Assembly: GCF_048403405.1 (NCBI RefSeq)
Contig: NZ_CP183129.1
DNA from: Escherichia coli
GTDB lineage: Bacteria; Pseudomonadota; Gammaproteobacteria; Enterobacterales; Enterobacteriaceae
DNA length: 64,000 nucleotides
Direction: 5' to 3' (one strand)
The notes under the pieces: generated by a model
Databases searched by the model: none
What the model was told of the DNA's origin: nothing
Seen by the model: the letters and a program-made list of their open reading frames with translations, nothing else
Shown: positions 1 through 64,000 of the stretch, in pieces
Position numbering within the stretch: position 1 is the stretch's first letter
How the letters are laid out: every line of letters starts with the position of its first letter
Translations under genes and position numbers: made by a program

Positions 1-615
1 CTGTATGACACGCCGCTTTCCGGGGTTAACCGCCTGCTAAAACGTGCGGAAGATATTGTGCTGGCGACGCTTATTCTGCTGCTGATCTCCCCGGTGCTGT
101 GCTGTATTGCGCTGGCGGTAAAACTCAGTTCACCAGGACCGGTTATTTTCCGCCAGACTCGCTATGGCATGGATGGCAAACCGATCAAAGTGTGGAAGTT
201 CCGTTCCATGAAAGTGATGGAGAACGACAAAGTGGTGACTCAGGCGACGCAGAACGATCCGCGCGTCACCAAAGTGGGGAACTTTCTGCGCCGCACCTCG
301 CTGGATGAATTGCCGCAGTTTATCAATGTGCTGACCGGGGGGATGTCGATTGTCGGTCCACGTCCGCACGCTGTAGCGCATAACGAACAGTATCGCCAGC
401 TCATTGAAGGCTACATGCTGCGCCATAAGGTGAAACCGGGCATTACCGGGTGGGCGCAGATTAACGGCTGGCGCGGCGAAACCGACACACTGGAGAAAAT
501 GGAAAAACGCGTCGAGTTCGACCTTGAGTACATCCGCGAATGGAGCGTCTGGTTCGATATCAAAATCGTTTTCCTGACGGTATTCAAAGGCTTCGTTAAC
601 AAAGCGGCATATTGA
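1..615 (+). CDS. wcaJ: Undecaprenyl-phosphate glucose phosphotransferase WcaJ, C-terminal part (5' end outside window)
   Basis: Frame of ORF 58..615 is open to window start; bacterial sugar-transferase C-terminal domain (PRPHAV, GWAQINGWRGET); followed by wzxC as in the colanic-acid cluster. Confidence 0.85.
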   Translation: MYDTPLSGVNRLLKRAEDIVLATLILLLISPVLCCIALAVKLSSPGPVIFRQTRYGMDGKPIKVWKFRSMKVMENDKVVTQATQNDPRVTKVGNFLRRTSLDELPQFINVLTGGMSIVGPRPHAVAHNEQYRQLIEGYMLRHKVKPGITGWAQINGWRGETDTLEKMEKRVEFDLEYIREWSVWFDIKIVFLTVFKGFVNKAAY

Positions 616-616
616 T

Positions 617-2095
617 ATGAGCTTACGTGAAAAAACCATCAGCGGCGCGAAGTGGTCGGCGATTGCTACGGTGATCATCATCGGCCTCGGGCTGGTGCAG
701 ATGACCGTGCTGGCGCGCATTATCGACAACCACCAGTTCGGTTTGCTTACCGTGTCGCTGGTGATCATCGCGCTGGCAGATACGCTTTCTGACTTCGGTA
801 TCGCTAACTCGATTATTCAGCGAAAAGAAATCAGCCACCTGGAACTCACCACGCTGTACTGGCTGAACGTCGGGCTGGGGCTTGTGGTGTGCGTGGCGGT
901 GTTTTTGTTGAGTGATGCCATTGGCGACGTGCTGAATAACCCGGACCTGGCACCGTTGATTAAAACATTGTCGCTGGCGTTTGTGGTGATCCCCCACGGG
1001 CAACAGTTCCGCGCGTTGATGCAGAAGGAGCTGGAGTTCAACAAAATCGGCATGATCGAAACCAGCGCGGTGCTGGCGGGCTTCACTTTTACAGTGGTTA
1101 GCGCCCATTTCTGGCCGCTGGCGATGACCGCGATCCTCGGTTATCTGGTCAATAGTGCGGTGAGAACGCTGCTATTTGGCTACTTTGGCCGGAAAATTTA
1201 TCGCCCCGGTCTGCATTTCTCGCTGGCGTCTGTTGCGCCGAACTTACGCTTTGGTGCCTGGCTGACGGCGGACAGCATCATCAACTATCTCAATACCAAC
1301 CTTTCAACGCTGGTGCTGGCGCGTATTCTCGGCGCGGGCGTGGCAGGGGGATACAACCTGGCGTACAACGTGGCCGTTGTGCCGCCGATGAAGCTGAACC
1401 CGATCATCACCCGTGTGTTGTTTCCGGCATTCGCCAAAATTCAGGACGATACCGAAAAGCTGCGCGTCAACTTCTACAAGCTGCTGTCGGTGGTGGGGAT
1501 TATCAACTTTCCGGCGCTGCTCGGGCTGATGGTGGTGTCAAATAACTTTGTACCGCTGGTATTTGGCGAAAAGTGGAACAGCATTATTCCGGTGCTGCAA
1601 TTGCTGTGTGTGGTGGGTCTGCTGCGCTCCGTAGGTAACCCGATTGGTTCGCTGCTGATGGCGAAAGCGCGGGTCGATATCAGCTTTAAATTCAACGTAT
1701 TCAAAACATTTCTGTTTATTCCGGCGATTGTTATTGGTGGGCAGATGGCGGGCGCAATCGGCGTCACGCTCGGTTTCCTGCTGGTGCAGATTATCAACAC
1801 CATTCTGAGTTACTTCGTGATGATTAAACCGGTTCTTGGTTCCAGTTATCGCCAGTACATCCTGAGTTTGTGGCTGCCGTTTTATCTCTCGCTGCCGACG
1901 CTGGTGGTCAGTTATGCACTGGGCATTGTGCTGAAAGGGCAACTGGCGCTGGGGATGCTGCTGGCGGTGCAAATAGCCGCGGGCGTGCTGGCGTTTGTGG
2001 TGATGATTGTGCTGTCGCGCCATTCGTTGGTGGTGGAAGTGAAGCGTCAGTTTTGTCGCAGCGAAAAAATGAAAATGCTTTTACGGGCGGGGTGA
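617..2095 (+). CDS. wzxC: Colanic acid repeat-unit flippase (Wzx family)
   Basis: 492-aa polytopic membrane protein; position between wcaJ and wcaK; recalled WzxC sequence. Confidence 0.85.
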   Translation: MSLREKTISGAKWSAIATVIIIGLGLVQMTVLARIIDNHQFGLLTVSLVIIALADTLSDFGIANSIIQRKEISHLELTTLYWLNVGLGLVVCVAVFLLSDAIGDVLNNPDLAPLIKTLSLAFVVIPHGQQFRALMQKELEFNKIGMIETSAVLAGFTFTVVSAHFWPLAMTAILGYLVNSAVRTLLFGYFGRKIYRPGLHFSLASVAPNLRFGAWLTADSIINYLNTNLSTLVLARILGAGVAGGYNLAYNVAVVPPMKLNPIITRVLFPAFAKIQDDTEKLRVNFYKLLSVVGIINFPALLGLMVVSNNFVPLVFGEKWNSIIPVLQLLCVVGLLRSVGNPIGSLLMAKARVDISFKFNVFKTFLFIPAIVIGGQMAGAIGVTLGFLLVQIINTILSYFVMIKPVLGSSYRQYILSLWLPFYLSLPTLVVSYALGIVLKGQLALGMLLAVQIAAGVLAFVVMIVLSRHSLVVEVKRQFCRSEKMKMLLRAG

Positions 2096-2166
2096 ATGGT
2101 TGTTTTAGGCTCCGGCAATAAAAACAACAACATAACCTCACCTGGCACCAAATTTATGAGGAAAAA

Positions 2167-3447
2167 ATGAAATTACTTATTCTGGGCAACCACACTTGCG
2201 GCAATCGTGGCGACAGCGCCATCTTGCGCGGCTTACTTGATGCCATCAACATCCTCAATCCACATGCCGAAGTGGACGTGATGAGCCGCTATCCGGTCAG
2301 TTCTTCCTGGCTGCTCAACCGCCCGGTAATGGGCGATCCGCTGTTCCTGCAAATGAAACAACACAACAGCGCGGCGGGCGTTGTCGGGCGCGTTAAAAAA
2401 GTCCTCCGTCGCCGCTATCAGCACCAGGTATTGCTCTCACGCGTCACCGACACTGGCAAGCTGCGTAATATCGCCATCGCCCAGGGATTCACCGACTTCG
2501 TGCGCCTGCTGTCAGGTTACGACGCCATTATTCAGGTCGGCGGATCGTTTTTTGTCGATCTCTATGGCGTTCCGCAGTTTGAACATGCGCTTTGCACTTT
2601 CATGGCGAAAAAGCCGCTGTTTATGATTGGTCACAGCGTCGGCCCGTTCCAGGATGAGCAATTTAACCAACTGGCGAACTACGTTTTTGGTCACTGTGAC
2701 GCGCTGATCCTGCGCGAATCGGTCAGCCTTGATTTGATGAAACGCAGCAATATCACCACCGCAAAAGTGGAACATGGCGTCGATACCGCGTGGCTGGTCG
2801 ATCACCACACAGAAGACTTCACCGCCAGCTATGCCGTTCAACATTGGCTGGACGTTGCCGCACAACAGAAAACGGTGGCAATTACCCTGCGCGAACTGGC
2901 ACCGTTCGACAAACGTCTCGGCACCACTCAACAAGCGTATGAAAAAGCCTTTGCCGGGGTGGTCAATCGCATTCTCGACGAAGGCTATCAGGTTATTGCG
3001 CTCTCCACCTGTACGGGCATCGACAGCTATAACAAAGACGACCGCATGGTGGCGCTCAACCTGCGCCAGCACATCAGCGATCCTGCCCGTTACCACGTGG
3101 TGATGGATGAACTCAACGATCTGGAAATGGGCAAAATTCTCGGTGCCTGTGAACTCACCGTCGGTACGCGCCTGCACTCAGCCATTATCTCAATGAACTT
3201 TGCTACTCCGGCGATTGCCATCAACTATGAACATAAATCCGCCGGGATTATGCAACAACTGGGGCTACCAGAGATGGCAATTGATATCCGTCATTTACTG
3301 GACGGCAGCCTGCAAGCGATGGTTGCGGATACCTTAGGCCAGCTTCCGGCGCTGAACGCACGACTTAACGAAGCTGTCAGTCGTGAGCGTCATACAGGAA
3401 TGCAGATGGTGCAATCTGTGCTTGAACGCATCGGGGAGGTGAAATGA
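2167..3447 (+). CDS. wcaK: Colanic acid pyruvyl transferase
   Basis: 426 aa; recalled WcaK sequence and gene order. Confidence 0.85.
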   Translation: MKLLILGNHTCGNRGDSAILRGLLDAINILNPHAEVDVMSRYPVSSSWLLNRPVMGDPLFLQMKQHNSAAGVVGRVKKVLRRRYQHQVLLSRVTDTGKLRNIAIAQGFTDFVRLLSGYDAIIQVGGSFFVDLYGVPQFEHALCTFMAKKPLFMIGHSVGPFQDEQFNQLANYVFGHCDALILRESVSLDLMKRSNITTAKVEHGVDTAWLVDHHTEDFTASYAVQHWLDVAAQQKTVAITLRELAPFDKRLGTTQQAYEKAFAGVVNRILDEGYQVIALSTCTGIDSYNKDDRMVALNLRQHISDPARYHVVMDELNDLEMGKILGACELTVGTRLHSAIISMNFATPAIAINYEHKSAGIMQQLGLPEMAIDIRHLLDGSLQAMVADTLGQLPALNARLNEAVSRERHTGMQMVQSVLERIGEVK

Positions 3448-4664
3448 AGGTCGGCTTCTTTTTACTGAAATTTCCGCTGTCGTCGGAAACCTTCGTCCTC
3501 AATCAAATTACCGCGTTTATTGATATGGGCTTTGAGGTGGAGATTGTCGCGCTGCAAAAAGGCGACACCCAGAACACCCACGCGGCATGGACGAAATACA
3601 ACCTTGCTGCCAGAACCCGCTGGTTACAGGACGAACCTACGGGCAAAGTGGCGAAACTGCGCCACCGCGCCAGCCAGACGTTACGCGGCATTCATCGTAA
3701 AAATACCTGGCAGGCGCTCAACCTCAAACGCTATGGCGCCGAGTCGCGGAACCTGATTTTGTCTGCCATTTGTGGTCAGGTCGCAACACCGTTTCGCGCC
3801 GATGTGTTCATCGCTCATTTTGGCCCTGCGGGGGTAACCGCAGCAAAACTACGCGAACTGGGTGTCATTCGCGGCAAAATTGCCACTATCTTCCACGGTA
3901 TTGATATCTCCAGTCGGGACGTGCTCAACCACTACACTCCCGAATATCAACAACTGTTTCGCCGTGGCGACCTGATGTTACCGATAAGCGATTTGTGGGC
4001 CGGAAGGCTGCAAAAAATGGGCTGTCCGAGGGAAAAAATCGCCGTATCGCGTATGGGCGTGGACATGACGCGCTTTAGCCCGCGTCCGGTGAAAGCGCCC
4101 GCAACGCCGCTGGAAATCATCTCCGTCGCACGCTTAACCGAGAAAAAAGGCCTGCATGTGGCGATCGAAGCCTGCCGGCAGTTGAAAGAGCAGGGCGTGG
4201 CATTTCGCTATCGCATCCTCGGCATTGGCCCGTGGGAACGACGCCTGCGCACGCTCATCGAACAATATCAACTGGAAGATGTGGTAGAGATGCCGGGCTT
4301 TAAACCGAGCCATGAAGTGAAAGCGATGCTCGACGACGCGGATGTCTTCCTGTTGCCATCGATAACGGGTGCGGATGGCGATATGGAAGGTATTCCGGTG
4401 GCGCTAATGGAAGCGATGGCGGTCGGCATTCCGGTTGTTTCAACTCTGCATAGCGGAATACCAGAACTGGTGGAGGCCGATAAATCCGGCTGGCTGGTGC
4501 CTGAGAACGATGCTCGCGCACTGGCGCAACGACTGGCGGCGTTTAGCCAACTGAACACCGACGAACTGGCTCCGGTCGTCAAACGTGCGCGCGAAAAAGT
4601 CGAACACGATTTTAACCAGCAGGTGATTAATCGAGAACTCGCCAGCTTGCTGCAGGCTTTATAG
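3444..4664 (+). CDS. wcaL: Colanic acid glycosyltransferase (GT4 family)
   Basis: 406 aa; 4-bp overlap with wcaK; GT4 EX7E-like region ([20 protein letters not shown]). Confidence 0.85.
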
Positions 4665-4674
4665 AGGAGAACGT

Positions 4675-6069
4675 ATGCCATTTAAAAAACTCTCCCGACG
4701 CACCTTCCTGACGGCAAGCTCCGCGCTTGCCTTCCTCCATACCCCTTTCGCCCGTGCACTTCCCGCCCGACAAAGCGTTAACATTAACGACTACAACCCA
4801 CACGACTGGATCGCCTCATTTAAACAAGCCTTCGGCGAAGGGCAAACGGTCGTCGTGCCTGCCGGATTGGTTTGCGACAATATCAACACCGGCATCTTCA
4901 TTCCTGCAGGTAAAACGTTACACATCCTTGGAAGCCTGCGCGGCAACGGCAGAGGGCGATTTGTCTTACAGGACAGCAGCCAGGTGACAGGGGAGGAGGG
5001 TGGCAGTATGCATAACATCACCCTGGATGTGCGTGGCTCTGACTGCACCATCAAAGGGCTGACGATGAGCGGCTTTGGTCCGGTAACGCAGATTTATATC
5101 GGCGGCAAAAACAAACGAGTAATGCGTAACCTCTCCATCGATAACCTGACCGTTAGCCACGCTAATTACGCCATCTTACGCCAGGGATTTCATAACCAGA
5201 TTATCGGTGCCAACATCACCAACTGTAAATTTAGTGATTTACAGGGCGACGCCATTGAATGGAACGTGGCGATTAACGACCGTGATATTTTGATATCTGA
5301 CCATGTCATCGAGCGCATCAACTGTACCAACGGCAAAATCAACTGGGGTATCGGCATAGGCCTTGCGGGAAGTACCTACGATAATAACTACCCGGAAGAC
5401 CAGGCAGTGAAAAACTTTGTCGTGGCGAATATCACGGGATCGGATTGTCGGCAGTTGATCCATGTTGAAAATGGTAAACATTTTGTTATTCGTAATATCA
5501 AAGCCCGCAATATCACGCCGGATTTCAGCAAGAAAGCAGGCATTGATAACGCGACAGTTGCTATTTACGGTTGTGACAATTTCGTGATTGATAATATTGA
5601 AATGATTAATAGCGCTGGGATGTTAATCGGCTATGGGGTAATTAAAGGCAAATATCTCTCAATACCGCAAAATTTCCGAGTGAATAATATTCAAATGGAT
5701 AACACCCATCTTGCTTATAAATTGCGCGGTATCCAAATCTCTGCCGGGAATGCTGTCTCCTTTGTGGCGCTGACTAACATTGAGATGAAGCGTGCGTCGC
5801 TGGAGTTACACAACAAACCGCAACATCTTTTTATGCGAAATATCAAGGTGATGCAGGAATCCTCAGTTGGACCCGCATTGAGCATGAACTTCGACATGCG
5901 CAAAGACGTTCGCGGCGTCTTTATGGCGAAAAAAGAAACACTGCTGTCACTTGCAAATGTTCATGCGGTGAATGAAAAAGGGCAAAGCTCCGTCGATATC
6001 GACAGAGTTAATCACCACATTGTTAATGTGGAAAAGATTAACTTTAGATTGCCAGAACGGAGGGAGTAG
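4675..6069 (+). CDS. wcaM: Colanic acid biosynthesis protein WcaM (signal peptide, beta-helix-like)
   Basis: 464 aa; N-terminal Tat-like signal ([13 protein letters not shown]); last gene of wca cluster by synteny. Confidence 0.8.
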
Positions 6070-6226
6070 ATTTGCGACCATTCATAAACTTACTGGATAT
6101 AATGTTCTAAAAGATTATAATCCTCACACTAACTGTTAAAGCTGGGGCTGGGCAGCATTGACTACTCAGGGAAGGTACTCATCTTTATCTTGTGTTTCTT
6201 ACGTAACAACCAGACTAAAGTGATTT

Positions 6227-7222
6227 ATGAACGATAACGTTTTGCTCATAGGAGCTTCCGGATTCGTAGGAACCCGACTACTTGAAACGGCAATTGCTGA
6301 CTTTAATATCAAGAACCTGGACAAACAGCAGAGCCACTTTTATCCAGAAATCACACAGATTGGCGATGTTCGTGATCAACAGGCACTCGACCAGGCGTTA
6401 GCCGGTTTTGACACTGTTGTACTACTGGCAGCGGAACACCGCGATGACGTCAGCCCTACTTCTCTCTATTATGATGTCAACGTTCAGGGTACCCGCAATG
6501 TGCTGGCGGCCATGGAAAAAAATGGCGTTAAAAATATCATCTTTACCAGTTCCGTTGCTGTTTATGGTTTGAACAAACACAACCCTGACGAAAACCATCC
6601 ACACGATCCTTTCAACCACTACGGCAAAAGTAAGTGGCAGGCAGAGGAAGTGCTGCGTGAATGGTATAACAAAGCACCAACAGAACGTTCATTAACTATC
6701 ATCCGTCCTACCGTTATCTTCGGTGAACGCAACCGCGGTAACGTCTATAACTTGCTGAAACAGATCGCTGGCGGCAAGTTTATGATGGTGGGCGCAGGGA
6801 CTAACTATAAGTCCATGGCTTATGTTGGAAACATTGTTGAGTTTATCAAGTACAAACTGAAGAATGTTGCCGCAGGTTATGAGGTTTATAACTACGTTGA
6901 TAAGCCAGACCTGAACATGAACCAGTTGGTTGCTGAAGTTGAACAAAGCCTGAACAAAAAGATCCCTTCTATGCACTTGCCTTACCCACTAGGAATGCTG
7001 GGTGGATATTGCTTTGATATCCTGAGCAAAATTACGGGCAAAAAATACGCTGTCAGCTCAGTGCGCGTGAAAAAATTCTGCGCAACAACACAGTTTGACG
7101 CAACGAAAGTGCATTCTTCAGGTTTTGTGGCACCGTATACGCTGTCGCAAGGTCTGGATCGAACACTGCAGTATGAATTCGTTCATGCCAAAAAAGACGA
7201 CATAACGTTTGTTTCTGAGTAA
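6227..7222 (+). CDS. gne: UDP-N-acetylglucosamine 4-epimerase (SDR family)
   Basis: 331 aa; Rossmann GASGFVG and catalytic YGKSK motifs; sits between wcaM and galF as gne does in O157/O55-type loci. Confidence 0.75.
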   Translation: MNDNVLLIGASGFVGTRLLETAIADFNIKNLDKQQSHFYPEITQIGDVRDQQALDQALAGFDTVVLLAAEHRDDVSPTSLYYDVNVQGTRNVLAAMEKNGVKNIIFTSSVAVYGLNKHNPDENHPHDPFNHYGKSKWQAEEVLREWYNKAPTERSLTIIRPTVIFGERNRGNVYNLLKQIAGGKFMMVGAGTNYKSMAYVGNIVEFIKYKLKNVAAGYEVYNYVDKPDLNMNQLVAEVEQSLNKKIPSMHLPYPLGMLGGYCFDILSKITGKKYAVSSVRVKKFCATTQFDATKVHSSGFVAPYTLSQGLDRTLQYEFVHAKKDDITFVSE

Positions 7223-7464
7223 TGCAGACGAGTCAGAGAAATAAGGACCAGGTTGGACTACGATTATTCGGAAAGAGGTACTGATTAAATTATCAGTATG
7301 CGGAATTCCGAGTAATCCGAGTAACCCAGATGCTGATGGTGTGTAGTGTTATTCTAAGGTTTAAGCAAAGTTATGCGGAACTAAGCTTTGGTATATAGCC
7401 ATAACGTTTGGCTAACCTATGGCAATAATTTACGCACTATCAGCCACTTAGAGGTAGGAAAAGA

Positions 7465-8358
7465 ATGACGAATTTAAAAGCAGTTATACCGGTAGCAGGT
7501 CTTGGGATGCATATGTTGCCTGCCACTAAGGCGATTCCCAAAGAGATGCTACCGATCGTCGACAAGCCAATGATTCAGTACATTGTTGACGAGATTGTGG
7601 CTGCAGGGATCAAAGAAATCCTCCTGGTAACTCACGCGTCCAAGAACGCAGTCGAAAACCACTTCGACACCTCTTATGAATTAGAATCTCTCCTTGAACA
7701 GCGCGTGAAGCGTCAACTGCTGGCGGAAGTACAGTCTATCTGTCCGCCGGGCGTGACCATTATGAACGTGCGTCAGGGCGAACCTTTAGGTTTAGGCCAC
7801 TCCATTTTGTGTGCACGACCCGCCATTGGTGACAACCCATTTGTCGTGGTATTGCCGGACGTTGTGATCGACGACGCCAGTGCCGACCCGCTGCGCTACA
7901 ACCTTGCTGCCATGATTGCACGTTTCAACGAAACGGGCCGCAGCCAGGTGCTGGCAAAACGTATGCCGGGTGACCTCTCTGAATACTCCGTCATTCAGAC
8001 TAAAGAGCCGCTGGATCGTGAAGGTAAAGTCAGCCGTATTGTTGAATTCATAGAAAAGCCGGATCAGCCGCAGACGCTGGACTCAGACATCATGGCCGTT
8101 GGTCGATATGTGCTTTCTGCCGATATTTGGCCGGAACTTGAACGCACTCAGCCTGGTGCATGGGGGCGTATTCAGCTGACTGATGCCATTGCCGAACTGG
8201 CGAAAAAACAGTCCGTTGATGCCATGCTGATGACTGGTGACAGCTATGACTGCGGTAAAAAAATGGGTTATATGCAGGCGTTTGTGAAGTATGGACTGCG
8301 CAACCTCAAAGAAGGGGCGAAGTTCCGCAAAGGCATTGAGAAACTGTTAAGCGAATAA
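7465..8358 (+). CDS. galF: UTP-glucose-1-phosphate uridylyltransferase subunit GalF
   Basis: 297 aa; recalled GalF sequence ([34 protein letters not shown]); 5' flank of O-antigen cluster. Confidence 0.9.
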
Positions 8359-8618
8359 TGAAAATCTGACCGAATGTGACGGTTGGCAAGGAAACTATAA
8401 CAGCAGTGAAGATTCGTGGCGAAAGTAATTTGTTGCGAATATTCCTGCCGTTATTTTGTATAAACAATCAGAATAACAAATAGTTAGCAATAGGCTTTTC
8501 GTCAAAGTTTTCCTGGATTTTCCTTGTTTCCAGAACGGATTGGTAAGACAATTAGCGTTTGAGTTTCGAGGGAGATGCAGCAATGTCTCTCAGTAACAGT
8601 ACGCAATATCAATGAGTT

Positions 8619-8657
8619 CAGTGCACTGGTAGCTGTTAAGCCAGGGGCGGTAGCGTG
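8619..8657 (+). promoter_or_regulatory. JUMPstart element with ops site (GGCGGTAGC), RfaH-dependent antitermination signal
   Basis: Sequence cagtgcactggtagctgttaagccaggggcggtagcgtg between galF and first O-antigen gene; ops core GGCGGTAGC visible. Confidence 0.6.
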
Positions 8658-8667
8658 GATTGATGGA

Positions 8668-9489
8668 ATGAAAAATAAGTGCCCACGAATTGCAGTAATA
8701 ATGTCGGTTTATATTAATGATAAATTTAATGAGTTTAAAGAGGCTTTTGACAGTATTATTAATCAAACATACTCTAACTTTGTTTTCTTTATTTATGCCG
8801 ATGGCAAGATAAATCCAGATATTGAAAGTTTTTTGCAAAATTATAATTCGCAACATGTGATTTTCATTAGAAGTGAAAAAAATAAGGGATTAGCTTATGC
8901 TTTGAATAAATTAATATCAGTGGCGCTAGTTAATAATGAATTTGATTTTATTGCCAGAATGGATGCTGATGATATAAGTTTAGAAGATAGATTTCAACGA
9001 CAAATAGATTTTTTTATGGCTAACCCTGAGTTAGATGTTGTTGGTGGGTTGTGTCAAGAGTTTGGTGGTGAGTCAGCAAGAGAAAAATGCAAGATCTATT
9101 TTACAGATGAAGCCATTAAAAACAATGCCTTTAAAAAATGTCCTTTCGTTCATCCAACCGTGATGTTTAAATCGTCTGTATTTAATAACGGGATGCGATA
9201 CCCTGAAAATCAGCCACTGACAGAAGATATGTGCTTATGGCTCGAGTTAATATCCGCGAATAAAAAGTTTGCAAATATTGACTCCGTTCTTCTAAAGTAC
9301 AGAATTAATGAGCAGACGCTAAAAAGAAGAAGAGGTTTGAATAAGGCTGTAACCGAATTATCCACAAGATTGTATTACGCCAAGAAACTTAAAATGCTTA
9401 GCGTACGGAATTTGTTATATATATTAATCCATTTTGGTGTCAGAGTCCTTTCTTCAAATATATTTAAACTTGTACATAAGTTAAATTAA
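8668..9489 (+). CDS. Glycosyltransferase family 2 (O-antigen cluster)
   Basis: ORF 8575..9489 trimmed to first ATG after JUMPstart; GT2-like N-terminus (IAVIMSVYIN, DxD-like MDADD); low GC. Confidence 0.6.
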   Translation: MKNKCPRIAVIMSVYINDKFNEFKEAFDSIINQTYSNFVFFIYADGKINPDIESFLQNYNSQHVIFIRSEKNKGLAYALNKLISVALVNNEFDFIARMDADDISLEDRFQRQIDFFMANPELDVVGGLCQEFGGESAREKCKIYFTDEAIKNNAFKKCPFVHPTVMFKSSVFNNGMRYPENQPLTEDMCLWLELISANKKFANIDSVLLKYRINEQTLKRRRGLNKAVTELSTRLYYAKKLKMLSVRNLLYILIHFGVRVLSSNIFKLVHKLN

Positions 9490-9490
9490 A

Positions 9491-11257
9491 ATGAATAAAA
9501 CTGTTTATACATATGATGTATGGGATACTATTTTAAAACGTCATTGTTTACCATCATATACGTTAGAGGTTTCGTTGTACTGGCTACTTTTGTATCTTGG
9601 AAAACCTGAGAAACATAAGGATGTGTATAAAAAAGTAAAAGCACTGGAGAGTGATTTTTTTAATCGAAAAGAAGAATATTTTATTGAAGAGCTTATTGTT
9701 GGGATATTAATTGAAAATAATTTAATGAATGGATTTTGCAATAACTCTGTGACTGCTGCTTGGGAACAAATATATTATTTCGTAGAGAGAAATTGTACAT
9801 ATAAAAATAAAGAGGTTATAGAGTTAATTGGGAGTGACTATGGGGACAAATTATTTATTTCTGATTTTTATACTGACTCCAGTTTCATAAAGAAATTGCT
9901 ACACCACCACCAAGTATCGGTTTTAGATGGTGTGACGTCAGCTGAGTATGGCGTCAGTAAGCATATGGGTTCATTGTATGAAAAAATAGAACTATTGAAG
10001 CAAAGGAAATGGATCCATACTGGAGATAATGAATTAGCTGATATAAAAATGGCAAAGCGTGCAGGTGCCCAAGTTAGACTTATAAAATCCAAAAAGAAGA
10101 AAATAAATAAGTTAAAAATAAAAAATGACTATGAGCGGTTAGCATTTATTATTTTGTCCTTTAGCCTGTTTATATTAAAAACTTCCAGAAAGAAAAAGTG
10201 CAATAAGATCTACTTTTTTACAAGGGAGGGGGTTTTTTTCAAAAAAAACTTTGATCTTCTACTAAACCAAATACCTAACATATTCCCATCTATAACTACG
10301 GAAATATTGCCAATCAGTCGAGTAGCCAGCTTAGCATTGAAGTTTAATGAGTCTGATGAATTTTTAGGATTTAATGATGCATTAACCCAGTATGGCTATG
10401 GAGTGTCTACGTTTCTTAGTTTCTTTCATCTTGATGATTGTTACTCCGAGCTCACAACAAAGTATCATGATGTAAATGATTTATTATCTCACAGAAATGA
10501 TCCTTTGGTAAAACAACTAATAAAAAGTATAGAGGATAAAAAAAAACGAACAGAAAATTTTCTTACATCCATTGAGTTCGATTCTGAGCCAAGTATCATC
10601 GTGGATATTGGTTGGCGGGGTAGCATCCAAGATAATTTAATGTCGCGGAAAAATAATTATATTCAACATGGATGTTATCTCGGATTGTTTGATTTTTACC
10701 CAGGCCAGTCAGGTCAGAATAAATCATCTGTAATTTTTGATAACAACAGATTTAGACAAAAATGGACCATGAAAGGTGTAGCTTTTATGGAGACGGTTTT
10801 CAATGCTTTGGACGGAAGTGTTGTCGATTATGTAAACAATAAACCGAAAAGAAAAGAAAATTACGCTGAGATAGAAAATTCAAAACATTTAATAGTTATG
10901 CAAGATGCTATCATTGAGGAATTTATGAATCTATCTATTATGTTAAAAGAGGGAAAGTTAAATATCAATGATATTGAAAGATTAGCTATTGAAAGTTACA
11001 AAAAAATAGTAACTAACCCATCTAAAGAAATAGCTGATTTTTATGTTGGCAGTATCCAAAATGAAAGCTTCGGTTTGAATGATTTTATCGACAAAGAATT
11101 TAACATTAGCGCAGTAGATGTTTTCCGAAGTTTTTTTTCTAAAAGTAAAAGAAATGAAATAAGAATAAAATTGCATAGAAATGGATGGCGTGAGTCGATA
11201 CTTAAATCCTCTAAAGTATCGCTGAGCGCAAAATTATGTTCACTTTTAATTAGATAA
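9491..11257 (+). CDS. Hypothetical 588-aa O-antigen cluster protein with possible HAD-like N-terminal domain
   Basis: Long low-GC ORF tightly packed between two GT2 genes; tentative HAD motifs (YDVWDTIL, HTGDNELAD); no confident family assignment. Confidence 0.45.
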   Translation: MNKTVYTYDVWDTILKRHCLPSYTLEVSLYWLLLYLGKPEKHKDVYKKVKALESDFFNRKEEYFIEELIVGILIENNLMNGFCNNSVTAAWEQIYYFVERNCTYKNKEVIELIGSDYGDKLFISDFYTDSSFIKKLLHHHQVSVLDGVTSAEYGVSKHMGSLYEKIELLKQRKWIHTGDNELADIKMAKRAGAQVRLIKSKKKKINKLKIKNDYERLAFIILSFSLFILKTSRKKKCNKIYFFTREGVFFKKNFDLLLNQIPNIFPSITTEILPISRVASLALKFNESDEFLGFNDALTQYGYGVSTFLSFFHLDDCYSELTTKYHDVNDLLSHRNDPLVKQLIKSIEDKKKRTENFLTSIEFDSEPSIIVDIGWRGSIQDNLMSRKNNYIQHGCYLGLFDFYPGQSGQNKSSVIFDNNRFRQKWTMKGVAFMETVFNALDGSVVDYVNNKPKRKENYAEIENSKHLIVMQDAIIEEFMNLSIMLKEGKLNINDIERLAIESYKKIVTNPSKEIADFYVGSIQNESFGLNDFIDKEFNISAVDVFRSFFSKSKRNEIRIKLHRNGWRESILKSSKVSLSAKLCSLLIR

Positions 11258-11260
11258 AAT

Positions 11261-27218: not shown

Positions 27219-28118
27219 TCACTCCATCATCTTCTCAATCGGCAGGACCAGGATTGAACTGGCACCCAGCGCTTTCAGTTTTTCCATGGTTTCCCAGAAC
27301 AGGGTTTCGCTGCTGACCATGTGCATCGCTACGCGCTGTTGATCACCCGCCAGCGGCAGAATAGTTGGGCGTTCGGCACCTGGCAGCAGGGCGATGACTT
27401 CATCCAGACGTTCGGTCGGTGCGTGCATCATGATGTATTTTGATTCGCGCGCCTGGATCACACCCTGAATACGGGTCAGCAGTTTGTCGATCAGTTGCTG
27501 TTTGGATTCTTCCATTTCGCCATCGCGTTGGATCAGGCAAGCTTTCGAGCGGTAGATAACTTCGACTTCGCGCAGGCCGTTTGCTTCCAGCGTGGCACCG
27601 GTGGAAACCAGATCGCAAATCGCATCCGCCAGTCCGGCACGCGGGGCGACTTCAACAGAACCGTTCAGTAAGCAGGATTTAAAAGAGATGCCTTTCTGGT
27701 CGAGATAACGCTTGAGCAGGTGAGGATAAGAGGTGGCGATACGTTTACCGTTTAAGGAGAGCGGGCCGTCCCAGGCTTCATCAACCGGCGTTGCCAGTGA
27801 AAGTCGGCAGCCGCCAAAATCCAGACGACGCAGGGTAAAGTAGCGCGGATCTTCACCCTGGGCGCGGCGGTTAAGCAGCTCTTCTTCCAGCACGTTTTCG
27901 CCGATAATCCCAAGGTCTACCACGCCATCCATTACCAGACCGGGAATGTCGTCGTCACGCACGCGCAGAATATCAATCGGCATGTTTTCTGCCATCGCGA
28001 TCAGGCGCTGGGTGTGAAGATTGATTTTAATGCCACAGCGCGCCAGCAATTCGCGTGAATCATCACTTAAACGGCCGGATTTCTGCATAGCTATGCGTAA
28101 ACGAGTGTTGTCTGTCAT
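27219..28118 (-). CDS. hisG: ATP phosphoribosyltransferase
   Basis: 299 aa from [17 protein letters not shown]; first structural gene of his operon. Confidence 0.95.
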
Positions 28119-28165
28119 TTTGTTATTCCTCTTTAAACCTGTCTGAACCGTTATCAACCGCGCAA

Positions 28166-28210
28166 TAAAAAAGCCCCCGGAAGGTGATCTTCCGGGGGCT
28201 TTCTCATGCG
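28166..28210 (-). terminator. his attenuator terminator hairpin
   Basis: Minus-strand hairpin agcccccggaagatcaccttccgggggc followed by T-run, between hisL and hisG. Confidence 0.65.
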
Positions 28211-28263
28211 TTCATGCACCACTGGAAGATCTGAATGTCTTCCAGCACACATCGCCTGAAAGA

Positions 28264-28314
28264 CTAGTCAGGATGATGGTGATGATGGTGGTGTTTAAAT
28301 TGAACGCGTGTCAT
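28264..28314 (-). CDS. hisL: his operon leader peptide (MTRVQFKHHHHHHHPD)
   Basis: 16-codon ORF with seven consecutive His codons upstream of attenuator hairpin. Confidence 0.85.
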   Translation of the reverse strand: MTRVQFKHHHHHHHPD

Positions 28315-28535
28315 AAAAGTCTCTGTGAATGTTTATTCAACTGATGTCTTTTAACCTAAACCACTTTCACGTTAGAAAGCAAGGGCTTTTTTATATATTT
28401 TATGGCAATGGATTTGTTTAATGAATGAGCGGGGAAAGGAGGGGGCCTGGAGTGACTACGTTAGAAAAGAAATCGTGAAAATATGTCTTTAAAACCCTCA
28501 AGAACATTGTGTTCTGTAACTAAAGTGGGCTTTGT

Positions 28536-28640
28536 TCCTGCCGGATGCGGCGTGAATGCCTTATCTGGTCTACAAATGTTGCGTAAATTCAATATATTGA
28601 TGTTTTTGTAGGACTGATAAGCGGAGCGCATCAGGCAATG
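28536..28640. repeat. REP/BIME-type palindromic elements
   Basis: gcctgccggatgcggcgtgaatgccttatctggtctaca and gtaggactgataagcggagcgcatcaggca in hisL-yeeZ intergenic region. Confidence 0.5.
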
Positions 28641-28740
28641 GTATATTTGCTAACCGTTTCGATTTCATTCATAGAATGAATTGTCAGTTTTGATACGCTA
28701 GCGTAGCCTTATAGATCTTAGGTGTATCAGGAGATAACGG

Positions 28741-29565
28741 ATGAAAAAGGTCGCAATTGTCGGGTTAGGGTGGTTAGGCATGCCGCTGGCGATGTCACTT
28801 TCAGCGCGAGGCTGGCAAGTCACCGGGAGTAAAACCACACAAGATGGTGTCGAAGCGGCCCGAATGAGTGGCATTGATAGCTATCTGCTTCGCATGGAGC
28901 CTGAGTTAGTTTGCGATTCTGACGATCTGGATGCCCTGATGGATGCCGATGCGCTGGTCATTACGCTTCCGGCACGTCGTAGCGGCCCCGGCGATGAGTT
29001 CTATTTACAAGCGGTACAAGAGTTAGTGGATAGCGCGCTGGCTCATCGTATTCCCCGCATTATTTTCACCAGCTCAACGTCTGTCTATGGCGACGCGCAA
29101 GGCACGGTGAAAGAAACTACCCCGCGTAATCCGGTAACCAACAGTGGAAGAGTATTAGAAGAACTCGAAGACTGGCTGCACAATTTACCCGGTACTTCGG
29201 TCGATATTCTGCGTCTTGCGGGCCTTGTCGGACCGGGACGTCATCCCGGACGCTTCTTTGCCGGAAAAACCGCGCCTGATGGTGAACATGGTGTTAATTT
29301 AGTCCATTTAGAAGATGTTATTGGCGCTATCACTCTGTTGTTACAGGCACCTAAAGGCGGACACATCTATAATATATGTGCGCCAGCTCACCCTGCGCGT
29401 AATGTTTTCTATCCGCAGATGGCCCGTTTACTGGGGCTGGAACCTCCGCAGTTCAGAAATAGTCTGGACAGCGGCAAAGGTAAGATTATTGATGGCAGTC
29501 GGATTTGTAATGAACTGGGGTTTGAATACCAGTATCCCGATCCGCTGGTAATGCCGCTGGAGTAA
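28741..29565 (+). CDS. yeeZ: NAD-dependent epimerase/dehydratase family protein YeeZ
   Basis: 274 aa; Rossmann N-terminus (KVAIVGLGWLG); synteny. Confidence 0.85.
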   Translation: MKKVAIVGLGWLGMPLAMSLSARGWQVTGSKTTQDGVEAARMSGIDSYLLRMEPELVCDSDDLDALMDADALVITLPARRSGPGDEFYLQAVQELVDSALAHRIPRIIFTSSTSVYGDAQGTVKETTPRNPVTNSGRVLEELEDWLHNLPGTSVDILRLAGLVGPGRHPGRFFAGKTAPDGEHGVNLVHLEDVIGAITLLLQAPKGGHIYNICAPAHPARNVFYPQMARLLGLEPPQFRNSLDSGKGKIIDGSRICNELGFEYQYPDPLVMPLE

Positions 29566-29610
29566 ACGATCACGCCAGCAGGACGCCGCATGCACTGCAA
29601 GGGGGCGTGT

Positions 29611-30465
29611 ATGAAACCACTGCTGGATGTGTTGATGATCCTCGATGCCTTAGAAAAAGAAGGCAGTTTTGCGGCGGCGTCGGCCAAACTCTACAAGACG
29701 CCGTCCGCTCTGAGTTACACCGTTCACAAGCTGGAAAGCGACCTTAATATTCAATTGCTTGATCGTAGCGGTCACCGCGCTAAATTCACCCGCACCGGAA
29801 AAATGTTATTAGAGAAAGGGCGGGAAGTTCTGCATACCGTGCGGGAACTGGAAAAGCAGGCGATCAAACTGCATGAAGGCTGGGAAAACGAGCTGGTGAT
29901 TGGCGTGGACGACACGTTTCCTTTTTCTCTGCTTGCGCCACTGATTGAAGCTTTTTATCAACATCATAGCGTGACGCGCCTGAAGTTTATCAATGGCGTA
30001 CTCGGTGGTTCCTGGGATGCCCTGACTCAGGGGCGAGCGGATATTATTGTTGGCGCGATGCATGAGCCACCATCTTCCAGTGAATTTGGTTTCTCGCGGT
30101 TGGGCGATCTGGAACAAGTCTTTGCGGTCGCGCCTCATCATCCGTTAGCCCAGGAAGAAGAGCCGTTAAACCGTCGTATCATTAAGCGATATCGGGCGAT
30201 TGTGGTGGGGGACACTGCGCAGGCAGGCGCTTCTACGGCCTCACAACTTCTCGACGAACAAGAAGCCATTACCGTTTTCGATTTTAAAACCAAGCTGGAG
30301 CTGCAAATTAGCGGCCTCGGCTGCGGCTATTTACCCCGTTATCTGGCGCAACGTTTTCTCGATAGTGGCGCGTTAATCGAGAAGAAAGTGGTCGCCCAAA
30401 CTCTCTTTGAACCCGTCTGGATTGGCTGGAATGAACAGACCGCAGGGCTTGCCAGCGGCTGGTGA
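29611..30465 (+). CDS. yeeY: LysR-family transcriptional regulator YeeY (possibly C-terminally shortened)
   Basis: ORF 29590..30465 trimmed to MKPLLDVLMILDALEKEGSFAAA; HTH then LysR substrate domain; frame continues 24 codons after a TGA. Confidence 0.8.
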   Translation: MKPLLDVLMILDALEKEGSFAAASAKLYKTPSALSYTVHKLESDLNIQLLDRSGHRAKFTRTGKMLLEKGREVLHTVRELEKQAIKLHEGWENELVIGVDDTFPFSLLAPLIEAFYQHHSVTRLKFINGVLGGSWDALTQGRADIIVGAMHEPPSSSEFGFSRLGDLEQVFAVAPHHPLAQEEEPLNRRIIKRYRAIVVGDTAQAGASTASQLLDEQEAITVFDFKTKLELQISGLGCGYLPRYLAQRFLDSGALIEKKVVAQTLFEPVWIGWNEQTAGLASGW

Positions 30466-30806
30466 CGGGATGAAATTTTAGCAAATAGTGCGATCGCCGG
30501 TGTTTATGCAAAATCTGATGACGGAAAATCAGCCATTTAAAGAAAAATTATTATGACAAGCCTCTCATTCTCTTGTCATTTCCCCCCCATTTAGGCACAA
30601 TGCGCCGCTGTCAAAAAATGACTAAAAACCGACGTTTCATCAGCGTCGGTTATTTTTTGCTTCAAACCAATCATTCATACCAAGAGGCCGGGCTTCGTAC
30701 CGGATAGATATTTACTAAAAATCGACAGTTGTTGTCGCTGAGGAATCCAAAAAAATGGGGCAATTTTTTGCTTACGCGACGGTTATCACCGTAAAGGAGA
30801 ATGACC

Positions 30807-32165
30807 ATGTCGCATAACGTTACTCCAAACACCTCTCGCGTGGAATTGCGTAAAACGCTTACGTTAGTTCCGGTTGTAATGATGGGTCTTGCCTATATGC
30901 AGCCGATGACGCTGTTTGATACTTTTGGTATCGTTTCAGGCCTCACGGATGGTCATGTGCCGACAGCCTATGCGTTCGCATTGATTGCGATCCTGTTTAC
31001 GGCTCTGAGCTACGGGAAGCTGGTCCGCCGCTATCCTTCTGCTGGCTCTGCATACACTTACGCCCAGAAATCCATTAGCCCGACTGTCGGCTTTATGGTG
31101 GGTTGGTCTTCTCTGCTCGACTATCTGTTCGCGCCGATGATCAACATTCTGCTGGCGAAAATCTATTTTGAAGCTCTGGTGCCTTCCATTCCATCGTGGA
31201 TGTTTGTGGTGGCGCTGGTGGCCTTTATGACCGCCTTTAACCTGCGTAGTCTGAAATCCGTAGCGAACTTCAACACTGTAATCGTCGTGTTGCAGGTAGT
31301 GCTGATCGCGGTGATCCTGGGCATGGTTGTTTATGGCGTATTTGAAGGTGAAGGAGCGGGTACGCTGGCGAGCACTCGTCCGTTCTGGTCTGGCGATGCG
31401 CATGTTATCCCGATGATTACCGGGGCGACAATCCTGTGCTTCTCCTTTACCGGCTTTGACGGCATCAGCAACCTGTCGGAAGAAACCAAAGATGCAGAGC
31501 GCGTGATCCCGCGTGCGATTTTCCTGACCGCGCTGATTGGCGGCATGATCTTCATCTTTGCAACTTACTTCCTGCAGCTGTACTTCCCGGATATCTCTCG
31601 CTTTAAAGATCCGGATGCGTCACAGCCTGAAATCATGCTGTACGTTGCGGGTAAAGCGTTCCAGGTTGGCGCGCTGATCTTCTCCACCATTACCGTACTG
31701 GCGTCCGGTATGGCGGCGCACGCAGGCGTTGCGCGTCTGATGTACGTAATGGGTCGTGACGGCGTGTTCCCGAAAAGCTTCTTCGGTTATGTACACCCGA
31801 AATGGCGTACTCCGGCGATGAATATCATCCTGGTTGGCGCGATTGCCCTGCTGGCAATCAACTTTGACCTGGTAATGGCAACGGCGCTGATTAACTTTGG
31901 TGCGTTGGTGGCGTTCACCTTCGTTAACCTGTCGGTCATCTCGCAGTTCTGGATCCGTGAGAAGCGTAACAAGACGCTGAAAGATCACTTCCAGTATCTG
32001 TTCCTGCCGATGTGTGGTGCGCTGACCGTTGGTGCGCTGTGGGTTAACCTGGAAGAAAGCTCAATGGTTCTGGGTCTGATCTGGGCTGCTATCGGCCTGA
32101 TTTACCTGGCATGCGTAACCAAGAGCTTCCGTAACCCGGTTCCGCAGTACGAAGACGTAGCATAA
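30807..32165 (+). CDS. plaP: Putrescine importer PlaP (APC family)
   Basis: 452 aa from [16 protein letters not shown]; 12-TM amino acid/polyamine transporter. Confidence 0.85.
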
Positions 32166-32184
32166 TCATCTTTTCTAATAATCA

Positions 32185-32221
32185 ACCGGAGTCGAATGAA
32201 TATTTGGCTCCGGTTTTTTTA
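32185..32221 (+). terminator. Rho-independent terminator after plaP
   Basis: ccggagtcgaatgaatatttggctccgg followed by T7. Confidence 0.45.
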
Positions 32222-32343
32222 TTCTTTTTTATCGAAATCCTCATTAATAACCATTTGTTCTAATTTAGAGAATTTGGTTATTGGTCTGCATTCCACCAGT
32301 CATGAATAATTTCCTTATTAACATTCATCTGGTTAATTAATTT

Positions 32344-33402
32344 ATGTTTTCAATGATATTAAGCGGGCTAATTTGTGGTGCTCTGCTGGGATTTGTCATG
32401 CAGCGTGGGCGTTTTTGCCTGACAGGTGGTTTTCGCGATATGTATGTCGCGAAAAATAATCGCATGTTTTACGCCTTGCTGATTGCAATTTCGGTACAAA
32501 GCGTGGGGGTTTTTGCGTTAATTCAGGCGGGCCTACTGACTTACGAAGCCGGGGCGTTCCCGTGGCTTGGTACTGTTATAGGTGGGTATCTTTTCGGGCT
32601 GGGAATTGTTCTGGCGGGTGGATGTGCCACCGGGACCTGGTATCGCGCGGGTGAGGGATTGATCGGCAGTTGGATCGCGCTTTTCACTTATATGGTGATG
32701 AGTGCGGTGATGCGTTCTCCACACGCCAGTGGTTTAAATCAAACCTTGCAGCACTACACTACTGAACATAACTCTATTGCTGATACTTTTAATTTGTCTG
32801 TGTGGCCGTTGGTTGCCGTTTTGCTGGTGATAACGCTCTGGGTGGTGATGAAAGAGTTGAAGAAGCCAAAACTCAAAGTCGCGACCTTACCGCCGCGCCG
32901 AACCGGGATCGCTCATATTCTGTTTGAAAAACGCTGGCATCCCTTTGTCACAGCTGTACTCATCGGTTTGATTGCGCTTTTAGCCTGGCCCCTGAGTGAA
33001 GCAACCGGACGTATGTTTGGGTTAGGCATCACTTCCCCAACGGCCAATATTCTGCAATTTCTGGTCGCGGGTGACGTGAAATACATTAACTGGGGCGTTT
33101 TCCTGGTGTTAGGGAGCTTCGTGGGGTCATTTATTGCCGCCAAAGCGAGCCGTGAGTTCCGCGTTCGCGCTGCTGATGCACAAACAACATTACGTAGCGG
33201 GTTAGGTGGTGTACTGATGGGCTTCGGTGCCAGCATTGCAGGTGGTTGCTCTATCGGTAATGGACTGGTCATGACTGCAATGATGACCTGGCAGGGCTGG
33301 ATTGGCCTTGTATTTATGATTCTCGGAGTCTGGACTGCGTCCTGGCTTGTGTATGTTCGACCGCAGCGTAAGGCGCGACTGGCAACTGCTGCGGCAAATT
33401 AA
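32344..33402 (+). CDS. yeeE: YeeE/YedE-family thiosulfate transporter
   Basis: 352-aa membrane protein with repeated GxxxCxxG-like segments; synteny with yeeD. Confidence 0.85.
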   Translation: MFSMILSGLICGALLGFVMQRGRFCLTGGFRDMYVAKNNRMFYALLIAISVQSVGVFALIQAGLLTYEAGAFPWLGTVIGGYLFGLGIVLAGGCATGTWYRAGEGLIGSWIALFTYMVMSAVMRSPHASGLNQTLQHYTTEHNSIADTFNLSVWPLVAVLLVITLWVVMKELKKPKLKVATLPPRRTGIAHILFEKRWHPFVTAVLIGLIALLAWPLSEATGRMFGLGITSPTANILQFLVAGDVKYINWGVFLVLGSFVGSFIAAKASREFRVRAADAQTTLRSGLGGVLMGFGASIAGGCSIGNGLVMTAMMTWQGWIGLVFMILGVWTASWLVYVRPQRKARLATAAAN

Positions 33403-33415
33403 GTAAGGTGTAAAG

Positions 33416-33643
33416 ATGGCGATTAAAAAGCTGGATGTGGTGACGCAGGTCTGTCCGTTTCCACTCATAGAAGCAAAAGCAGCACTGGCAGAAATGGCCA
33501 GCGGCGATGAGTTGGTAATTGAGTTTGATTGCACCCAGGCAACTGAAGCAATCCCACAGTGGGCGGCAGAAGAAGGACATGCCATCACCGATTATCAGCA
33601 GATTGGCGATGCAGCGTGGAGCATCACCGTTCAAAAAGCCTGA
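33416..33643 (+). CDS. yeeD: TusA-like sulfurtransferase YeeD
   Basis: 75 aa; TusA CPxP motif (QVCPFPLIEAK). Confidence 0.85.
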   Translation: MAIKKLDVVTQVCPFPLIEAKAALAEMASGDELVIEFDCTQATEAIPQWAAEEGHAITDYQQIGDAAWSITVQKA

Positions 33644-33651
33644 CTCAAAAT

Positions 33652-33681
33652 TGTCCTCCGCCGTACCAGCGGCGGAGGCTT
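33652..33681. terminator. Bidirectional hairpin between convergent yeeD and sbcB
   Basis: cctccgccg...cggcggagg palindrome. Confidence 0.45.
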
Positions 33682-33685
33682 CACA

Positions 33686-35113
33686 TTAGACAATCTCTTC
33701 CGCGTACTGCCAAAGCGCTTTTAACAGCGCCACTTTTTCTTTATCGTCGGCATACAGCTGCGCCAGCATCTGAATCTCTTCTGCATAGCCTTGTAAAAAC
33801 TCGGGTGTGAAGACCTGGCGGCGGTGCTCAAGCCAGCGTTGCTGCTCGTTGTCATCTAACGTGCCGGGGAAGTTGCGGGCGCGGTAGTTGAACAGGAGTT
33901 TCTCGATACGCTTATCAACAAAGGTGATATCCAGAGCCGGTAAATTACGCGGTTCAGTCTCCAGCACGATTTTCATTGCTGCACGATCGGCGTCGCTAAA
34001 AAAGCCATTATAAAGCTGTGCATCTACATTATCTGATGGTGTAAACGGTTCAGCTTCTGCAAAAATTGCCACAACTTTGTCGCGTACTTGCGGGTTTTCG
34101 CGCAACACTTTCAGGTTATCCAGGCAGTGTTGACGAGCAATCCCTAAACGCTCAGCGTCTTCCGGGCGTAGCGTATTCGCCTGGGCCAGTACCGGACATT
34201 TATTGATATGCACCAGCTTAACCGGAACGGCGGCGTTATCGCCAAGATCGGCTTTTGCGGTATATAAACGCTCGCGCAATGTGTCGCTATCCAGCTCCAG
34301 TAATGGTGAAATGTCTCCTGCCAAATCCACCATAATTACGGCATTGCGATTTTCAGGATGCCACGCCAGCGGTGCCACCCAGCTGGTATTGCCACGCCAT
34401 GCCCCAAACATTCCGGAAACGTGAACCAGGGGTTTCATCTGCGGAACATCAATCAACGCCATCAGTTTGTGTTTATTACGATGGGTAAAGAGATAATCAA
34501 ACAGGCGTGGCTGACGCGTTTTTACCAGTTTCGCCATCGCAATAGTGGCGTACACATCAGCCATCGCATCGTGGGCGTTGCTATGTTCAATACCATTCGC
34601 TTTGGTTAAATGCTCAAGGCGAAAGCTCGGTAGACCGTCATCATTTTCAGGCCAGTTTATTCCTTCCGGGCGCAGGGCATAACAGGCACGCATAACATCC
34701 AGTAAATCCCAGCGCGAGTTATCATGCTGCCAGCTCCAGGCGTAAGGATCGTAGAAATTACGATAAAAAACGTTGCGTGTGACTTCATCGTCGAAACGCA
34801 CATTGTTGTAGCCCAGAATACAGGTCTTCGGTACGGTAAAAAGCGAGTGAATACGGGCGGCAAACGCGGCTTCGTTTTCTCCTTTCGCCCGTGCTTCCTG
34901 CGGGGTAATACCGGTAATTAATACTGCTCCAGGCTGGGGTAAATAGTCATCCGCGGGCTTGCAGTAAAAGACTTCGGGTTCGCCGATGACATTGAATTCG
35001 TTATCAGTGCGAATGGCTGCGAACTGTGCAGGGCGATCTAACGCGGGGTGCGTTCCAAAGGTTTCGTAATCGTGAAACAAAAAGGTAGATTGTTGCTTAC
35101 CGTCATTCATCAT
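33686..35113 (-). CDS. sbcB: Exodeoxyribonuclease I
   Basis: 475 aa from MMNDGKQQSTFLFHDYETFG (DEDDh exonuclease motif). Confidence 0.9.
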   Translation of the reverse strand: MMNDGKQQSTFLFHDYETFGTHPALDRPAQFAAIRTDNEFNVIGEPEVFYCKPADDYLPQPGAVLITGITPQEARAKGENEAAFAARIHSLFTVPKTCILGYNNVRFDDEVTRNVFYRNFYDPYAWSWQHDNSRWDLLDVMRACYALRPEGINWPENDDGLPSFRLEHLTKANGIEHSNAHDAMADVYATIAMAKLVKTRQPRLFDYLFTHRNKHKLMALIDVPQMKPLVHVSGMFGAWRGNTSWVAPLAWHPENRNAVIMVDLAGDISPLLELDSDTLRERLYTAKADLGDNAAVPVKLVHINKCPVLAQANTLRPEDAERLGIARQHCLDNLKVLRENPQVRDKVVAIFAEAEPFTPSDNVDAQLYNGFFSDADRAAMKIVLETEPRNLPALDITFVDKRIEKLLFNYRARNFPGTLDDNEQQRWLEHRRQVFTPEFLQGYAEEIQMLAQLYADDKEKVALLKALWQYAEEIV

Positions 35114-35315
35114 TAGGTTAAATCCGTTATTTCTGCTGTCTGCCAGAGTATCAAATATCACCGTGCTAATCAGCTTTAGCGCGACAATTTGGCAGCGAGT
35201 GGCAACAGATCATGTCAGATAAAAATGAGATAGTAGTCACATTTTCTTGCACTTTATTCCAGCCAGTTCATAAGTATTTCCGTAAAAAGAACAGCTATTT
35301 GAAACACCTGAGGGT

Positions 35316-36488
35316 TTGCTGTTGAAACGCCGTCTTATTATTGCTGCTTCTTTGTTCGTTTTTAATTTATCGTCTGGTTTTGCGGCGGAAAACATTCCTT
35401 TTTCACCTCAGCCTCCAGAGATTCATGCCGGGTCCTGGGTATTGATGGATTACACCACCGGTCAGATTCTCACCGCGGGTAATGAGCATCAACAGCGCAA
35501 TCCCGCCAGCCTGACAAAGCTGATGACGGGCTATGTCGTGGATCGTGCTATCGATAGTCATCGCATTACGCCAGACGATATTGTCACCGTGGGGCGTGAT
35601 GCGTGGGCGAAAGATAATCCGGTGTTTGTCGGTTCTTCACTGATGTTTTTGAAAGAGGGCGATCGCGTATCGGTACGTGATTTAAGCCGTGGTTTAATTG
35701 TGGATTCCGGAAATGACGCTTGTGTTGCACTGGCTGACTATATTGCCGGTGGGCAACGGCAGTTTGTTGAAATGATGAACAACTATGCCGAGAAGCTGCA
35801 TCTCAAGGATACGCATTTTGAAACAGTGCATGGTCTGGATGCACCTGGCCAGCATAGCTCGGCTTATGATTTAGCTGTGCTTTCTCGCGCTATCATCCAC
35901 GGCGAGCCCGAGTTTTATCATATGTACAGTGAGAAAAGCCTCACCTGGAACGGTATCACCCAGCAAAACCGTAACGGGTTATTGTGGGATAAAACCATGA
36001 ATGTTGACGGCCTGAAAACGGGTCATACTTCTGGTGCCGGGTTTAATCTCATTGCTTCGGCTGTAGATGGGCAGCGTCGTCTCATTGCAGTGGTAATGGG
36101 GGCTGACAGCGCAAAAGGTCGTGAGGAAGAGGCAAGAAAATTACTGCGTTGGGGTCAACAAAACTTTACTACGGTGCAAATTTTGCACCGTGGGAAAAAG
36201 GTTGGTACGGAACGCATCTGGTATGGCGATAAAGAAAATATCGCCCTGGGAACGGAACAAGAGTTCTGGATGGTGCTACCGAAAGCCGAAATTCCACATA
36301 TCAAAGCCAAATATACCCTTGATGGTAAAGAACTCACCGCGCCAATTAGCGCCCATCAGCGGGTAGGGGAAATTGAACTTTACGACCGTGATAAACAGGT
36401 GGCGCACTGGCCGCTGGTTACCCTGGAATCTGTCGGGGAAGGCAGCATGTTTTCCCGGCTGAGTGATTATTTCCACCATAAGGCCTGA
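35316..36488 (+). CDS. dacD: D-alanyl-D-alanine carboxypeptidase DacD (PBP6b)
   Basis: Signal peptide; SxxK active site (NPASLTKLMT), SGN and KTG motifs. Confidence 0.9.
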   Translation: MLLKRRLIIAASLFVFNLSSGFAAENIPFSPQPPEIHAGSWVLMDYTTGQILTAGNEHQQRNPASLTKLMTGYVVDRAIDSHRITPDDIVTVGRDAWAKDNPVFVGSSLMFLKEGDRVSVRDLSRGLIVDSGNDACVALADYIAGGQRQFVEMMNNYAEKLHLKDTHFETVHGLDAPGQHSSAYDLAVLSRAIIHGEPEFYHMYSEKSLTWNGITQQNRNGLLWDKTMNVDGLKTGHTSGAGFNLIASAVDGQRRLIAVVMGADSAKGREEEARKLLRWGQQNFTTVQILHRGKKVGTERIWYGDKENIALGTEQEFWMVLPKAEIPHIKAKYTLDGKELTAPISAHQRVGEIELYDRDKQVAHWPLVTLESVGEGSMFSRLSDYFHHKA

Positions 36489-36606
36489 CCTTTCTTTTGC
36501 AGCAGACTGGCAGGAGTGCGAGTCTGCTCGCATAATCAACACTCATTCCTTGTGGTTTTAATATTGCAACTATACTGTATATAAAAACAGTATTAATGGG
36601 GGCGTC

Positions 36607-37080
36607 ATGAACTACGAGATTAAGCAGGAAGATAAACGTACCGTTGCAGGTTTCCATCTCGTTGGCCCGTGGGAACAGACGGTAAAGAAAGGCTTTGAGC
36701 AGTTGATGATGTGGATAGATAGCAAAAATATTGTGCCGAAGGAGTGGGTTGCTGTCTATTACGACAATCCAGATGAAACACCCGCCGAAAAATTACGCTG
36801 CGACACCGTCGTGACGGTGCCGAATAACTTTACGCTCCCCGAAAACAGTGAGGGCGTCATTCTGACAGAAATTTCAGGTGGTCAGTATGCGGTGGCGGTG
36901 GCTCGTGTAGTCGGTGATGATTTTGCTAAACCCTGGTATCAGTTCTTTAATAGCCTCTTGCAGGACAGTGCCTATGAAATGTTACCAAAGCCCTGCTTCG
37001 AGGTTTACTTGAACAATGGCGCGGAAGATGGGTACTGGGATATCGAAATGTATGTTGCGGTGCAGCCAAAACATCACTAA
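36607..37080 (+). CDS. sbmC: DNA gyrase inhibitor SbmC (GyrI)
   Basis: 157 aa; recalled SbmC sequence ([25 protein letters not shown]). Confidence 0.9.
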
Positions 37081-37277
37081 TTCATCTCAGGGCGGTGTGT
37101 TGACGCGAAGACCACTCTTTTTTTGAAAGCGAAAAGAGTAAGATGCGCCTTTCAAATTTTTCGCTCCTGCCGGGAAATTACACTGTTCCCGGTATGTCCG
37201 TCGGATAACTCAGAGGCGCGCCTTCTGGCCGACAGATGTGTTATGAGCGCTTTTAATCTTCATTACGGAGTTTCTGC

Positions 37278-38336
37278 GTGCGTGCCGATAAGTCATTAAG
37301 CCCGTTTGAAATCCGGGTATACCGCCATTACCGCATTGTGCATGGTACTCGGGTCGCGCTGGCATTCCTGCTCACTTTTCTCATTATCCGCCTGTTTACT
37401 ATCCCGGAAAGCACCTGGCCGCTGGTCACCATGGTGGTGATTATGGGGCCAATCTCGTTCTGGGGGAACGTTGTCCCTCGTGCCTTCGAACGTATTGGCG
37501 GTACGGTGTTGGGTTCGATTTTAGGTCTTATCGCTCTGCAACTGGAGTTAATTTCGTTACCGCTGATGTTAGTCTGGTGCGCGGCGGCGATGTTTCTTTG
37601 CGGTTGGCTGGCGCTGGGCAAGAAACCGTATCAAGGATTATTGATTGGGGTGACGCTGGCAATTGTTGTGGGTTCCCCGACAGGTGAAATTGATACGGCG
37701 TTATGGCGAAGCGGCGATGTGATCCTCGGCTCTTTACTGGCAATGTTGTTTACCGGTATCTGGCCACAACGGGCGTTCATCCACTGGCGCATTCAACTGG
37801 CGAAAAGTCTGACCGAGTATAATCGGGTCTATCAATCTGCATTCTCACCGAACTTACTCGAACGCCCACGTCTGGAAAGCCATCTACAAAAACTGCTGAC
37901 CGATGCCGTGAAAATGCGTGGGCTGATTGCGCCCGCCAGCAAAGAAACCCGTATTCCAAAATCGATATATGAAGGTATCCAGACCATTAACCGCAATCTG
38001 GTTTGTATGCTGGAGTTGCAAATCAATGCATACTGGGCCACGCGCCCCAGCCATTTCGTGTTATTGAACGCGCAAAAACTTCGTGATACCCAGCACATGA
38101 TGCAGCAAATACTGCTGAGCCTTGTTCATGCGCTGTACGAAGGTAATCCGCAGCCGGTTTTTGCCAATACGGAAAAATTGAACGATGCTGTGGAAGAGCT
38201 GCGTCTGTTGCTTAATAACCACCATGACCTGAAGGTTGTGGAAACACCAATCTATGGTTATGTGTGGCTGAACATGGAAACGGCGCATCAGCTTGAGTTG
38301 CTATCGAATCTGATTTGCCGGGCCTTGCGCAAATAA
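37278..38336 (+). CDS. yeeA: FUSC-family inner membrane protein YeeA
   Basis: 352 aa; N-terminal TM helices; synteny. Confidence 0.85.
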   Translation: MRADKSLSPFEIRVYRHYRIVHGTRVALAFLLTFLIIRLFTIPESTWPLVTMVVIMGPISFWGNVVPRAFERIGGTVLGSILGLIALQLELISLPLMLVWCAAAMFLCGWLALGKKPYQGLLIGVTLAIVVGSPTGEIDTALWRSGDVILGSLLAMLFTGIWPQRAFIHWRIQLAKSLTEYNRVYQSAFSPNLLERPRLESHLQKLLTDAVKMRGLIAPASKETRIPKSIYEGIQTINRNLVCMLELQINAYWATRPSHFVLLNAQKLRDTQHMMQQILLSLVHALYEGNPQPVFANTEKLNDAVEELRLLLNNHHDLKVVETPIYGYVWLNMETAHQLELLSNLICRALRK

Positions 38337-38507
38337 TTCCTGAACTTCAGAATCATCTTGCTGCTGCTTCGATTCAGCAAGGATAAAGGGTATGATAGTG
38401 AAAAGGGATAAAAGCATTGTCATCTGCGGCAGCTATGAGTAATGTTGGCCCTATCGAATAGCGGTTGCTTAAACGAATCCGACTCTCACATTATCAGGGG
38501 TATAAAA

Positions 38508-38837
38508 ATGGAAACTACCAAGCCTTCATTCCAGGACGTACTGGAATTTGTTCGTCTGTTCCGTCGTAAGAACAAACTGCAACGTGAAATTCAGGACGTT
38601 GAGAAAAAGATCCGTGACAACCAGAAGCGCGTCCTGTTGCTGGACAACCTGAGCGATTACATCAAGCCAGGGATGAGCGTTGAAGCAATCCAGGGCATCA
38701 TCGCCAGCATGAAAGGTGACTATGAAGATCGCGTTGACGATTACATCATCAAAAATGCCGAGCTCTCCAAAGAACGCCGCGATATCTCCAAAAAGCTGAA
38801 AGCTATGGGCGAAATGAAAAACGGCGAAGCGAAGTAA
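38508..38837 (+). CDS. yeeX: UPF0265 protein YeeX (DUF496)
   Basis: 109 aa from [33 protein letters not shown] track N-extension trimmed. Confidence 0.85.
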
Positions 38838-38850
38838 TTCCTGTTTTATT

Positions 38851-38880
38851 CAATGAGGGTTGCCCGGCAACCCTCATTGC
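38851..38880 (+). terminator. Rho-independent terminator after yeeX
   Basis: aatgagggttgcccggcaaccctcattg palindrome. Confidence 0.45.
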
Positions 38881-38937
38881 TCATTGATTCTTATCTGTGT
38901 ATCACCGTCATCATTCTCATCTGAGAACCTATCGAAA

Positions 38938-39150
38938 TTAGCGGCAGCCTTCTTCTGTATGCAGCAAGGCAAAAAGTTCTGTAACTCCATTGTTATTAAC
39001 CGCACTGGTTACTAACACGTTGTGCGCTCCAGCTTCCCGTAACCAACATTTCACCAAAGATATTTGTTCCATGCTGGCTAAATCTGCTTTGGTTACTACT
39101 CCAATGACCGGGTGATTCATGGCCCGGTAGGGCGTTTTTACCTCTAATTC
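38938..39150 (-). pseudogene. yoeF: YoeF-like C-terminal fragment of an EutP/PduV-family GTPase
   Basis: C-terminal about 70 aa of ORF 38938..39294 (VIGVVTKADL ... GVTELFALL); upstream part of that ORF is antisense to an IS66-like remnant. Confidence 0.4.
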
Positions 39151-39158
39151 CTGCTTCA

Positions 39159-39320
39159 GCGCTGAGATTCCTGCTTGTTGCCGGAAAAGCAGGCACCTGC
39201 CGTCTGAACGGTATCGATCCGGAAGCGTATCTGCGCCATATTCTGAGCATACTGCCGGAATGGCCCTCCAACCGTGTTGACGAACTCCTGCCATGGAACG
39301 TAGTTCTCACCAATAAATAA
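39159..39320 (+). mobile_element. IS66-family transposase C-terminal remnant
   Basis: Plus-strand translation GTCRLNGIDPEAYLRHILSILPEWPSNRVDELLPWNVVLTNK* resembles IS66 TnpC C-terminus; no intact element. Confidence 0.4.
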
Positions 39321-39734
39321 GCGTCAATATGGTGCTCCGTTGACGCTTACTTTAATCCGTTTTCTGAGCTTAGATTTTTCTGTTCCTACCCAGACCGTGG
39401 ATTTGGAATTCATTTTTTGTCAGGTCAATGCTAATCGTTAAAACGGCCATAACGCACCTCCACTGGAAGGTTTATCAGTAATATCCTACCGTTGCTTCAT
39501 GGTCGGGGCGTCCATTCCATTATTATCGGTTTTCCTTTCTGTTTATAAATGAAAACGCCAGCTGTATTCAGGCTGGCGTCAGGGGAAATGAAGCCTGTTG
39601 AGTGAGATTCACCGGTTCTGGTGCAGAAGCTGCAGATGGCGCAGGGTAAGGACATCTTCTCTTGCCTGCTTAATACAGGACAACAGTGCTGTTTCTGTGG
39701 TTAATGGCACTATACCCTGCATCACTGCATTGTC

Positions 39735-39929
39735 TTACAGCAACTGGTGAGGGCTGGCATAAGTTGCCGGTGTTTCGGTAGAGTCACGGTCATCCACCAC
39801 GCGGAGTGAATAACCGTTTTCAGCGGCCTTATTAATCAGTTCAGTGATATTAACACCATCAATGTCAACGACAATGTGCCCCATATCCAGCGCCTGTACG
39901 TTAACGCTGTCGGCTTCCAGTGTCATCAT
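39735..39929 (-). CDS. yeeW: Prophage protein YeeW
   Basis: 64 aa; start overlaps the cbtA reading-frame end (ATGA); CP4-44 synteny. Confidence 0.65.
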   Translation of the reverse strand: MMTLEADSVNVQALDMGHIVVDIDGVNITELINKAAENGYSLRVVDDRDSTETPATYASPHQLL

Positions 39930-40299
39930 TTCGCCTCCGGATACTTACCCAGGGTAATGTTATTTACCGTTCTGTAATTGTCGCGGGTCATCAGGCCGGT
40001 CGCCCTGCGAGCCCGGAGGATATCGATGCTGTTTATTAACTGAGAGCGGGTACAGGCGCTGAATCCCGGCTGGTCGGTAGCACCAGCGCGTATTTTTCCA
40101 CGAGAAAGTTCACCGCATCACACAGTGAAATGCCTGCCTCAATATGCTGCTCAATCACACGTTCATCGGCAAAAGGTGTGTCATTCTGTGTGAGGCCATA
40201 GTGCTGGTCCAGCAGTCGGGACAGCAGTATCTGCCAGATTTCAACAGGAGACGGGCGAGAACTGGCCGCCTGCCCGGGTAATACAGGTAATGTTTTCAT
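39926..40299 (-). pseudogene. cbtA: CbtA (YeeV) toxin gene, frameshifted
   Basis: N-terminal 72 aa match CbtA; intact ORF ends after 87 aa, while the remainder of the toxin is readable in another frame down to the yeeW start. Confidence 0.65.
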
Positions 40300-40387
40300 A
40301 CTGAAGATTTTCCTGATATGCAGATATAAAAATGGAAAAGTGGCGTGGTGAAAACACCAGGCCGTAGCAGAAGGCTATTCTGGAGAG

Positions 40388-40756
40388 TTAATTTTTCATT
40401 TCGGGCGTCGGATAAACAGCCAGATAAACGTAACCACAACTGCTGAGGGTATCGGCTTTGCAGGTCAGCCCTTTTGCATACAGCGTGACGGTATGCTGAT
40501 GGCGGGGATTCAGTTCACCGCTGGTGAGCATGAGTTCCAGTTGTTTCATCAGCAGCGGAAAGGCCTGGTCCAGGTGGTACGCATCTGCATCGCTGAACAG
40601 GCCTCTGATACCGGCGCGGTCGGCAAGGTAATGCAGGCGGTTACCCTCCTGCACCAGACGTGCCCCGAAACAGGGCGTCACGGTGCAGGGCAGCCCCCAC
40701 CAGGGGCGGTCGTGATTGTCGTCGGGAAGTGTTGTCCCGGGGAGTGTGTCTGACAC
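40388..40756 (-). CDS. cbeA: CbeA (YeeU) antitoxin
   Basis: 122 aa; recalled CbeA sequence; directly upstream of cbtA. Confidence 0.85.
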   Translation of the reverse strand: MSDTLPGTTLPDDNHDRPWWGLPCTVTPCFGARLVQEGNRLHYLADRAGIRGLFSDADAYHLDQAFPLLMKQLELMLTSGELNPRHQHTVTLYAKGLTCKADTLSSCGYVYLAVYPTPEMKN

Positions 40757-40829
40757 GATAAAATCCTTACAGAAAATCGGCTAAGAATGGTCCGGTAGTG
40801 GCGATAATTCTGCTCATCAGAATTCCCAC

Positions 40830-41051
40830 TCAGTTCAGGGTGACGCTCATCAGCCGGACATACGGACCAAAACTGTCCTTACGGCGTTCGGCAAACACGG
40901 CCAGCACACCGGGAATATCCTGCACTTCACGACCGGTATAAACCTCAGCACTGCCGTGCCAGCGGTATTTGCCGGTACAGAACGAAAAAAGACGGGATGC
41001 CGGATGCTGACGGTGAATACGCATGGCTTCGCCACGGGTGATAATTTTCAT
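40830..41051 (-). CDS. yeeT: Prophage protein YeeT (DUF987)
   Basis: 73 aa; conserved position between radC-like gene and cbeA. Confidence 0.75.
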   Translation of the reverse strand: MKIITRGEAMRIHRQHPASRLFSFCTGKYRWHGSAEVYTGREVQDIPGVLAVFAERRKDSFGPYVRLMSVTLN

Positions 41052-41113
41052 AATGGGATACCTCTGAAGACAGAAGATAAAAGTGAAAACAGGTGTGATG
41101 TGGTTGTGACGGG

Positions 41114-41605
41114 TTAAAGCAGACCATGTTCGGCAAAGGAGAAAACCTGGTTGCCACCGACTATCAGATGGTCCGGCACCCGGATATCCACCAGGCCCAG
41201 TGCCTGTACCAGACGTTCCGTGATAAGGCAGTCTGCCTTGCTGGGTGTGACTTCACCGGACGGGTGATTGTGTGCCAGCACCACGGCAGCGGCATTGTGA
41301 TACAGGGCGCGTTTAATCACTTCCCGGGGATGGACTTCCGTGCGGTTGATGGTGCCGGTGAAGAGGGTTTCACCGGCAATCAGCTGATTCTGGTTATTCA
41401 GATACAGCACCCGGAATTCTTCACGCTCCAGTCCCGCCATGTTCAGAATCAGCCATTCCCGTGCCGCACGGGTGGAGGTGAAGGGCACGCCGGGTTCATG
41501 AAGATGGCGGTCCAGGGTTTTCAGGGCCCGCAGAATGAGGCTGCGCTCGCCGGGCGTCATCTCTCCTGGCAGAAAGGAAAGTTGTTGCATTGTGCTTCTC
41601 TCCAT
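41114..41605 (-). CDS. yeeS: RadC-like JAB-domain protein (YeeS/YfjY family)
   Basis: JAMM motif region (HNHPSGEVTPSKADCLIT); likely true start at MQQLSFLPGE. Confidence 0.8.
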   Translation of the reverse strand: MERSTMQQLSFLPGEMTPGERSLILRALKTLDRHLHEPGVPFTSTRAAREWLILNMAGLEREEFRVLYLNNQNQLIAGETLFTGTINRTEVHPREVIKRALYHNAAAVVLAHNHPSGEVTPSKADCLITERLVQALGLVDIRVPDHLIVGGNQVFSFAEHGLL

Positions 41606-42085
41606 TCAGTCGATGATGCGCATAATGGCGCTGCATTCCGGATGCTGCAGGGCGTAATCCCGCAGCCGGTAATAATGGACCGTCATGGCATAACACTCTG
41701 TACGACAGGCATGATGACTGTACGTCATCAGACAGGCAGCAATGCCGGCGGCTTCCGGGCTCATTTCAGCGCGGTTACCGTTCATGACATTGAACAGTAC
41801 CCATGTTTCGTCATCATCGTCATCCGGTTCGGGTACCATAAATGCCCCGCCGTTGTTCAGGGTGTACAGATTCCAGATACCACCGCAGTAGTCTTCGCAC
41901 AGACGGTCCATCCAGCCGAAGACACGGGGCTCCAGGGTCACCCACTGTGGAATGAGGCCAAAATGCTGCGGCCAGAAGCTGATGCGCTGTTCATCAGGGA
42001 CGAGGCTGGCAACCAACTGAGGCGGATTATTCTCTGGTGTTGTAGCTGAATAAATTGTGGGGGTATTCTGAGAAACGGTTTTCAT
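41606..42085 (-). CDS. Antirestriction protein (YfjX/YafX, KlcA/ArdB-like)
   Basis: 159 aa; acidic DDDDDE stretch; conserved prophage position upstream of radC-like gene. Confidence 0.7.
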   Translation of the reverse strand: MKTVSQNTPTIYSATTPENNPPQLVASLVPDEQRISFWPQHFGLIPQWVTLEPRVFGWMDRLCEDYCGGIWNLYTLNNGGAFMVPEPDDDDDETWVLFNVMNGNRAEMSPEAAGIAACLMTYSHHACRTECYAMTVHYYRLRDYALQHPECSAIMRIID

Positions 42086-42166
42086 GAGATAACTCCTTAA
42101 ATAACAAATAAATGTGTGTTTTTCAGGAACGAAAGCTGAATGATTCCCTCACTCAGGGAAACGGCA

Positions 42167-42988
42167 TCAGCGCAGGCTCTCCAGCATCGTTTCTGCCATC
42201 ACCCACAATGCGCGATTGAGCTTAATGTCGGTATCAATGCTGTGAATGGCCCGGGTATGGATACGTTTTCCTCTGGCACTGCGACCGGAAATCCCGCCTT
42301 TCAGCATATTCTCCTGGATGGTCTGATATGCGCTCCACAGGTCCTTACCGTAATCCTCCCGGCGTCGCGGCGTCAGAATGTCGGCGGTGGTGACGGGCTG
42401 ATGTTCGTCACCATAACGGTAAGTCAGTGCCGCCTGTGCCAGCGCCTGGCGTGCCGGTGGCGGCAGGACCAGCGACTGCATGGCATCACGCTTCTCCTCT
42501 ATCCGGTCAAACACGCCCACCACCTCGTAAGCCCCTTCGATAACTTTCTCCACTACATTTCCCCGGTGTGGAACACGCACTTCCCCCAGAGACTGGCCAC
42601 AGACGCACCCGTTCTGGCAGACGAACCTGAAGTAACCCGGCAGCATCTGGTAGCTGGAGGTACCGTCATGAGAGTTGAGCAGAATAATTTCAGGGACATG
42701 TTCTCCGTTTATCTCTCCGGCCCGCCGCAGACGCAGCATGTGTTTTGTGTATCCCCGGCGGCCCGGGTCGCGCACACGGGTCTGGCAGGCGAAGAACGGC
42801 TGAAAGCCTTCCCGCTGCAGATTTTCCAGGACGGTAATGGTGGGAATGTACGCATACCGTTCACTGCGGGAGATGTGCCGGTCTTCCCCAAAAATACTGG
42901 GTACATGGCGTATCAGTTCTTCATGTGTCAGCGGACGGTCACGGCGTATCTGGTTTGCAGCATAACCAAAACGACTGGCTAATCGCAT
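42167..42988 (-). CDS. DUF932-family prophage protein (YfjQ/YafZ-like)
   Basis: 273 aa; recalled family and conserved position in CP4-type elements. Confidence 0.6.
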   Translation of the reverse strand: MRLASRFGYAANQIRRDRPLTHEELIRHVPSIFGEDRHISRSERYAYIPTITVLENLQREGFQPFFACQTRVRDPGRRGYTKHMLRLRRAGEINGEHVPEIILLNSHDGTSSYQMLPGYFRFVCQNGCVCGQSLGEVRVPHRGNVVEKVIEGAYEVVGVFDRIEEKRDAMQSLVLPPPARQALAQAALTYRYGDEHQPVTTADILTPRRREDYGKDLWSAYQTIQENMLKGGISGRSARGKRIHTRAIHSIDTDIKLNRALWVMAETMLESLR

Positions 42989-43043
42989 ACTTTGCTCCTT
43001 ATCGGTGGTTAAGATTTACTGGTGCAATAAATGAAAAAAGCCG

Positions 43044-43076
43044 CGTCTCCCGGAGAAGACGCGGCCTGACGGGTGA
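43044..43076 (-). terminator. Rho-independent terminator closing the cargo module
   Basis: Minus-strand hairpin gccgcgtcttctccgggagacgcggc followed by TTTTTTCATTT. Confidence 0.5.
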
Positions 43077-43208
43077 AATGAATAAGGTTTATTGTCTGAG
43101 AGGCCTTTCACTGGCGAGCCACGCATTAAGCGGCTTTCCGGTAACAATGGCTGGGGCTGTATTTACCTTTGATATTAATAATGTGCAGAGAAACGCATGG
43201 TTTACTCC

Positions 43209-43619
43209 TTAGATTTTAAGTTTGTCCTGGGCTACAACGACAGGTTTTCCGGATGTGTCGATGACTCCTACCGTCGGTACGCCATTTTTGATTTCGAAGA
43301 ACGGTTTGTTGCTACCTGAGCACAGTTGATTGTCCCCGTATTCAATCATTTGTGCTTTCCCGGTTTTCAGGTTAACTACCGAGACAGTGTAGTCGTAGCA
43401 CCAGGCACCACCACGCTCAAGCACGAAAACATAGCTGTTATCTTTATAGTTGAACTGATTCTTTGTCTGGCAATTCATACCGTCAATTTCGGTACAGGAA
43501 AACGCTTCTGTAGTATTAACGTATTTGATGTTATTTGGCAGTTTTACTTGTTTCGCAGTAGCGAAGACAGAGAACAGAATAGTTACAGCAACGAGTAAAG
43601 TTTTGATAAAAGTTTTCAT
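43209..43619 (-). CDS. Small secreted protein, 4 Cys, unknown function
   Basis: 136 aa; signal peptide MKTFIKTLLVAVTILFSVFATA; low GC. Confidence 0.55.
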   Translation of the reverse strand: MKTFIKTLLVAVTILFSVFATAKQVKLPNNIKYVNTTEAFSCTEIDGMNCQTKNQFNYKDNSYVFVLERGGAWCYDYTVSVVNLKTGKAQMIEYGDNQLCSGSNKPFFEIKNGVPTVGVIDTSGKPVVVAQDKLKI

Positions 43620-43634
43620 GATAGACTCCTTAAA

Positions 43635-44123
43635 TTAGTTAACCGCAGCTACGTAGTTTTTCACCAGATACGCGAATTCATGCACGCCAATTTCACCGAA
43701 CCAAACCAGGTAGGCCGGGTCATCTAAACCAAAGTAACGGTAGCCAACAACTTCATGGGTTTTTGGGTTATAGAGTGTTACGATAAAGTCCCAGCCGCAG
43801 GTATTGGCTTTGCAACCGTCGCCCTGGAACCAGACTGTACCGTTAATGTTTACTGGCGTGATACCTCCACCAGGGCCATCCATATAGCCGCCTTTACCGA
43901 ACATGCCGCTCAGTCCGACCGGTTTTAATGCTTTGTCGATAGCGGCTTTGTAGGTAGCGTCACCTTCGTACAACTCGTACGTTGATGGACACGCTCCAGG
44001 TTGTTCAGCCCAGGCTTCCGGGTTACAACTAAGAGCTTGTTTTACGGTAGCCGCTTCTGCGTTAAAGTTAAAGCCCGTGAACAGAACCGCCAGAAATAAC
44101 ATAAGGGTATGTAAACGTTTCAT
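43635..44123 (-). CDS. Secreted protein, possible Ivy-like lysozyme inhibitor (variant CKxxxCG motif)
   Basis: Start chosen at MKRLHTLMLFLAVLFTGFNFNAEA signal peptide; ORF is open in frame up to 44426 with a second signal-like segment; GDGCKANTCGWDFIV resembles Ivy CKPHDCG region. Confidence 0.5.
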   Translation of the reverse strand: MKRLHTLMLFLAVLFTGFNFNAEAATVKQALSCNPEAWAEQPGACPSTYELYEGDATYKAAIDKALKPVGLSGMFGKGGYMDGPGGGITPVNINGTVWFQGDGCKANTCGWDFIVTLYNPKTHEVVGYRYFGLDDPAYLVWFGEIGVHEFAYLVKNYVAAVN

Positions 44124-44453
44124 TGTAAATATTCTTCCGTTGTAAATGGCGCTGGAAAATTTCTCATCAGTGAAACCTTCCGGAAGTTTCCCCCCCTTGT
44201 ATGATGTATATCGCCAGTATTTTATTTCATCCCGGCTGTAATTTTTATATTCCCCGGCACGTGCAATAACGCTGACCAGAGATATAAGGCTCATTAATAA
44301 CTTTACAGGTAATTTCATAATTAAATTTCCAGTGAGTGAATTGACAGGTGAGGGGTAAAACTTTCTCTCAGGTAATATATATCTGAAAATATTTTCAATA
44401 ACACCAGACAGGAAAAACACCACCACAGGCGGTGGCGTTTCTTTGGGGCGTCT

Positions 44454-45524
44454 TTATTTAATCCGGGCCATCGCGTTTCTCAGTGCCAAATCTGCCTCTT
44501 CCGTTATATCCAGGCTTTTCTGCAATACCGCCTCTGACCGGGTCAGTGCCTGACGTGCTGCCAGCGGTTTCCGGATATGCTCCATCGCCAGCATCGTGTC
44601 TTCATAGCCCTGCTGACGCCAGGCGTCGGTATGTGCCGATGTAAAACTGAGCAGACCGCCGCTGTTGCCACCATCACCTGCATATTTCAGCCTTTTCCGG
44701 GGACGGATCTCAAGGATTGTGGTGTCCGGAAAAGCCTGGCGATCCCATAAAGAACCGTCACTCAGATGCGTCACAATCACCATATTGCATCCGGCATCGA
44801 CCAGAGGCGTCACAGGGGTATTTCCCTGCATATTTCGCCATCCTCCCATACCACCATCACCGAACATTGTCCCCTGAACCTCACGGGGACGGAACAGCAG
44901 GGGCAGCGCGGCTGACGCAAGCAGAGCCTCTTTCTGCTGTCCGCGGGGCAGGCTCTGGATATGCTGAAAAACGGCGTTTTTCGTGGTTCCGACACCCAGT
45001 TCAGCACGAATGCAGTCAATAATATCCTGCATGCCCCCTTCTGTGGGGTACAGCGACACATACAGCGGTAGCCCGTCTGCCAGAGCATCAGTATCAAGAT
45101 AATGATCCATCAGCGCTGTCAGGGGCTCATCTGACAACAACGGCTGAGCCATCAGATTGTCAAACCCGTTGATTGTCGATATATGGCGAAGAAGCGTCGT
45201 AAGCAGTGCTCCTGCACGTCCGGGGATCTGGCAGAGGTTCATTGCCTGGAACAATTTTTTCAGCAATGAAAAGTAAACCAATCTGTTTACCGACAGCACC
45301 TGATTATTCCCCAGATGATCCCAGAGCGCCTCCAGGCGTACGGCAGCTTCTGACAGATCGGTAGAGGCCGCGATAATGGCACCATTGAATGCGCCAATGC
45401 TGGCCCCTGAAACCATGCTGATCTGTGTACCACACTCTGCCAGTGCCTTAACCACTCCCGCCTGATAAGCGCCCACCGCCCCGCCACCGGACAGCACCAG
45501 CCCCGTTTTCATTTCTGTACTCAT
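44454..45524 (-). CDS. Patatin-like phospholipase
   Basis: 356 aa; oxyanion GGGAVGAYQAG, nucleophile GxSxG (GASIG), catalytic DGG (FGDGGMGG); start ATG overlaps upstream stop (ATGA). Confidence 0.8.
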   Translation of the reverse strand: MSTEMKTGLVLSGGGAVGAYQAGVVKALAECGTQISMVSGASIGAFNGAIIAASTDLSEAAVRLEALWDHLGNNQVLSVNRLVYFSLLKKLFQAMNLCQIPGRAGALLTTLLRHISTINGFDNLMAQPLLSDEPLTALMDHYLDTDALADGLPLYVSLYPTEGGMQDIIDCIRAELGVGTTKNAVFQHIQSLPRGQQKEALLASAALPLLFRPREVQGTMFGDGGMGGWRNMQGNTPVTPLVDAGCNMVIVTHLSDGSLWDRQAFPDTTILEIRPRKRLKYAGDGGNSGGLLSFTSAHTDAWRQQGYEDTMLAMEHIRKPLAARQALTRSEAVLQKSLDITEEADLALRNAMARIK

Positions 45525-46426
45525 GCAGCCCCCTTCTGAAATATTTCATCGACCATACTTTCAGAGAGGCGTTCTGCAGAGCAGAGGCGAGGCATGCGAA
45601 CCGGTAAGTGTTCTGCAGCCTGCGTGGTTGACCAGATCACCGGATGCTGCTCTTCACTGCACCAGTCTCCCAGCCAGTTAATCGCGTCATGCCACTCGTT
45701 ATCTGCCTGCTCCCGGCCCTGACCACCAAGCCAGTCCAGAGTGTTCAGACGCACGGTTGCACTACCGCCACTCTCCTGTGCCATCTGCGTTAATGCTTTA
45801 TGTCTGAGAATATCCAGTAGCTGGTTAACCTGGCCTGTTTCGCTCTGACGTATCACATCACCAAACGCGCCCCAGCGAAGCTCTTCAAGTGCCACATAAC
45901 AACGTCCGGCAGGGGAAAATGACGCATATCGCCCGGCGCTCCACCATGAGAATATCTGCTCAAGATGTAACTGCGCCCGCTGAACCTGGTCAACACGGTG
46001 GAGTTTTTCTTCAAGATGATTCAGTTTATGGTGAACCTGATCGGCCAGGGTGAGTAACTGCTCCCGCGTATCTGCGGAATAATGCGCCAGCCTGGCTGTA
46101 TCACTGACCAGTGAACTGACCCTGTCGTTTACCCGGGTAATCGCGTAGTTTGTGGTGGCAAGTGACGTTGTCATCTCCGTCAGCCAGCGCAGGGACGCCT
46201 CAACGCCCTGTGCAAGCGACGCATTGATGGCATTCTGCCGTGCAGCGCCTTCGCCGGTCAGCCCCTCTTTTAAACGCCGGAAGAACGTGCGCTCTCCGGC
46301 CGTGCGGATATGCTCCTGTGCAACATCGATTCCGTTTGCGAAATCAACCACAAATTTTTCAGGAAGACAGGTGAGTACCTGACATACCCGGTTATCAGCA
46401 ATTTGTTGAATAAATGGTGAAGTCAC
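45521..46426 (-). CDS. Hypothetical 301-aa alpha-helical protein coupled between the GTPase and the phospholipase
   Basis: GTG start overlaps stop of upstream gene, own stop overlaps patatin ATG; no recognised motif. Confidence 0.55.
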   Translation of the reverse strand: MTSPFIQQIADNRVCQVLTCLPEKFVVDFANGIDVAQEHIRTAGERTFFRRLKEGLTGEGAARQNAINASLAQGVEASLRWLTEMTTSLATTNYAITRVNDRVSSLVSDTARLAHYSADTREQLLTLADQVHHKLNHLEEKLHRVDQVQRAQLHLEQIFSWWSAGRYASFSPAGRCYVALEELRWGAFGDVIRQSETGQVNQLLDILRHKALTQMAQESGGSATVRLNTLDWLGGQGREQADNEWHDAINWLGDWCSEEQHPVIWSTTQAAEHLPVRMPRLCSAERLSESMVDEIFQKGAA

Positions 46427-48819
46427 AGCATTGTCTCCAGCTCTTCCCTCAGCGCCTTACTGTCAGTAATGAGCTCAGGAACCCTTTCATTTAATGCCTG
46501 AAGTCGCCCGGTAAGCCGTTCCTGCGCCTGCTGATCGCGTTTATGATCTTCAGAGCTCTGAATCAGCGTGTTACGCAGTTGTTCAACTTTCTCCCTGAAT
46601 GCGCAGAAAAAGGCATCGATTTCCTGGCGGACGGGCTGGTTAATATCCTGCTCAATGGATGCCTGCAGCTCCCCGAAATATGCCCGGGTCAGTGACATAA
46701 CTTCCTCTCTGACCTTGTTGATATTGATCACGCTGCGACTCACATCCTCGTCATAGTTTTCCCAGCCCAGGTCACTGGTGCCAAACCATCGACAAACGGT
46801 TCCCCATACGCCACTCTGCCGACGGCGACGGGTGACGGTCTCCGTTCTTTCCTCCATAAGCGCACTCAGATTTATTTTTACCGCGAGCCGGGTCTGTAAC
46901 TGGCTGACTGCCGGAAAACTGATTTTTACGGTAAAGCCCTCATCCTCCAGGCGGGCATTGATGCGACCGGCAATGTTTTCTGTGGCGTACAGGGCCGTGC
47001 CACGAAAACCTGTTTCAATCCCGCTGACGATTTTCTCCAGCTCAGGCCGGAACTGTGCTTCAGCCTCACGGTGCAGGCTGGTCACGGTCGATTCGATTTG
47101 CGTCATCAGTTCAAGGGCTTCCCTGCGATCACTGAATTTTATTTCGGGGCTGTCCGGGGCAAAATCTCGTTTCCTGTAATCCTCCCGGCCCTGGTTGTTG
47201 ATACCGGACCATTGAGAAATTTTCCCCCATAATCCGGACTGAGACCTTCGTTGTTCTGCGTCTTCTTCCTCCAGCATTTGCTGTTCTTTGCGTTTACCGC
47301 TTCTGAAATAGTCATTCAGCTCCTCTTCCAGTGAGGTGCAGACCCCCGTCAGTAATTCCCGGGTTTTAGTATCGATCTCCTCCATGGCCATTCTGACATC
47401 AGTGGTCATCTGCTCCTGACAGTCCGCGATTTCCCGGATATCCGCAAGCAGGCTGGTGATATGCGACTGCAGTGACTGAATGCTTTGCTGTAGCCCCTGA
47501 TGGCGTAACAACAGGTATTCACTGATATTTTCTGCATTCTGCATCAGTTTTGCGGCGGCAGAGTCAACCGCCAGTGCCGCAGCTCTGGAATGTGAGCTCT
47601 GTATGACTTCCGTTATCAGTTGATCGATAAGTGAGCCTTCCCACAGGTCTGTCGCCCCTTCAGTTGCCAGTTCACTGTCTTTACAGACGTATTCTTTTTT
47701 CATGCAACCGAAGGCACCTCTGATAAAATCATCGACCCAGGCTTCATCAACAGGAAGGGTTCCGTTTTTCCGTAACTCATGAAGCGCACGGTTAGCCAGG
47801 TATGCCTGGCGTGAGGATCCGGGATAAACGCGGGAGGCGGGCAGCACATCGCTGTTCAGCATTGCCGGAACTTTCTGGCGTACGGCATCTGCCCCATCGC
47901 CATTGCGGTCTTTCTCATCAAATTTATTGACCAGTACAAACAGGCGGCCGGCTGATACGTCAGCAATGGCATTAAGCTCTTTACGGACGTCTTCATCCGC
48001 TTTTGAGTTCATCTGGGTGTAATCCATCACAGCCAGAACCGCAGAGGCTTTCTGCAGTTGATCCCGCATCATCACTTCCATCTGCGGTTGTCCGGCCTCA
48101 TTAGGGCCGGGGGTATCCAGCAGTGTGAGTGTTCCCTGGCATGCATCCATCCCCACCAGATGGCTGAATTCCACGTCGATCACCGGCAGTTTCTGCACTT
48201 CTGCGTATTCATCAAAAGGAAATTCAGTCCCCATTGCCGCAGCAAGACGAACCAGATCGTTTAACGATGCCAGTCCGGTAAAGATTTCCTCCTCCCCGTG
48301 GTATTCATTTTTGAGCCAGCCATCATCCGTCAGAATATCCAGCAGTTCGCGGGTATCCCCGGTTTGCTGCAGGGTCTGTGCGACCTGCTGTCCTGCCGGG
48401 GTGGCGAGTTTTTCCTGCAGTGTGATTAATAAATTGCGGACAGGCTGAATATGTTCCAGATGGAGAACCGGCTCAGTTTTTCCGGGAACGTGGCGGATGA
48501 GCGTCGGTACAGAGGTCATGGGGCGGTTACGGTTAGGCAGAATTTCCTGCCCCACAATGGCGTTGATGGTGGTTGATTTGCCTGCTTTCATCGTGCCGAC
48601 AACAGCCAGCACCATCTCCCTGCGGGCGGTTTTGATTTGTTCGCCCTCCAGCTCCTCAATTCTTTTCAGTGCTTTCTGTTTATCAAAAAGCAGTCTGTTT
48701 TCGTTCTTACTGTCAGATAACACATCTGGCTCCTCAACCATTTGCCGGAGCAGATTAATGTTCAGTTGCAAAAGTCGGTCGGCTTCATCACAAAGCAGGG
48801 CGATGTTCTTTTCGTGCAT
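46423..48819 (-). CDS. Dynamin-like large GTPase (bacterial DLP)
   Basis: 798 aa; P-loop GTMKAGKST, DTPG, NKFD in the first 300 aa, then about 500 aa helical/coiled-coil-like region; RBS GGAAGG upstream of ATG. Confidence 0.75.
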   Translation of the reverse strand: MHEKNIALLCDEADRLLQLNINLLRQMVEEPDVLSDSKNENRLLFDKQKALKRIEELEGEQIKTARREMVLAVVGTMKAGKSTTINAIVGQEILPNRNRPMTSVPTLIRHVPGKTEPVLHLEHIQPVRNLLITLQEKLATPAGQQVAQTLQQTGDTRELLDILTDDGWLKNEYHGEEEIFTGLASLNDLVRLAAAMGTEFPFDEYAEVQKLPVIDVEFSHLVGMDACQGTLTLLDTPGPNEAGQPQMEVMMRDQLQKASAVLAVMDYTQMNSKADEDVRKELNAIADVSAGRLFVLVNKFDEKDRNGDGADAVRQKVPAMLNSDVLPASRVYPGSSRQAYLANRALHELRKNGTLPVDEAWVDDFIRGAFGCMKKEYVCKDSELATEGATDLWEGSLIDQLITEVIQSSHSRAAALAVDSAAAKLMQNAENISEYLLLRHQGLQQSIQSLQSHITSLLADIREIADCQEQMTTDVRMAMEEIDTKTRELLTGVCTSLEEELNDYFRSGKRKEQQMLEEEDAEQRRSQSGLWGKISQWSGINNQGREDYRKRDFAPDSPEIKFSDRREALELMTQIESTVTSLHREAEAQFRPELEKIVSGIETGFRGTALYATENIAGRINARLEDEGFTVKISFPAVSQLQTRLAVKINLSALMEERTETVTRRRRQSGVWGTVCRWFGTSDLGWENYDEDVSRSVININKVREEVMSLTRAYFGELQASIEQDINQPVRQEIDAFFCAFREKVEQLRNTLIQSSEDHKRDQQAQERLTGRLQALNERVPELITDSKALREELETML

Positions 48820-48880
48820 TATTTAACCTTCCTAAGACGCATTTTCATGACAACCACGGAGGAGGTCATTTACTACAAAC

Positions 48881-48949
48881 GATCGTTTATAACGATCGAT
48901 ATGATAGTAACGATCGATGTATTCTATTAACTTGAGAAACACAACGCAA
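48881..48949 (-). promoter_or_regulatory. Sigma70-like promoter (TTGCGT-N17-TAGAAT) followed by three GATC sites in AACGATCG repeats; candidate Dam/OxyR phase-variation switch
   Basis: Minus strand: TTGCGT, 17-nt spacer, TAGAAT, then CGATCG x3 within about 35 bp, about 60 bp upstream of the GTPase ATG. Confidence 0.5.
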
Positions 48950-49036
48950 GGGGACAACCCGGGTATGGCTGCGTTTGCATAGTGTTTTCATGGAGTTAAA
49001 AATCTGTAACAACAGCCTGGTACATCACCACCGGGT

Positions 49037-49909
49037 TCAGAAGAAAATCCAGTTCCATACCGCGCGGGCAACAGAGACCACCGAGTCACGGACGGCACGC
49101 AGAACCGTGCGTGCAACAGAGGCAATACAGGCGCTCTCCGCCGTGTCAAATATCCGGTCCACCGCACCGGTAAACTGTTCACGGGCCTGAGCGCGGACAG
49201 ATTCCGTGCGCAGCTCGTCCTGCAGGCGGGTCATCAGGGGACTGGCGGCATGGTCGGGAAGTGCTGTCATGAGCGCACTGACCAGCGTATCCAGTTCCCA
49301 GCCGGTGCGGGCCGATACGGCAACAACCCGATGTACGGGCCGGAACAGACGGAATACCGCCTCCGTTTTTTCGCGAATGTTCTGTGCCTGTGCGGGAGAA
49401 GGCTGAATACCGGCCATATCCCATTCATGGCAGGGCTCCGTTTTATCGGCCTGCATCACCACAAACAGTACCCGCTGATGTCCCCGGTGCAGGATGTGTC
49501 GCCAGAAATACTCATCCACAGACAGGGCACGGTCATCGGCTTTAATCAGCCACAGTACCAGGTCCAGTTCGGGCAGAATGTCACGGTACAGGGCTTCATA
49601 CTCTGCATCCCTGTCCCGGCTCTCGCCCACCCCGGGCAGGTCAGTGATAACCATGCTGTGACCATGGCCATTCAGACGGAAGCGCTGCACTTCCCGGGTG
49701 CCGGCGTGAACATCACTGACCGGGGTGATCTCCCCCTGAAACAGCGCATTACAGAGTGAGGATTTACCGGCCCCGCTTTTACCCATAATGCCAGGCACGG
49801 GTTCGTGACTGGTGAGTTTGCGCAGATGTTCCAGGATGTGACGGGAAAGTGAGTAAGGCAGGGAGGAGAGCGGTTTTTCAATTGCCTCAATGGCATCAGA
49901 CGGATTCAT
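49037..49909 (-). CDS. yeeP: YeeP/YfjP/YkfA-family prophage GTPase
   Basis: Start chosen at MNPSD; P-loop GIMGKSGAGKSS, DLPG, MQADK; conserved CP4-type backbone gene. Confidence 0.7.
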   Translation of the reverse strand: MNPSDAIEAIEKPLSSLPYSLSRHILEHLRKLTSHEPVPGIMGKSGAGKSSLCNALFQGEITPVSDVHAGTREVQRFRLNGHGHSMVITDLPGVGESRDRDAEYEALYRDILPELDLVLWLIKADDRALSVDEYFWRHILHRGHQRVLFVVMQADKTEPCHEWDMAGIQPSPAQAQNIREKTEAVFRLFRPVHRVVAVSARTGWELDTLVSALMTALPDHAASPLMTRLQDELRTESVRAQAREQFTGAVDRIFDTAESACIASVARTVLRAVRDSVVSVARAVWNWIFF

Positions 49910-49992
49910 ACATGTATTCCCGGTGAAAAAAGACAAAACCCCGCGCACCGGAAAGGTGGCGGGGGATTCACGGAAATAATATCTGTCTGAAA

Positions 49993-51156
49993 TTATCTGG
50001 AATCGATTTGGCTGTTCTGCCTGGTTGCCACCAAATCATGGTACGCCTGCTCAATCATTTCATTCAGCAGTTTTTTTGGGAGGACACCACGACTTCGGGC
50101 AATACTTTCAAGCTGTTTGTGGATTTTTCCGGACAGTTTCAGAGGGACGGAACCATCAGCACGTTCATCACGCCTTTTTTGTTGCTCCCGGGCACTTTTC
50201 AGCTCATCAAGAAGAATCGCTTTATGCTGAATCCTGGGGGCCTGGAAGGAGACCTGCGTAAACTTCGCTCTGTTCCGTCTGGGATTACTTTCCAGTAAAA
50301 ACTGTACCTGTTGCTCATTCCAGCCCTCCCAGTTATCAAACGTGGCGCAGGCAAACCAGTATTTCTGCTCCGGGGTAAGGGGATTCAGCGGGGTTCCCAC
50401 ACACCGGATCTGCATGGCGTTCCATAACCAGTCACACTGTTCACTGTCCCTGCTGTCCACCCACGAAAAGGGGGAGGGGTAATCATTGTTTATGCTGGCC
50501 CATTCAGAGAATACTGAGTTGATAATCGTCCTCGTAGCCTCTGGTCCGGATTTCAGCAGGTAACTGGAGCAGAACCATATAATTTCACGGTAGATTTTAT
50601 CCGGATGCACGGTGCGCATCGGCTTTTCTCTGGGACCGGCAATCTTCGGTTGCGATGGAAACCCCGTGGCAAACCGCAGATGTTCCGGGGGCATTCCTGA
50701 ACGTTTTTCAGGAATGGGTGTGAGTCCTGCGTTTCTGGTCTTTTCCGCTTGTCCGGTATTGCCTCCGGCCGGAGTGTTGTCGGGAGTATCTTCCGGAGGC
50801 GAGGTGTTTTCATTAGTTGGGGGAACAACAGCAGAACTGTCCATCTCCGGAATGGGTTGAGGGGCATAATCACTGTGGTAGCCAGGGGAAAGCGTTAAGT
50901 CCCGAAGGGTGACATCAGGTTCCGGGCAGTGAGTGCCACCGGGAGTGAACGGGAGTTGTTGCTTTTGGGAGAAAAATGTATTGTGAATGCGGGTATACAG
51001 CTGGAACAGAAAAAAATAAGATGCCCGTGGTTCTTTTTTTAACCACTGTGTATATTCCTCTATGGCACCGAGCTGTTGTTTGTGCCGTTTTACAGTATCG
51101 ATATACGGACAGCTGGTGCAGATATCATCCAGTTCCTTTCCCACAATACACCTCAC
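49993..51156 (-). CDS. Hypothetical prophage protein with Pro-rich linker
   Basis: 387-aa ORF directly upstream of the yeeP-like gene; no confident family assignment; true start uncertain. Confidence 0.45.
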   Translation of the reverse strand: MRCIVGKELDDICTSCPYIDTVKRHKQQLGAIEEYTQWLKKEPRASYFFLFQLYTRIHNTFFSQKQQLPFTPGGTHCPEPDVTLRDLTLSPGYHSDYAPQPIPEMDSSAVVPPTNENTSPPEDTPDNTPAGGNTGQAEKTRNAGLTPIPEKRSGMPPEHLRFATGFPSQPKIAGPREKPMRTVHPDKIYREIIWFCSSYLLKSGPEATRTIINSVFSEWASINNDYPSPFSWVDSRDSEQCDWLWNAMQIRCVGTPLNPLTPEQKYWFACATFDNWEGWNEQQVQFLLESNPRRNRAKFTQVSFQAPRIQHKAILLDELKSAREQQKRRDERADGSVPLKLSGKIHKQLESIARSRGVLPKKLLNEMIEQAYHDLVATRQNSQIDSR

Positions 51157-53071
51157 CTGCTTTTCTCACATTTGCAGATTTTAAAAAAGCAAACAAAAAC
51201 CTCCGTACATGATGTACAGAACAATCTACCAGGTAGTGGCGTCAGAAAACCTCCGGGCCGCCTGCACTTTCCGGAATGCGCCGGTTATGAAAAACCGGAA
51301 ATTCAGTCTCTGTTGTAAGATGTACCCTCTGATACTACGTTTTCTCTGTGTATTTAACTCACTGTATTTATTGTCTTTTTAAGCTTGACTGATATTCTCC
51401 GGTCATAGTGTGCCGGATATACATCCCGTAAACTTCTCATTTTTATATAAAAATACCTGCACTCTCTTCAGCGCATCTGTCTCCTTTAAGTAAAAAATGT
51501 TTTCACGTATTGCTGTAAATTCATTTTAAATCAGTATATTACCTTGATATTGCTGTCTCCTGGTTTGATGCGTAATCGTTCTGCCTTTCTGGATGATTCT
51601 GGTGCTTCCGGGTGCATTCTCCTCTGCACATGCAACAGTTCGTCATCGCCACGCTCCCAAAAAGCATATAAAAACGAATCGAATTTGATATTTTTTTCAA
51701 TCGTTTTTCATAGGAATTTCGTAGGGTATTCTCCGCTATAACCTCCATATTTGCTGTCTTTTTCTTCATAAATCGTATGCAATGTAGCCTGTCTGTCAAG
51801 ACCTCTTCTCTGCTGTTGAGGAGACGATCTCATTTTTGGTCTTTTCCGGGAGAGAGGCTGTCAGATGAGCGAGCCGGATTTACTGTCAGAGGTACACCCC
51901 GTAGCAGACCTGTGCTCCCATTTCCGCGATCCGGAACCAACAACACCCTACGGTTAATACCATTTGAAGCGTCAGGTACTGCAGGAAGTTCCCCCCTGCG
52001 CGGACATCGGTTCCTGCCGACATCTCACAATACGGCCAGACTGTCATGCAGTAACACCCGCATGCGGTCTGCGGTTTTAAGCGCACTCTCCCGTTTTCAG
52101 TGCACCGATAATGCGTCATAGTAAGTCTGGGGGAAGTTACGGAATGCCTGTTAAGTGGTGCCGTGGGTGGAGACAGCTTACTTTTCTACAGCAACTGCAG
52201 TCATTCAGGATGATCAGGAGATATTCTGTCAATGTCACGATCCTGCCATTTTCGTACCCGCTAAGATACTTCCGTTACTGATGCTGTCCGCTTTTCACCA
52301 TTTCATCCTCACTGACAGGCGTTGCGTTTTGGGTCATCACCACAGCTTTACGTTTCTCTTTTAACCGGTAACGCTCTCCTTTGATATTCAGCGTGGTTGA
52401 GTGATGCAGCAGTCAATCCAGGAGCGCTGTTGTCCGGCAACCACCATATCAACTTCTTCCCGGGTGTGGCGGAGAGGTGGTATCCTGGCTGAGTTTCGAA
52501 GCGAACCGTTCTTTTTGACGGGCGCATTTTACGTCCGGGCTGAATGTAGTAACGCGGCATGGAACGTCGGCCCGTATACCATTGCCTTAATCTCCGCAAA
52601 GATAACCTCGTCATTCCGGACATTCTCTGCCAGGCATATGTCGATGTAATCCATAAACGATTTCAGCTTACCCCTTTTGTGGCCAGTCTTTCTGGCTGGC
52701 GGTTCAGGGGATGTTTTCTGGTTATCGTGTACCACAAAGCAGGGATATTGCCCCGATAGTCACATTTCAGATTGATCGCGGTCTGAAGATGTGGCACTGA
52801 GGTAACGTGCTGGTGTCACTGGTATTGCTGAAGTTATGGTTTTTCGGGGTCAGGTGAGCCTGTTGTGTGTATGCTTTTTGTTCAGGTCAGAGGGGGACTG
52901 TGTGGACAGCGGCTTTTGTCTCCGGGCATTCACGCCTGAACGATGAATGCGATTTTCAGCAATATTTGTCTTTGTGACACTCTCTGGTTGAGAAGCTAAT
53001 GCGCGCCCCTGTTTCCACAGAGAATGTACTGCACCCATTTTGTTGGACGATGAAATGGAATAGCCCCTGAT

Positions 53072-53593
53072 ATGTCAAAGCCAAAATACCCTTTTGAAAA
53101 GCGCCTTGAAGTCGTGAATCACTACTTCACTACTGATGATGGTTACAGGATCATCTCGGCACGTTTTGGTGTCCCCCGAACCCAGGTCAGGACATGGGTT
53201 GCCCTCTATGAAAAACATGGAGAAAAAGGTTTAATTCCCAAACCTAAAGGTGTTAGTGCTGATCCAGAGTTGCGTATTAAGGTCGTGAAAGCTGTGATCG
53301 AGCAGCACATGTCCCTTAATCAGGCTGCTGCTCACTTTATGCTTGCTGGTAGTGGTTCTGTAGCCAGGTGGCTGAAGGTTTATGAAGAGCGCGGAGAAGC
53401 TGGTTTACGCGCGCTCAAGATTGGCACCAAAAGAAACATTGCAATATCAGTTGATCCAGAAAAAGCGGCATCAGCATTGGAGCTGTCAAAAGACCGACGT
53501 ATTGAGGATCTTGAAAGGCAAGTTCGATTTCTTGAAACGCGGCTTATGTATCTAAAAAAGCTGAAAGCCTTAGCTCATCCCACGAAAAAGTGA
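53072..53593 (+). CDS. insJ: IS150 OrfA
   Basis: 173 aa; recalled InsJ sequence (MSKPKYPFEKRLEVVNHYFTTDDGYRII). Confidence 0.9.
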   Translation: MSKPKYPFEKRLEVVNHYFTTDDGYRIISARFGVPRTQVRTWVALYEKHGEKGLIPKPKGVSADPELRIKVVKAVIEQHMSLNQAAAHFMLAGSGSVARWLKVYEERGEAGLRALKIGTKRNIAISVDPEKAASALELSKDRRIEDLERQVRFLETRLMYLKKLKALAHPTKK

Positions 53594-54441
53594 AAGTACT
53601 CAACGAGCTAAGGCAGTTTTATCCTCTTGATGAGCTTCTCAGGGCTGCGGAGATACCGCGCAGTACGTTTTATTACCATCTAAAGGCTCTCAGCAAGCCT
53701 GACAAGTATGCGGACGTTAAAAAGCGTATTGGTGAGATTTATCACGAGAATAGAGGCCGATACGGATACCGTAGGGTAACGCTGTCTCTTCATCGAGAAG
53801 GGAAACAGATTAACCATAAAGCTGTTCAGCGCCTGATGGGAACCCTCTCACTTAAAGCAGCGATTAAGGTCAAGCGATACCGCTCTTACAGAGGAGAGGT
53901 AGGGCAAACCGCCCCTAATGTTCTCCAAAGAGATTTCAAGGCTACGCGGCCAAACGAGAAGTGGGTTACCGATGTTACTGAATTTGCAGTCAATGGGCGC
54001 AAGCTGTATTTGTCTCCAGTAATAGATCTCTTCAACAACGAAGTTATTTCTTACAGCCTTTCGGAAAGACCAGTGATGAACATGGTTGAGAATATGCTCG
54101 ATCAGGCATTCAAAAAGCTTAATCCTCACGAGCATCCTGTTCTGCACTCTGACCAGGGATGGCAGTATCGTATGAGAAAATATCAAAATATTCTTAAAGA
54201 ACATGGTATTAAACAAAGCATGTCCAGAAAAGGCAATTGTCTGGATAATGCTGTGGTGGAGTGTTTCTTTGGAACCTTAAAGTCGGAGTGTTTTTATCTT
54301 GATGAGTTCAGTAATATAAGCGAACTGAAGGATGCTGTTACGGAATATATTGAATACTACAACAGCAGAAGAATTAGCCTGAAATTAAAAAGTCTGACTC
54401 CAATTGAATATCGGAATCAGACCTATATGCCTCGTGTTTAA
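53590..54441 (+). CDS. insK: IS150 OrfB transposase (DDE)
   Basis: 283 aa; recalled InsK sequence; overlaps insJ stop. Confidence 0.9.
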
Positions 54442-54983
54442 CTGTCCAACTTTTTGGGGTCAGTACAGAATGAGGCTTGCCATCAGCCGAAACATCAGTA
54501 TTCCACGCCATACAGACGGCGCCTGACCATGTGCTGATGCAGGTAAAATGTTTCACTACAACTGTTCGGGTTGCTATGCAACGAAACAGCGATTCTCACG
54601 ATCTTTAACTGCAACGTTTTTCCGCCTGAAAGCTGACTGCCTCCTGCTGAGGTGGGAGGCTATGATTCAGTGCGTTTATAGTCTCCGGGGTATGCATGTA
54701 CCGGAGCATACCATTTCTGGTGGATAACAAGCCGGCACATTCAGACTGCAGTGAAGATGGAGGCACCTGGTTGTGAAGAACGTTTCTGCACGTGGCTGCT
54801 TCGCATCATCAATGGTATTCATACCCGCTCAGAAATGACCGGGTGCTGAAGCCCTCCGTTATCGCGCAGTATAATGACGTATATGATCTGTGGACGAGTG
54901 AGCGGCGTGCCTGATGTACGCCGCTATTACTGTATTTTACCACAGGGCTGGTTTTCTGCTGCCAGCCCTGTGGTTCTCAGACA

Positions 54984-55601
54984 TCAACTGTGAGCGGCAT
55001 CAACCGATGTACGGTATGCCATAAGCACGTACTGATCCATCAGATTTGTCAGTGGTTCACTCTGACCCTGACGTGCAATGATCCATTGCTCCAGATCTTT
55101 TTCTGATTTGTGTTTCAGGTTTTTCGTCCAGTCGTCAAGGCTGTTTCCGGTCATTAAGTCAAGCCAGCAGAGCCAGACCAGTTTGAGACGTAACTCCGTG
55201 CCGCCAAACTGACGGAAGAGGCTGATCAGTTTGTTTGCCAGAGAATGTTGCTTCAGGCGCTCACATTCAGACAGCAGGATCCCTTCCAGCATCGGATGAT
55301 GAACCAGCAGGTGTTCGCTGGTGCATAAATTCACCACCAGATCATCATCCAGGGACGGGGAGCTCCGTTTGTCCGGACCATAAATCAGCCGGTGCAGACT
55401 CTGGGGAACGATGGCAATCTCCGGTTTTTCGCCATTGAATGACACCCACCCGGGCGTCAGATTATGGAAATAGTAGATATTCGGATGACACACGCCCCAT
55501 GATACGGCGTGCCGGGTGAAGCCGGTCAGCCATTTCTGGTAGTTTTCATGGAGCAGCTCGTAACGGGTCTGATACTGTTGTTTCATTTTCATATTCCTCA
55601 C
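54984..55601 (-). CDS. Hypothetical prophage protein
   Basis: 205-aa ORF downstream of the alpA-like gene on the same strand; no family assigned. Confidence 0.4.
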   Translation of the reverse strand: MRNMKMKQQYQTRYELLHENYQKWLTGFTRHAVSWGVCHPNIYYFHNLTPGWVSFNGEKPEIAIVPQSLHRLIYGPDKRSSPSLDDDLVVNLCTSEHLLVHHPMLEGILLSECERLKQHSLANKLISLFRQFGGTELRLKLVWLCWLDLMTGNSLDDWTKNLKHKSEKDLEQWIIARQGQSEPLTNLMDQYVLMAYRTSVDAAHS

Positions 55602-55679
55602 GGGGGATAACAGGCAGCAGAGCGCCGCCGGCAGGCCGGAGATTGCGTCTGCTGTGGGCGAAGGGTTAGTGGTTAAAAA

Positions 55680-55886
55680 TTACGGACGGGACTGTGCAAT
55701 ACGCGCCTGCAGCCAGGCTTCCACTTCACTTTTCAGCCAGCGGGAGCTGCGCCCCATTTTGATGGGCGCAGGAAAGCCCCCATCTTTGATGAGTTTGTCA
55801 AACCACTTATCGGTTAGGCCGGTCAGTTGAGTGATAAACGCCATGTCGACCATCTGGTCATCCATCAGCGAAACTGGGGTAGCCAT
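55680..55886 (-). CDS. alpA: AlpA-family prophage transcriptional regulator
   Basis: C-terminal HTH region (FITQLTGLTDKWFDKLIKDGGFPAPIKMGRSSRWLKSEVEAWL) typical of Phage_AlpA; start trimmed to MATPV. Confidence 0.6.
   Translation of the reverse strand: MATPVSLMDDQMVDMAFITQLTGLTDKWFDKLIKDGGFPAPIKMGRSSRWLKSEVEAWLQARIAQSRP

Positions 55887-64000: not shown

Follow-up and report, generated by a model that had tools for sequence, protein, structure and literature searches.

Several described systems share parts with the locus reported here. The diguanylate cyclase DgcE of E. coli K-12 is activated by a GTPase partner system made up of RdcA (YjdA/CrfC) and RdcB (YjcZ) (Pfiffer et al., 2019; PMC6510439). 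RdcA binds both its membrane client and RdcB; activation requires GTP hydrolysis, and the nucleotide-free protein is the active form (PMC6510439). In type I CBASS, the patatin-fold phospholipase CapV, with a Ser-Asp dyad, is an inducible membrane-degrading effector, and CBASS patatin effectors, once turned on, break down the membrane (PMC13069673). The agn43 (flu) gene of the CP4-44 island is driven by a Dam/OxyR switch of described mechanism (PMC2909390; PMC3764049). Other dynamin-superfamily GTPases occur on mobile islands or in phage defence, namely Eleos (LeoA/LeoBC), ETEC LeoABC and B. subtilis DynA. The role of DynA is to seal membrane damage, and that of LeoABC in ETEC is to promote vesicle-associated release of toxin.

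The window analysed here is a whole stretch of 64,000 nt from Escherichia coli (GCF_048403405.1, contig NZ_CP183129.1), and it contains three genes encoding (i) a dynamin-like GTPase; (ii) a YjcZ/RdcB-family protein; and (iii) a patatin-like phospholipase (Table 1). The gene 1/gene 2 junction is GCTGTGACTT (GTGA), where the GTG start of gene 2 overlaps the stop of gene 1, and the gene 2/gene 3 junction is TGCATGAGTA (ATGA), so that both junctions are 4-nt start/stop overlaps. A Shine-Dalgarno-like purine run lies 5' of each of the three starts. The terminator-like hairpin is found 20 nt past the patatin stop codon, and promoter-like and terminator-like sites enclose exactly three genes; the "five-gene cluster" of the strain MP1 study may reflect read-through into the two genes downstream of the trio (PMC12922286).

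Table 1. Features of the three-gene locus (positions 44454-48819 of the window, minus strand) and of its flanks.
Feature	Position	Strand	Details	Basis
Predicted sigma-70 promoter	48921..48949	minus	-35 TTGCGT 48949-48944; -10 TAGAAT 48926-48921; 17-nt spacer	agn43 homology
Predicted agn43-type Dam/OxyR switch	48873..48927	minus	OxyR-like half-sites and three GATCs	alignment to agn43
GATC sites	48915-48912, 48897-48894, 48884-48881	minus	-96, -78, -65 from gene 1 ATG	
Gene 1, dynamin-like GTPase	48819-46423	minus	798 aa, ATG start	ORF
Gene 2, YjcZ/RdcB-family	46426-45521	minus	301 aa, GTG start	ORF
Gene 3, patatin-like phospholipase	45524-44454	minus	356 aa, ATG start	ORF
Intrinsic-terminator-like hairpin and T-run	44434-44418	minus	CACCGCCTGTGGTGGTG TTTTTCC	consensus match only

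Gene 1 matches Pfam Dynamin_N (1.6e-17), and the top Foldseek matches of its AF2 model (pLDDT 79) are BDLP (7e-14), SynDLP, IniA, MFN1/2 (mitofusins) and LeoA (9e-7). It carries the P-loop K81, the switch-I T102 (equivalent to K82 and T103 of RdcA), DTPG at 235-238 and NKFD at 298-301, followed by a long helical stalk; the G1-G4 motifs and T102 are invariant or near-invariant among orthologues. Motifs and matches bear out the first-pass annotation, which had called the 798-aa protein a bacterial dynamin-like one, and the motifs quoted there (GTMKAGKST, DTPG, NKFD, GASIG, and the patatin oxyanion and DGG, which read GGGAVG and GDGG) were all found. As judged by homology, gene 1 is a paralogue of RdcA/CrfC/YjdA: its identity to REL606 CrfC is 33% over 744 aa (E = 1e-123). 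The NCBIfam CrfC model matches over the full length at 556 bits, under its equivalog cutoff of 1146. The stalk of gene 1, likely its client-binding part and the least conserved region of the protein, contains an insert of ~55 aa that CrfC does not have. A conserved W672-G673...D683-W684-G685 loop lies between two long beta strands, and a sequence scan found neither a TM-like nor a paddle-like hydrophobic segment. The PADLOC LeoBC/LeoA profiles match gene 1 weakly (LeoBC, 19.8 bits, residues 29-89 only, ending where the G domain begins); LeoABC/Eleos identity was rejected on this basis, as had been anticipated. Besides, Eleos consists of a dynamin pair or tandem fusion, without YjcZ and without lipase, whereas the trio has one dynamin gene together with both of these; DynA, for its part, binds and seals membrane with no effector enzyme, while the trio encodes a patatin.

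The middle protein had been described as having no recognisable motif, a claim refuted by its end-to-end match to Pfam YjcZ (PF13990; E = 4.7e-70). It is all-helical, it is labelled "diguanylate cyclase regulator RdcB family" by NCBI PGAP, and it shows 30% identity over 281 aa to core RdcB (YjcZ). Since gene 2 is a full-length YjcZ/RdcB, genes 1 and 2 represent a 30-33%-identical paralogue of the RdcA-RdcB pair, and the pairing, formerly thought unrecognised, thus corresponds to a characterised system (PMC6510439). The two pairs have the same families in the same order, a 4-nt overlap, full-length homology and predicted solubility of both proteins, and they likely share, by analogy, the logic of a GTP-state-dependent pair which switches on an enzyme. 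Nevertheless, the core pair resides in the yjdM-rdcAB locus, is controlled by FlhDC/FliA, has DgcE as client and is never accompanied by a third overlapping patatin gene; the trio is island- or plasmid-borne, has in E. coli an agn43-like promoter, always includes the patatin gene and presumably has the lipase as client.

Gene 3 had been proposed to be a patatin, and this is confirmed by Pfam Patatin (8e-24), by the alignment of both catalytic regions to PlpD and by its catalytic residues: the oxyanion G13-G15, the nucleophile S42 in GASIG and D223 in DGG are invariant in 38 patatin orthologues of 41-94% identity. On these residues it is a patatin lipase whose Ser42/Asp223 dyad is intact; ~115 aa extend it at the C-terminus. 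Both operon enzymes (GTPase and lipase) look active from their invariant or near-invariant motifs. The PADLOC CapV model covers only residues 9-73 (E = 4e-5), that is, the N-terminal oxyanion/GxSxG block, and gene 3 was rejected as a CapV equivalog (19.5 bits versus a cutoff of 200). CBASS needs a CD-NTase, which the trio lacks, and CapV is under cyclic nucleotide control, whereas gene 3 would be controlled by protein partners. In a sequence scan, none of the three proteins had membrane-spanning or obviously hydrophobic segments and, in consequence, membrane targeting is an assumption.

Conservation was scanned in one genome per GTDB species, comparing island-type with core rdcAB loci. The order dynamin, YjcZ, patatin was found in 35/35 island-type YjcZ loci of beta- and gammaproteobacteria, whereas a patatin gene lay within 7 kb of 0/44 core rdcAB loci (Enterobacteriaceae). 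The trio occurs in the same order, mostly with the same 4-nt overlaps, in 38 loci of different species (32-99% protein identity), a recurrence far beyond chance; in most species, yjcZ and the patatin gene overlap by 4 nt. Together with the overlaps in the window, this recurrence upholds the earlier claim of a single coupled unit. When flanks were clustered, only these three families were common to all 38 loci, with no fourth gene. In beta- and gammaproteobacteria, the architecture persists at 17-40% identity, also where the context is apparently chromosomal, and next to the most divergent YjcZ sampled (24-28% identity) the patatin gene is still directly downstream. In one variant (L092), the dynamin is absent and a YjcZ fusion is retained with the patatin, which argues for YjcZ as the direct partner of the lipase.

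The trio lies on mobile or variable DNA: in E. coli, it occupies the CP4-44 island slot and is present in ~45% of complete genomes, also on some plasmids. CP4-like island copies adjoin the CbtA/CbeA toxin-antitoxin pair and IncF plasmid copies are flanked by IS5 and IS30; none was found in phage records. In strain MP1, its neighbours are EcoKI and Druantia (PMC12922286). Across species, the flanks are unrelated and often contain defence genes, including, in other genera, BrxR/WYL, McrB, SIR2+DUF87, full-length BrxC, Type I R-M M+S, PDC-S24, an IetA-like ATPase and PDC-S26. This neighbourhood evidence is qualitative, as about half of the sampled flanks have no PADLOC match and several matches are either partial or to generic domains (helicase, methylase). 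The neighbourhoods make plausible the defence or membrane-targeting role suggested in the first-pass annotation.

The module is already annotated and already flagged. In thousands of genomes, NCBI labels the trio [quoted passage not shown], and a 2026 RNA-seq paper noted the operon on two E. coli islands, reported its transcription, with strong switching between sister strains, and proposed a putative phage defence (PMC12922286). It is absent from PADLOC-DB 2.0 (weak partial matches only) and is not mentioned in the main text of a 2025 preprint on defence discovery focused on E. coli; the searchable literature yielded no name or functional test, and nothing on phage protection, toxicity, interactions or lipase activity.

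What is new here is the homology, seen by alignment, between the promoter region of the E. coli trio and the Dam/OxyR phase-variation switch of agn43. The promoter was assigned by aligning this region with the yeeP-flu intergenic sequence of K-12, in which the -10 box and the bases beside it are the same (CTCAA..TAATAGAATA); a generic promoter scan chose a neighbouring, weaker hexamer pair. The local alignment score of the switch against agn43 is 51, versus 17.6 +/- 2.3 for 1000 shuffles (z = 14.5). The three GATCs are in register, with spacings of 18/13 nt in the window and 19/13 nt in K-12 agn43, and the predicted OxyR half-sites match at 8/10 positions, equal to K-12, with a spacing off by 1 nt. 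The alleles of the window, O157, ST131 and E. albertii all have the three CGATCG cores unchanged; of 32 species loci, only 1 (E. albertii) has two or more such cores upstream of the trio, and none was found upstream of it in the plasmid variant. Within the same island family, agn43 and the trio both directly follow a yeeP-type GTPase gene. But while agn43 encodes an autotransporter adhesin and has a long isrC-containing 5' leader, the trio lacks that leader and its switch precedes a cytoplasmic three-enzyme operon. Expression of the trio in E. coli is predicted to be phase-variable.

Very probably, the three genes constitute one functional unit in which the lipase is the partner of the GTPase/YjcZ pair, and the trio is probably a membrane-attacking defence module. 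The full reading, a GTPase/adaptor-controlled phospholipase effector of abortive-infection-type defence, phase-variable in E. coli, stands at about even chances. In the wiring that we infer, the soluble GTPase and its helical YjcZ/RdcB-type partner would form a nucleotide-state-dependent switch or scaffold, with YjcZ as the lipase-proximal partner and the dynamin as input or assembly module, whose client would be the co-translated phospholipase and not the DgcE served by the core pair. Once triggered, probably by infection with a phage or foreign element, sensed possibly via the GTP pool or via membrane or assembly state, the complex would license the lipase, leading to hydrolysis of inner-membrane phospholipids and to cell arrest or death; with such licensing, the trio carried by genomic islands and plasmids would be a defence or conflict module of the abortive-infection type. 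In Escherichia, the operon appears to have been set behind a copy of the agn43 switch and, hence, expression is predicted in a heritable subpopulation only, which would be bet-hedging for a dangerous effector. Phase-variable promoters are, however, commoner for surface structures than for cytoplasmic effectors, which counts against this reading.

That agn43-type switches normally drive envelope or surface traits would rather suit a role in membrane maintenance, remodelling or vesiculation, where the dynamin-like protein and the lipase, as a source of lysolipids or curvature, would repair, reshape or shed membrane without suicide, and phage would meet delayed lysis, not abortive infection. The fold group of gene 1 (BDLP/mitofusin/LeoA) is membrane-remodelling, carriage by nearly half of E. 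coli genomes is easier for a non-lethal function, and DynA is reported to protect at the level of the population through membrane binding (PMC8844932; PMC12998192). We nonetheless consider this role unlikely, as gene 1 lacks a paddle-like segment, its closest relative, RdcA, is reported to be soluble and regulatory, not membrane-remodelling (PMC6510439), and strict YjcZ coupling and the dynamin-less variant better suit lipase regulation; moreover, the switch, being Escherichia-specific, says little on ancestral function. The trio might instead be a selfishly kept addiction or stabilisation module, the patatin being a toxin restrained by GTPase/YjcZ and freed by element loss or perturbation, with any anti-phage effect secondary. 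Its constant location on mobile or variable DNA agrees with this, and the frequent disruption of copies (in several strains by IS3 inside the dynamin gene) and the many ORFs in databases that are truncated or fused are typical of costly selfish cargo; yet an 800-aa GTPase would be an unusually elaborate antitoxin, differential stability lacks support, and the wide conservation of the architecture makes this explanation improbable.

Even less credence is given to a second-messenger regulator, in which the island pair would modulate DgcE or another MASE1/GGDEF protein, thereby controlling biofilm or motility, and the patatin would be an accessory or passenger. The homology to RdcA/RdcB and the PGAP name of gene 2 point that way, and cross-talk is conceivable since the core pair is present in 5417/5426 E. 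coli genomes. Against it, the patatin gene accompanies every island-type pair and no core pair, mostly with an overlapping junction, the island-type proteins are only ~30% identical to their core counterparts, with the likely client-binding stalk least conserved, and the island-type clade reaches well beyond the Enterobacteriaceae, home of the DgcE-regulating rdcAB. Finally, PlpD, VipD and ExoU are among the closest sequence relatives of gene 3 with a solved structure, and PAI-CFT073-aspV-type islands carry virulence cargo (PMC12922286; PMC13182975), as would be expected of a secreted virulence phospholipase that genes 1 and 2 would assist in chaperoning or export. This is highly improbable: domain and sequence scans found no signal peptide and no PlpD-like autotransporter or POTRA domain in gene 3, no secretion system adjoins the trio in the examined flanks, the ExoU/VipD likeness is confined to the catalytic N-terminal motif block, and the module is also carried by free-living environmental taxa, among them Gallionella, Allochromatium and Methylomonas.

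The dynamin, YjcZ and patatin genes on the minus strand of the window (hereafter genes 1, 2 and 3, or the trio) constitute one unit. The first-pass annotation had placed three overlapping ORFs here: their coordinates proved exact (see table), both junctions carry the coupled 4-nt stop/start overlaps that it described (GTGA between genes 1 and 2; ATGA between genes 2 and 3), and all the sequence motifs that it quoted are found in the trio proteins. A Shine-Dalgarno-like purine-rich run lies upstream of all three starts. No membrane-spanning or strongly hydrophobic segment was detected in any of the three proteins (in gene 1, no 19-residue hydrophobic window exceeds 1.6).

Positions of the trio, its surroundings in the window and the loci used for comparison
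Feature	Position	Strand	Remarks
Gene 1, 798 aa	48819-46423	minus	ORF in window
Gene 2, 301 aa	46426-45521	minus	ORF in window; GTG start
Gene 3, 356 aa	45524-44454	minus	ORF in window
Intrinsic-terminator-like hairpin and T-run	44434-44418	minus	20 nt past gene 3 stop codon
Intergenic region 5' of gene 1	48820-49036		217 nt
GATC site	48915-48912	minus	-96 from ATG
GATC site	48897-48894	minus	-78 from ATG
GATC site	48884-48881	minus	-65 from ATG
Two small genes directly 3' of operon	43209-44318	minus	~43-45% GC (lower)
CbtA toxin gene	40036-40756		truncated/frameshifted; 87-aa ORF
YeeP-like small GTPase gene	49037-49948	minus	MMR_HSR1 type
387-aa hypothetical	49993-51156	minus	upstream of YeeP-like GTPase
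Predicted long helices, gene 1	residues 399-527, 565-625, 700-797		AF2 model
Dynamin-less variant (L092)	6001-8630		ENA ERZ19489111 contig_1; 532-aa protein then patatin gene, 4-nt overlap
~62% identity plasmid allele (L097)	1372-5743		NZ_CP073626.1
Example of IS3-interrupted copy	2179288-2185301		NZ_CP031353.1
K-12 yeeP-flu region (L098)	2713-3039		compared with 48820-49036 of window
Synergistaceae MAG locus (L042)	1290-6356		long dynamin-homologue ORF

The identification of gene 1 as a dynamin-like GTPase is upheld by its match to Pfam Dynamin_N (residues 71-299; E = 1.6e-17), by its G motifs and by its structural matches. The motifs GTMKAGKST (75-83; G1), T102 (switch-I Thr), DTPG (235-238; G3) and NKFD (298-301; G4) are invariant or near-invariant in 28-32 orthologues. 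In an AlphaFold2 model built on 28 orthologues (pLDDT 79), the G domain is followed by very long helices, and all Foldseek matches of this model in the PDB are full-length and belong to the dynamin superfamily: BDLP (7e-14), SynDLP (1e-13), IniA (9e-12), MFN1/2, Fzo1, the Campylobacter DLP pair (DLP1/2) and LeoA. Differences in domain arrangement keep their TM-scores low (0.2-0.3). The stalk is the least conserved region across orthologues, with the exception of a conserved Trp-rich loop (W672-G673...D683-W684-G685) that is flanked by two long beta strands and could be a tip element.

Gene 2 had been described as a protein with no recognisable motif. This does not hold: it matches the Pfam YjcZ profile (PF13990) over its entire length (model positions 1-272 of 272; E = 4.7e-70), in a family where the blocks KFVVDFANG and EELRWGAFG are conserved. 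The search for a solved structural homologue of gene 2 returned only generic helical bundles. Gene 3, in turn, matches Pfam Patatin (PF01734; E = 8e-24), and the patatin motifs reported for it are intact: its predicted catalytic residues are a Gly-rich oxyanion loop (G13-G15) and a Ser-Asp dyad, S42 (in GASIG) and D223 (in DGG), all invariant in 38 orthologues, and both motif regions align with the PlpD structure sequence. Lipase catalytic residues and GTPase G motifs are invariant or nearly so among orthologues at 32-94% identity. By NCBIfam score, gene 3 is neither a CapV nor an RssA equivalog.

On sequence grounds, genes 1 and 2 are a diverged paralogue of the characterised RdcA-RdcB (CrfC-YjcZ) pair. 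In that pair, RdcA binds RdcB as well as the diguanylate cyclase DgcE, on whose MASE1 domain it docks; activation of DgcE needs GTP hydrolysis, and nucleotide-free RdcA is the active form; binding to the beta-clamp is an experimental property of RdcA/CrfC (PMC6510439). Gene 1 aligns end-to-end with the NCBIfam CrfC model (NF007368) and is 33% identical to REL606 CrfC over 744 residues (E = 1e-123), with far higher similarity in the G domain than in the stalk, which is ~55 residues longer in gene 1. Orthology of gene 1 with RdcA/CrfC was nevertheless rejected: the score of 556.2 bits falls below the curated equivalog cutoff (1146 bits, whole protein), and the context is an island, not the core locus. 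Indeed, the RdcA-RdcB locus is a chromosomal two-gene operon next to yjdM, whereas the trio is located in a CP4-44-type island and includes a third gene. The earlier impression that the pairing corresponded to no described system must then be corrected for genes 1 and 2; for the three-gene unit, the searchable literature yielded neither a name nor a functional test.

To establish how general this unit is, YjcZ loci were collected by a profile scan with one genome per GTDB species and classed by tblastn, which yielded 79 loci. In all those with upstream sequence available (79/79), the YjcZ gene lies directly 3' of a dynamin-like GTPase gene, the sole exception to this order being the fusion variant L092. 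Two classes can be distinguished: (i) island-type loci (35/35), in which dynamin, YjcZ and patatin follow each other in that order, most junctions also being 4-nt overlaps; and (ii) core RdcA/RdcB-type loci, all from Enterobacteriaceae, which are plain two-gene operons adjoining yjdM and have no patatin gene within 7 kb (44/44). The co-occurrence of the three genes, raised in the first-pass annotation as a point to check, is thus kept in all 35 island-type species loci. Island-type loci come from gamma- and betaproteobacteria, apart from two (L042 and L025) in MAGs binned to Syntrophomonadaceae and Synergistaceae, a non-proteobacterial assignment that a binning artefact may account for. In the Synergistaceae one (L042), the dynamin-homologue ORF is open for 1688 codons, ~870 of them upstream of the homologous part, which reflects either an N-terminal fusion or simply the lack of an upstream stop. 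Pectobacterium, Yersinia, Erwinia, Plesiomonas, Providencia, Vibrio, Budvicia and Pseudomonas have full-length relatives of gene 3 (45-65% identity), with dynamin and YjcZ genes upstream in every context examined.

When all flanking ORFs were clustered, dynamin, YjcZ and patatin were the only families common to all 38 loci; the next "families" were antisense shadow ORFs, and real neighbours were common to at most 7 loci. Two candidates for a conserved fourth gene were discarded: (i) the two secreted hypotheticals downstream of the trio, which neither the O157 allele nor any other genus has; and (ii) the small genes 3' of the Pseudomonas patatin gene, present in 4 loci only.

YjcZ proteins make up a small family, with 486 clusters at 50% identity in a set of 1.84 billion representatives, and its linkage to patatin extends to distant members. 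In three of the most divergent members listed, 24-28% identical to gene 2, a patatin gene lies directly 3' of YjcZ, and no other effector takes the place of patatin in the four divergent YjcZ contexts sampled. In the dynamin-less variant L092, unique among the best 150 family representatives, a protein with DUF3944 and a hydrophobic stretch in its N-terminal part and a YjcZ domain in its C-terminal part precedes the patatin gene, adjoining parE/parC in what is apparently the core chromosome. Both the divergent YjcZ-patatin pairs and this variant argue that YjcZ is probably the lipase-proximal partner. In the same way, patatin linkage can be argued to be the general rule of the family, the enterobacterial RdcAB pair being the likely exception. 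As for the shape of these proteins, the central helical region of one member (P0375; 426 aa) is enlarged by tandem ~35-residue repeats (FAKVDGQISGLSEDLNQVKGVVGNLQNDVHHK...), which suggests that part of the YjcZ protein is a length-tolerant coiled spacer.

The direction of evolution between both classes is a more delicate matter. In a star-like neighbour-joining tree of YjcZ, the core RdcB proteins form a monophyletic clade, which midpoint rooting places as sister group of all the others; a position nested inside the trio clade does not emerge from this tree. Identity goes down to 17% within the patatin-linked clade (35/79 species loci, the more diverse of the two) vs. 37% within the core clade. 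From this greater diversity, together with the wider host range, we infer that RdcAB might derive from the trio by domestication. The defence reading proposed below, if right, would also give the poorly understood RdcA/RdcB pair an evolutionary context, and the database name "diguanylate cyclase regulator RdcB family" would be misleading for the patatin-linked clade.

Of 5426 complete E. coli genomes, 2443 carry the trio locus (at least 80% coverage), almost always on the chromosome and in up to 5 copies, and PGAP labels its products "dynamin family protein", "diguanylate cyclase regulator RdcB family protein" and "patatin-like phospholipase family protein". Core crfC was matched in 5417 of these 5426 genomes and, hence, trio carriers have both systems. 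In the window, the E. coli chromosome runs from the his operon through sbcB to tmaR and then into a CP4-44-type island, where the trio occupies the slot of flu (Ag43) in K-12, flanked by a YeeP-like GTPase gene on one side and a DUF932/antirestriction/yeeS/yeeT/cbeA-cbtA block on the other. A separate allele, ~62% identical, is carried by plasmids, including conjugative ones, of Klebsiella, Enterobacter and E. coli; in the mobilizable IncFIA/FIB plasmid of E. coli AW1.7 (L097), it is located between IS5 and IS30, near repE. On Klebsiella/Enterobacter plasmids, one neighbour of this allele is annotated "dGTPase". A tblastn search of 50,697 phage records gave no match to gene 2, nor did any of the trio proteins match a PHROG. 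In several strains, including O145 (hits H1, H2 and H26), an IS3-family element interrupts the dynamin gene, and many versions of each of the three genes in protein databases are truncated or fused; taken together, this points to repeated inactivation of the module.

Outside Escherichia, the trio flanks are mutually unrelated and often defence-like or mobile. According to Pfam, they include BrxR/WYL, ADP-ribosylglycohydrolase and integrase in Pseudomonas; SIR2 plus DUF87 and a group II intron in Vibrio; and McrB, WYL and PDDEXK_4 on a metagenome contig. A PADLOC run on 30 large flanking proteins from 15 species identified a full-length BrxC (Pantoea), a Type I R-M methylase plus specificity subunit (P. 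putida) and PDC-S24 (HdN1), as well as partial matches to IetA, PDC-S26, SNF2/DrmD, restriction enzymes, reverse transcriptase and MADS components; no match was obtained for about half of the flanks sampled. Defence-gene neighbours thus appear in ~10/19 loci examined, a count of raw examples and not a background-corrected enrichment, and these neighbourhoods are suggestive.

A regulatory feature overlooked in the first-pass annotation lies 5' of gene 1, where the intergenic region contains three copies of a ATCGATCGTTA-like motif with one Dam site each. By alignment, this segment is homologous to the yeeP-flu intergenic region of K-12, that is, to the sigma-70 promoter and switch of agn43: the window sequence CTCAAGTTAATAGAATACATCGATCGTTA-CTATCATATCGATCG-TTATAAACGATCG is aligned with CTCAA--TAATAGAATAAAACGATCAATATCTATTTTATCGATCGTTTAT-ATCGATCG in K-12, with a local score of 51 vs. 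17.6 +/- 2.3 in 1000 shuffles (z = 14.5). Both have the -10 box TAGAAT, three GATCs in register (spacing of 18/13 nt in the window vs. 19/13 nt in K-12) and putative OxyR half-sites with 8/10 consensus matches. The three CGATCG cores are invariant in the window, O157, ST131 and E. albertii alleles, which diverge elsewhere. No such cores occur upstream of the trio in other genera or in the plasmid variant, so the switch is a lineage-specific add-on outside the module. In the wider comparison with the K-12 region (L098), the 3' end of the yeeP-like gene and the promoter/switch are conserved, while the intervening sequence and the downstream leader (isrC in K-12) differ. This suggests that the agn43-type switch may be a reusable "cargo promoter" of CP4-type islands.

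The agn43 region has a single OxyR repressor site, and Dam methylation of the three GATCs stops OxyR binding, giving heritable ON and OFF lineages; agn43 is locked OFF in a dam mutant and locked ON in an oxyR mutant or upon Dam overproduction (PMC2909390, PMC3764049). Given the homology and this known mechanism, the Escherichia trio is predicted to be phase-variable. An RNA-seq study reported expression of the operon in E. coli MP1, where its up-regulation does not follow the lytic/lysogenic decision (PMC12922286); Ag43, OxyR, Dam and phase variation are not mentioned there. Since picking ON or OFF colonies is known to yield spurious "regulators" of agn43 (PMC3764049), a simpler reading is that the MP1 lysogen and its cured derivative may just be in different phase states, in which case the "prophage-induced" expression would be reinterpreted as an ON/OFF lineage difference. 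The trio would be a second natural cargo for the agn43 epigenetic switch, and a practical warning for transcriptomics of carrier strains.

Regarding known defence systems, the first-pass view that the trio is not LeoA/LeoBC is confirmed: Eleos/LeoABC comprises LeoA plus LeoBC dynamin-like proteins, whereas the trio has a single dynamin gene; the LeoBC match of gene 1 is partial (residues 29-89; E = 8.6e-5; 19.8 bits), and the PADLOC LeoA profile gives no match to it. A CBASS effector (CapV) was discarded as well, at 19.5 bits vs. a cutoff of 200 for NF041079 and with no CD-NTase gene adjacent; no cyclase gene is found in the operon or its flanks. The defence-catalogue check suggested earlier found no model for the trio in PADLOC-DB 2.0, and the main text of the DefensePredictor preprint mentions no such system. 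In 2026, the trio was listed as island cargo (PMC13182975), and the MP1 study called the operon a putative dynamin phage-defence system, with EcoKI and Druantia nearby and ~30% identity of its proteins to core RdcAB (PMC12922286). No functional test of the trio was found in the searchable literature.

By analogy with RdcA/RdcB, the GTPase and its YjcZ partner would form a nucleotide-state-dependent switch or scaffold whose client would be the co-translated patatin lipase; this lipase, once licensed, would hydrolyse membrane phospholipids. Judging from L092, YjcZ would be the protein in contact with the lipase, and input or localisation would come from dynamin or, where this is missing, from a membrane-anchoring N-terminal domain. 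Abortive-infection-type defence is the most likely biological role, with about an even chance, on account of (i) the mobile and patchy distribution; (ii) the defence-type neighbourhoods; and (iii) the precedent of CBASS patatin effectors. Non-lethal membrane remodelling or vesiculation, after the example of DynA or LeoABC, is rather unlikely; an addiction module is unlikely; c-di-GMP regulation, as in the paralogue, is improbable; and a secreted virulence lipase is very improbable.

Returning to defence, the fullest version of this reading is put forward tentatively, as possible but doubtful: the trio would be an uncharacterised immune system in which the nucleotide or assembly state of a dynamin-like GTPase gates a phospholipase via a dedicated adaptor; it would represent the ancestral, widespread YjcZ form, from which RdcA/RdcB was domesticated by loss of the lipase and rewiring to DgcE; and in Escherichia it would be phase-variable via a recycled agn43 switch. 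If right, nearly half of sequenced E. coli, including O157:H7, ST131 and O145 strains, and many other proteobacteria would carry a putative membrane-attacking effector system, and patatin effectors would have a third control mode, based on a large GTPase plus adaptor and not on cyclic nucleotides. In any case, the finding is real but less novel than first thought: two of its three parts have characterised paralogues, annotation already labels the trio across genomes, and a 2026 study had proposed the operon as a defence candidate. The contributions of this analysis are (i) the strict YjcZ-patatin rule across the family; (ii) the clean split from core RdcAB; (iii) the plasmid and island mobility; and (iv) the agn43-type switch.

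Some minor observations concern the surroundings of the trio in the window. Both small proteins encoded directly 3' of the operon have signal-peptide-like N-termini. The 136-aa one matches phrog_8968, of unknown function (E = 2.6e-45); the 227-aa one has a second, internal signal-peptide-like segment (MKRLHTLMLFLAVLFTGFNFNAEA) near residue 66, which may mean that two ORFs are merged here or that the start was called wrongly. The ST131 allele has both genes, and the MP1 "five-gene cluster" might owe its two additional members to them; their absence from the O157 allele and all other genera places them outside the module. The cbtA gene of the CbeA/CbtA type IV toxin-antitoxin is also marked "frameshifted" by PGAP in matching genomes, and the cbeA antitoxin is intact. 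The YeeP-like GTPase has a weak PADLOC LeoBC match (E = 5e-8), and in 6 loci, among them those of Pectobacterium and Pseudomonas, a homologous GTPase gene lies beside the trio. Since islands that lack the trio carry this gene too (K-12 yeeP), it was taken as island backbone. Finally, the 387-aa hypothetical, whose centre is of low complexity and rich in Pro/Thr/Glu, has no match in PADLOC, NCBIfam or PHROGs and is kept at the same position in matching E. coli genomes.

What the first reader, a model, noticed from the sequence alone, without database searches (positions are those of the whole stretch)
48878..48950. Triple GATC cluster in AACGATCG direct repeats just downstream of a near-consensus promoter (agn43-like Dam/OxyR switch)
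On the minus strand, about 60 bp upstream of the dynamin-like gene, there is TTGCGT, a 17-nt spacer, TAGAAT, and then three GATC sites inside a thrice-repeated AACGATCG motif within about 35 bp. Three closely spaced GATC sites in the initially transcribed region are the hallmark of the agn43 (flu) phase-variation switch, where OxyR binding competes with Dam methylation. flu normally occupies this position downstream of yeeP in K-12, so the cargo appears to have retained or acquired an epigenetic ON/OFF switch.
Basis: partly seen in the sequence, partly recalled or inferred. Interest (0 to 1): 0.85.

Follow-up and report, generated by a model that had tools for sequence, protein, structure and literature searches.

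The report
agn43-type Dam/OxyR switch driving dynamin operon
The three GATC sites are a true relative of the E. coli antigen-43 methylation ON/OFF switch, here joined directly to a dynamin-like GTPase / YjcZ / phospholipase operon, so this common island operon is probably expressed in only part of a clonal population, which no paper in the searched library reports.

Summary
On the minus strand lie TTGCGT (48949-48944), a 17-nt spacer, TAGAAT (48926-48921) and three GATC sites (48915-48912, 48897-48894, 48884-48881), each inside CGATCGTT. Three GATCs in 35 bp are not rare by chance. What matters is homology: the -35-to-GATC-III core is 73% identical to the K-12 yeeP-flu (agn43) regulatory region while both flanks are at shuffle level. 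GATC II-III spacing is the same and GATC-I sits 6 nt after the -10 in both. A 37-nt stretch covering the GATCs matches the OxyR consensus at 16/20 positions, the best in the window; the K-12 agn43 region in the same register scores 14/20. In 118/118 related loci the switch follows a yeeP-family GTPase gene. The cargo varies: Ag43/Cah, this dynamin-YjcZ-patatin operon, or a small Citrobacter secreted protein. The window looks like an Ag43/Cah-type locus that lost the autotransporter. The fused form is in 1985 of 5426 complete E. coli genomes, including CFT073 and MP1. In MP1 this operon was the most strongly up-regulated cluster between lysogen and non-lysogen, with no cause identified, which fits a phase difference. 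Methylation-dependent switching remains untested. New member of a known kind.

The parts
49037..49948 (-). yeeP-family (Era/Der-like) GTPase gene that always precedes the switch
   Evidence: ORF; NCBIfam small-GTPase hits; annotated 'GTPase family protein' in identical RefSeq loci. A homologue lies on the same strand upstream in 118/118 switch loci with at least 400 nt of upstream sequence.
48944..48949 (-). -35 hexamer TTGCGT (3/6 to consensus)
   Evidence: The TTG aligns with the TTG of the K-12 flu TTGTCC.
48921..48926 (-). -10 hexamer TAGAAT, 17 nt after the -35
   Evidence: Invariant in K-12 flu, O157 cah and the FRIK2533 allele. Its presence in the Citrobacter and metagenome loci was required by the search pattern, so those do not add evidence.
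48915..48915 (-). Predicted transcription start (G of GATC-I), by homology
   Evidence: The K-12 IsrC/IS102 RNA begins at the G of GATC-I, 6 nt after TAGAAT. The window has the same geometry. Inferred, not measured.
48882..48918 (.). Predicted OxyR tetramer site ATCGATCGTTACTATCATATCGATCGTTATAAACGAT, overlapping the three GATC sites
   Evidence: 16/20 consensus positions, the best in the window. The K-12 agn43 GATC region scores 14/20 in the same register.
48912..48915 (.). GATC-I (predicted +1 to +4)
48894..48897 (.). GATC-II (predicted +19 to +22)
   Evidence: 18 nt from GATC-I, against 19 in the Ag43-type switches.
48881..48884 (.). GATC-III (predicted +32 to +35)
   Evidence: 13 nt from GATC-II, as in K-12.
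48820..48915 (-). Predicted 96-nt 5' UTR. It lacks the IS102/IsrC leader and the terminator hairpin of agn43. The join to the dynamin-proximal 44 nt is at about 48863/48864.
   Evidence: The fold is not significant (z = -1.7).
46423..48819 (-). Dynamin-like GTPase, 798 aa, a paralogue of CrfC/YjdA (RdcA)
   Evidence: NF007368 (CrfC) E = 1.2e-166 but 556 bits against a cutoff of 1146. P-loop GTMKAGKST, DTPG and NKFD are intact. Annotated 'dynamin family protein'.
45521..46426 (-). YjcZ/RdcB-family protein, 301 aa; start overlaps the dynamin stop
   Evidence: Pfam PF13990 (YjcZ) E = 4.7e-70; annotation.
44454..45524 (-). Patatin-like phospholipase, 356 aa; start overlaps the YjcZ-like stop
   Evidence: GGG oxyanion hole, GASIG serine and DGG aspartate motifs are present. 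Weak NCBIfam and PADLOC phospholipase hits. Annotation.
44418..44434 (-). Terminator-like hairpin after the patatin gene; possible operon end
   Evidence: In MP1 two further downstream genes were co-regulated (PMC12922286), so read-through is possible.

Best explanation
This is a homologue of the agn43 (flu) Dam/OxyR phase-variation switch, fused directly to a three-gene operon: a CrfC/RdcA-like dynamin GTPase, a YjcZ/RdcB-like protein and a patatin-like phospholipase.

Proposed mechanism, by homology. A sigma-70 promoter (TTGCGT-17-TAGAAT) starts transcription at or near the G of GATC-I (48915). Reduced OxyR binds the 37-bp site at 48918-48882, which begins 2 nt after the -10 and spans +1 to about +34. 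Binding blocks RNA polymerase and shields the three GATCs from Dam, giving an OFF state in which the sites stay unmethylated and the state is inherited. If Dam methylates the GATCs after replication before OxyR rebinds, OxyR is excluded and the operon is ON. The result is a mixed, reversible ON/OFF population.

Shown here: the sequence anatomy, homology to the agn43 region, the OxyR consensus match, the invariable position after a yeeP-family GTPase gene, and the distribution. Inferred: the transcription start, OxyR binding, its sensitivity to methylation, and bistable expression.

Likely history: a GTPase-switch-Ag43/Cah-dynamin locus lost the autotransporter and its IS102/IsrC leader through a deletion at a CCT microhomology. 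That left the switch 61 nt from the dynamin ATG.
For: (1) Alignment with the K-12 yeeP-flu region conserves the -35 TTG, TAGAAT and the three GATCs. GATC II-III spacing is 13 in both, and GATC-I lies 6 nt after the -10 in both.

(2) Footprint: the core is 0.69-0.74 identical to K-12 flu, O157 cah and two Citrobacter loci, above every shuffle. Flanks are 0.45-0.52, which is shuffle level for K-12 and Citrobacter.

(3) The OxyR consensus match is 16/20, the top of the window. The K-12 agn43 GATC region scores 14/20 in the same register. The mechanism at agn43 is described in PMC4872104, PMC2909390 and PMC13337833.

(4) A yeeP-family GTPase gene lies upstream in 118/118 loci.

(5) O157 TR01 has GTPase-switch-cah-dynamin-RdcB-patatin. 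The window equals its cah-dynamin spacer for the 44 nt before the ATG. No terminator-like site was found between cah and the dynamin gene.

(6) All 17 loci with the 47-nt core have the dynamin ATG at +61, although their dynamin proteins are only 91-100% identical. This points to one old junction that has been maintained.

(7) The fused intergenic region is in 1985 of 5426 complete E. coli genomes. The 53-nt core is identical in 1337 of 2043 matching records. Seven of 8 alleles chosen without reference to GATC keep all three sites.

(8) MP1 island 8 carries the same switch in front of SID94_19700-19720. PMC12922286 reports that cluster as the most strongly up-regulated between lysogen and non-lysogen in both media, not tracking the lytic-lysogenic decision, with dynamin regulation 'not described'. 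A fixed expression difference between two related strains is what picking colonies in different phases gives at agn43 (PMC3764049).
Against: There are no methylation, OxyR-binding or single-cell data for this locus.

GATC-I is 1 nt closer to GATC-II than in every Ag43-type switch (18 against 19), which could change the sensitivity to methylation.

Within the dynamin-type clade the OxyR site is no more conserved than its neighbours: 4/37 variable columns against 0.10-0.135 elsewhere. That set was selected with a GATC-containing pattern. In the pattern-independent set, variation actually clusters between the -35 and GATC-II.

One natural allele (BCE049) has lost GATC-I and has TAGATT as its -10.

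The -35 is weak (3/6).

The MP1 result has other possible causes, including a real prophage effect. It rests on two replicates, and the PAI-CFT073-aspV copy was affected by multi-mapping reads.
Confidence: 0.72

Rival explanations
1. Inherited relic. The sequence descends from the agn43 switch but no longer works as a bistable switch in this context. The promoter would be constitutive, permanently repressed or dead, and the GATCs persist only because the deletion is evolutionarily recent or the sites are neutral.
For: No excess conservation of the OxyR site within the clade. The 1-nt change in GATC-I position. A decayed allele exists in BCE049. The agn43 leader with its terminator hairpin is missing.
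Against: The same junction persists across dynamin alleles that differ by up to 9% in protein sequence and is present in 37% of complete genomes. The site is closer to the OxyR consensus than the K-12 agn43 region is (16 against 14 of 20). Seven of 8 unbiased alleles keep all three GATCs and the -10. The MP1 operon shows a large strain-to-strain expression difference.
Confidence: 0.15
2. The operon is controlled mainly by something other than Dam/OxyR competition. Candidates are a prophage-encoded or stress-responsive regulator, as the MP1 study proposes, or read-through from the GTPase gene. The GATC cluster would then have only a minor role, for example SeqA binding.
For: PMC12922286 interprets the up-regulation as dependent on the Kapi1 prophage. 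No terminator-like site lies between the GTPase stop and the promoter.
Against: Kapi1 has no annotated DNA methyltransferase or obvious regulator that would act here. The authors themselves note that the expression does not follow the lytic-lysogenic decision. Sequence homology to a characterised OxyR/Dam site is a more economical explanation.
Confidence: 0.1
3. Chance clustering of GATC in an AT-rich spacer, with no regulatory meaning.
For: Clusters of three GATCs in 36 bp are expected about once per 64 kb.
Against: Positional homology with the agn43 region, the conserved position after the GTPase gene, and the top-ranked OxyR match.
Confidence: 0.02

Closest known systems
agn43 (flu) Dam/OxyR phase-variation switch of E. 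coli K-12 (CP4-44, yeeP-isrC-flu)
   Same: Position directly after a yeeP-family GTPase gene. TTG-17-TAGAAT promoter. GATC-I 6 nt after the -10. Three GATCs inside one OxyR tetramer site that begins just after the -10. GATC II-III spacing of 13 nt.
   Different: The cargo is a dynamin-YjcZ-patatin operon, not an autotransporter. GATC I-II spacing is 18, not 19. Half-site 1 is closer to the consensus (8/10 against 6/10 by my reading of the sequences). The 5' UTR is 96 nt and lacks the roughly 200-nt IS102/IsrC leader and its terminator hairpin.
cah / agn43 alleles on O157:H7 and UPEC islands (GTPase-switch-cah-dynamin-RdcB-patatin)
   Same: Same island backbone and the same dynamin operon (98% protein identity). 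The first ~37 nt after the GTPase stop are identical and the -35 is the same TTGCGT. The 44 nt before the dynamin ATG are identical.
   Different: There the autotransporter sits between the switch and the dynamin operon. That switch has a 48-nt core whose first half-site lacks CTAT.
Salmonella gtr and opvAB Dam/OxyR switches
   Same: Competition between OxyR and Dam at GATCs embedded in OxyR half-sites (PMC2909390, PMC4856963).
   Different: Those have four GATCs in two pairs and alternative OxyR sites upstream of the promoter, with OxyR also acting as an activator. Here there is a single site downstream of the -10 that can only repress.
RdcA/RdcB (YjdA/YjcZ, also called CrfC), the core-genome dynamin-like GTPase pair that activates DgcE
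   Same: The same two-gene architecture and families: full-length CrfC model match at E = 1e-166 and Pfam YjcZ.
   Different: Below the equivalog cutoff. About 30% identity to the core pair according to PMC12922286. An added patatin-like phospholipase. Carried on an island.
Eleos (LeoA/LeoBC) dynamin-type anti-phage system
   Same: Dynamin-like GTPases on mobile islands. PMC12922286 suggests a defence role.
   Different: Only marginal PADLOC hits (LeoBC E = 8.6e-5 with no qualifying stretch). Different partner proteins.

Membership tests
agn43-type Dam/OxyR phase-variation switch | Sequence homology to the agn43 regulatory region | tested here: met
   Core 0.73 identical to K-12, above all 200 shuffles (maximum 0.60); flanks at shuffle level.
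agn43-type Dam/OxyR phase-variation switch | Three GATC sites clustered at and just downstream of the transcription start | tested here: met
   GATCs at predicted +1, +19 and +32, against +1, +20 and +33 in K-12 counted from the IsrC 5' end. The start site in the window is inferred.
agn43-type Dam/OxyR phase-variation switch | A single OxyR tetramer site overlapping the GATCs, placed so as to repress | tested here: met
   16/20 consensus match at 48918-48882, beginning 2 nt after the -10; the best in the window. This is a sequence prediction only.
agn43-type Dam/OxyR phase-variation switch | Position downstream of a yeeP-family GTPase gene on a CP4-44-like island | tested here: met
   118/118 loci; K-12 and RefSeq annotations.
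agn43-type Dam/OxyR phase-variation switch | OxyR binding abolished by GATC methylation; GATCs unmethylated in OFF cells | not testable with these tools
   Needs gel shift or footprinting, plus methylation-sensitive sequencing.
agn43-type Dam/OxyR phase-variation switch | Heritable, reversible ON/OFF expression that depends on dam and oxyR | not testable with these tools
   Only indirect: the MP1 operon behind the same switch differs strongly between two related strains (PMC12922286).
gtr/opvAB-type Dam/OxyR switch | Four GATCs in two pairs with alternative OxyR sites upstream of the promoter | tested here: not met
   Three GATCs, with a single best-scoring OxyR register (16/20; the next candidate in the region scores 13) lying downstream of the -10; architecture of the family from PMC2909390.
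pap-type Dam/Lrp switch | Two GATC boxes 102 bp apart within Lrp sites | tested here: not met
   GATC spacings are 18 and 13 nt, and the nearest other GATCs are hundreds of nt away. Family feature from PMC2909390.
RdcA/RdcB (CrfC/YjdA-YjcZ) orthologues | Score above the NCBIfam equivalog cutoff for CrfC | tested here: not met
   556 bits against a cutoff of 1146: a paralogue, not the core gene. The YjcZ domain is present.
Known anti-phage defence systems (PADLOC 2.0) | Significant match of the operon proteins to system models | tested here: not met
   Only marginal LeoBC, ZorA and phospholipase-effector hits.

The most novel reading that the evidence does not exclude
The yeeP-GTPase-linked Dam/OxyR switch is a portable phase-variation cassette with a cargo slot. 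The same promoter and OxyR/GATC core drives Ag43/Cah autotransporters, the dynamin-YjcZ-patatin operon and a small Citrobacter secreted protein. Where the dynamin operon lies behind agn43/cah with no terminator between them, it would co-vary by read-through. A dynamin/phospholipase membrane system, possibly anti-phage, would then be expressed as a bet-hedging subpopulation trait in more than a third of E. coli strains. Published 'regulation' of this operon would partly reflect which colony was picked.
Probability: 0.4. Interest if true: 0.7.

Novelty: new member of a known kind. Interest (0 to 1): 0.58.

Why it matters
Dam/OxyR epigenetic switching in E. coli is usually discussed for one gene family, agn43. 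If the same switch directly controls a dynamin-like GTPase / YjcZ / patatin operon found in about 37% of complete E. coli genomes, including CFT073 and MP1, three things follow.

1. A widespread island operon of unknown function would be phase-variable. That fits costly or self-damaging functions such as membrane remodelling or abortive phage defence.

2. Bulk transcriptomes, knock-out phenotypes and phage assays of this operon would depend on the ON/OFF state of the colony picked, as shown for agn43 (PMC3764049). The unexplained 'most up-regulated cluster' in PMC12922286 would have a simple alternative explanation.

3. The locus would be a natural experiment in how a switch survives exchange of its cargo, and in how a 1-nt shift of GATC-I and a stronger OxyR half-site affect switching rates.

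Tried and rejected
- **GATC clustering statistics alone**: not significant, so not used as an argument.
- **Consensus promoter scan**: does not call the promoter because the -35 is 3/6. The promoter assignment therefore rests on homology to the K-12 flu upstream region.
- **Excess conservation of the OxyR site within the dynamin-type clade**: none found. That set is also biased by the GATC-containing search pattern. I therefore fetched seven alleles ascertained without the pattern — six BLAST hits and the MP1 island 8 copy, compared with the window.
- **Dynamin relatives in viral contigs**, sought as an unbiased locus set: none.
- **GTDB genome scan with the core pattern**: only 3 loci, two Citrobacter and one mis-binned E. 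coli-like contig. The switch is essentially confined to Escherichia and Citrobacter at this stringency.
- **Phage-encoded Dam as the cause of the MP1 result:** Kapi1 has no annotated methyltransferase, so dropped.
- **Known defence system** (PADLOC): no convincing match.
- **RNA structure in the 5' UTR**: z = -1.7, not significant.
- **Rfam**: no family at gathering threshold in this region.
- **Literature:** no paper in the library combines dynamin with OxyR/Dam phase variation. Two key agn43 papers (PMC135096, PMC2838033) were not available.

Full report
**Observation**

Reading the minus strand gives TTGCGT (48949-48944), a 17-nt spacer and TAGAAT (48926-48921). Then follows acatcGATCgttactatcatatcGATCgttataaacGATCg. 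The GATC sites are at 48912-48915, 48894-48897 and 48881-48884 in + coordinates. Each lies inside CGATCGTT, which is AACGATCG on the + strand. The dynamin-like ORF starts at 48819, 61 nt after GATC-III.

So the description is accurate, with two caveats. The -35 is only 3/6 to consensus, and a consensus scan does not list this promoter. Three GATCs within 36 bp are expected about once per 64 kb by chance, and a second such cluster lies at 24219-24239. The count alone proves nothing.

**What it is: homology to the agn43 switch**

K-12 carries yeeP - isrC - flu in the CP4-44 prophage. Aligning that intergenic region with the window shows near-identity at the end of the GTPase gene, then unalignable sequence. 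A conserved block follows that contains the -35 TTG, TAATAGAAT and all three GATCs, and after it the sequences diverge again.

Quantitatively, the core from the -35 to GATC-III is 0.73 identical to K-12. It is 0.74 identical to O157 cah and 0.69-0.73 to two Citrobacter loci. Each value exceeds all 200 shuffles (maxima 0.60-0.62). The flanking 85 and 59 nt are at 0.45-0.52, which is shuffle level for K-12 and Citrobacter. The Citrobacter loci were found with a GATC-containing pattern; K-12 and O157 were not.

GATC II-III spacing is 13 nt in both K-12 and the window. GATC I-II spacing is 18 nt here against 19 in K-12.

**Transcription start**

In K-12 the annotated IsrC RNA, which matches Rfam IS102 at 252 bits, starts at the G of GATC-I, 6 nt after TAGAAT. 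It runs to a terminator hairpin just before the flu ribosome-binding site. It therefore looks like the agn43 leader.

The same geometry puts the predicted start in the window at 48915 and gives a 96-nt 5' UTR. The IS102 leader itself is absent from the window: only a 20-bit sub-threshold trace remains over the GATC repeats.

**OxyR site**

I scored every position of the window on both strands against the OxyR consensus ATAGnTnnnAnCTAT-N7-ATAGnTnnnAnCTAT (the half-site as recalled from Toledano et al. 1994; PMC2909390 prints it slightly differently). The 37-mer at 48918-48882 scores 16/20 and is the only position that does. The next best score is 14, at six positions.

The K-12 agn43 GATC region scores 14/20 in the same register. 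Published work places the OxyR site over those GATCs. The predicted site here starts 2 nt after the -10 and overlaps all three GATCs. That is the repressing arrangement described for agn43: OxyR bound to unmethylated GATCs blocks transcription and Dam access, and methylation excludes OxyR (PMC4872104, PMC2909390, PMC13337833).

**Surroundings and history**

Upstream lies a yeeP-family GTPase gene (49037-49948). Downstream are three ORFs with overlapping stops and starts.

- A 798-aa dynamin-like GTPase. It matches the CrfC model over its full length at E = 1e-166, but scores 556 bits against a cutoff of 1146, so it is a paralogue. The G motifs are intact.
- A YjcZ/RdcB-family protein (Pfam PF13990, E = 4.7e-70).
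- A patatin-like phospholipase with its GGG, GxSxG and DGG motifs.
- A terminator-like hairpin after the patatin gene.

RefSeq annotates identical loci the same way.

O157:H7 strain TR01 has GTPase - switch - cah - dynamin - RdcB - patatin. The window is identical to its cah-dynamin spacer for the 44 nt before the ATG (48863-48820). It resembles the cah upstream region as far as ...AATGRCC. The two meet at a CCT microhomology.

No terminator-like site separates cah from the dynamin gene. The simplest history is a deletion of the autotransporter and its leader from an Ag43/Cah-dynamin locus. The direction of the event is inferred.

**Wider sampling**

A degenerate pattern for the core found 3 loci among GTDB species representatives and 120 metagenome loci. 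Together with the window and the fetched RefSeq loci that also match the pattern, that makes 128 sequences.

In this set the 47-nt core always lies 61 nt before a dynamin gene: 17 loci, with dynamin proteins 91-100% identical to the window's. The 48-nt cores precede Ag43/Cah. The Citrobacter version precedes a 154-aa protein with a signal peptide and no Pfam or NCBIfam match.

All 118 loci with enough upstream sequence have the GTPase gene on the same strand, ending roughly 100-175 nt (mostly ~100-115) before the -10.

Among complete E. coli genomes:

- The fused intergenic region occurs in 1985 of 5426 genomes, at 2205 places.
- The 5' end of the dynamin gene occurs in 2469 genomes, at 2890 places. 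About three quarters of the operon copies are therefore fused directly to the switch.
- The 53-nt core is identical in 1337 of 2043 matching records.
- CFT073 carries an identical core in front of the operon.

**Conservation tests**

Within the dynamin-type clade the OxyR site is no less variable than its neighbours. That set was selected on intact GATCs, so I compared eight alleles ascertained without the pattern: six BLAST hits, MP1 and the window.

Seven keep all three GATCs. Substitutions fall mainly in the spacer, the three bases after the -10 and the N7 linker. One mastitis isolate (BCE049) has lost GATC-I (CAATCG) and carries TAGATT as its -10. So the evidence for purifying selection inside the clade is weak. 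The stronger argument is conservation across cargo types.

**Independent expression hint**

[quoted passage not shown] The authors note that this class of genes does not track the lytic-lysogenic decision. They also state that regulation of such dynamins 'has not been described', and the paper mentions neither phase variation nor methylation.

I located the cluster. It is dynamin-RdcB-patatin plus two small genes, directly behind a GTPase pseudogene. The 217-nt spacer carries the same promoter and three GATCs. The MP1 dynamin is 92% identical to the window's. Kapi1 has no annotated methyltransferase.

A stable expression difference between two related stocks is what colony choice produces at agn43 (PMC3764049). 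This observation is consistent with phase variation and is not proof of it.

**Verdict**

The element is a member of the agn43-type Dam/OxyR switch family by homology, architecture and genomic position. Methylation-dependent OxyR binding and bistable expression remain untested.

I found no publication linking this operon to Dam/OxyR control. I rate it a new member of a known kind, of moderate to good interest.

Noticed in passing
window 39217-44705: A 5.5-kb stretch with no GATC, against 18.4 expected from dinucleotide content, and no CTAG (12.4 expected). It covers the island backbone downstream of the operon (DUF932, antirestriction, RadC/YeeS, YeeT and CbeA/CbtA-like genes). The K-12 flu ORF also has 0 GATC in 3.1 kb (9.6 expected). 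GATC-poor stretches in mobile elements are reported in PMC4659465. The contrast with three GATCs packed into the switch is striking.
   Followed up: partly
window 24219-24239: A second cluster of three GATCs within 21 bp, apparently inside the his operon coding region downstream of the His leader at 28165-28288. Probably chance.
   Followed up: no
window 48819-48869 (minus strand): A 16-codon upstream ORF (MTSSVVVMKMRLRKVK) whose TAA stop overlaps the dynamin ATG (TAATG). The CCUCC just inside it is predicted to pair with the AGGAAGG ribosome-binding site (z = -1.7, not significant). A shorter 9-codon form also exists in the cah-dynamin spacer.
   Followed up: partly
L001 5316-5519 (K-12) compared with window 48820-48915: Rfam IS102/IsrC starts at the G of GATC-I and ends at a terminator hairpin just before the flu/cah ribosome-binding site, so it looks like the agn43 5' leader, possibly an attenuator. 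This leader is missing from the dynamin-type locus.
   Followed up: partly
L131 (E. coli BCE049, bovine mastitis isolate), aligned: A natural allele with GATC-I destroyed (CGATCG to CAATCG) and the -10 changed to TAGATT. It may be a locked or dead switch.
   Followed up: no
L005 4551-5015 and L006 (Citrobacter braakii, C. amalonaticus): The same GTPase-switch module precedes a 154-aa protein with a signal peptide and no Pfam or NCBIfam match. This is a third cargo type for the switch.
   Followed up: partly
L007 (contig labelled Collinsella sp. MAG): The contig is E. coli-type island DNA: the GTPase gene end, the switch, and an agn43 leader truncated inside its terminator hairpin and joined to a small ORF that I recognise from memory as YeeW-like (not tested). 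It is probably mis-binned, and it shows an independent, larger deletion downstream of the switch.
   Followed up: partly
PMC12922286 (E. coli MP1), PAI-X hyxRAB: The same lysogen/non-lysogen comparison also shows hyxRAB up-regulated in all conditions. From my own knowledge, not checked here, hyxR sits behind an invertible phase-variable promoter. If so, a second phase-variable locus differs between the two stocks.
   Followed up: no
window 43209-44426 (minus strand): Two small ORFs after the patatin gene with no family match. The first contains two signal-peptide-like segments, and its N-terminal 60 aa are 49% identical to the co-regulated MP1 gene SID94_19705.
   Followed up: partly

What the first reader, a model, noticed from the sequence alone, without database searches (positions are those of the whole stretch)
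49037..49909. YeeP-family GTPase appears intact here
The YeeP-like gene, which I recall as a pseudogene in K-12 CP4-44, has an uninterrupted about 290-codon frame with complete G motifs and lies directly upstream of the GATC-switch promoter and the dynamin-like operon. A functional link is untested.
Basis: partly seen in the sequence, partly recalled or inferred. Interest (0 to 1): 0.25.

Follow-up and report, generated by a model that had tools for sequence, protein, structure and literature searches.

The report
Intact YeeP island GTPase, ordinary
The gene is a real, uninterrupted copy of a very common GTPase gene that belongs to the conserved backbone of a family of E. coli genomic islands, and its position next to the dynamin/patatin operon reflects where these islands carry cargo, not a specific partnership.

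Summary
Window 49037-49909 (minus strand) is an uninterrupted 290-codon gene, identical to RefSeq WP_001069805.1 'GTPase family protein'. It is 96% identical to the K-12 yeeP fragment, which lacks the N-terminus, and 49% identical to intact K-12 YfjP and YkfA. G1, G2, G3 and G5 are canonical. G4 reads MQAD where 57 other family members have N, S or T. This is a common allele (about 890 E. coli records), not a private lesion.

A specific link to the dynamin module is not supported. Among 5426 complete E. coli genomes, yeeP-like DNA occurs in 4538 (9719 places) and the dynamin gene in 2492 (3253 places). At least 67% of yeeP copies therefore lack it. The commonest downstream neighbour is Ag43/Cah (at least 3399 genomes).

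Of 1963 genomes with a direct yeeP-dynamin junction, only 1072 have a full-length yeeP. Most of the rest appear to carry an in-frame deletion that removes G2-G5, as sampled loci show.

Across 67 loci in other species, DUF932 follows the GTPase in 48 and a dynamin module in 1.

YeeP is a backbone gene at the head of the DUF932-ArdB-RadC-CbeA-CbtA module. Dynamin is one alternative cargo. This is ordinary and already annotated.

The parts
49037..49909 (-). YeeP/YfjP/YkfA-family GTPase gene, 290 codons, intact
   Evidence: ORF. Identical RefSeq CDS WP_001069805.1. Pfam MMR_HSR1 1.3e-14. 49% identity to K-12 YfjP and YkfA, 96% to the K-12 YeeP fragment. dN/dS 0.16-0.38 among Escherichia alleles.
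49760..49783 (-). G1 / P-loop codons (G43-K-S-G-A-G-K-S50)
   Evidence: Invariant G46, G48, K49 and S50 in 58 family members.
49445..49456 (-). G4 codons M152-Q-A-D155; Met replaces the family's N/S/T
   Evidence: Column counts N 32, S 17, T 8, M 1. The exact 61-mer around it occurs in 888 E. coli records.
49939..49953 (-). Terminator-like hairpin plus T-run between the upstream ORF and yeeP
   Evidence: Consensus scan only; function not shown.
49993..51144 (-). Upstream hypothetical protein (383 aa as annotated), part of the same conserved haplotype block
   Evidence: No Pfam, NCBIfam, PADLOC or PHROG match. Present upstream of yeeP in 7 of the 9 database M152-allele loci viewed; absent in TR01 and 510016.
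48820..49036 (-). 217-nt yeeP-dynamin spacer holding an agn43/cah-type switch core: promoter-like TTAATA-18-TATCAT (48930..48901) and three GATC sites (48881, 48894, 48912)
   Evidence: Alignment with the K-12 agn43 and O157/AH01 cah upstream regions. Promoter scan. GATC positions.
46423..48819 (-). Dynamin-family GTPase, CrfC/RdcA-like (798 aa): cargo gene 1
   Evidence: Pfam Dynamin_N 2.8e-18. NCBIfam CrfC model E 1e-166 but 556 bits, below the 1146 cut-off.
45521..46426 (-). YjcZ/RdcB-family protein (301 aa): cargo gene 2
   Evidence: Pfam YjcZ 4e-70. RefSeq name 'diguanylate cyclase regulator RdcB family protein'.
44454..45524 (-). Patatin-like phospholipase (356 aa): cargo gene 3
   Evidence: Pfam Patatin 3e-24.
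42167..42988 (-). DUF932 (YfjQ/YafZ-like) gene, the usual immediate downstream neighbour of YeeP-family genes
   Evidence: Annotation of the identical locus and translation check. Downstream of the GTPase in 48 of 67 loci from other species.
39926..42085 (-). Rest of the backbone module: antirestriction (41606-42085), yeeS JAB/RadC (41114-41590), yeeT DUF987 (40830-41051), cbeA (40388-40756), cbtA frameshifted (39926-40299)
   Evidence: The same order is found in K-12 CP4-6, CP4-57 and CP4-44 and in other species.
55680..55886 (-). AlpA-like helix-turn-helix gene, an upstream backbone marker of the island
   Evidence: An AlpA-like gene lies upstream of the GTPase in 33 of 67 loci from other species.

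Best explanation
This is an ordinary, intact copy of the YeeP/YfjP/YkfA-family GTPase. The family is a conserved backbone gene of the CP4-type (P4-like, tRNA-associated) integrative islands of Enterobacterales.

The gene sits at the head of the accessory module GTPase, DUF932, ArdB/KlcA antirestriction, RadC-like JAB, DUF987, CbeA, CbtA. The space just downstream of the GTPase is a cargo slot. In E. coli the slot is filled by Ag43/Cah behind its Dam/OxyR-type GATC switch, by the dynamin-RdcB-patatin operon, by both, or by neither. In this window the slot holds the dynamin operon behind an agn43-type switch core. The adjacency reflects island architecture and shared descent, not a dedicated partnership.

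Shown: family membership, intactness, purifying selection, synteny and the co-occurrence numbers.

Inferred: the protein is a GTP-binding protein. Its G domain is clasped by N- and C-terminal helices and it ends in an aromatic, hydrophobic tail (VVSVARAVWNWIFF). I think it most likely acts as a nucleotide-dependent, possibly membrane-associated GTPase serving the island itself, in establishment or in host or phage conflict, alongside the antirestriction and toxin-antitoxin genes. Its biochemical role is untested. The M152 variant of G4 may lower nucleotide affinity.
For: Intact ORF identical to an annotated RefSeq gene.

Family membership: 49% identity to YfjP and YkfA, 96% to the K-12 YeeP fragment.

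Purifying selection: dN/dS 0.16-0.38.

E. coli complete genomes:
- yeeP-like DNA in 4538 of 5426 genomes, 9719 places.
- Dynamin gene in 2492 genomes, 3253 places.
- yeeP to Ag43/Cah junction in at least 3399 genomes.
- yeeP to dynamin junction in 1963 genomes, with full-length yeeP in 1072.

Arrangements seen:
- GTPase, agn43 (K-12).
- GTPase, cah, DUF932 (AH01).
- GTPase, cah, dynamin module (O157:H7).
- ykfA, yafZ and yfjP, yfjQ.

Other species, 67 loci with at least 3 kb downstream: DUF932 in 48, YeeS in 41, CbeA/CbtA in 37, antirestriction in 33, Ag43 in 4, dynamin module in 1, plus 1 upstream on the opposite strand.

Independent decay of the two partners:
- An in-frame deletion of G2-G5 sits before an intact dynamin module.
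- yeeP is frameshifted with dynamin intact.
- Dynamin and RdcB are disrupted by IS600 with yeeP intact.

Literature:
- The SRL PAI table lists orf46 YfjP/YeeP, orf47 Ag43, then YfjQ (PMC6980539).
- A 2025 preprint describes RadC/ArdB/CbtA-CbeA 'moron' modules as a conserved end of such integrative elements (PMC12458937).

Against: In E. coli nearly every dynamin module lies in the slot behind a yeeP sequence, either directly or after cah. So the probability of yeeP sequence given dynamin is high, although this is what one insertion site would give.

The M152/R194 yeeP allele was found with a dynamin module downstream in all 10 loci inspected. That linkage is compatible with co-adaptation as well as with descent of one block.

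A distant dynamin-RdcB-patatin module lies 1.3 kb from a YeeP-family gene in Serratia oryzae.

Genomes with a deleted yeeP usually carry other yeeP-family copies (3-5 places per record) that could complement in trans.

No experiment on any family member was found, so the function assigned to the protein is inference only.
Confidence: 0.8

Rival explanations
1. YeeP is a dedicated accessory or regulatory GTPase of the dynamin-RdcB-patatin module. For example, it could be a small GTPase partner that hetero-oligomerises with the dynamin-like protein or controls its operon. The M152 allele would then be a specialised form.
Against: At least 67% of yeeP copies lack the module. The module is kept intact behind a yeeP that has lost G2-G5 in most of the roughly 890 genomes where the junction lacks a full-length yeeP, and behind frameshifted yeeP. 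In O157:H7 cah separates the two. Only 1 of 67 loci in other species has the module downstream. K-12 rdcA-rdcB works without such a neighbour (PMC6510439 abstract, plus established knowledge). The Dynamin_N and LeoBC matches cover only the generic P-loop-to-G3/G4 part.
Confidence: 0.05
2. YeeP acts on the phase-variable switch just downstream of it, whatever the cargo (Ag43/Cah or dynamin). It could do so through read-through transcription from yeeP into the switch or through a protein effect on the ON/OFF state.
For: The agn43/cah-type switch core lies directly after the yeeP stop codon in the Ag43, Cah and dynamin arrangements. These junctions together account for most E. coli yeeP copies. 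No convincing terminator lies between yeeP and the switch, apart from the GATC palindrome itself.
Against: K-12 phase-varies Ag43 with a yeeP that lacks its N-terminus, including G1-G3 (plus established knowledge of Dam/OxyR control of agn43). YkfA, YfjP and most relatives in other species are followed directly by DUF932 at about +100 nt, with no switch. No paper linking yeeP to agn43 regulation was found.
Confidence: 0.05
3. This copy is intact in frame but functionally decaying. The M152 change in G4 and the R194 change would mark a hitch-hiking allele on its way to becoming a pseudogene.
For: M152 is unique among 58 family members at a nucleotide-specificity position. Within the same haplotype, 2 of 10 inspected copies are frameshifted or truncated. 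A large lineage carries an internal deletion.
Against: The allele is full length in 7 of the 9 database M152-allele loci viewed, and the M152 61-mer occurs in about 890 records. dN/dS within the haplotype and against other alleles is 0.16-0.36. Position 194 tolerates Q, K and E in distant members. Met at G4 position 1 is not known to abolish binding.
Confidence: 0.1

Closest known systems
E. coli K-12 YeeP (CP4-44 pseudogene), YfjP (CP4-57) and YkfA (CP4-6)
   Same: Same family. 96% identity to the surviving 184 residues of K-12 YeeP. 49% identity over the full length to YfjP and YkfA (E about 1e-95). Same length class (287-291 aa) and the same C-terminal VVSVARAVW..FF tail. Same place in the island, upstream of the DUF932 / antirestriction / RadC-JAB / DUF987 / CbeA-CbtA genes.
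   Different: K-12 YeeP lacks residues 1-106 (G1-G3) and this copy is full length. This copy has M152 in G4, where YeeP has T and YfjP and YkfA have S. Its downstream neighbour is the dynamin operon rather than agn43 (YeeP) or DUF932 (YfjP, YkfA).
Era / EngA(Der) / EngB / MnmE GTPases (Pfam MMR_HSR1)
   Different: All NCBIfam equivalog scores are far below their cut-offs, for example Era 48.8 bits against 237. There is no KH or other RNA-binding domain. G4 has Q where these proteins have K. Helical N- and C-terminal extensions are present instead.
Immunity-related GTPases (Irga6/IIGP1, Irgb6) and Toc34/GIMAP-type GTPases
   Same: Best whole-chain Foldseek matches of the AF2 model (E about 1e-8, TM-score 0.55-0.58 normalised to the query, about 280 aligned columns). 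The shared layout is a G domain flanked by N- and C-terminal helices.
Bacterial dynamin-like proteins (LeoA/LeoBC of the Eleos system, BDLP, CrfC/RdcA)
   Different: At 290 aa it has no stalk or paddle. The matches cover only the generic G-domain core. The true dynamin-family gene of this locus is the 798-aa neighbour.

Membership tests
YeeP/YfjP/YkfA GTPase family (RefSeq 'GTPase family protein', UniRef 'YfjP family GTPase') | Full-length sequence similarity to the named K-12 members | tested here: met
   49% identity to YfjP (E 2e-95) and YkfA (E 4e-95). 96% identity to the K-12 YeeP fragment. 3215 homologues at E <= 1e-5.
YeeP/YfjP/YkfA GTPase family (RefSeq 'GTPase family protein', UniRef 'YfjP family GTPase') | Family G motifs: GK[ST]G[AV]GKSS, invariant T71-R72, D-x-P-G, S-A-x | tested here: met
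   All are present in the window protein. The columns are invariant or nearly so in 58 members.
YeeP/YfjP/YkfA GTPase family (RefSeq 'GTPase family protein', UniRef 'YfjP family GTPase') | Family G4 motif [N/S/T]-Q-x-D-K | tested here: inconclusive
   Q153, D155 and K156 are present. The first residue is M152, the only Met among 58 members. The allele is common, in 888 records. The effect on GTP binding is not testable here.
YeeP/YfjP/YkfA GTPase family (RefSeq 'GTPase family protein', UniRef 'YfjP family GTPase') | Synteny: same strand, upstream of DUF932, antirestriction, RadC-JAB, DUF987, CbeA, CbtA | tested here: met
   The window shows this order with the dynamin cargo inserted. The same order is seen in K-12 and in 37-48 of 67 loci from other species.
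Era / EngA / MnmE orthologues (ribosome- or tRNA-associated GTPases) | Score at or above the NCBIfam equivalog cut-off, plus the family's accessory domain (KH, second G domain, MnmE N-terminal domain) | tested here: not met
   Era 48.8 bits against 237, MnmE 47 against 380, Der 42.9 against 306.7. Only the G domain aligns.
Dynamin family / Eleos LeoA-LeoBC | Full Dynamin_N domain plus helical stalk, or a full-length match to the LeoA or LeoBC profiles | tested here: not met
   Dynamin_N matches only profile positions 99-166 of 168. LeoBC matches only positions 83-162 of 601, and LeoA is at E 0.0039. The protein is 290 aa.
Immunity-related GTPase (IRG/p47)-like fold | G domain with N- and C-terminal helical domains superposing on Irga6 | tested here: inconclusive
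Dedicated component of the dynamin-RdcB-patatin module | Co-occurrence: the gene is present with the module and absent without it, and the module depends on an intact copy | tested here: not met
   At least 6466 of 9719 yeeP places and at least 2046 genomes lack the dynamin gene. Ag43/Cah junctions occur in at least 3399 genomes. Only 1 of 67 loci in other species has the module downstream. The module is intact behind deleted or frameshifted yeeP.

The most novel reading that the evidence does not exclude
The YeeP family could be a minimal bacterial IRG/dynamin-superfamily-like, membrane-acting GTPase kept at the head of the accessory module of P4-like islands. The M152/R194 allele, seen so far only in loci that carry the dynamin-RdcB-patatin operon, could be a co-adapted partner of that operon, for example a small GTPase subunit or a regulator of a phase-variable membrane-remodelling or lipase system.
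Probability: 0.05. Interest if true: 0.45.

Novelty: already known. Interest (0 to 1): 0.1.

Why it matters
It matters little as a discovery. The gene is annotated identically in RefSeq, and full-length copies are present in three quarters of complete E. coli genomes.

The work does correct a K-12-centred impression: the pseudogene state of yeeP is the exception, not the rule. It also shows that the dynamin-RdcB-patatin operon is one of several alternative cargos in the slot behind this backbone GTPase. Any study of that operon or its GATC switch therefore need not treat yeeP as part of the system.

The family itself remains functionally uncharacterised despite its abundance. That is a modest open question.

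Tried and rejected
Literature. Searches for yeeP, yfjP and ykfA, with and without 'GTPase', and for dynamin + patatin + agn43 + phase variation found no functional study. yeeP appears mainly as a neutral integration site in metabolic engineering. yfjP was once deleted as a 'putative regulator', with no effect pursued.

Defence and phage libraries. PADLOC gave only weak partial LeoBC, SspF and LeoA matches to the generic G domain. PHROGs gave two families of unknown function. I rejected a defence-system assignment.

Private lesions. I first suspected that M152 and R194 were private inactivating changes. I rejected this because the exact 61-mers occur in 888 and 903 records, and position 194 varies in distant members.

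The 'remnant' upstream of dynamin in A21/ST131-type genomes. I first read it as a 5' truncation. BLAST showed an in-frame internal deletion instead.

One alignment call failed because L035 carries an internal stop in its GTPase.

Not done: a complete per-locus cross-tabulation of all 9719 yeeP places. The tools return only counts and samples.

Full report
**Observation.** On the minus strand of the window an ORF runs from ATG 49909 to a stop at 49037-49039, 290 codons. An in-frame GTG at 49948 would give 303. The same 873 bases are annotated in E. coli FDAARGOS_497 as WP_001069805.1 'GTPase family protein', 100% identical. Pfam MMR_HSR1 matches at E 1.3e-14, above its cut-off. The nearest database proteins score E about 1e-183. 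The ORF is therefore real and is not a chance frame.

**Family and G motifs.** The protein is 96% identical to the 184 residues that survive of K-12 YeeP. It is 49% identical over its whole length to K-12 YfjP (E 2e-95) and YkfA (E 4e-95). The state of each motif, from alignments of 23 and 58 family members:
- G1 (G43-K-S-G-A-G-K-S50), G2 (T71), G3 (D90-L-P-G93) and G5 (S199-A-R) are intact and sit in invariant or nearly invariant columns.
- G4 in this family is [N/S/T]-Q-x-D-K, with N in 32 members, S in 17 and T in 8. The window has M152, the only Met.
- A second unusual residue, R194, replaces the usual Pro. That position tolerates Q, K and E in distant members.

Neither change is private. 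The exact 61-mers around them occur in 888 and 903 E. coli records, in the same strains. Pairwise dN/dS among six Escherichia alleles is 0.16-0.38, so the gene is under purifying selection. 'Complete G motifs' is right for four motifs. For G4 it needs the qualification that this common allele carries Met at the first position.

**K-12.** In a K-12 derivative the gene is a 552-nt fragment annotated 'incomplete; missing N-terminus'. It lies next to TonB-receptor fragments and IS2 and is followed by agn43, yeeR, yeeS, yeeT, cbeA and cbtA. It is the exception, though: a place covering at least 80% of the gene exists in 4071 of 5426 complete E. coli genomes, with 9719 places in 4538 genomes and a median of 2 per genome.

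**Surroundings.** Downstream on the same strand lie, in order:
- a 217-nt spacer;
- a 798-aa dynamin-family gene (Pfam Dynamin_N 2.8e-18; CrfC/RdcA model E 1e-166, but below its cut-off);
- a YjcZ/RdcB-family gene;
- a patatin-like phospholipase;
- two small secreted proteins;
- DUF932, an antirestriction gene, yeeS, yeeT, cbeA and a frameshifted cbtA.

The spacer aligns with the regulatory regions of K-12 agn43 and of cah over the block TTAATAGAATA..CGATCG..ATCGATCG..CGATCGTTT, which holds all three GATC sites. A promoter-like TTAATA-18-TATCAT lies at 48930..48901. Calling this spacer a 'GATC-switch promoter' is therefore supported by homology, although switching itself was not tested here.

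**Co-occurrence in E. coli.** The counts among 5426 complete genomes are:

| Feature | Genomes | Places |
|---|---|---|
| yeeP-like DNA | 4538 | 9719 |
| Dynamin gene | 2492 | 3253 |
| yeeP 3' end + spacer + Ag43/Cah 5' end (at least 80% covered) | 3399 | - |
| yeeP 3' end + spacer + dynamin 5' end | 1963 | - |
| Full-length yeeP + spacer + dynamin | 1072 | - |

Each dynamin gene can neighbour at most one yeeP. So at least 6466 yeeP places (67%) and at least 2046 genomes have yeeP without the module.

Most of the roughly 890 genomes that have the junction but no full-length yeeP appear to carry an in-frame internal deletion, to judge from the sampled loci (A21, the ST131 strain JJ1886 and similar hits). 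It removes residues of about 66-209, that is G2 to G5. The dynamin, RdcB-like and patatin genes behind it remain intact.

Individual loci show every combination:
- GTPase, agn43 (K-12).
- GTPase, cah, DUF932.
- GTPase, cah, dynamin module (O157:H7).
- ykfA, yafZ and yfjP, yfjQ with no cargo.

**The M152/R194 allele.** All 10 loci inspected carry a dynamin module downstream: 8 directly, one after an IS600 insertion that also disrupts the dynamin and RdcB genes, and one after cah. Seven of the nine database loci viewed also share the upstream 383-aa hypothetical gene and the adjacent IS and ATPase fragments. This is one haplotype block inherited together. Within it, yeeP is frameshifted or truncated in two genomes with the module intact. 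In one genome dynamin and RdcB are disrupted by IS600 with yeeP intact. The two partners decay independently.

**Co-occurrence in other species.** A scan of one genome per species returned 80 loci with YeeP-family genes at 34-96% identity. tblastn with the window's proteins covered the 67 loci that have at least 3 kb downstream:

| Neighbour of the GTPase | Loci (of 67) |
|---|---|
| DUF932 downstream (often about 100 nt after the GTPase) | 48 |
| YeeS downstream | 41 |
| CbeA and CbtA downstream | 37 each |
| Antirestriction gene downstream | 33 |
| AlpA-like gene upstream | 33 |
| Ag43 downstream | 4 |
| Dynamin module downstream (Escherichia albertii) | 1 |

Serratia oryzae has a distant dynamin module (37-50% identity) upstream on the opposite strand. 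The stable partners of the family are the backbone genes, not the dynamin module. This matches published descriptions:
- The Shigella SRL island lists orf46 YfjP/YeeP, orf47 Ag43, then YfjQ, YfjX, YeeS, YeeT and YeeU (PMC6980539).
- A 2025 preprint describes RadC/ArdB/CbtA-CbeA modules as a conserved end of prophage-like integrative elements that carry variable cargo (PMC12458937).

**What the protein is like.** An AlphaFold2 model built on 58 sequences (pLDDT 87.8, pTM 0.87) shows a G domain with two N-terminal helices and a C-terminal helical region. The chain ends in VVSVARAVWNWIFF.
- Foldseek ranks Irga6/IIGP1 first (E about 1e-8, TM-score 0.55-0.58 normalised to the query), followed by Toc34, GIMAP7 and Era.
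- By sequence the closest solved proteins are Der and Era (E about 1e-6). All orthologue-level models score far below their cut-offs.

The protein is a TRAFAC-class GTPase of its own family, with a helical clasp reminiscent of IRG and dynamin-type proteins. Membership of those families is not shown. No functional study of YeeP, YfjP or YkfA was found.

**Verdict.** The best explanation (confidence about 0.8) is that this is an ordinary intact copy of a backbone gene of CP4-type islands. The dynamin-RdcB-patatin operon is one alternative cargo in the slot behind it. The most novel reading not excluded is that the M152 allele is co-adapted to the module, or that the family is a small membrane-acting GTPase. 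That reading has low probability and would need the genetic and biochemical tests listed.

Noticed in passing
window 48880-48930 (minus strand), between yeeP and the dynamin gene: The spacer carries the core of the agn43/cah Dam-OxyR-type switch (TTAATAGAATA plus three GATC sites at 48881, 48894 and 48912, spacing 13 and 18). Here it lies only about 60-90 nt upstream of the dynamin start codon, without the long agn43 leader. O157:H7 strains have GTPase, switch, cah, then dynamin, so the window arrangement looks like loss or replacement of cah. No paper on a phase-variable dynamin/patatin operon was found.
   Followed up: partly
L058 (Serratia oryzae) 8636-8667, and 3036-7449 on the opposite strand to the GTPase: Three GATC sites with the same 13/18 spacing and similar flanks as the E. 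coli switch. They point toward a 138-aa ORF and a distantly related (37-50% identity) dynamin-RdcB-patatin module that is divergent from a YeeP-family gene.
   Followed up: partly
L004 3813-4247 (strain A21); same form in ST131 JJ1886 (H124): In most of the roughly 890 E. coli genomes whose yeeP-dynamin junction lacks a full-length yeeP, the sampled loci carry a 144-codon in-frame internal-deletion derivative of yeeP. Residues of about 66-209 (G2-G5) are lost. It sits next to a TonB-dependent receptor gene and directly upstream of an intact dynamin module.
   Followed up: yes
window 44454-48819 (minus strand): The cargo operon is a paralogue of the K-12 rdcA(crfC/yjdA)-rdcB(yjcZ) GTPase partner system that regulates DgcE (PMC6510439), extended by a patatin-like phospholipase. 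The dynamin scores 556 bits on the CrfC model, against a cut-off of 1146. It is present in 2492 of 5426 complete E. coli genomes.
   Followed up: partly
window 39926-40299 (minus strand): The cbtA toxin gene of the island is frameshifted, with 5 stops in the K-12 frame, while the cbeA antitoxin is intact.
   Followed up: no
window 49993-51144 (minus strand): A 383-aa protein upstream of yeeP has no match in Pfam, NCBIfam, PADLOC or PHROGs. It travels with the M152 yeeP allele in 7 of the 9 database M152-allele loci viewed, and weak relatives (23-30% identity) lie upstream of the GTPase in 4 loci from other species.
   Followed up: no
window 53072-54441 (plus strand): An IS150 copy (two ORFs with a programmed frameshift) is inserted in the island between the AlpA/hyp200 region and fragments of IS21 and AAA-ATPase genes. 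The island backbone upstream of yeeP is heavily eroded by IS elements.
   Followed up: no
L011 11088-12813 (Hafnia paralvei) and similar 2-kb inserts in L007, L008, L012 and L013: In several other species the slot between the GTPase and DUF932 holds a 229-aa regulator-like protein (its family was not checked) plus two small secreted proteins. This is another alternative cargo of the same slot.
   Followed up: no

Follow-up and report, generated by a model that had tools for sequence, protein, structure and literature searches.

The IS150 copy in this stretch of Escherichia coli DNA (64,000 nt, referred to here as the window) is a simple insertion with a 3-bp target-site duplication; nothing was lost and nothing was rearranged. 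For the account as a whole, in which IS150 transposed once into non-coding island DNA, probably with neutral effect, and later spread, we would give a probability of about 0.96, and among the data examined we found no evidence that contradicts a simple insertion. The complete element (IS3 family, IS150 group; 1443 bp) occupies 53025-54467 on the plus strand, with one GAA at 53022-53024 and the other at 54468-54470. An earlier, sequence-only reading of the window had placed IS150 here with GAA on either side, and its positions proved exact to the base. Across the element the window reads CCACAGA-GAA, then IS150 from TGTACTGCACCC to GGGGTCAGTACA, then GAA-TGAGGC.

The element itself is IS150: its length, termini, ORF layout, frameshift signal, and 3-bp duplication all fit. 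Over its full length it is 100% identical to copies that RefSeq labels "IS3-like element IS150 family transposase" and that many complete E. coli genomes carry. IS150-like sequence is present in 2864 of the 5426 complete E. coli genomes that form the set for all counts given here, and no second copy that might have served as a recombination partner was found in the window. The termini are TGTACTG and CAGTACA, and the terminal inverted repeats are imperfect, with 31-nt arms that are 71% complementary and end in TG and CA; the left repeat (IRL) lies at 53025-53055 and the right (IRR) at 54437-54467, both given on the plus strand.

Two ORFs lie between these ends, both on the plus strand and both present in the ORF list. 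orfA (53072-53593, 173 aa) encodes the DNA-binding/regulatory protein and matches Pfam HTH_28 (E=4e-23), with further matches to HTH_29/32/23. orfB (53590-54441, 283 aa) encodes the DDE catalytic part, a call made at the level of domains rather than of single D, D, and E residues, with a match to rve (E=5e-29) and others to rve_2, rve_3, and HTH_21. The two overlap at 53590-53593, with orfB in the -1 frame and free of internal stop codons. A predicted site of programmed -1 frameshifting, the slippery heptamer A-AAA-AAG, is found at 53554-53560 on the plus strand in the X-XXY-YYZ phase of orfA and is the only occurrence of A6G in the element. After a spacing of 6 nt comes a putative frameshift stimulator, a stem-loop at 53567-53614 (plus strand) with a predicted RNA folding energy of -18.5 kcal/mol, a z-score of -4.9 relative to shuffled sequences, and a 10-bp closing stem (GCCUUAGCUC/GAGCUAAGGC). 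The OrfAB fusion reconstructed in silico is 456 aa, the same length as the RefSeq "programmed frameshift" CDS on an identical IS150 copy. This copy is intact and apparently functional.

With the canonical ends of the element in place, the match between the flanks is exactly 3 nt, and repeat lengths of 4 to 9 nt fail. Given the composition of the window, a 3-nt match would arise by chance with a probability of 0.016. By itself, such a match is weak evidence, merely suggestive; it is the empty site that is decisive. Comparison with an IS-free allele, which the sequence-only reading had called for, came out in favor of that reading. We joined 800 nt from each flank, keeping one GAA, and searched complete E. 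coli genomes with this reconstructed empty site. In E. coli AH50 it matched at 100% over all 1600 nt, unbroken, and at least 80% of the query was covered in 285 genomes. The AH50 junction reads TTTCCACAGA GAA TGAGGCTTGCC, with GAA present once (CACAGA-GAA-TGAGGC) and the flanks directly joined. Since the empty allele carries the two flanks side by side and in the same order, the insertion is a simple one, without deletion or rearrangement, as had been proposed from the repeats.

The raw alignment calls for one comment. The two flank alignments to AH50 overlap by a 6-nt repeated string, A-GAA-TG, because the target by chance has an A before it, the base with which the element ends, and TG after it, the two bases with which the element begins. 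The ends are fixed independently by the K-12 copy, which lies in different flanks and also begins TGTACTG and ends CAGTACA; the duplication is therefore 3 bp, the usual length for simple IS150 insertions, which occasionally duplicate 4 bp. Beyond the junction, AH50 aligns to window 32225-53026 (20.8 kb) with 1 mismatch and to window 54467-64000 (9.5 kb) with 4 mismatches and a change in poly-G length, and its island has the same gene order and protein accessions as that of the window. We read AH50 as a near-isogenic, IS-free allele of the window haplotype.

The landing site is, as described earlier, island DNA: it lies within a CP4-44-like island adjoining tmaR/yeeX. We took the content of the island from the annotated genome of SMS-3-5, whose identity to window 26601-64000 is 99.98%. 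The genes annotated there are yeeW, a cbtA pseudogene, cbeA, yeeT, yeeS, an antirestriction gene, a patatin-like phospholipase, RdcB, a dynamin-family gene, a GTPase, and an AlpA-type regulator, together with several IS remnants. The DNA on both sides of IS150 is unannotated. An IS21-family remnant (window 52275-52708) ends 316 nt to its left; on its other side, a hypothetical gene at 54984-55586 on the minus strand has its stop codon 516 nt from the element. IS150 does split a short ORF on the minus strand (52850-54556 in the window; L001 6626-6886 in the empty allele, where it spans the site as 86 aa from a GTG start). We rejected this ORF as a real interrupted gene: it has no Pfam match at E<=1 and its annotation is inconsistent, a 71-aa version being called a "hypothetical protein" by PGAP in some genomes and left unannotated in others. 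The insertion was probably neutral, a view we take solely because no credible gene is interrupted. A consensus scan of 52600-54900 for outward promoters and terminators gave no more matches than shuffled sequence, and no Rfam family passed the gathering threshold near 52 to 55 kb. Elsewhere in the window, Rfam matches were found to JUMPstart (8619-8657, at the start of the O-antigen cluster), the His operon leader (28165-28288), and the sRNA STnc240 (30586-30660).

A separate observation concerns a run of 12 G residues at window 56051-56062, about 165 nt upstream of the alpA-like regulator gene (55680-55886, minus strand). Its length differs among near-identical strains, by approximately +3 in SMS-3-5 and +6 in AH50. 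This could reflect phase variation or assembly noise.

The window also holds an IS1 copy (15904-16671), at the 3' end of the O-antigen cluster just upstream of gnd, to which IS150 had been contrasted in its flanking repeats. The contrast stands, as the IS1 flanks, AATCAATAGTA and GGTTACGAG, carry no 8- to 10-bp direct repeat. Counting SMS-3-5, 76 complete genomes have this arrangement with IS1, which is therefore a fixed feature of that O-antigen locus type.

How recent is the IS150 insertion? It had been described as recent, and by sequence it does look young, with a perfect duplication, intact ORFs, and an IS-free haplotype, that of AH50, only about 5 substitutions and a poly-G change away over 30 kb. 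It is not, however, specific to one strain. The same insertion was found in 138 complete genomes, both with a 300-nt probe over the left IS junction and with the 3046-nt occupied locus, or roughly 7% of complete E. coli genomes with this locus. Their sources are humans, dogs, chickens, a pangolin, a dolphin, rivers, and wastewater. Three of the occupied genomes serve as reference genomes in PMC9174282, strain 144 for ST38, SMS-3-5 for ST354, and Ecol_881 for ST648; ST38 falls in phylogroup D, and ST354 and ST648 fall in phylogroup F (PMC11728491). The ST and phylogroup labels used here are those of the two cited papers.

SMS-3-5, strain 144, and Ecol_881 have the same site, orientation, duplication, and IS variant as the window, and their similarity to it extends far beyond the element. 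Relative to the window, SMS-3-5 has 3 substitutions over 37.4 kb and Ecol_881 has 1 over 23.4 kb; in strain 144 there are 3 differences from approximately 17.7 kb to 50 kb and then 1 substitution in 14 kb. The boundaries of this similarity are sharp. In the 5' part of gnd (17066-17675), strain 144 and the window differ at 34 sites, and beyond that point at 3 sites in 32 kb; the O-antigen cluster of strain 144 (O1) is unlike that of the window. A second boundary appears between strain 144 (L007 1-3000) and Ecol_881 (L010), with 120 differing sites in the first 3 kb, colanic-acid genes from wzxC to wcaL, and 2 sites in the following 32 kb. Thus, a near-identical segment of more than 50 kb, including the island with its IS150, is common to strains labeled ST38, ST354, and ST648. 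It resembles an extensive recombination tract adjoining the O-antigen locus.

Around the same segment, individual strains carry additions of their own. In Ecol_881, sbcB and dacD are separated by a P22-like prophage (L008 1-26500; L010 36700-50000). In SMS-3-5, an IS3-family element that AH50 and strain 144 lack lies inside an aspartate ammonia-lyase gene (L003 40600-41828). IS2 is found near IS150 in some occupied strains, such as ECONIH1 and CUVET19-970.

Given this distribution, one might ask whether the site is a hot spot, with the occupied alleles of ST38, ST354, and ST648 arising from independent insertions of IS150. The neighborhood is rich in insertion sequences, with IS21 remnants and, in some strains, IS100 and IS2, and 10 of 13 nt of the left flank agree with that of the IS150 site in K-12, which may point to a target preference. 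Nonetheless, all occupied alleles examined share one position, one orientation, one duplication, and one IS variant at 100% identity, and they share it within a flanking segment of more than 50 kb in which strains differ by only 1 to 3 substitutions, bounded by the sharp mosaic breaks in gnd and wcaL. Coinheritance of the element with the shared segment is far more parsimonious, and we regard repeated insertion as very unlikely. The most likely history, favored by parsimony because position, orientation, duplication, IS variant, and flanking haplotype are all the same, would be a single insertion on one haplotype that later spread by descent and recombination.

In a more far-reaching reading, IS150 would mark a single tract, longer than 50 kb, that begins in gnd or wcaL, takes in the his operon, and reaches into the island. 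Pandemic lineages unrelated to one another (ST38 in phylogroup D; ST354 and ST648 in phylogroup F) would have exchanged this tract by homologous recombination, with O-antigen-adjacent genes and island genes traveling along. We would put the chances of this at about even. In a weaker version, there would be a real target preference of IS150, as hinted by the 10 of 13 nt shared with the left flank in K-12.

It is also necessary to consider the opposite direction of change, namely, that the occupied state is ancestral for the haplotype and that IS-free alleles arose by precise excision of IS150, leaving a single GAA. Such an event restores the original sequence, so that one empty allele cannot tell the direction, and AH50 is indeed nearly identical to the occupied strains. 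The broader survey argues strongly for the empty state as the ancestral one. With a 262-nt junction probe, chosen because it is unaffected by other rearrangements nearby, the junction was uninterrupted in 1747 of the 5426 genomes, set against the 138 in which it is occupied; the empty state is the common state. Partial matches to the junction probe were seen in 141 genomes, close to the 138 occupied, so the counts are consistent. Empty junctions are found in many lineages, including O157:H7, O103, O145, and ST131, and on a diverged haplotype (99.2% identity), ST131 being an example of the latter. Precise excision across a 3-bp repeat is, moreover, very rare. We therefore consider loss of the element from an occupied ancestor to be very unlikely.

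The remaining alternative, that the two GAA triplets match by coincidence and that IS150 arrived or was reshaped through recombination between two IS150 copies or an adjacent deletion, so that the flanks were not originally contiguous, draws on the non-negligible chance of a 3-nt match (0.016), on the existence of IS150 copies that lack a duplication, such as the K-12 copy by hokA (GTA versus AAC), and on deletion-associated IS150 events already on record (PMC11708052), but it is refuted by the empty-site alleles, as the flanks meet at a single GAA in AH50 and, overall, in 1747 genomes, and we give it almost no weight.

How might the insertion have come about? The account we favor is a single transposition of a full-length, apparently functional IS150 into a non-coding, already IS-scarred part of the CP4-44-like island. 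By analogy with the IS3 family, the OrfAB transposase would be produced by -1 ribosomal frameshifting at A-AAA-AAG, would copy the element out as a circular intermediate, and would then paste it into the target; the target would be cut with a 3-bp stagger, the TG and CA ends joined to it, and repair would leave GAA on both sides. IS3-family elements, IS150 included, are known to make OrfA, OrfB, and a frameshifted OrfAB and to move by copy-and-paste, and the circular copy-out, paste-in intermediate is established for the family (PMC11708052). For the copy described here, we infer transposition activity, the circular intermediate, and the frameshift from these relatives. The event most likely originated on one island haplotype; from there, the occupied allele would have been inherited vertically and also carried along as a large chromosomal segment underwent homologous recombination.

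The insertion is thus a known element showing known behavior, and it is already annotated in public RefSeq genomes. Its significance is very small: this is a textbook insertion sequence acting in a textbook way. It does offer a clean presence/absence marker (138 genomes occupied and 1747 empty), one that could help to trace a single island haplotype and its large recombination tract among ST38, ST354, and ST648 strains.

Comparison with other IS150 copies places this one among known systems. The K-12 element (insJ/insK, next to hokA) has the same length of 1443 bp, the same termini, and the same inverted repeats. Its OrfA is identical to that of the window copy, its OrfB is of equal length, and it has the same slippery heptamer and stem-loop. 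The two copies are 99.3% identical at the nucleotide level, with 10 substitutions and no indels, and they differ by 3 amino acids, all in OrfB; the window variant of OrfB has G48, K197, and S268. They differ in their surroundings, as the K-12 copy lies at another genomic site and lacks a 3-bp duplication, with GTA on its left and AAC on its right (L004 2001-3460), whereas the window copy has a perfect GAA pair. The left flanks of the two are alike at 10 of 13 nt (TTTCCAACGAGTA versus TTTCCACAGAGAA), with TTTCCA..GAG.A in common, a likeness that could be due to chance or could hint at target preference.

The very same insertion is annotated in RefSeq genomes, for example in SMS-3-5 (ECSMS35_RS28075, protein WP_085960080.1), with the same site, orientation, duplication, and sequence; the occupied locus is 100% identical to the window over 3046 nt, both flanks included. 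Away from the insertion the strains are not alike: their O-antigen clusters, prophages, and other IS copies differ. The long-term evolution experiment with E. coli B provides a parallel for the event itself. There, a target duplication accompanied every IS150 movement that did not involve a deletion, one in dgt being 3 bp long, and deletion-associated movements gave none (PMC11708052). Simple IS150 insertions in that experiment thus leave short target duplications like the one described here; those events were observed in the laboratory (PMC11708052), whereas the insertion in the window is a natural one, common to many wild strains.
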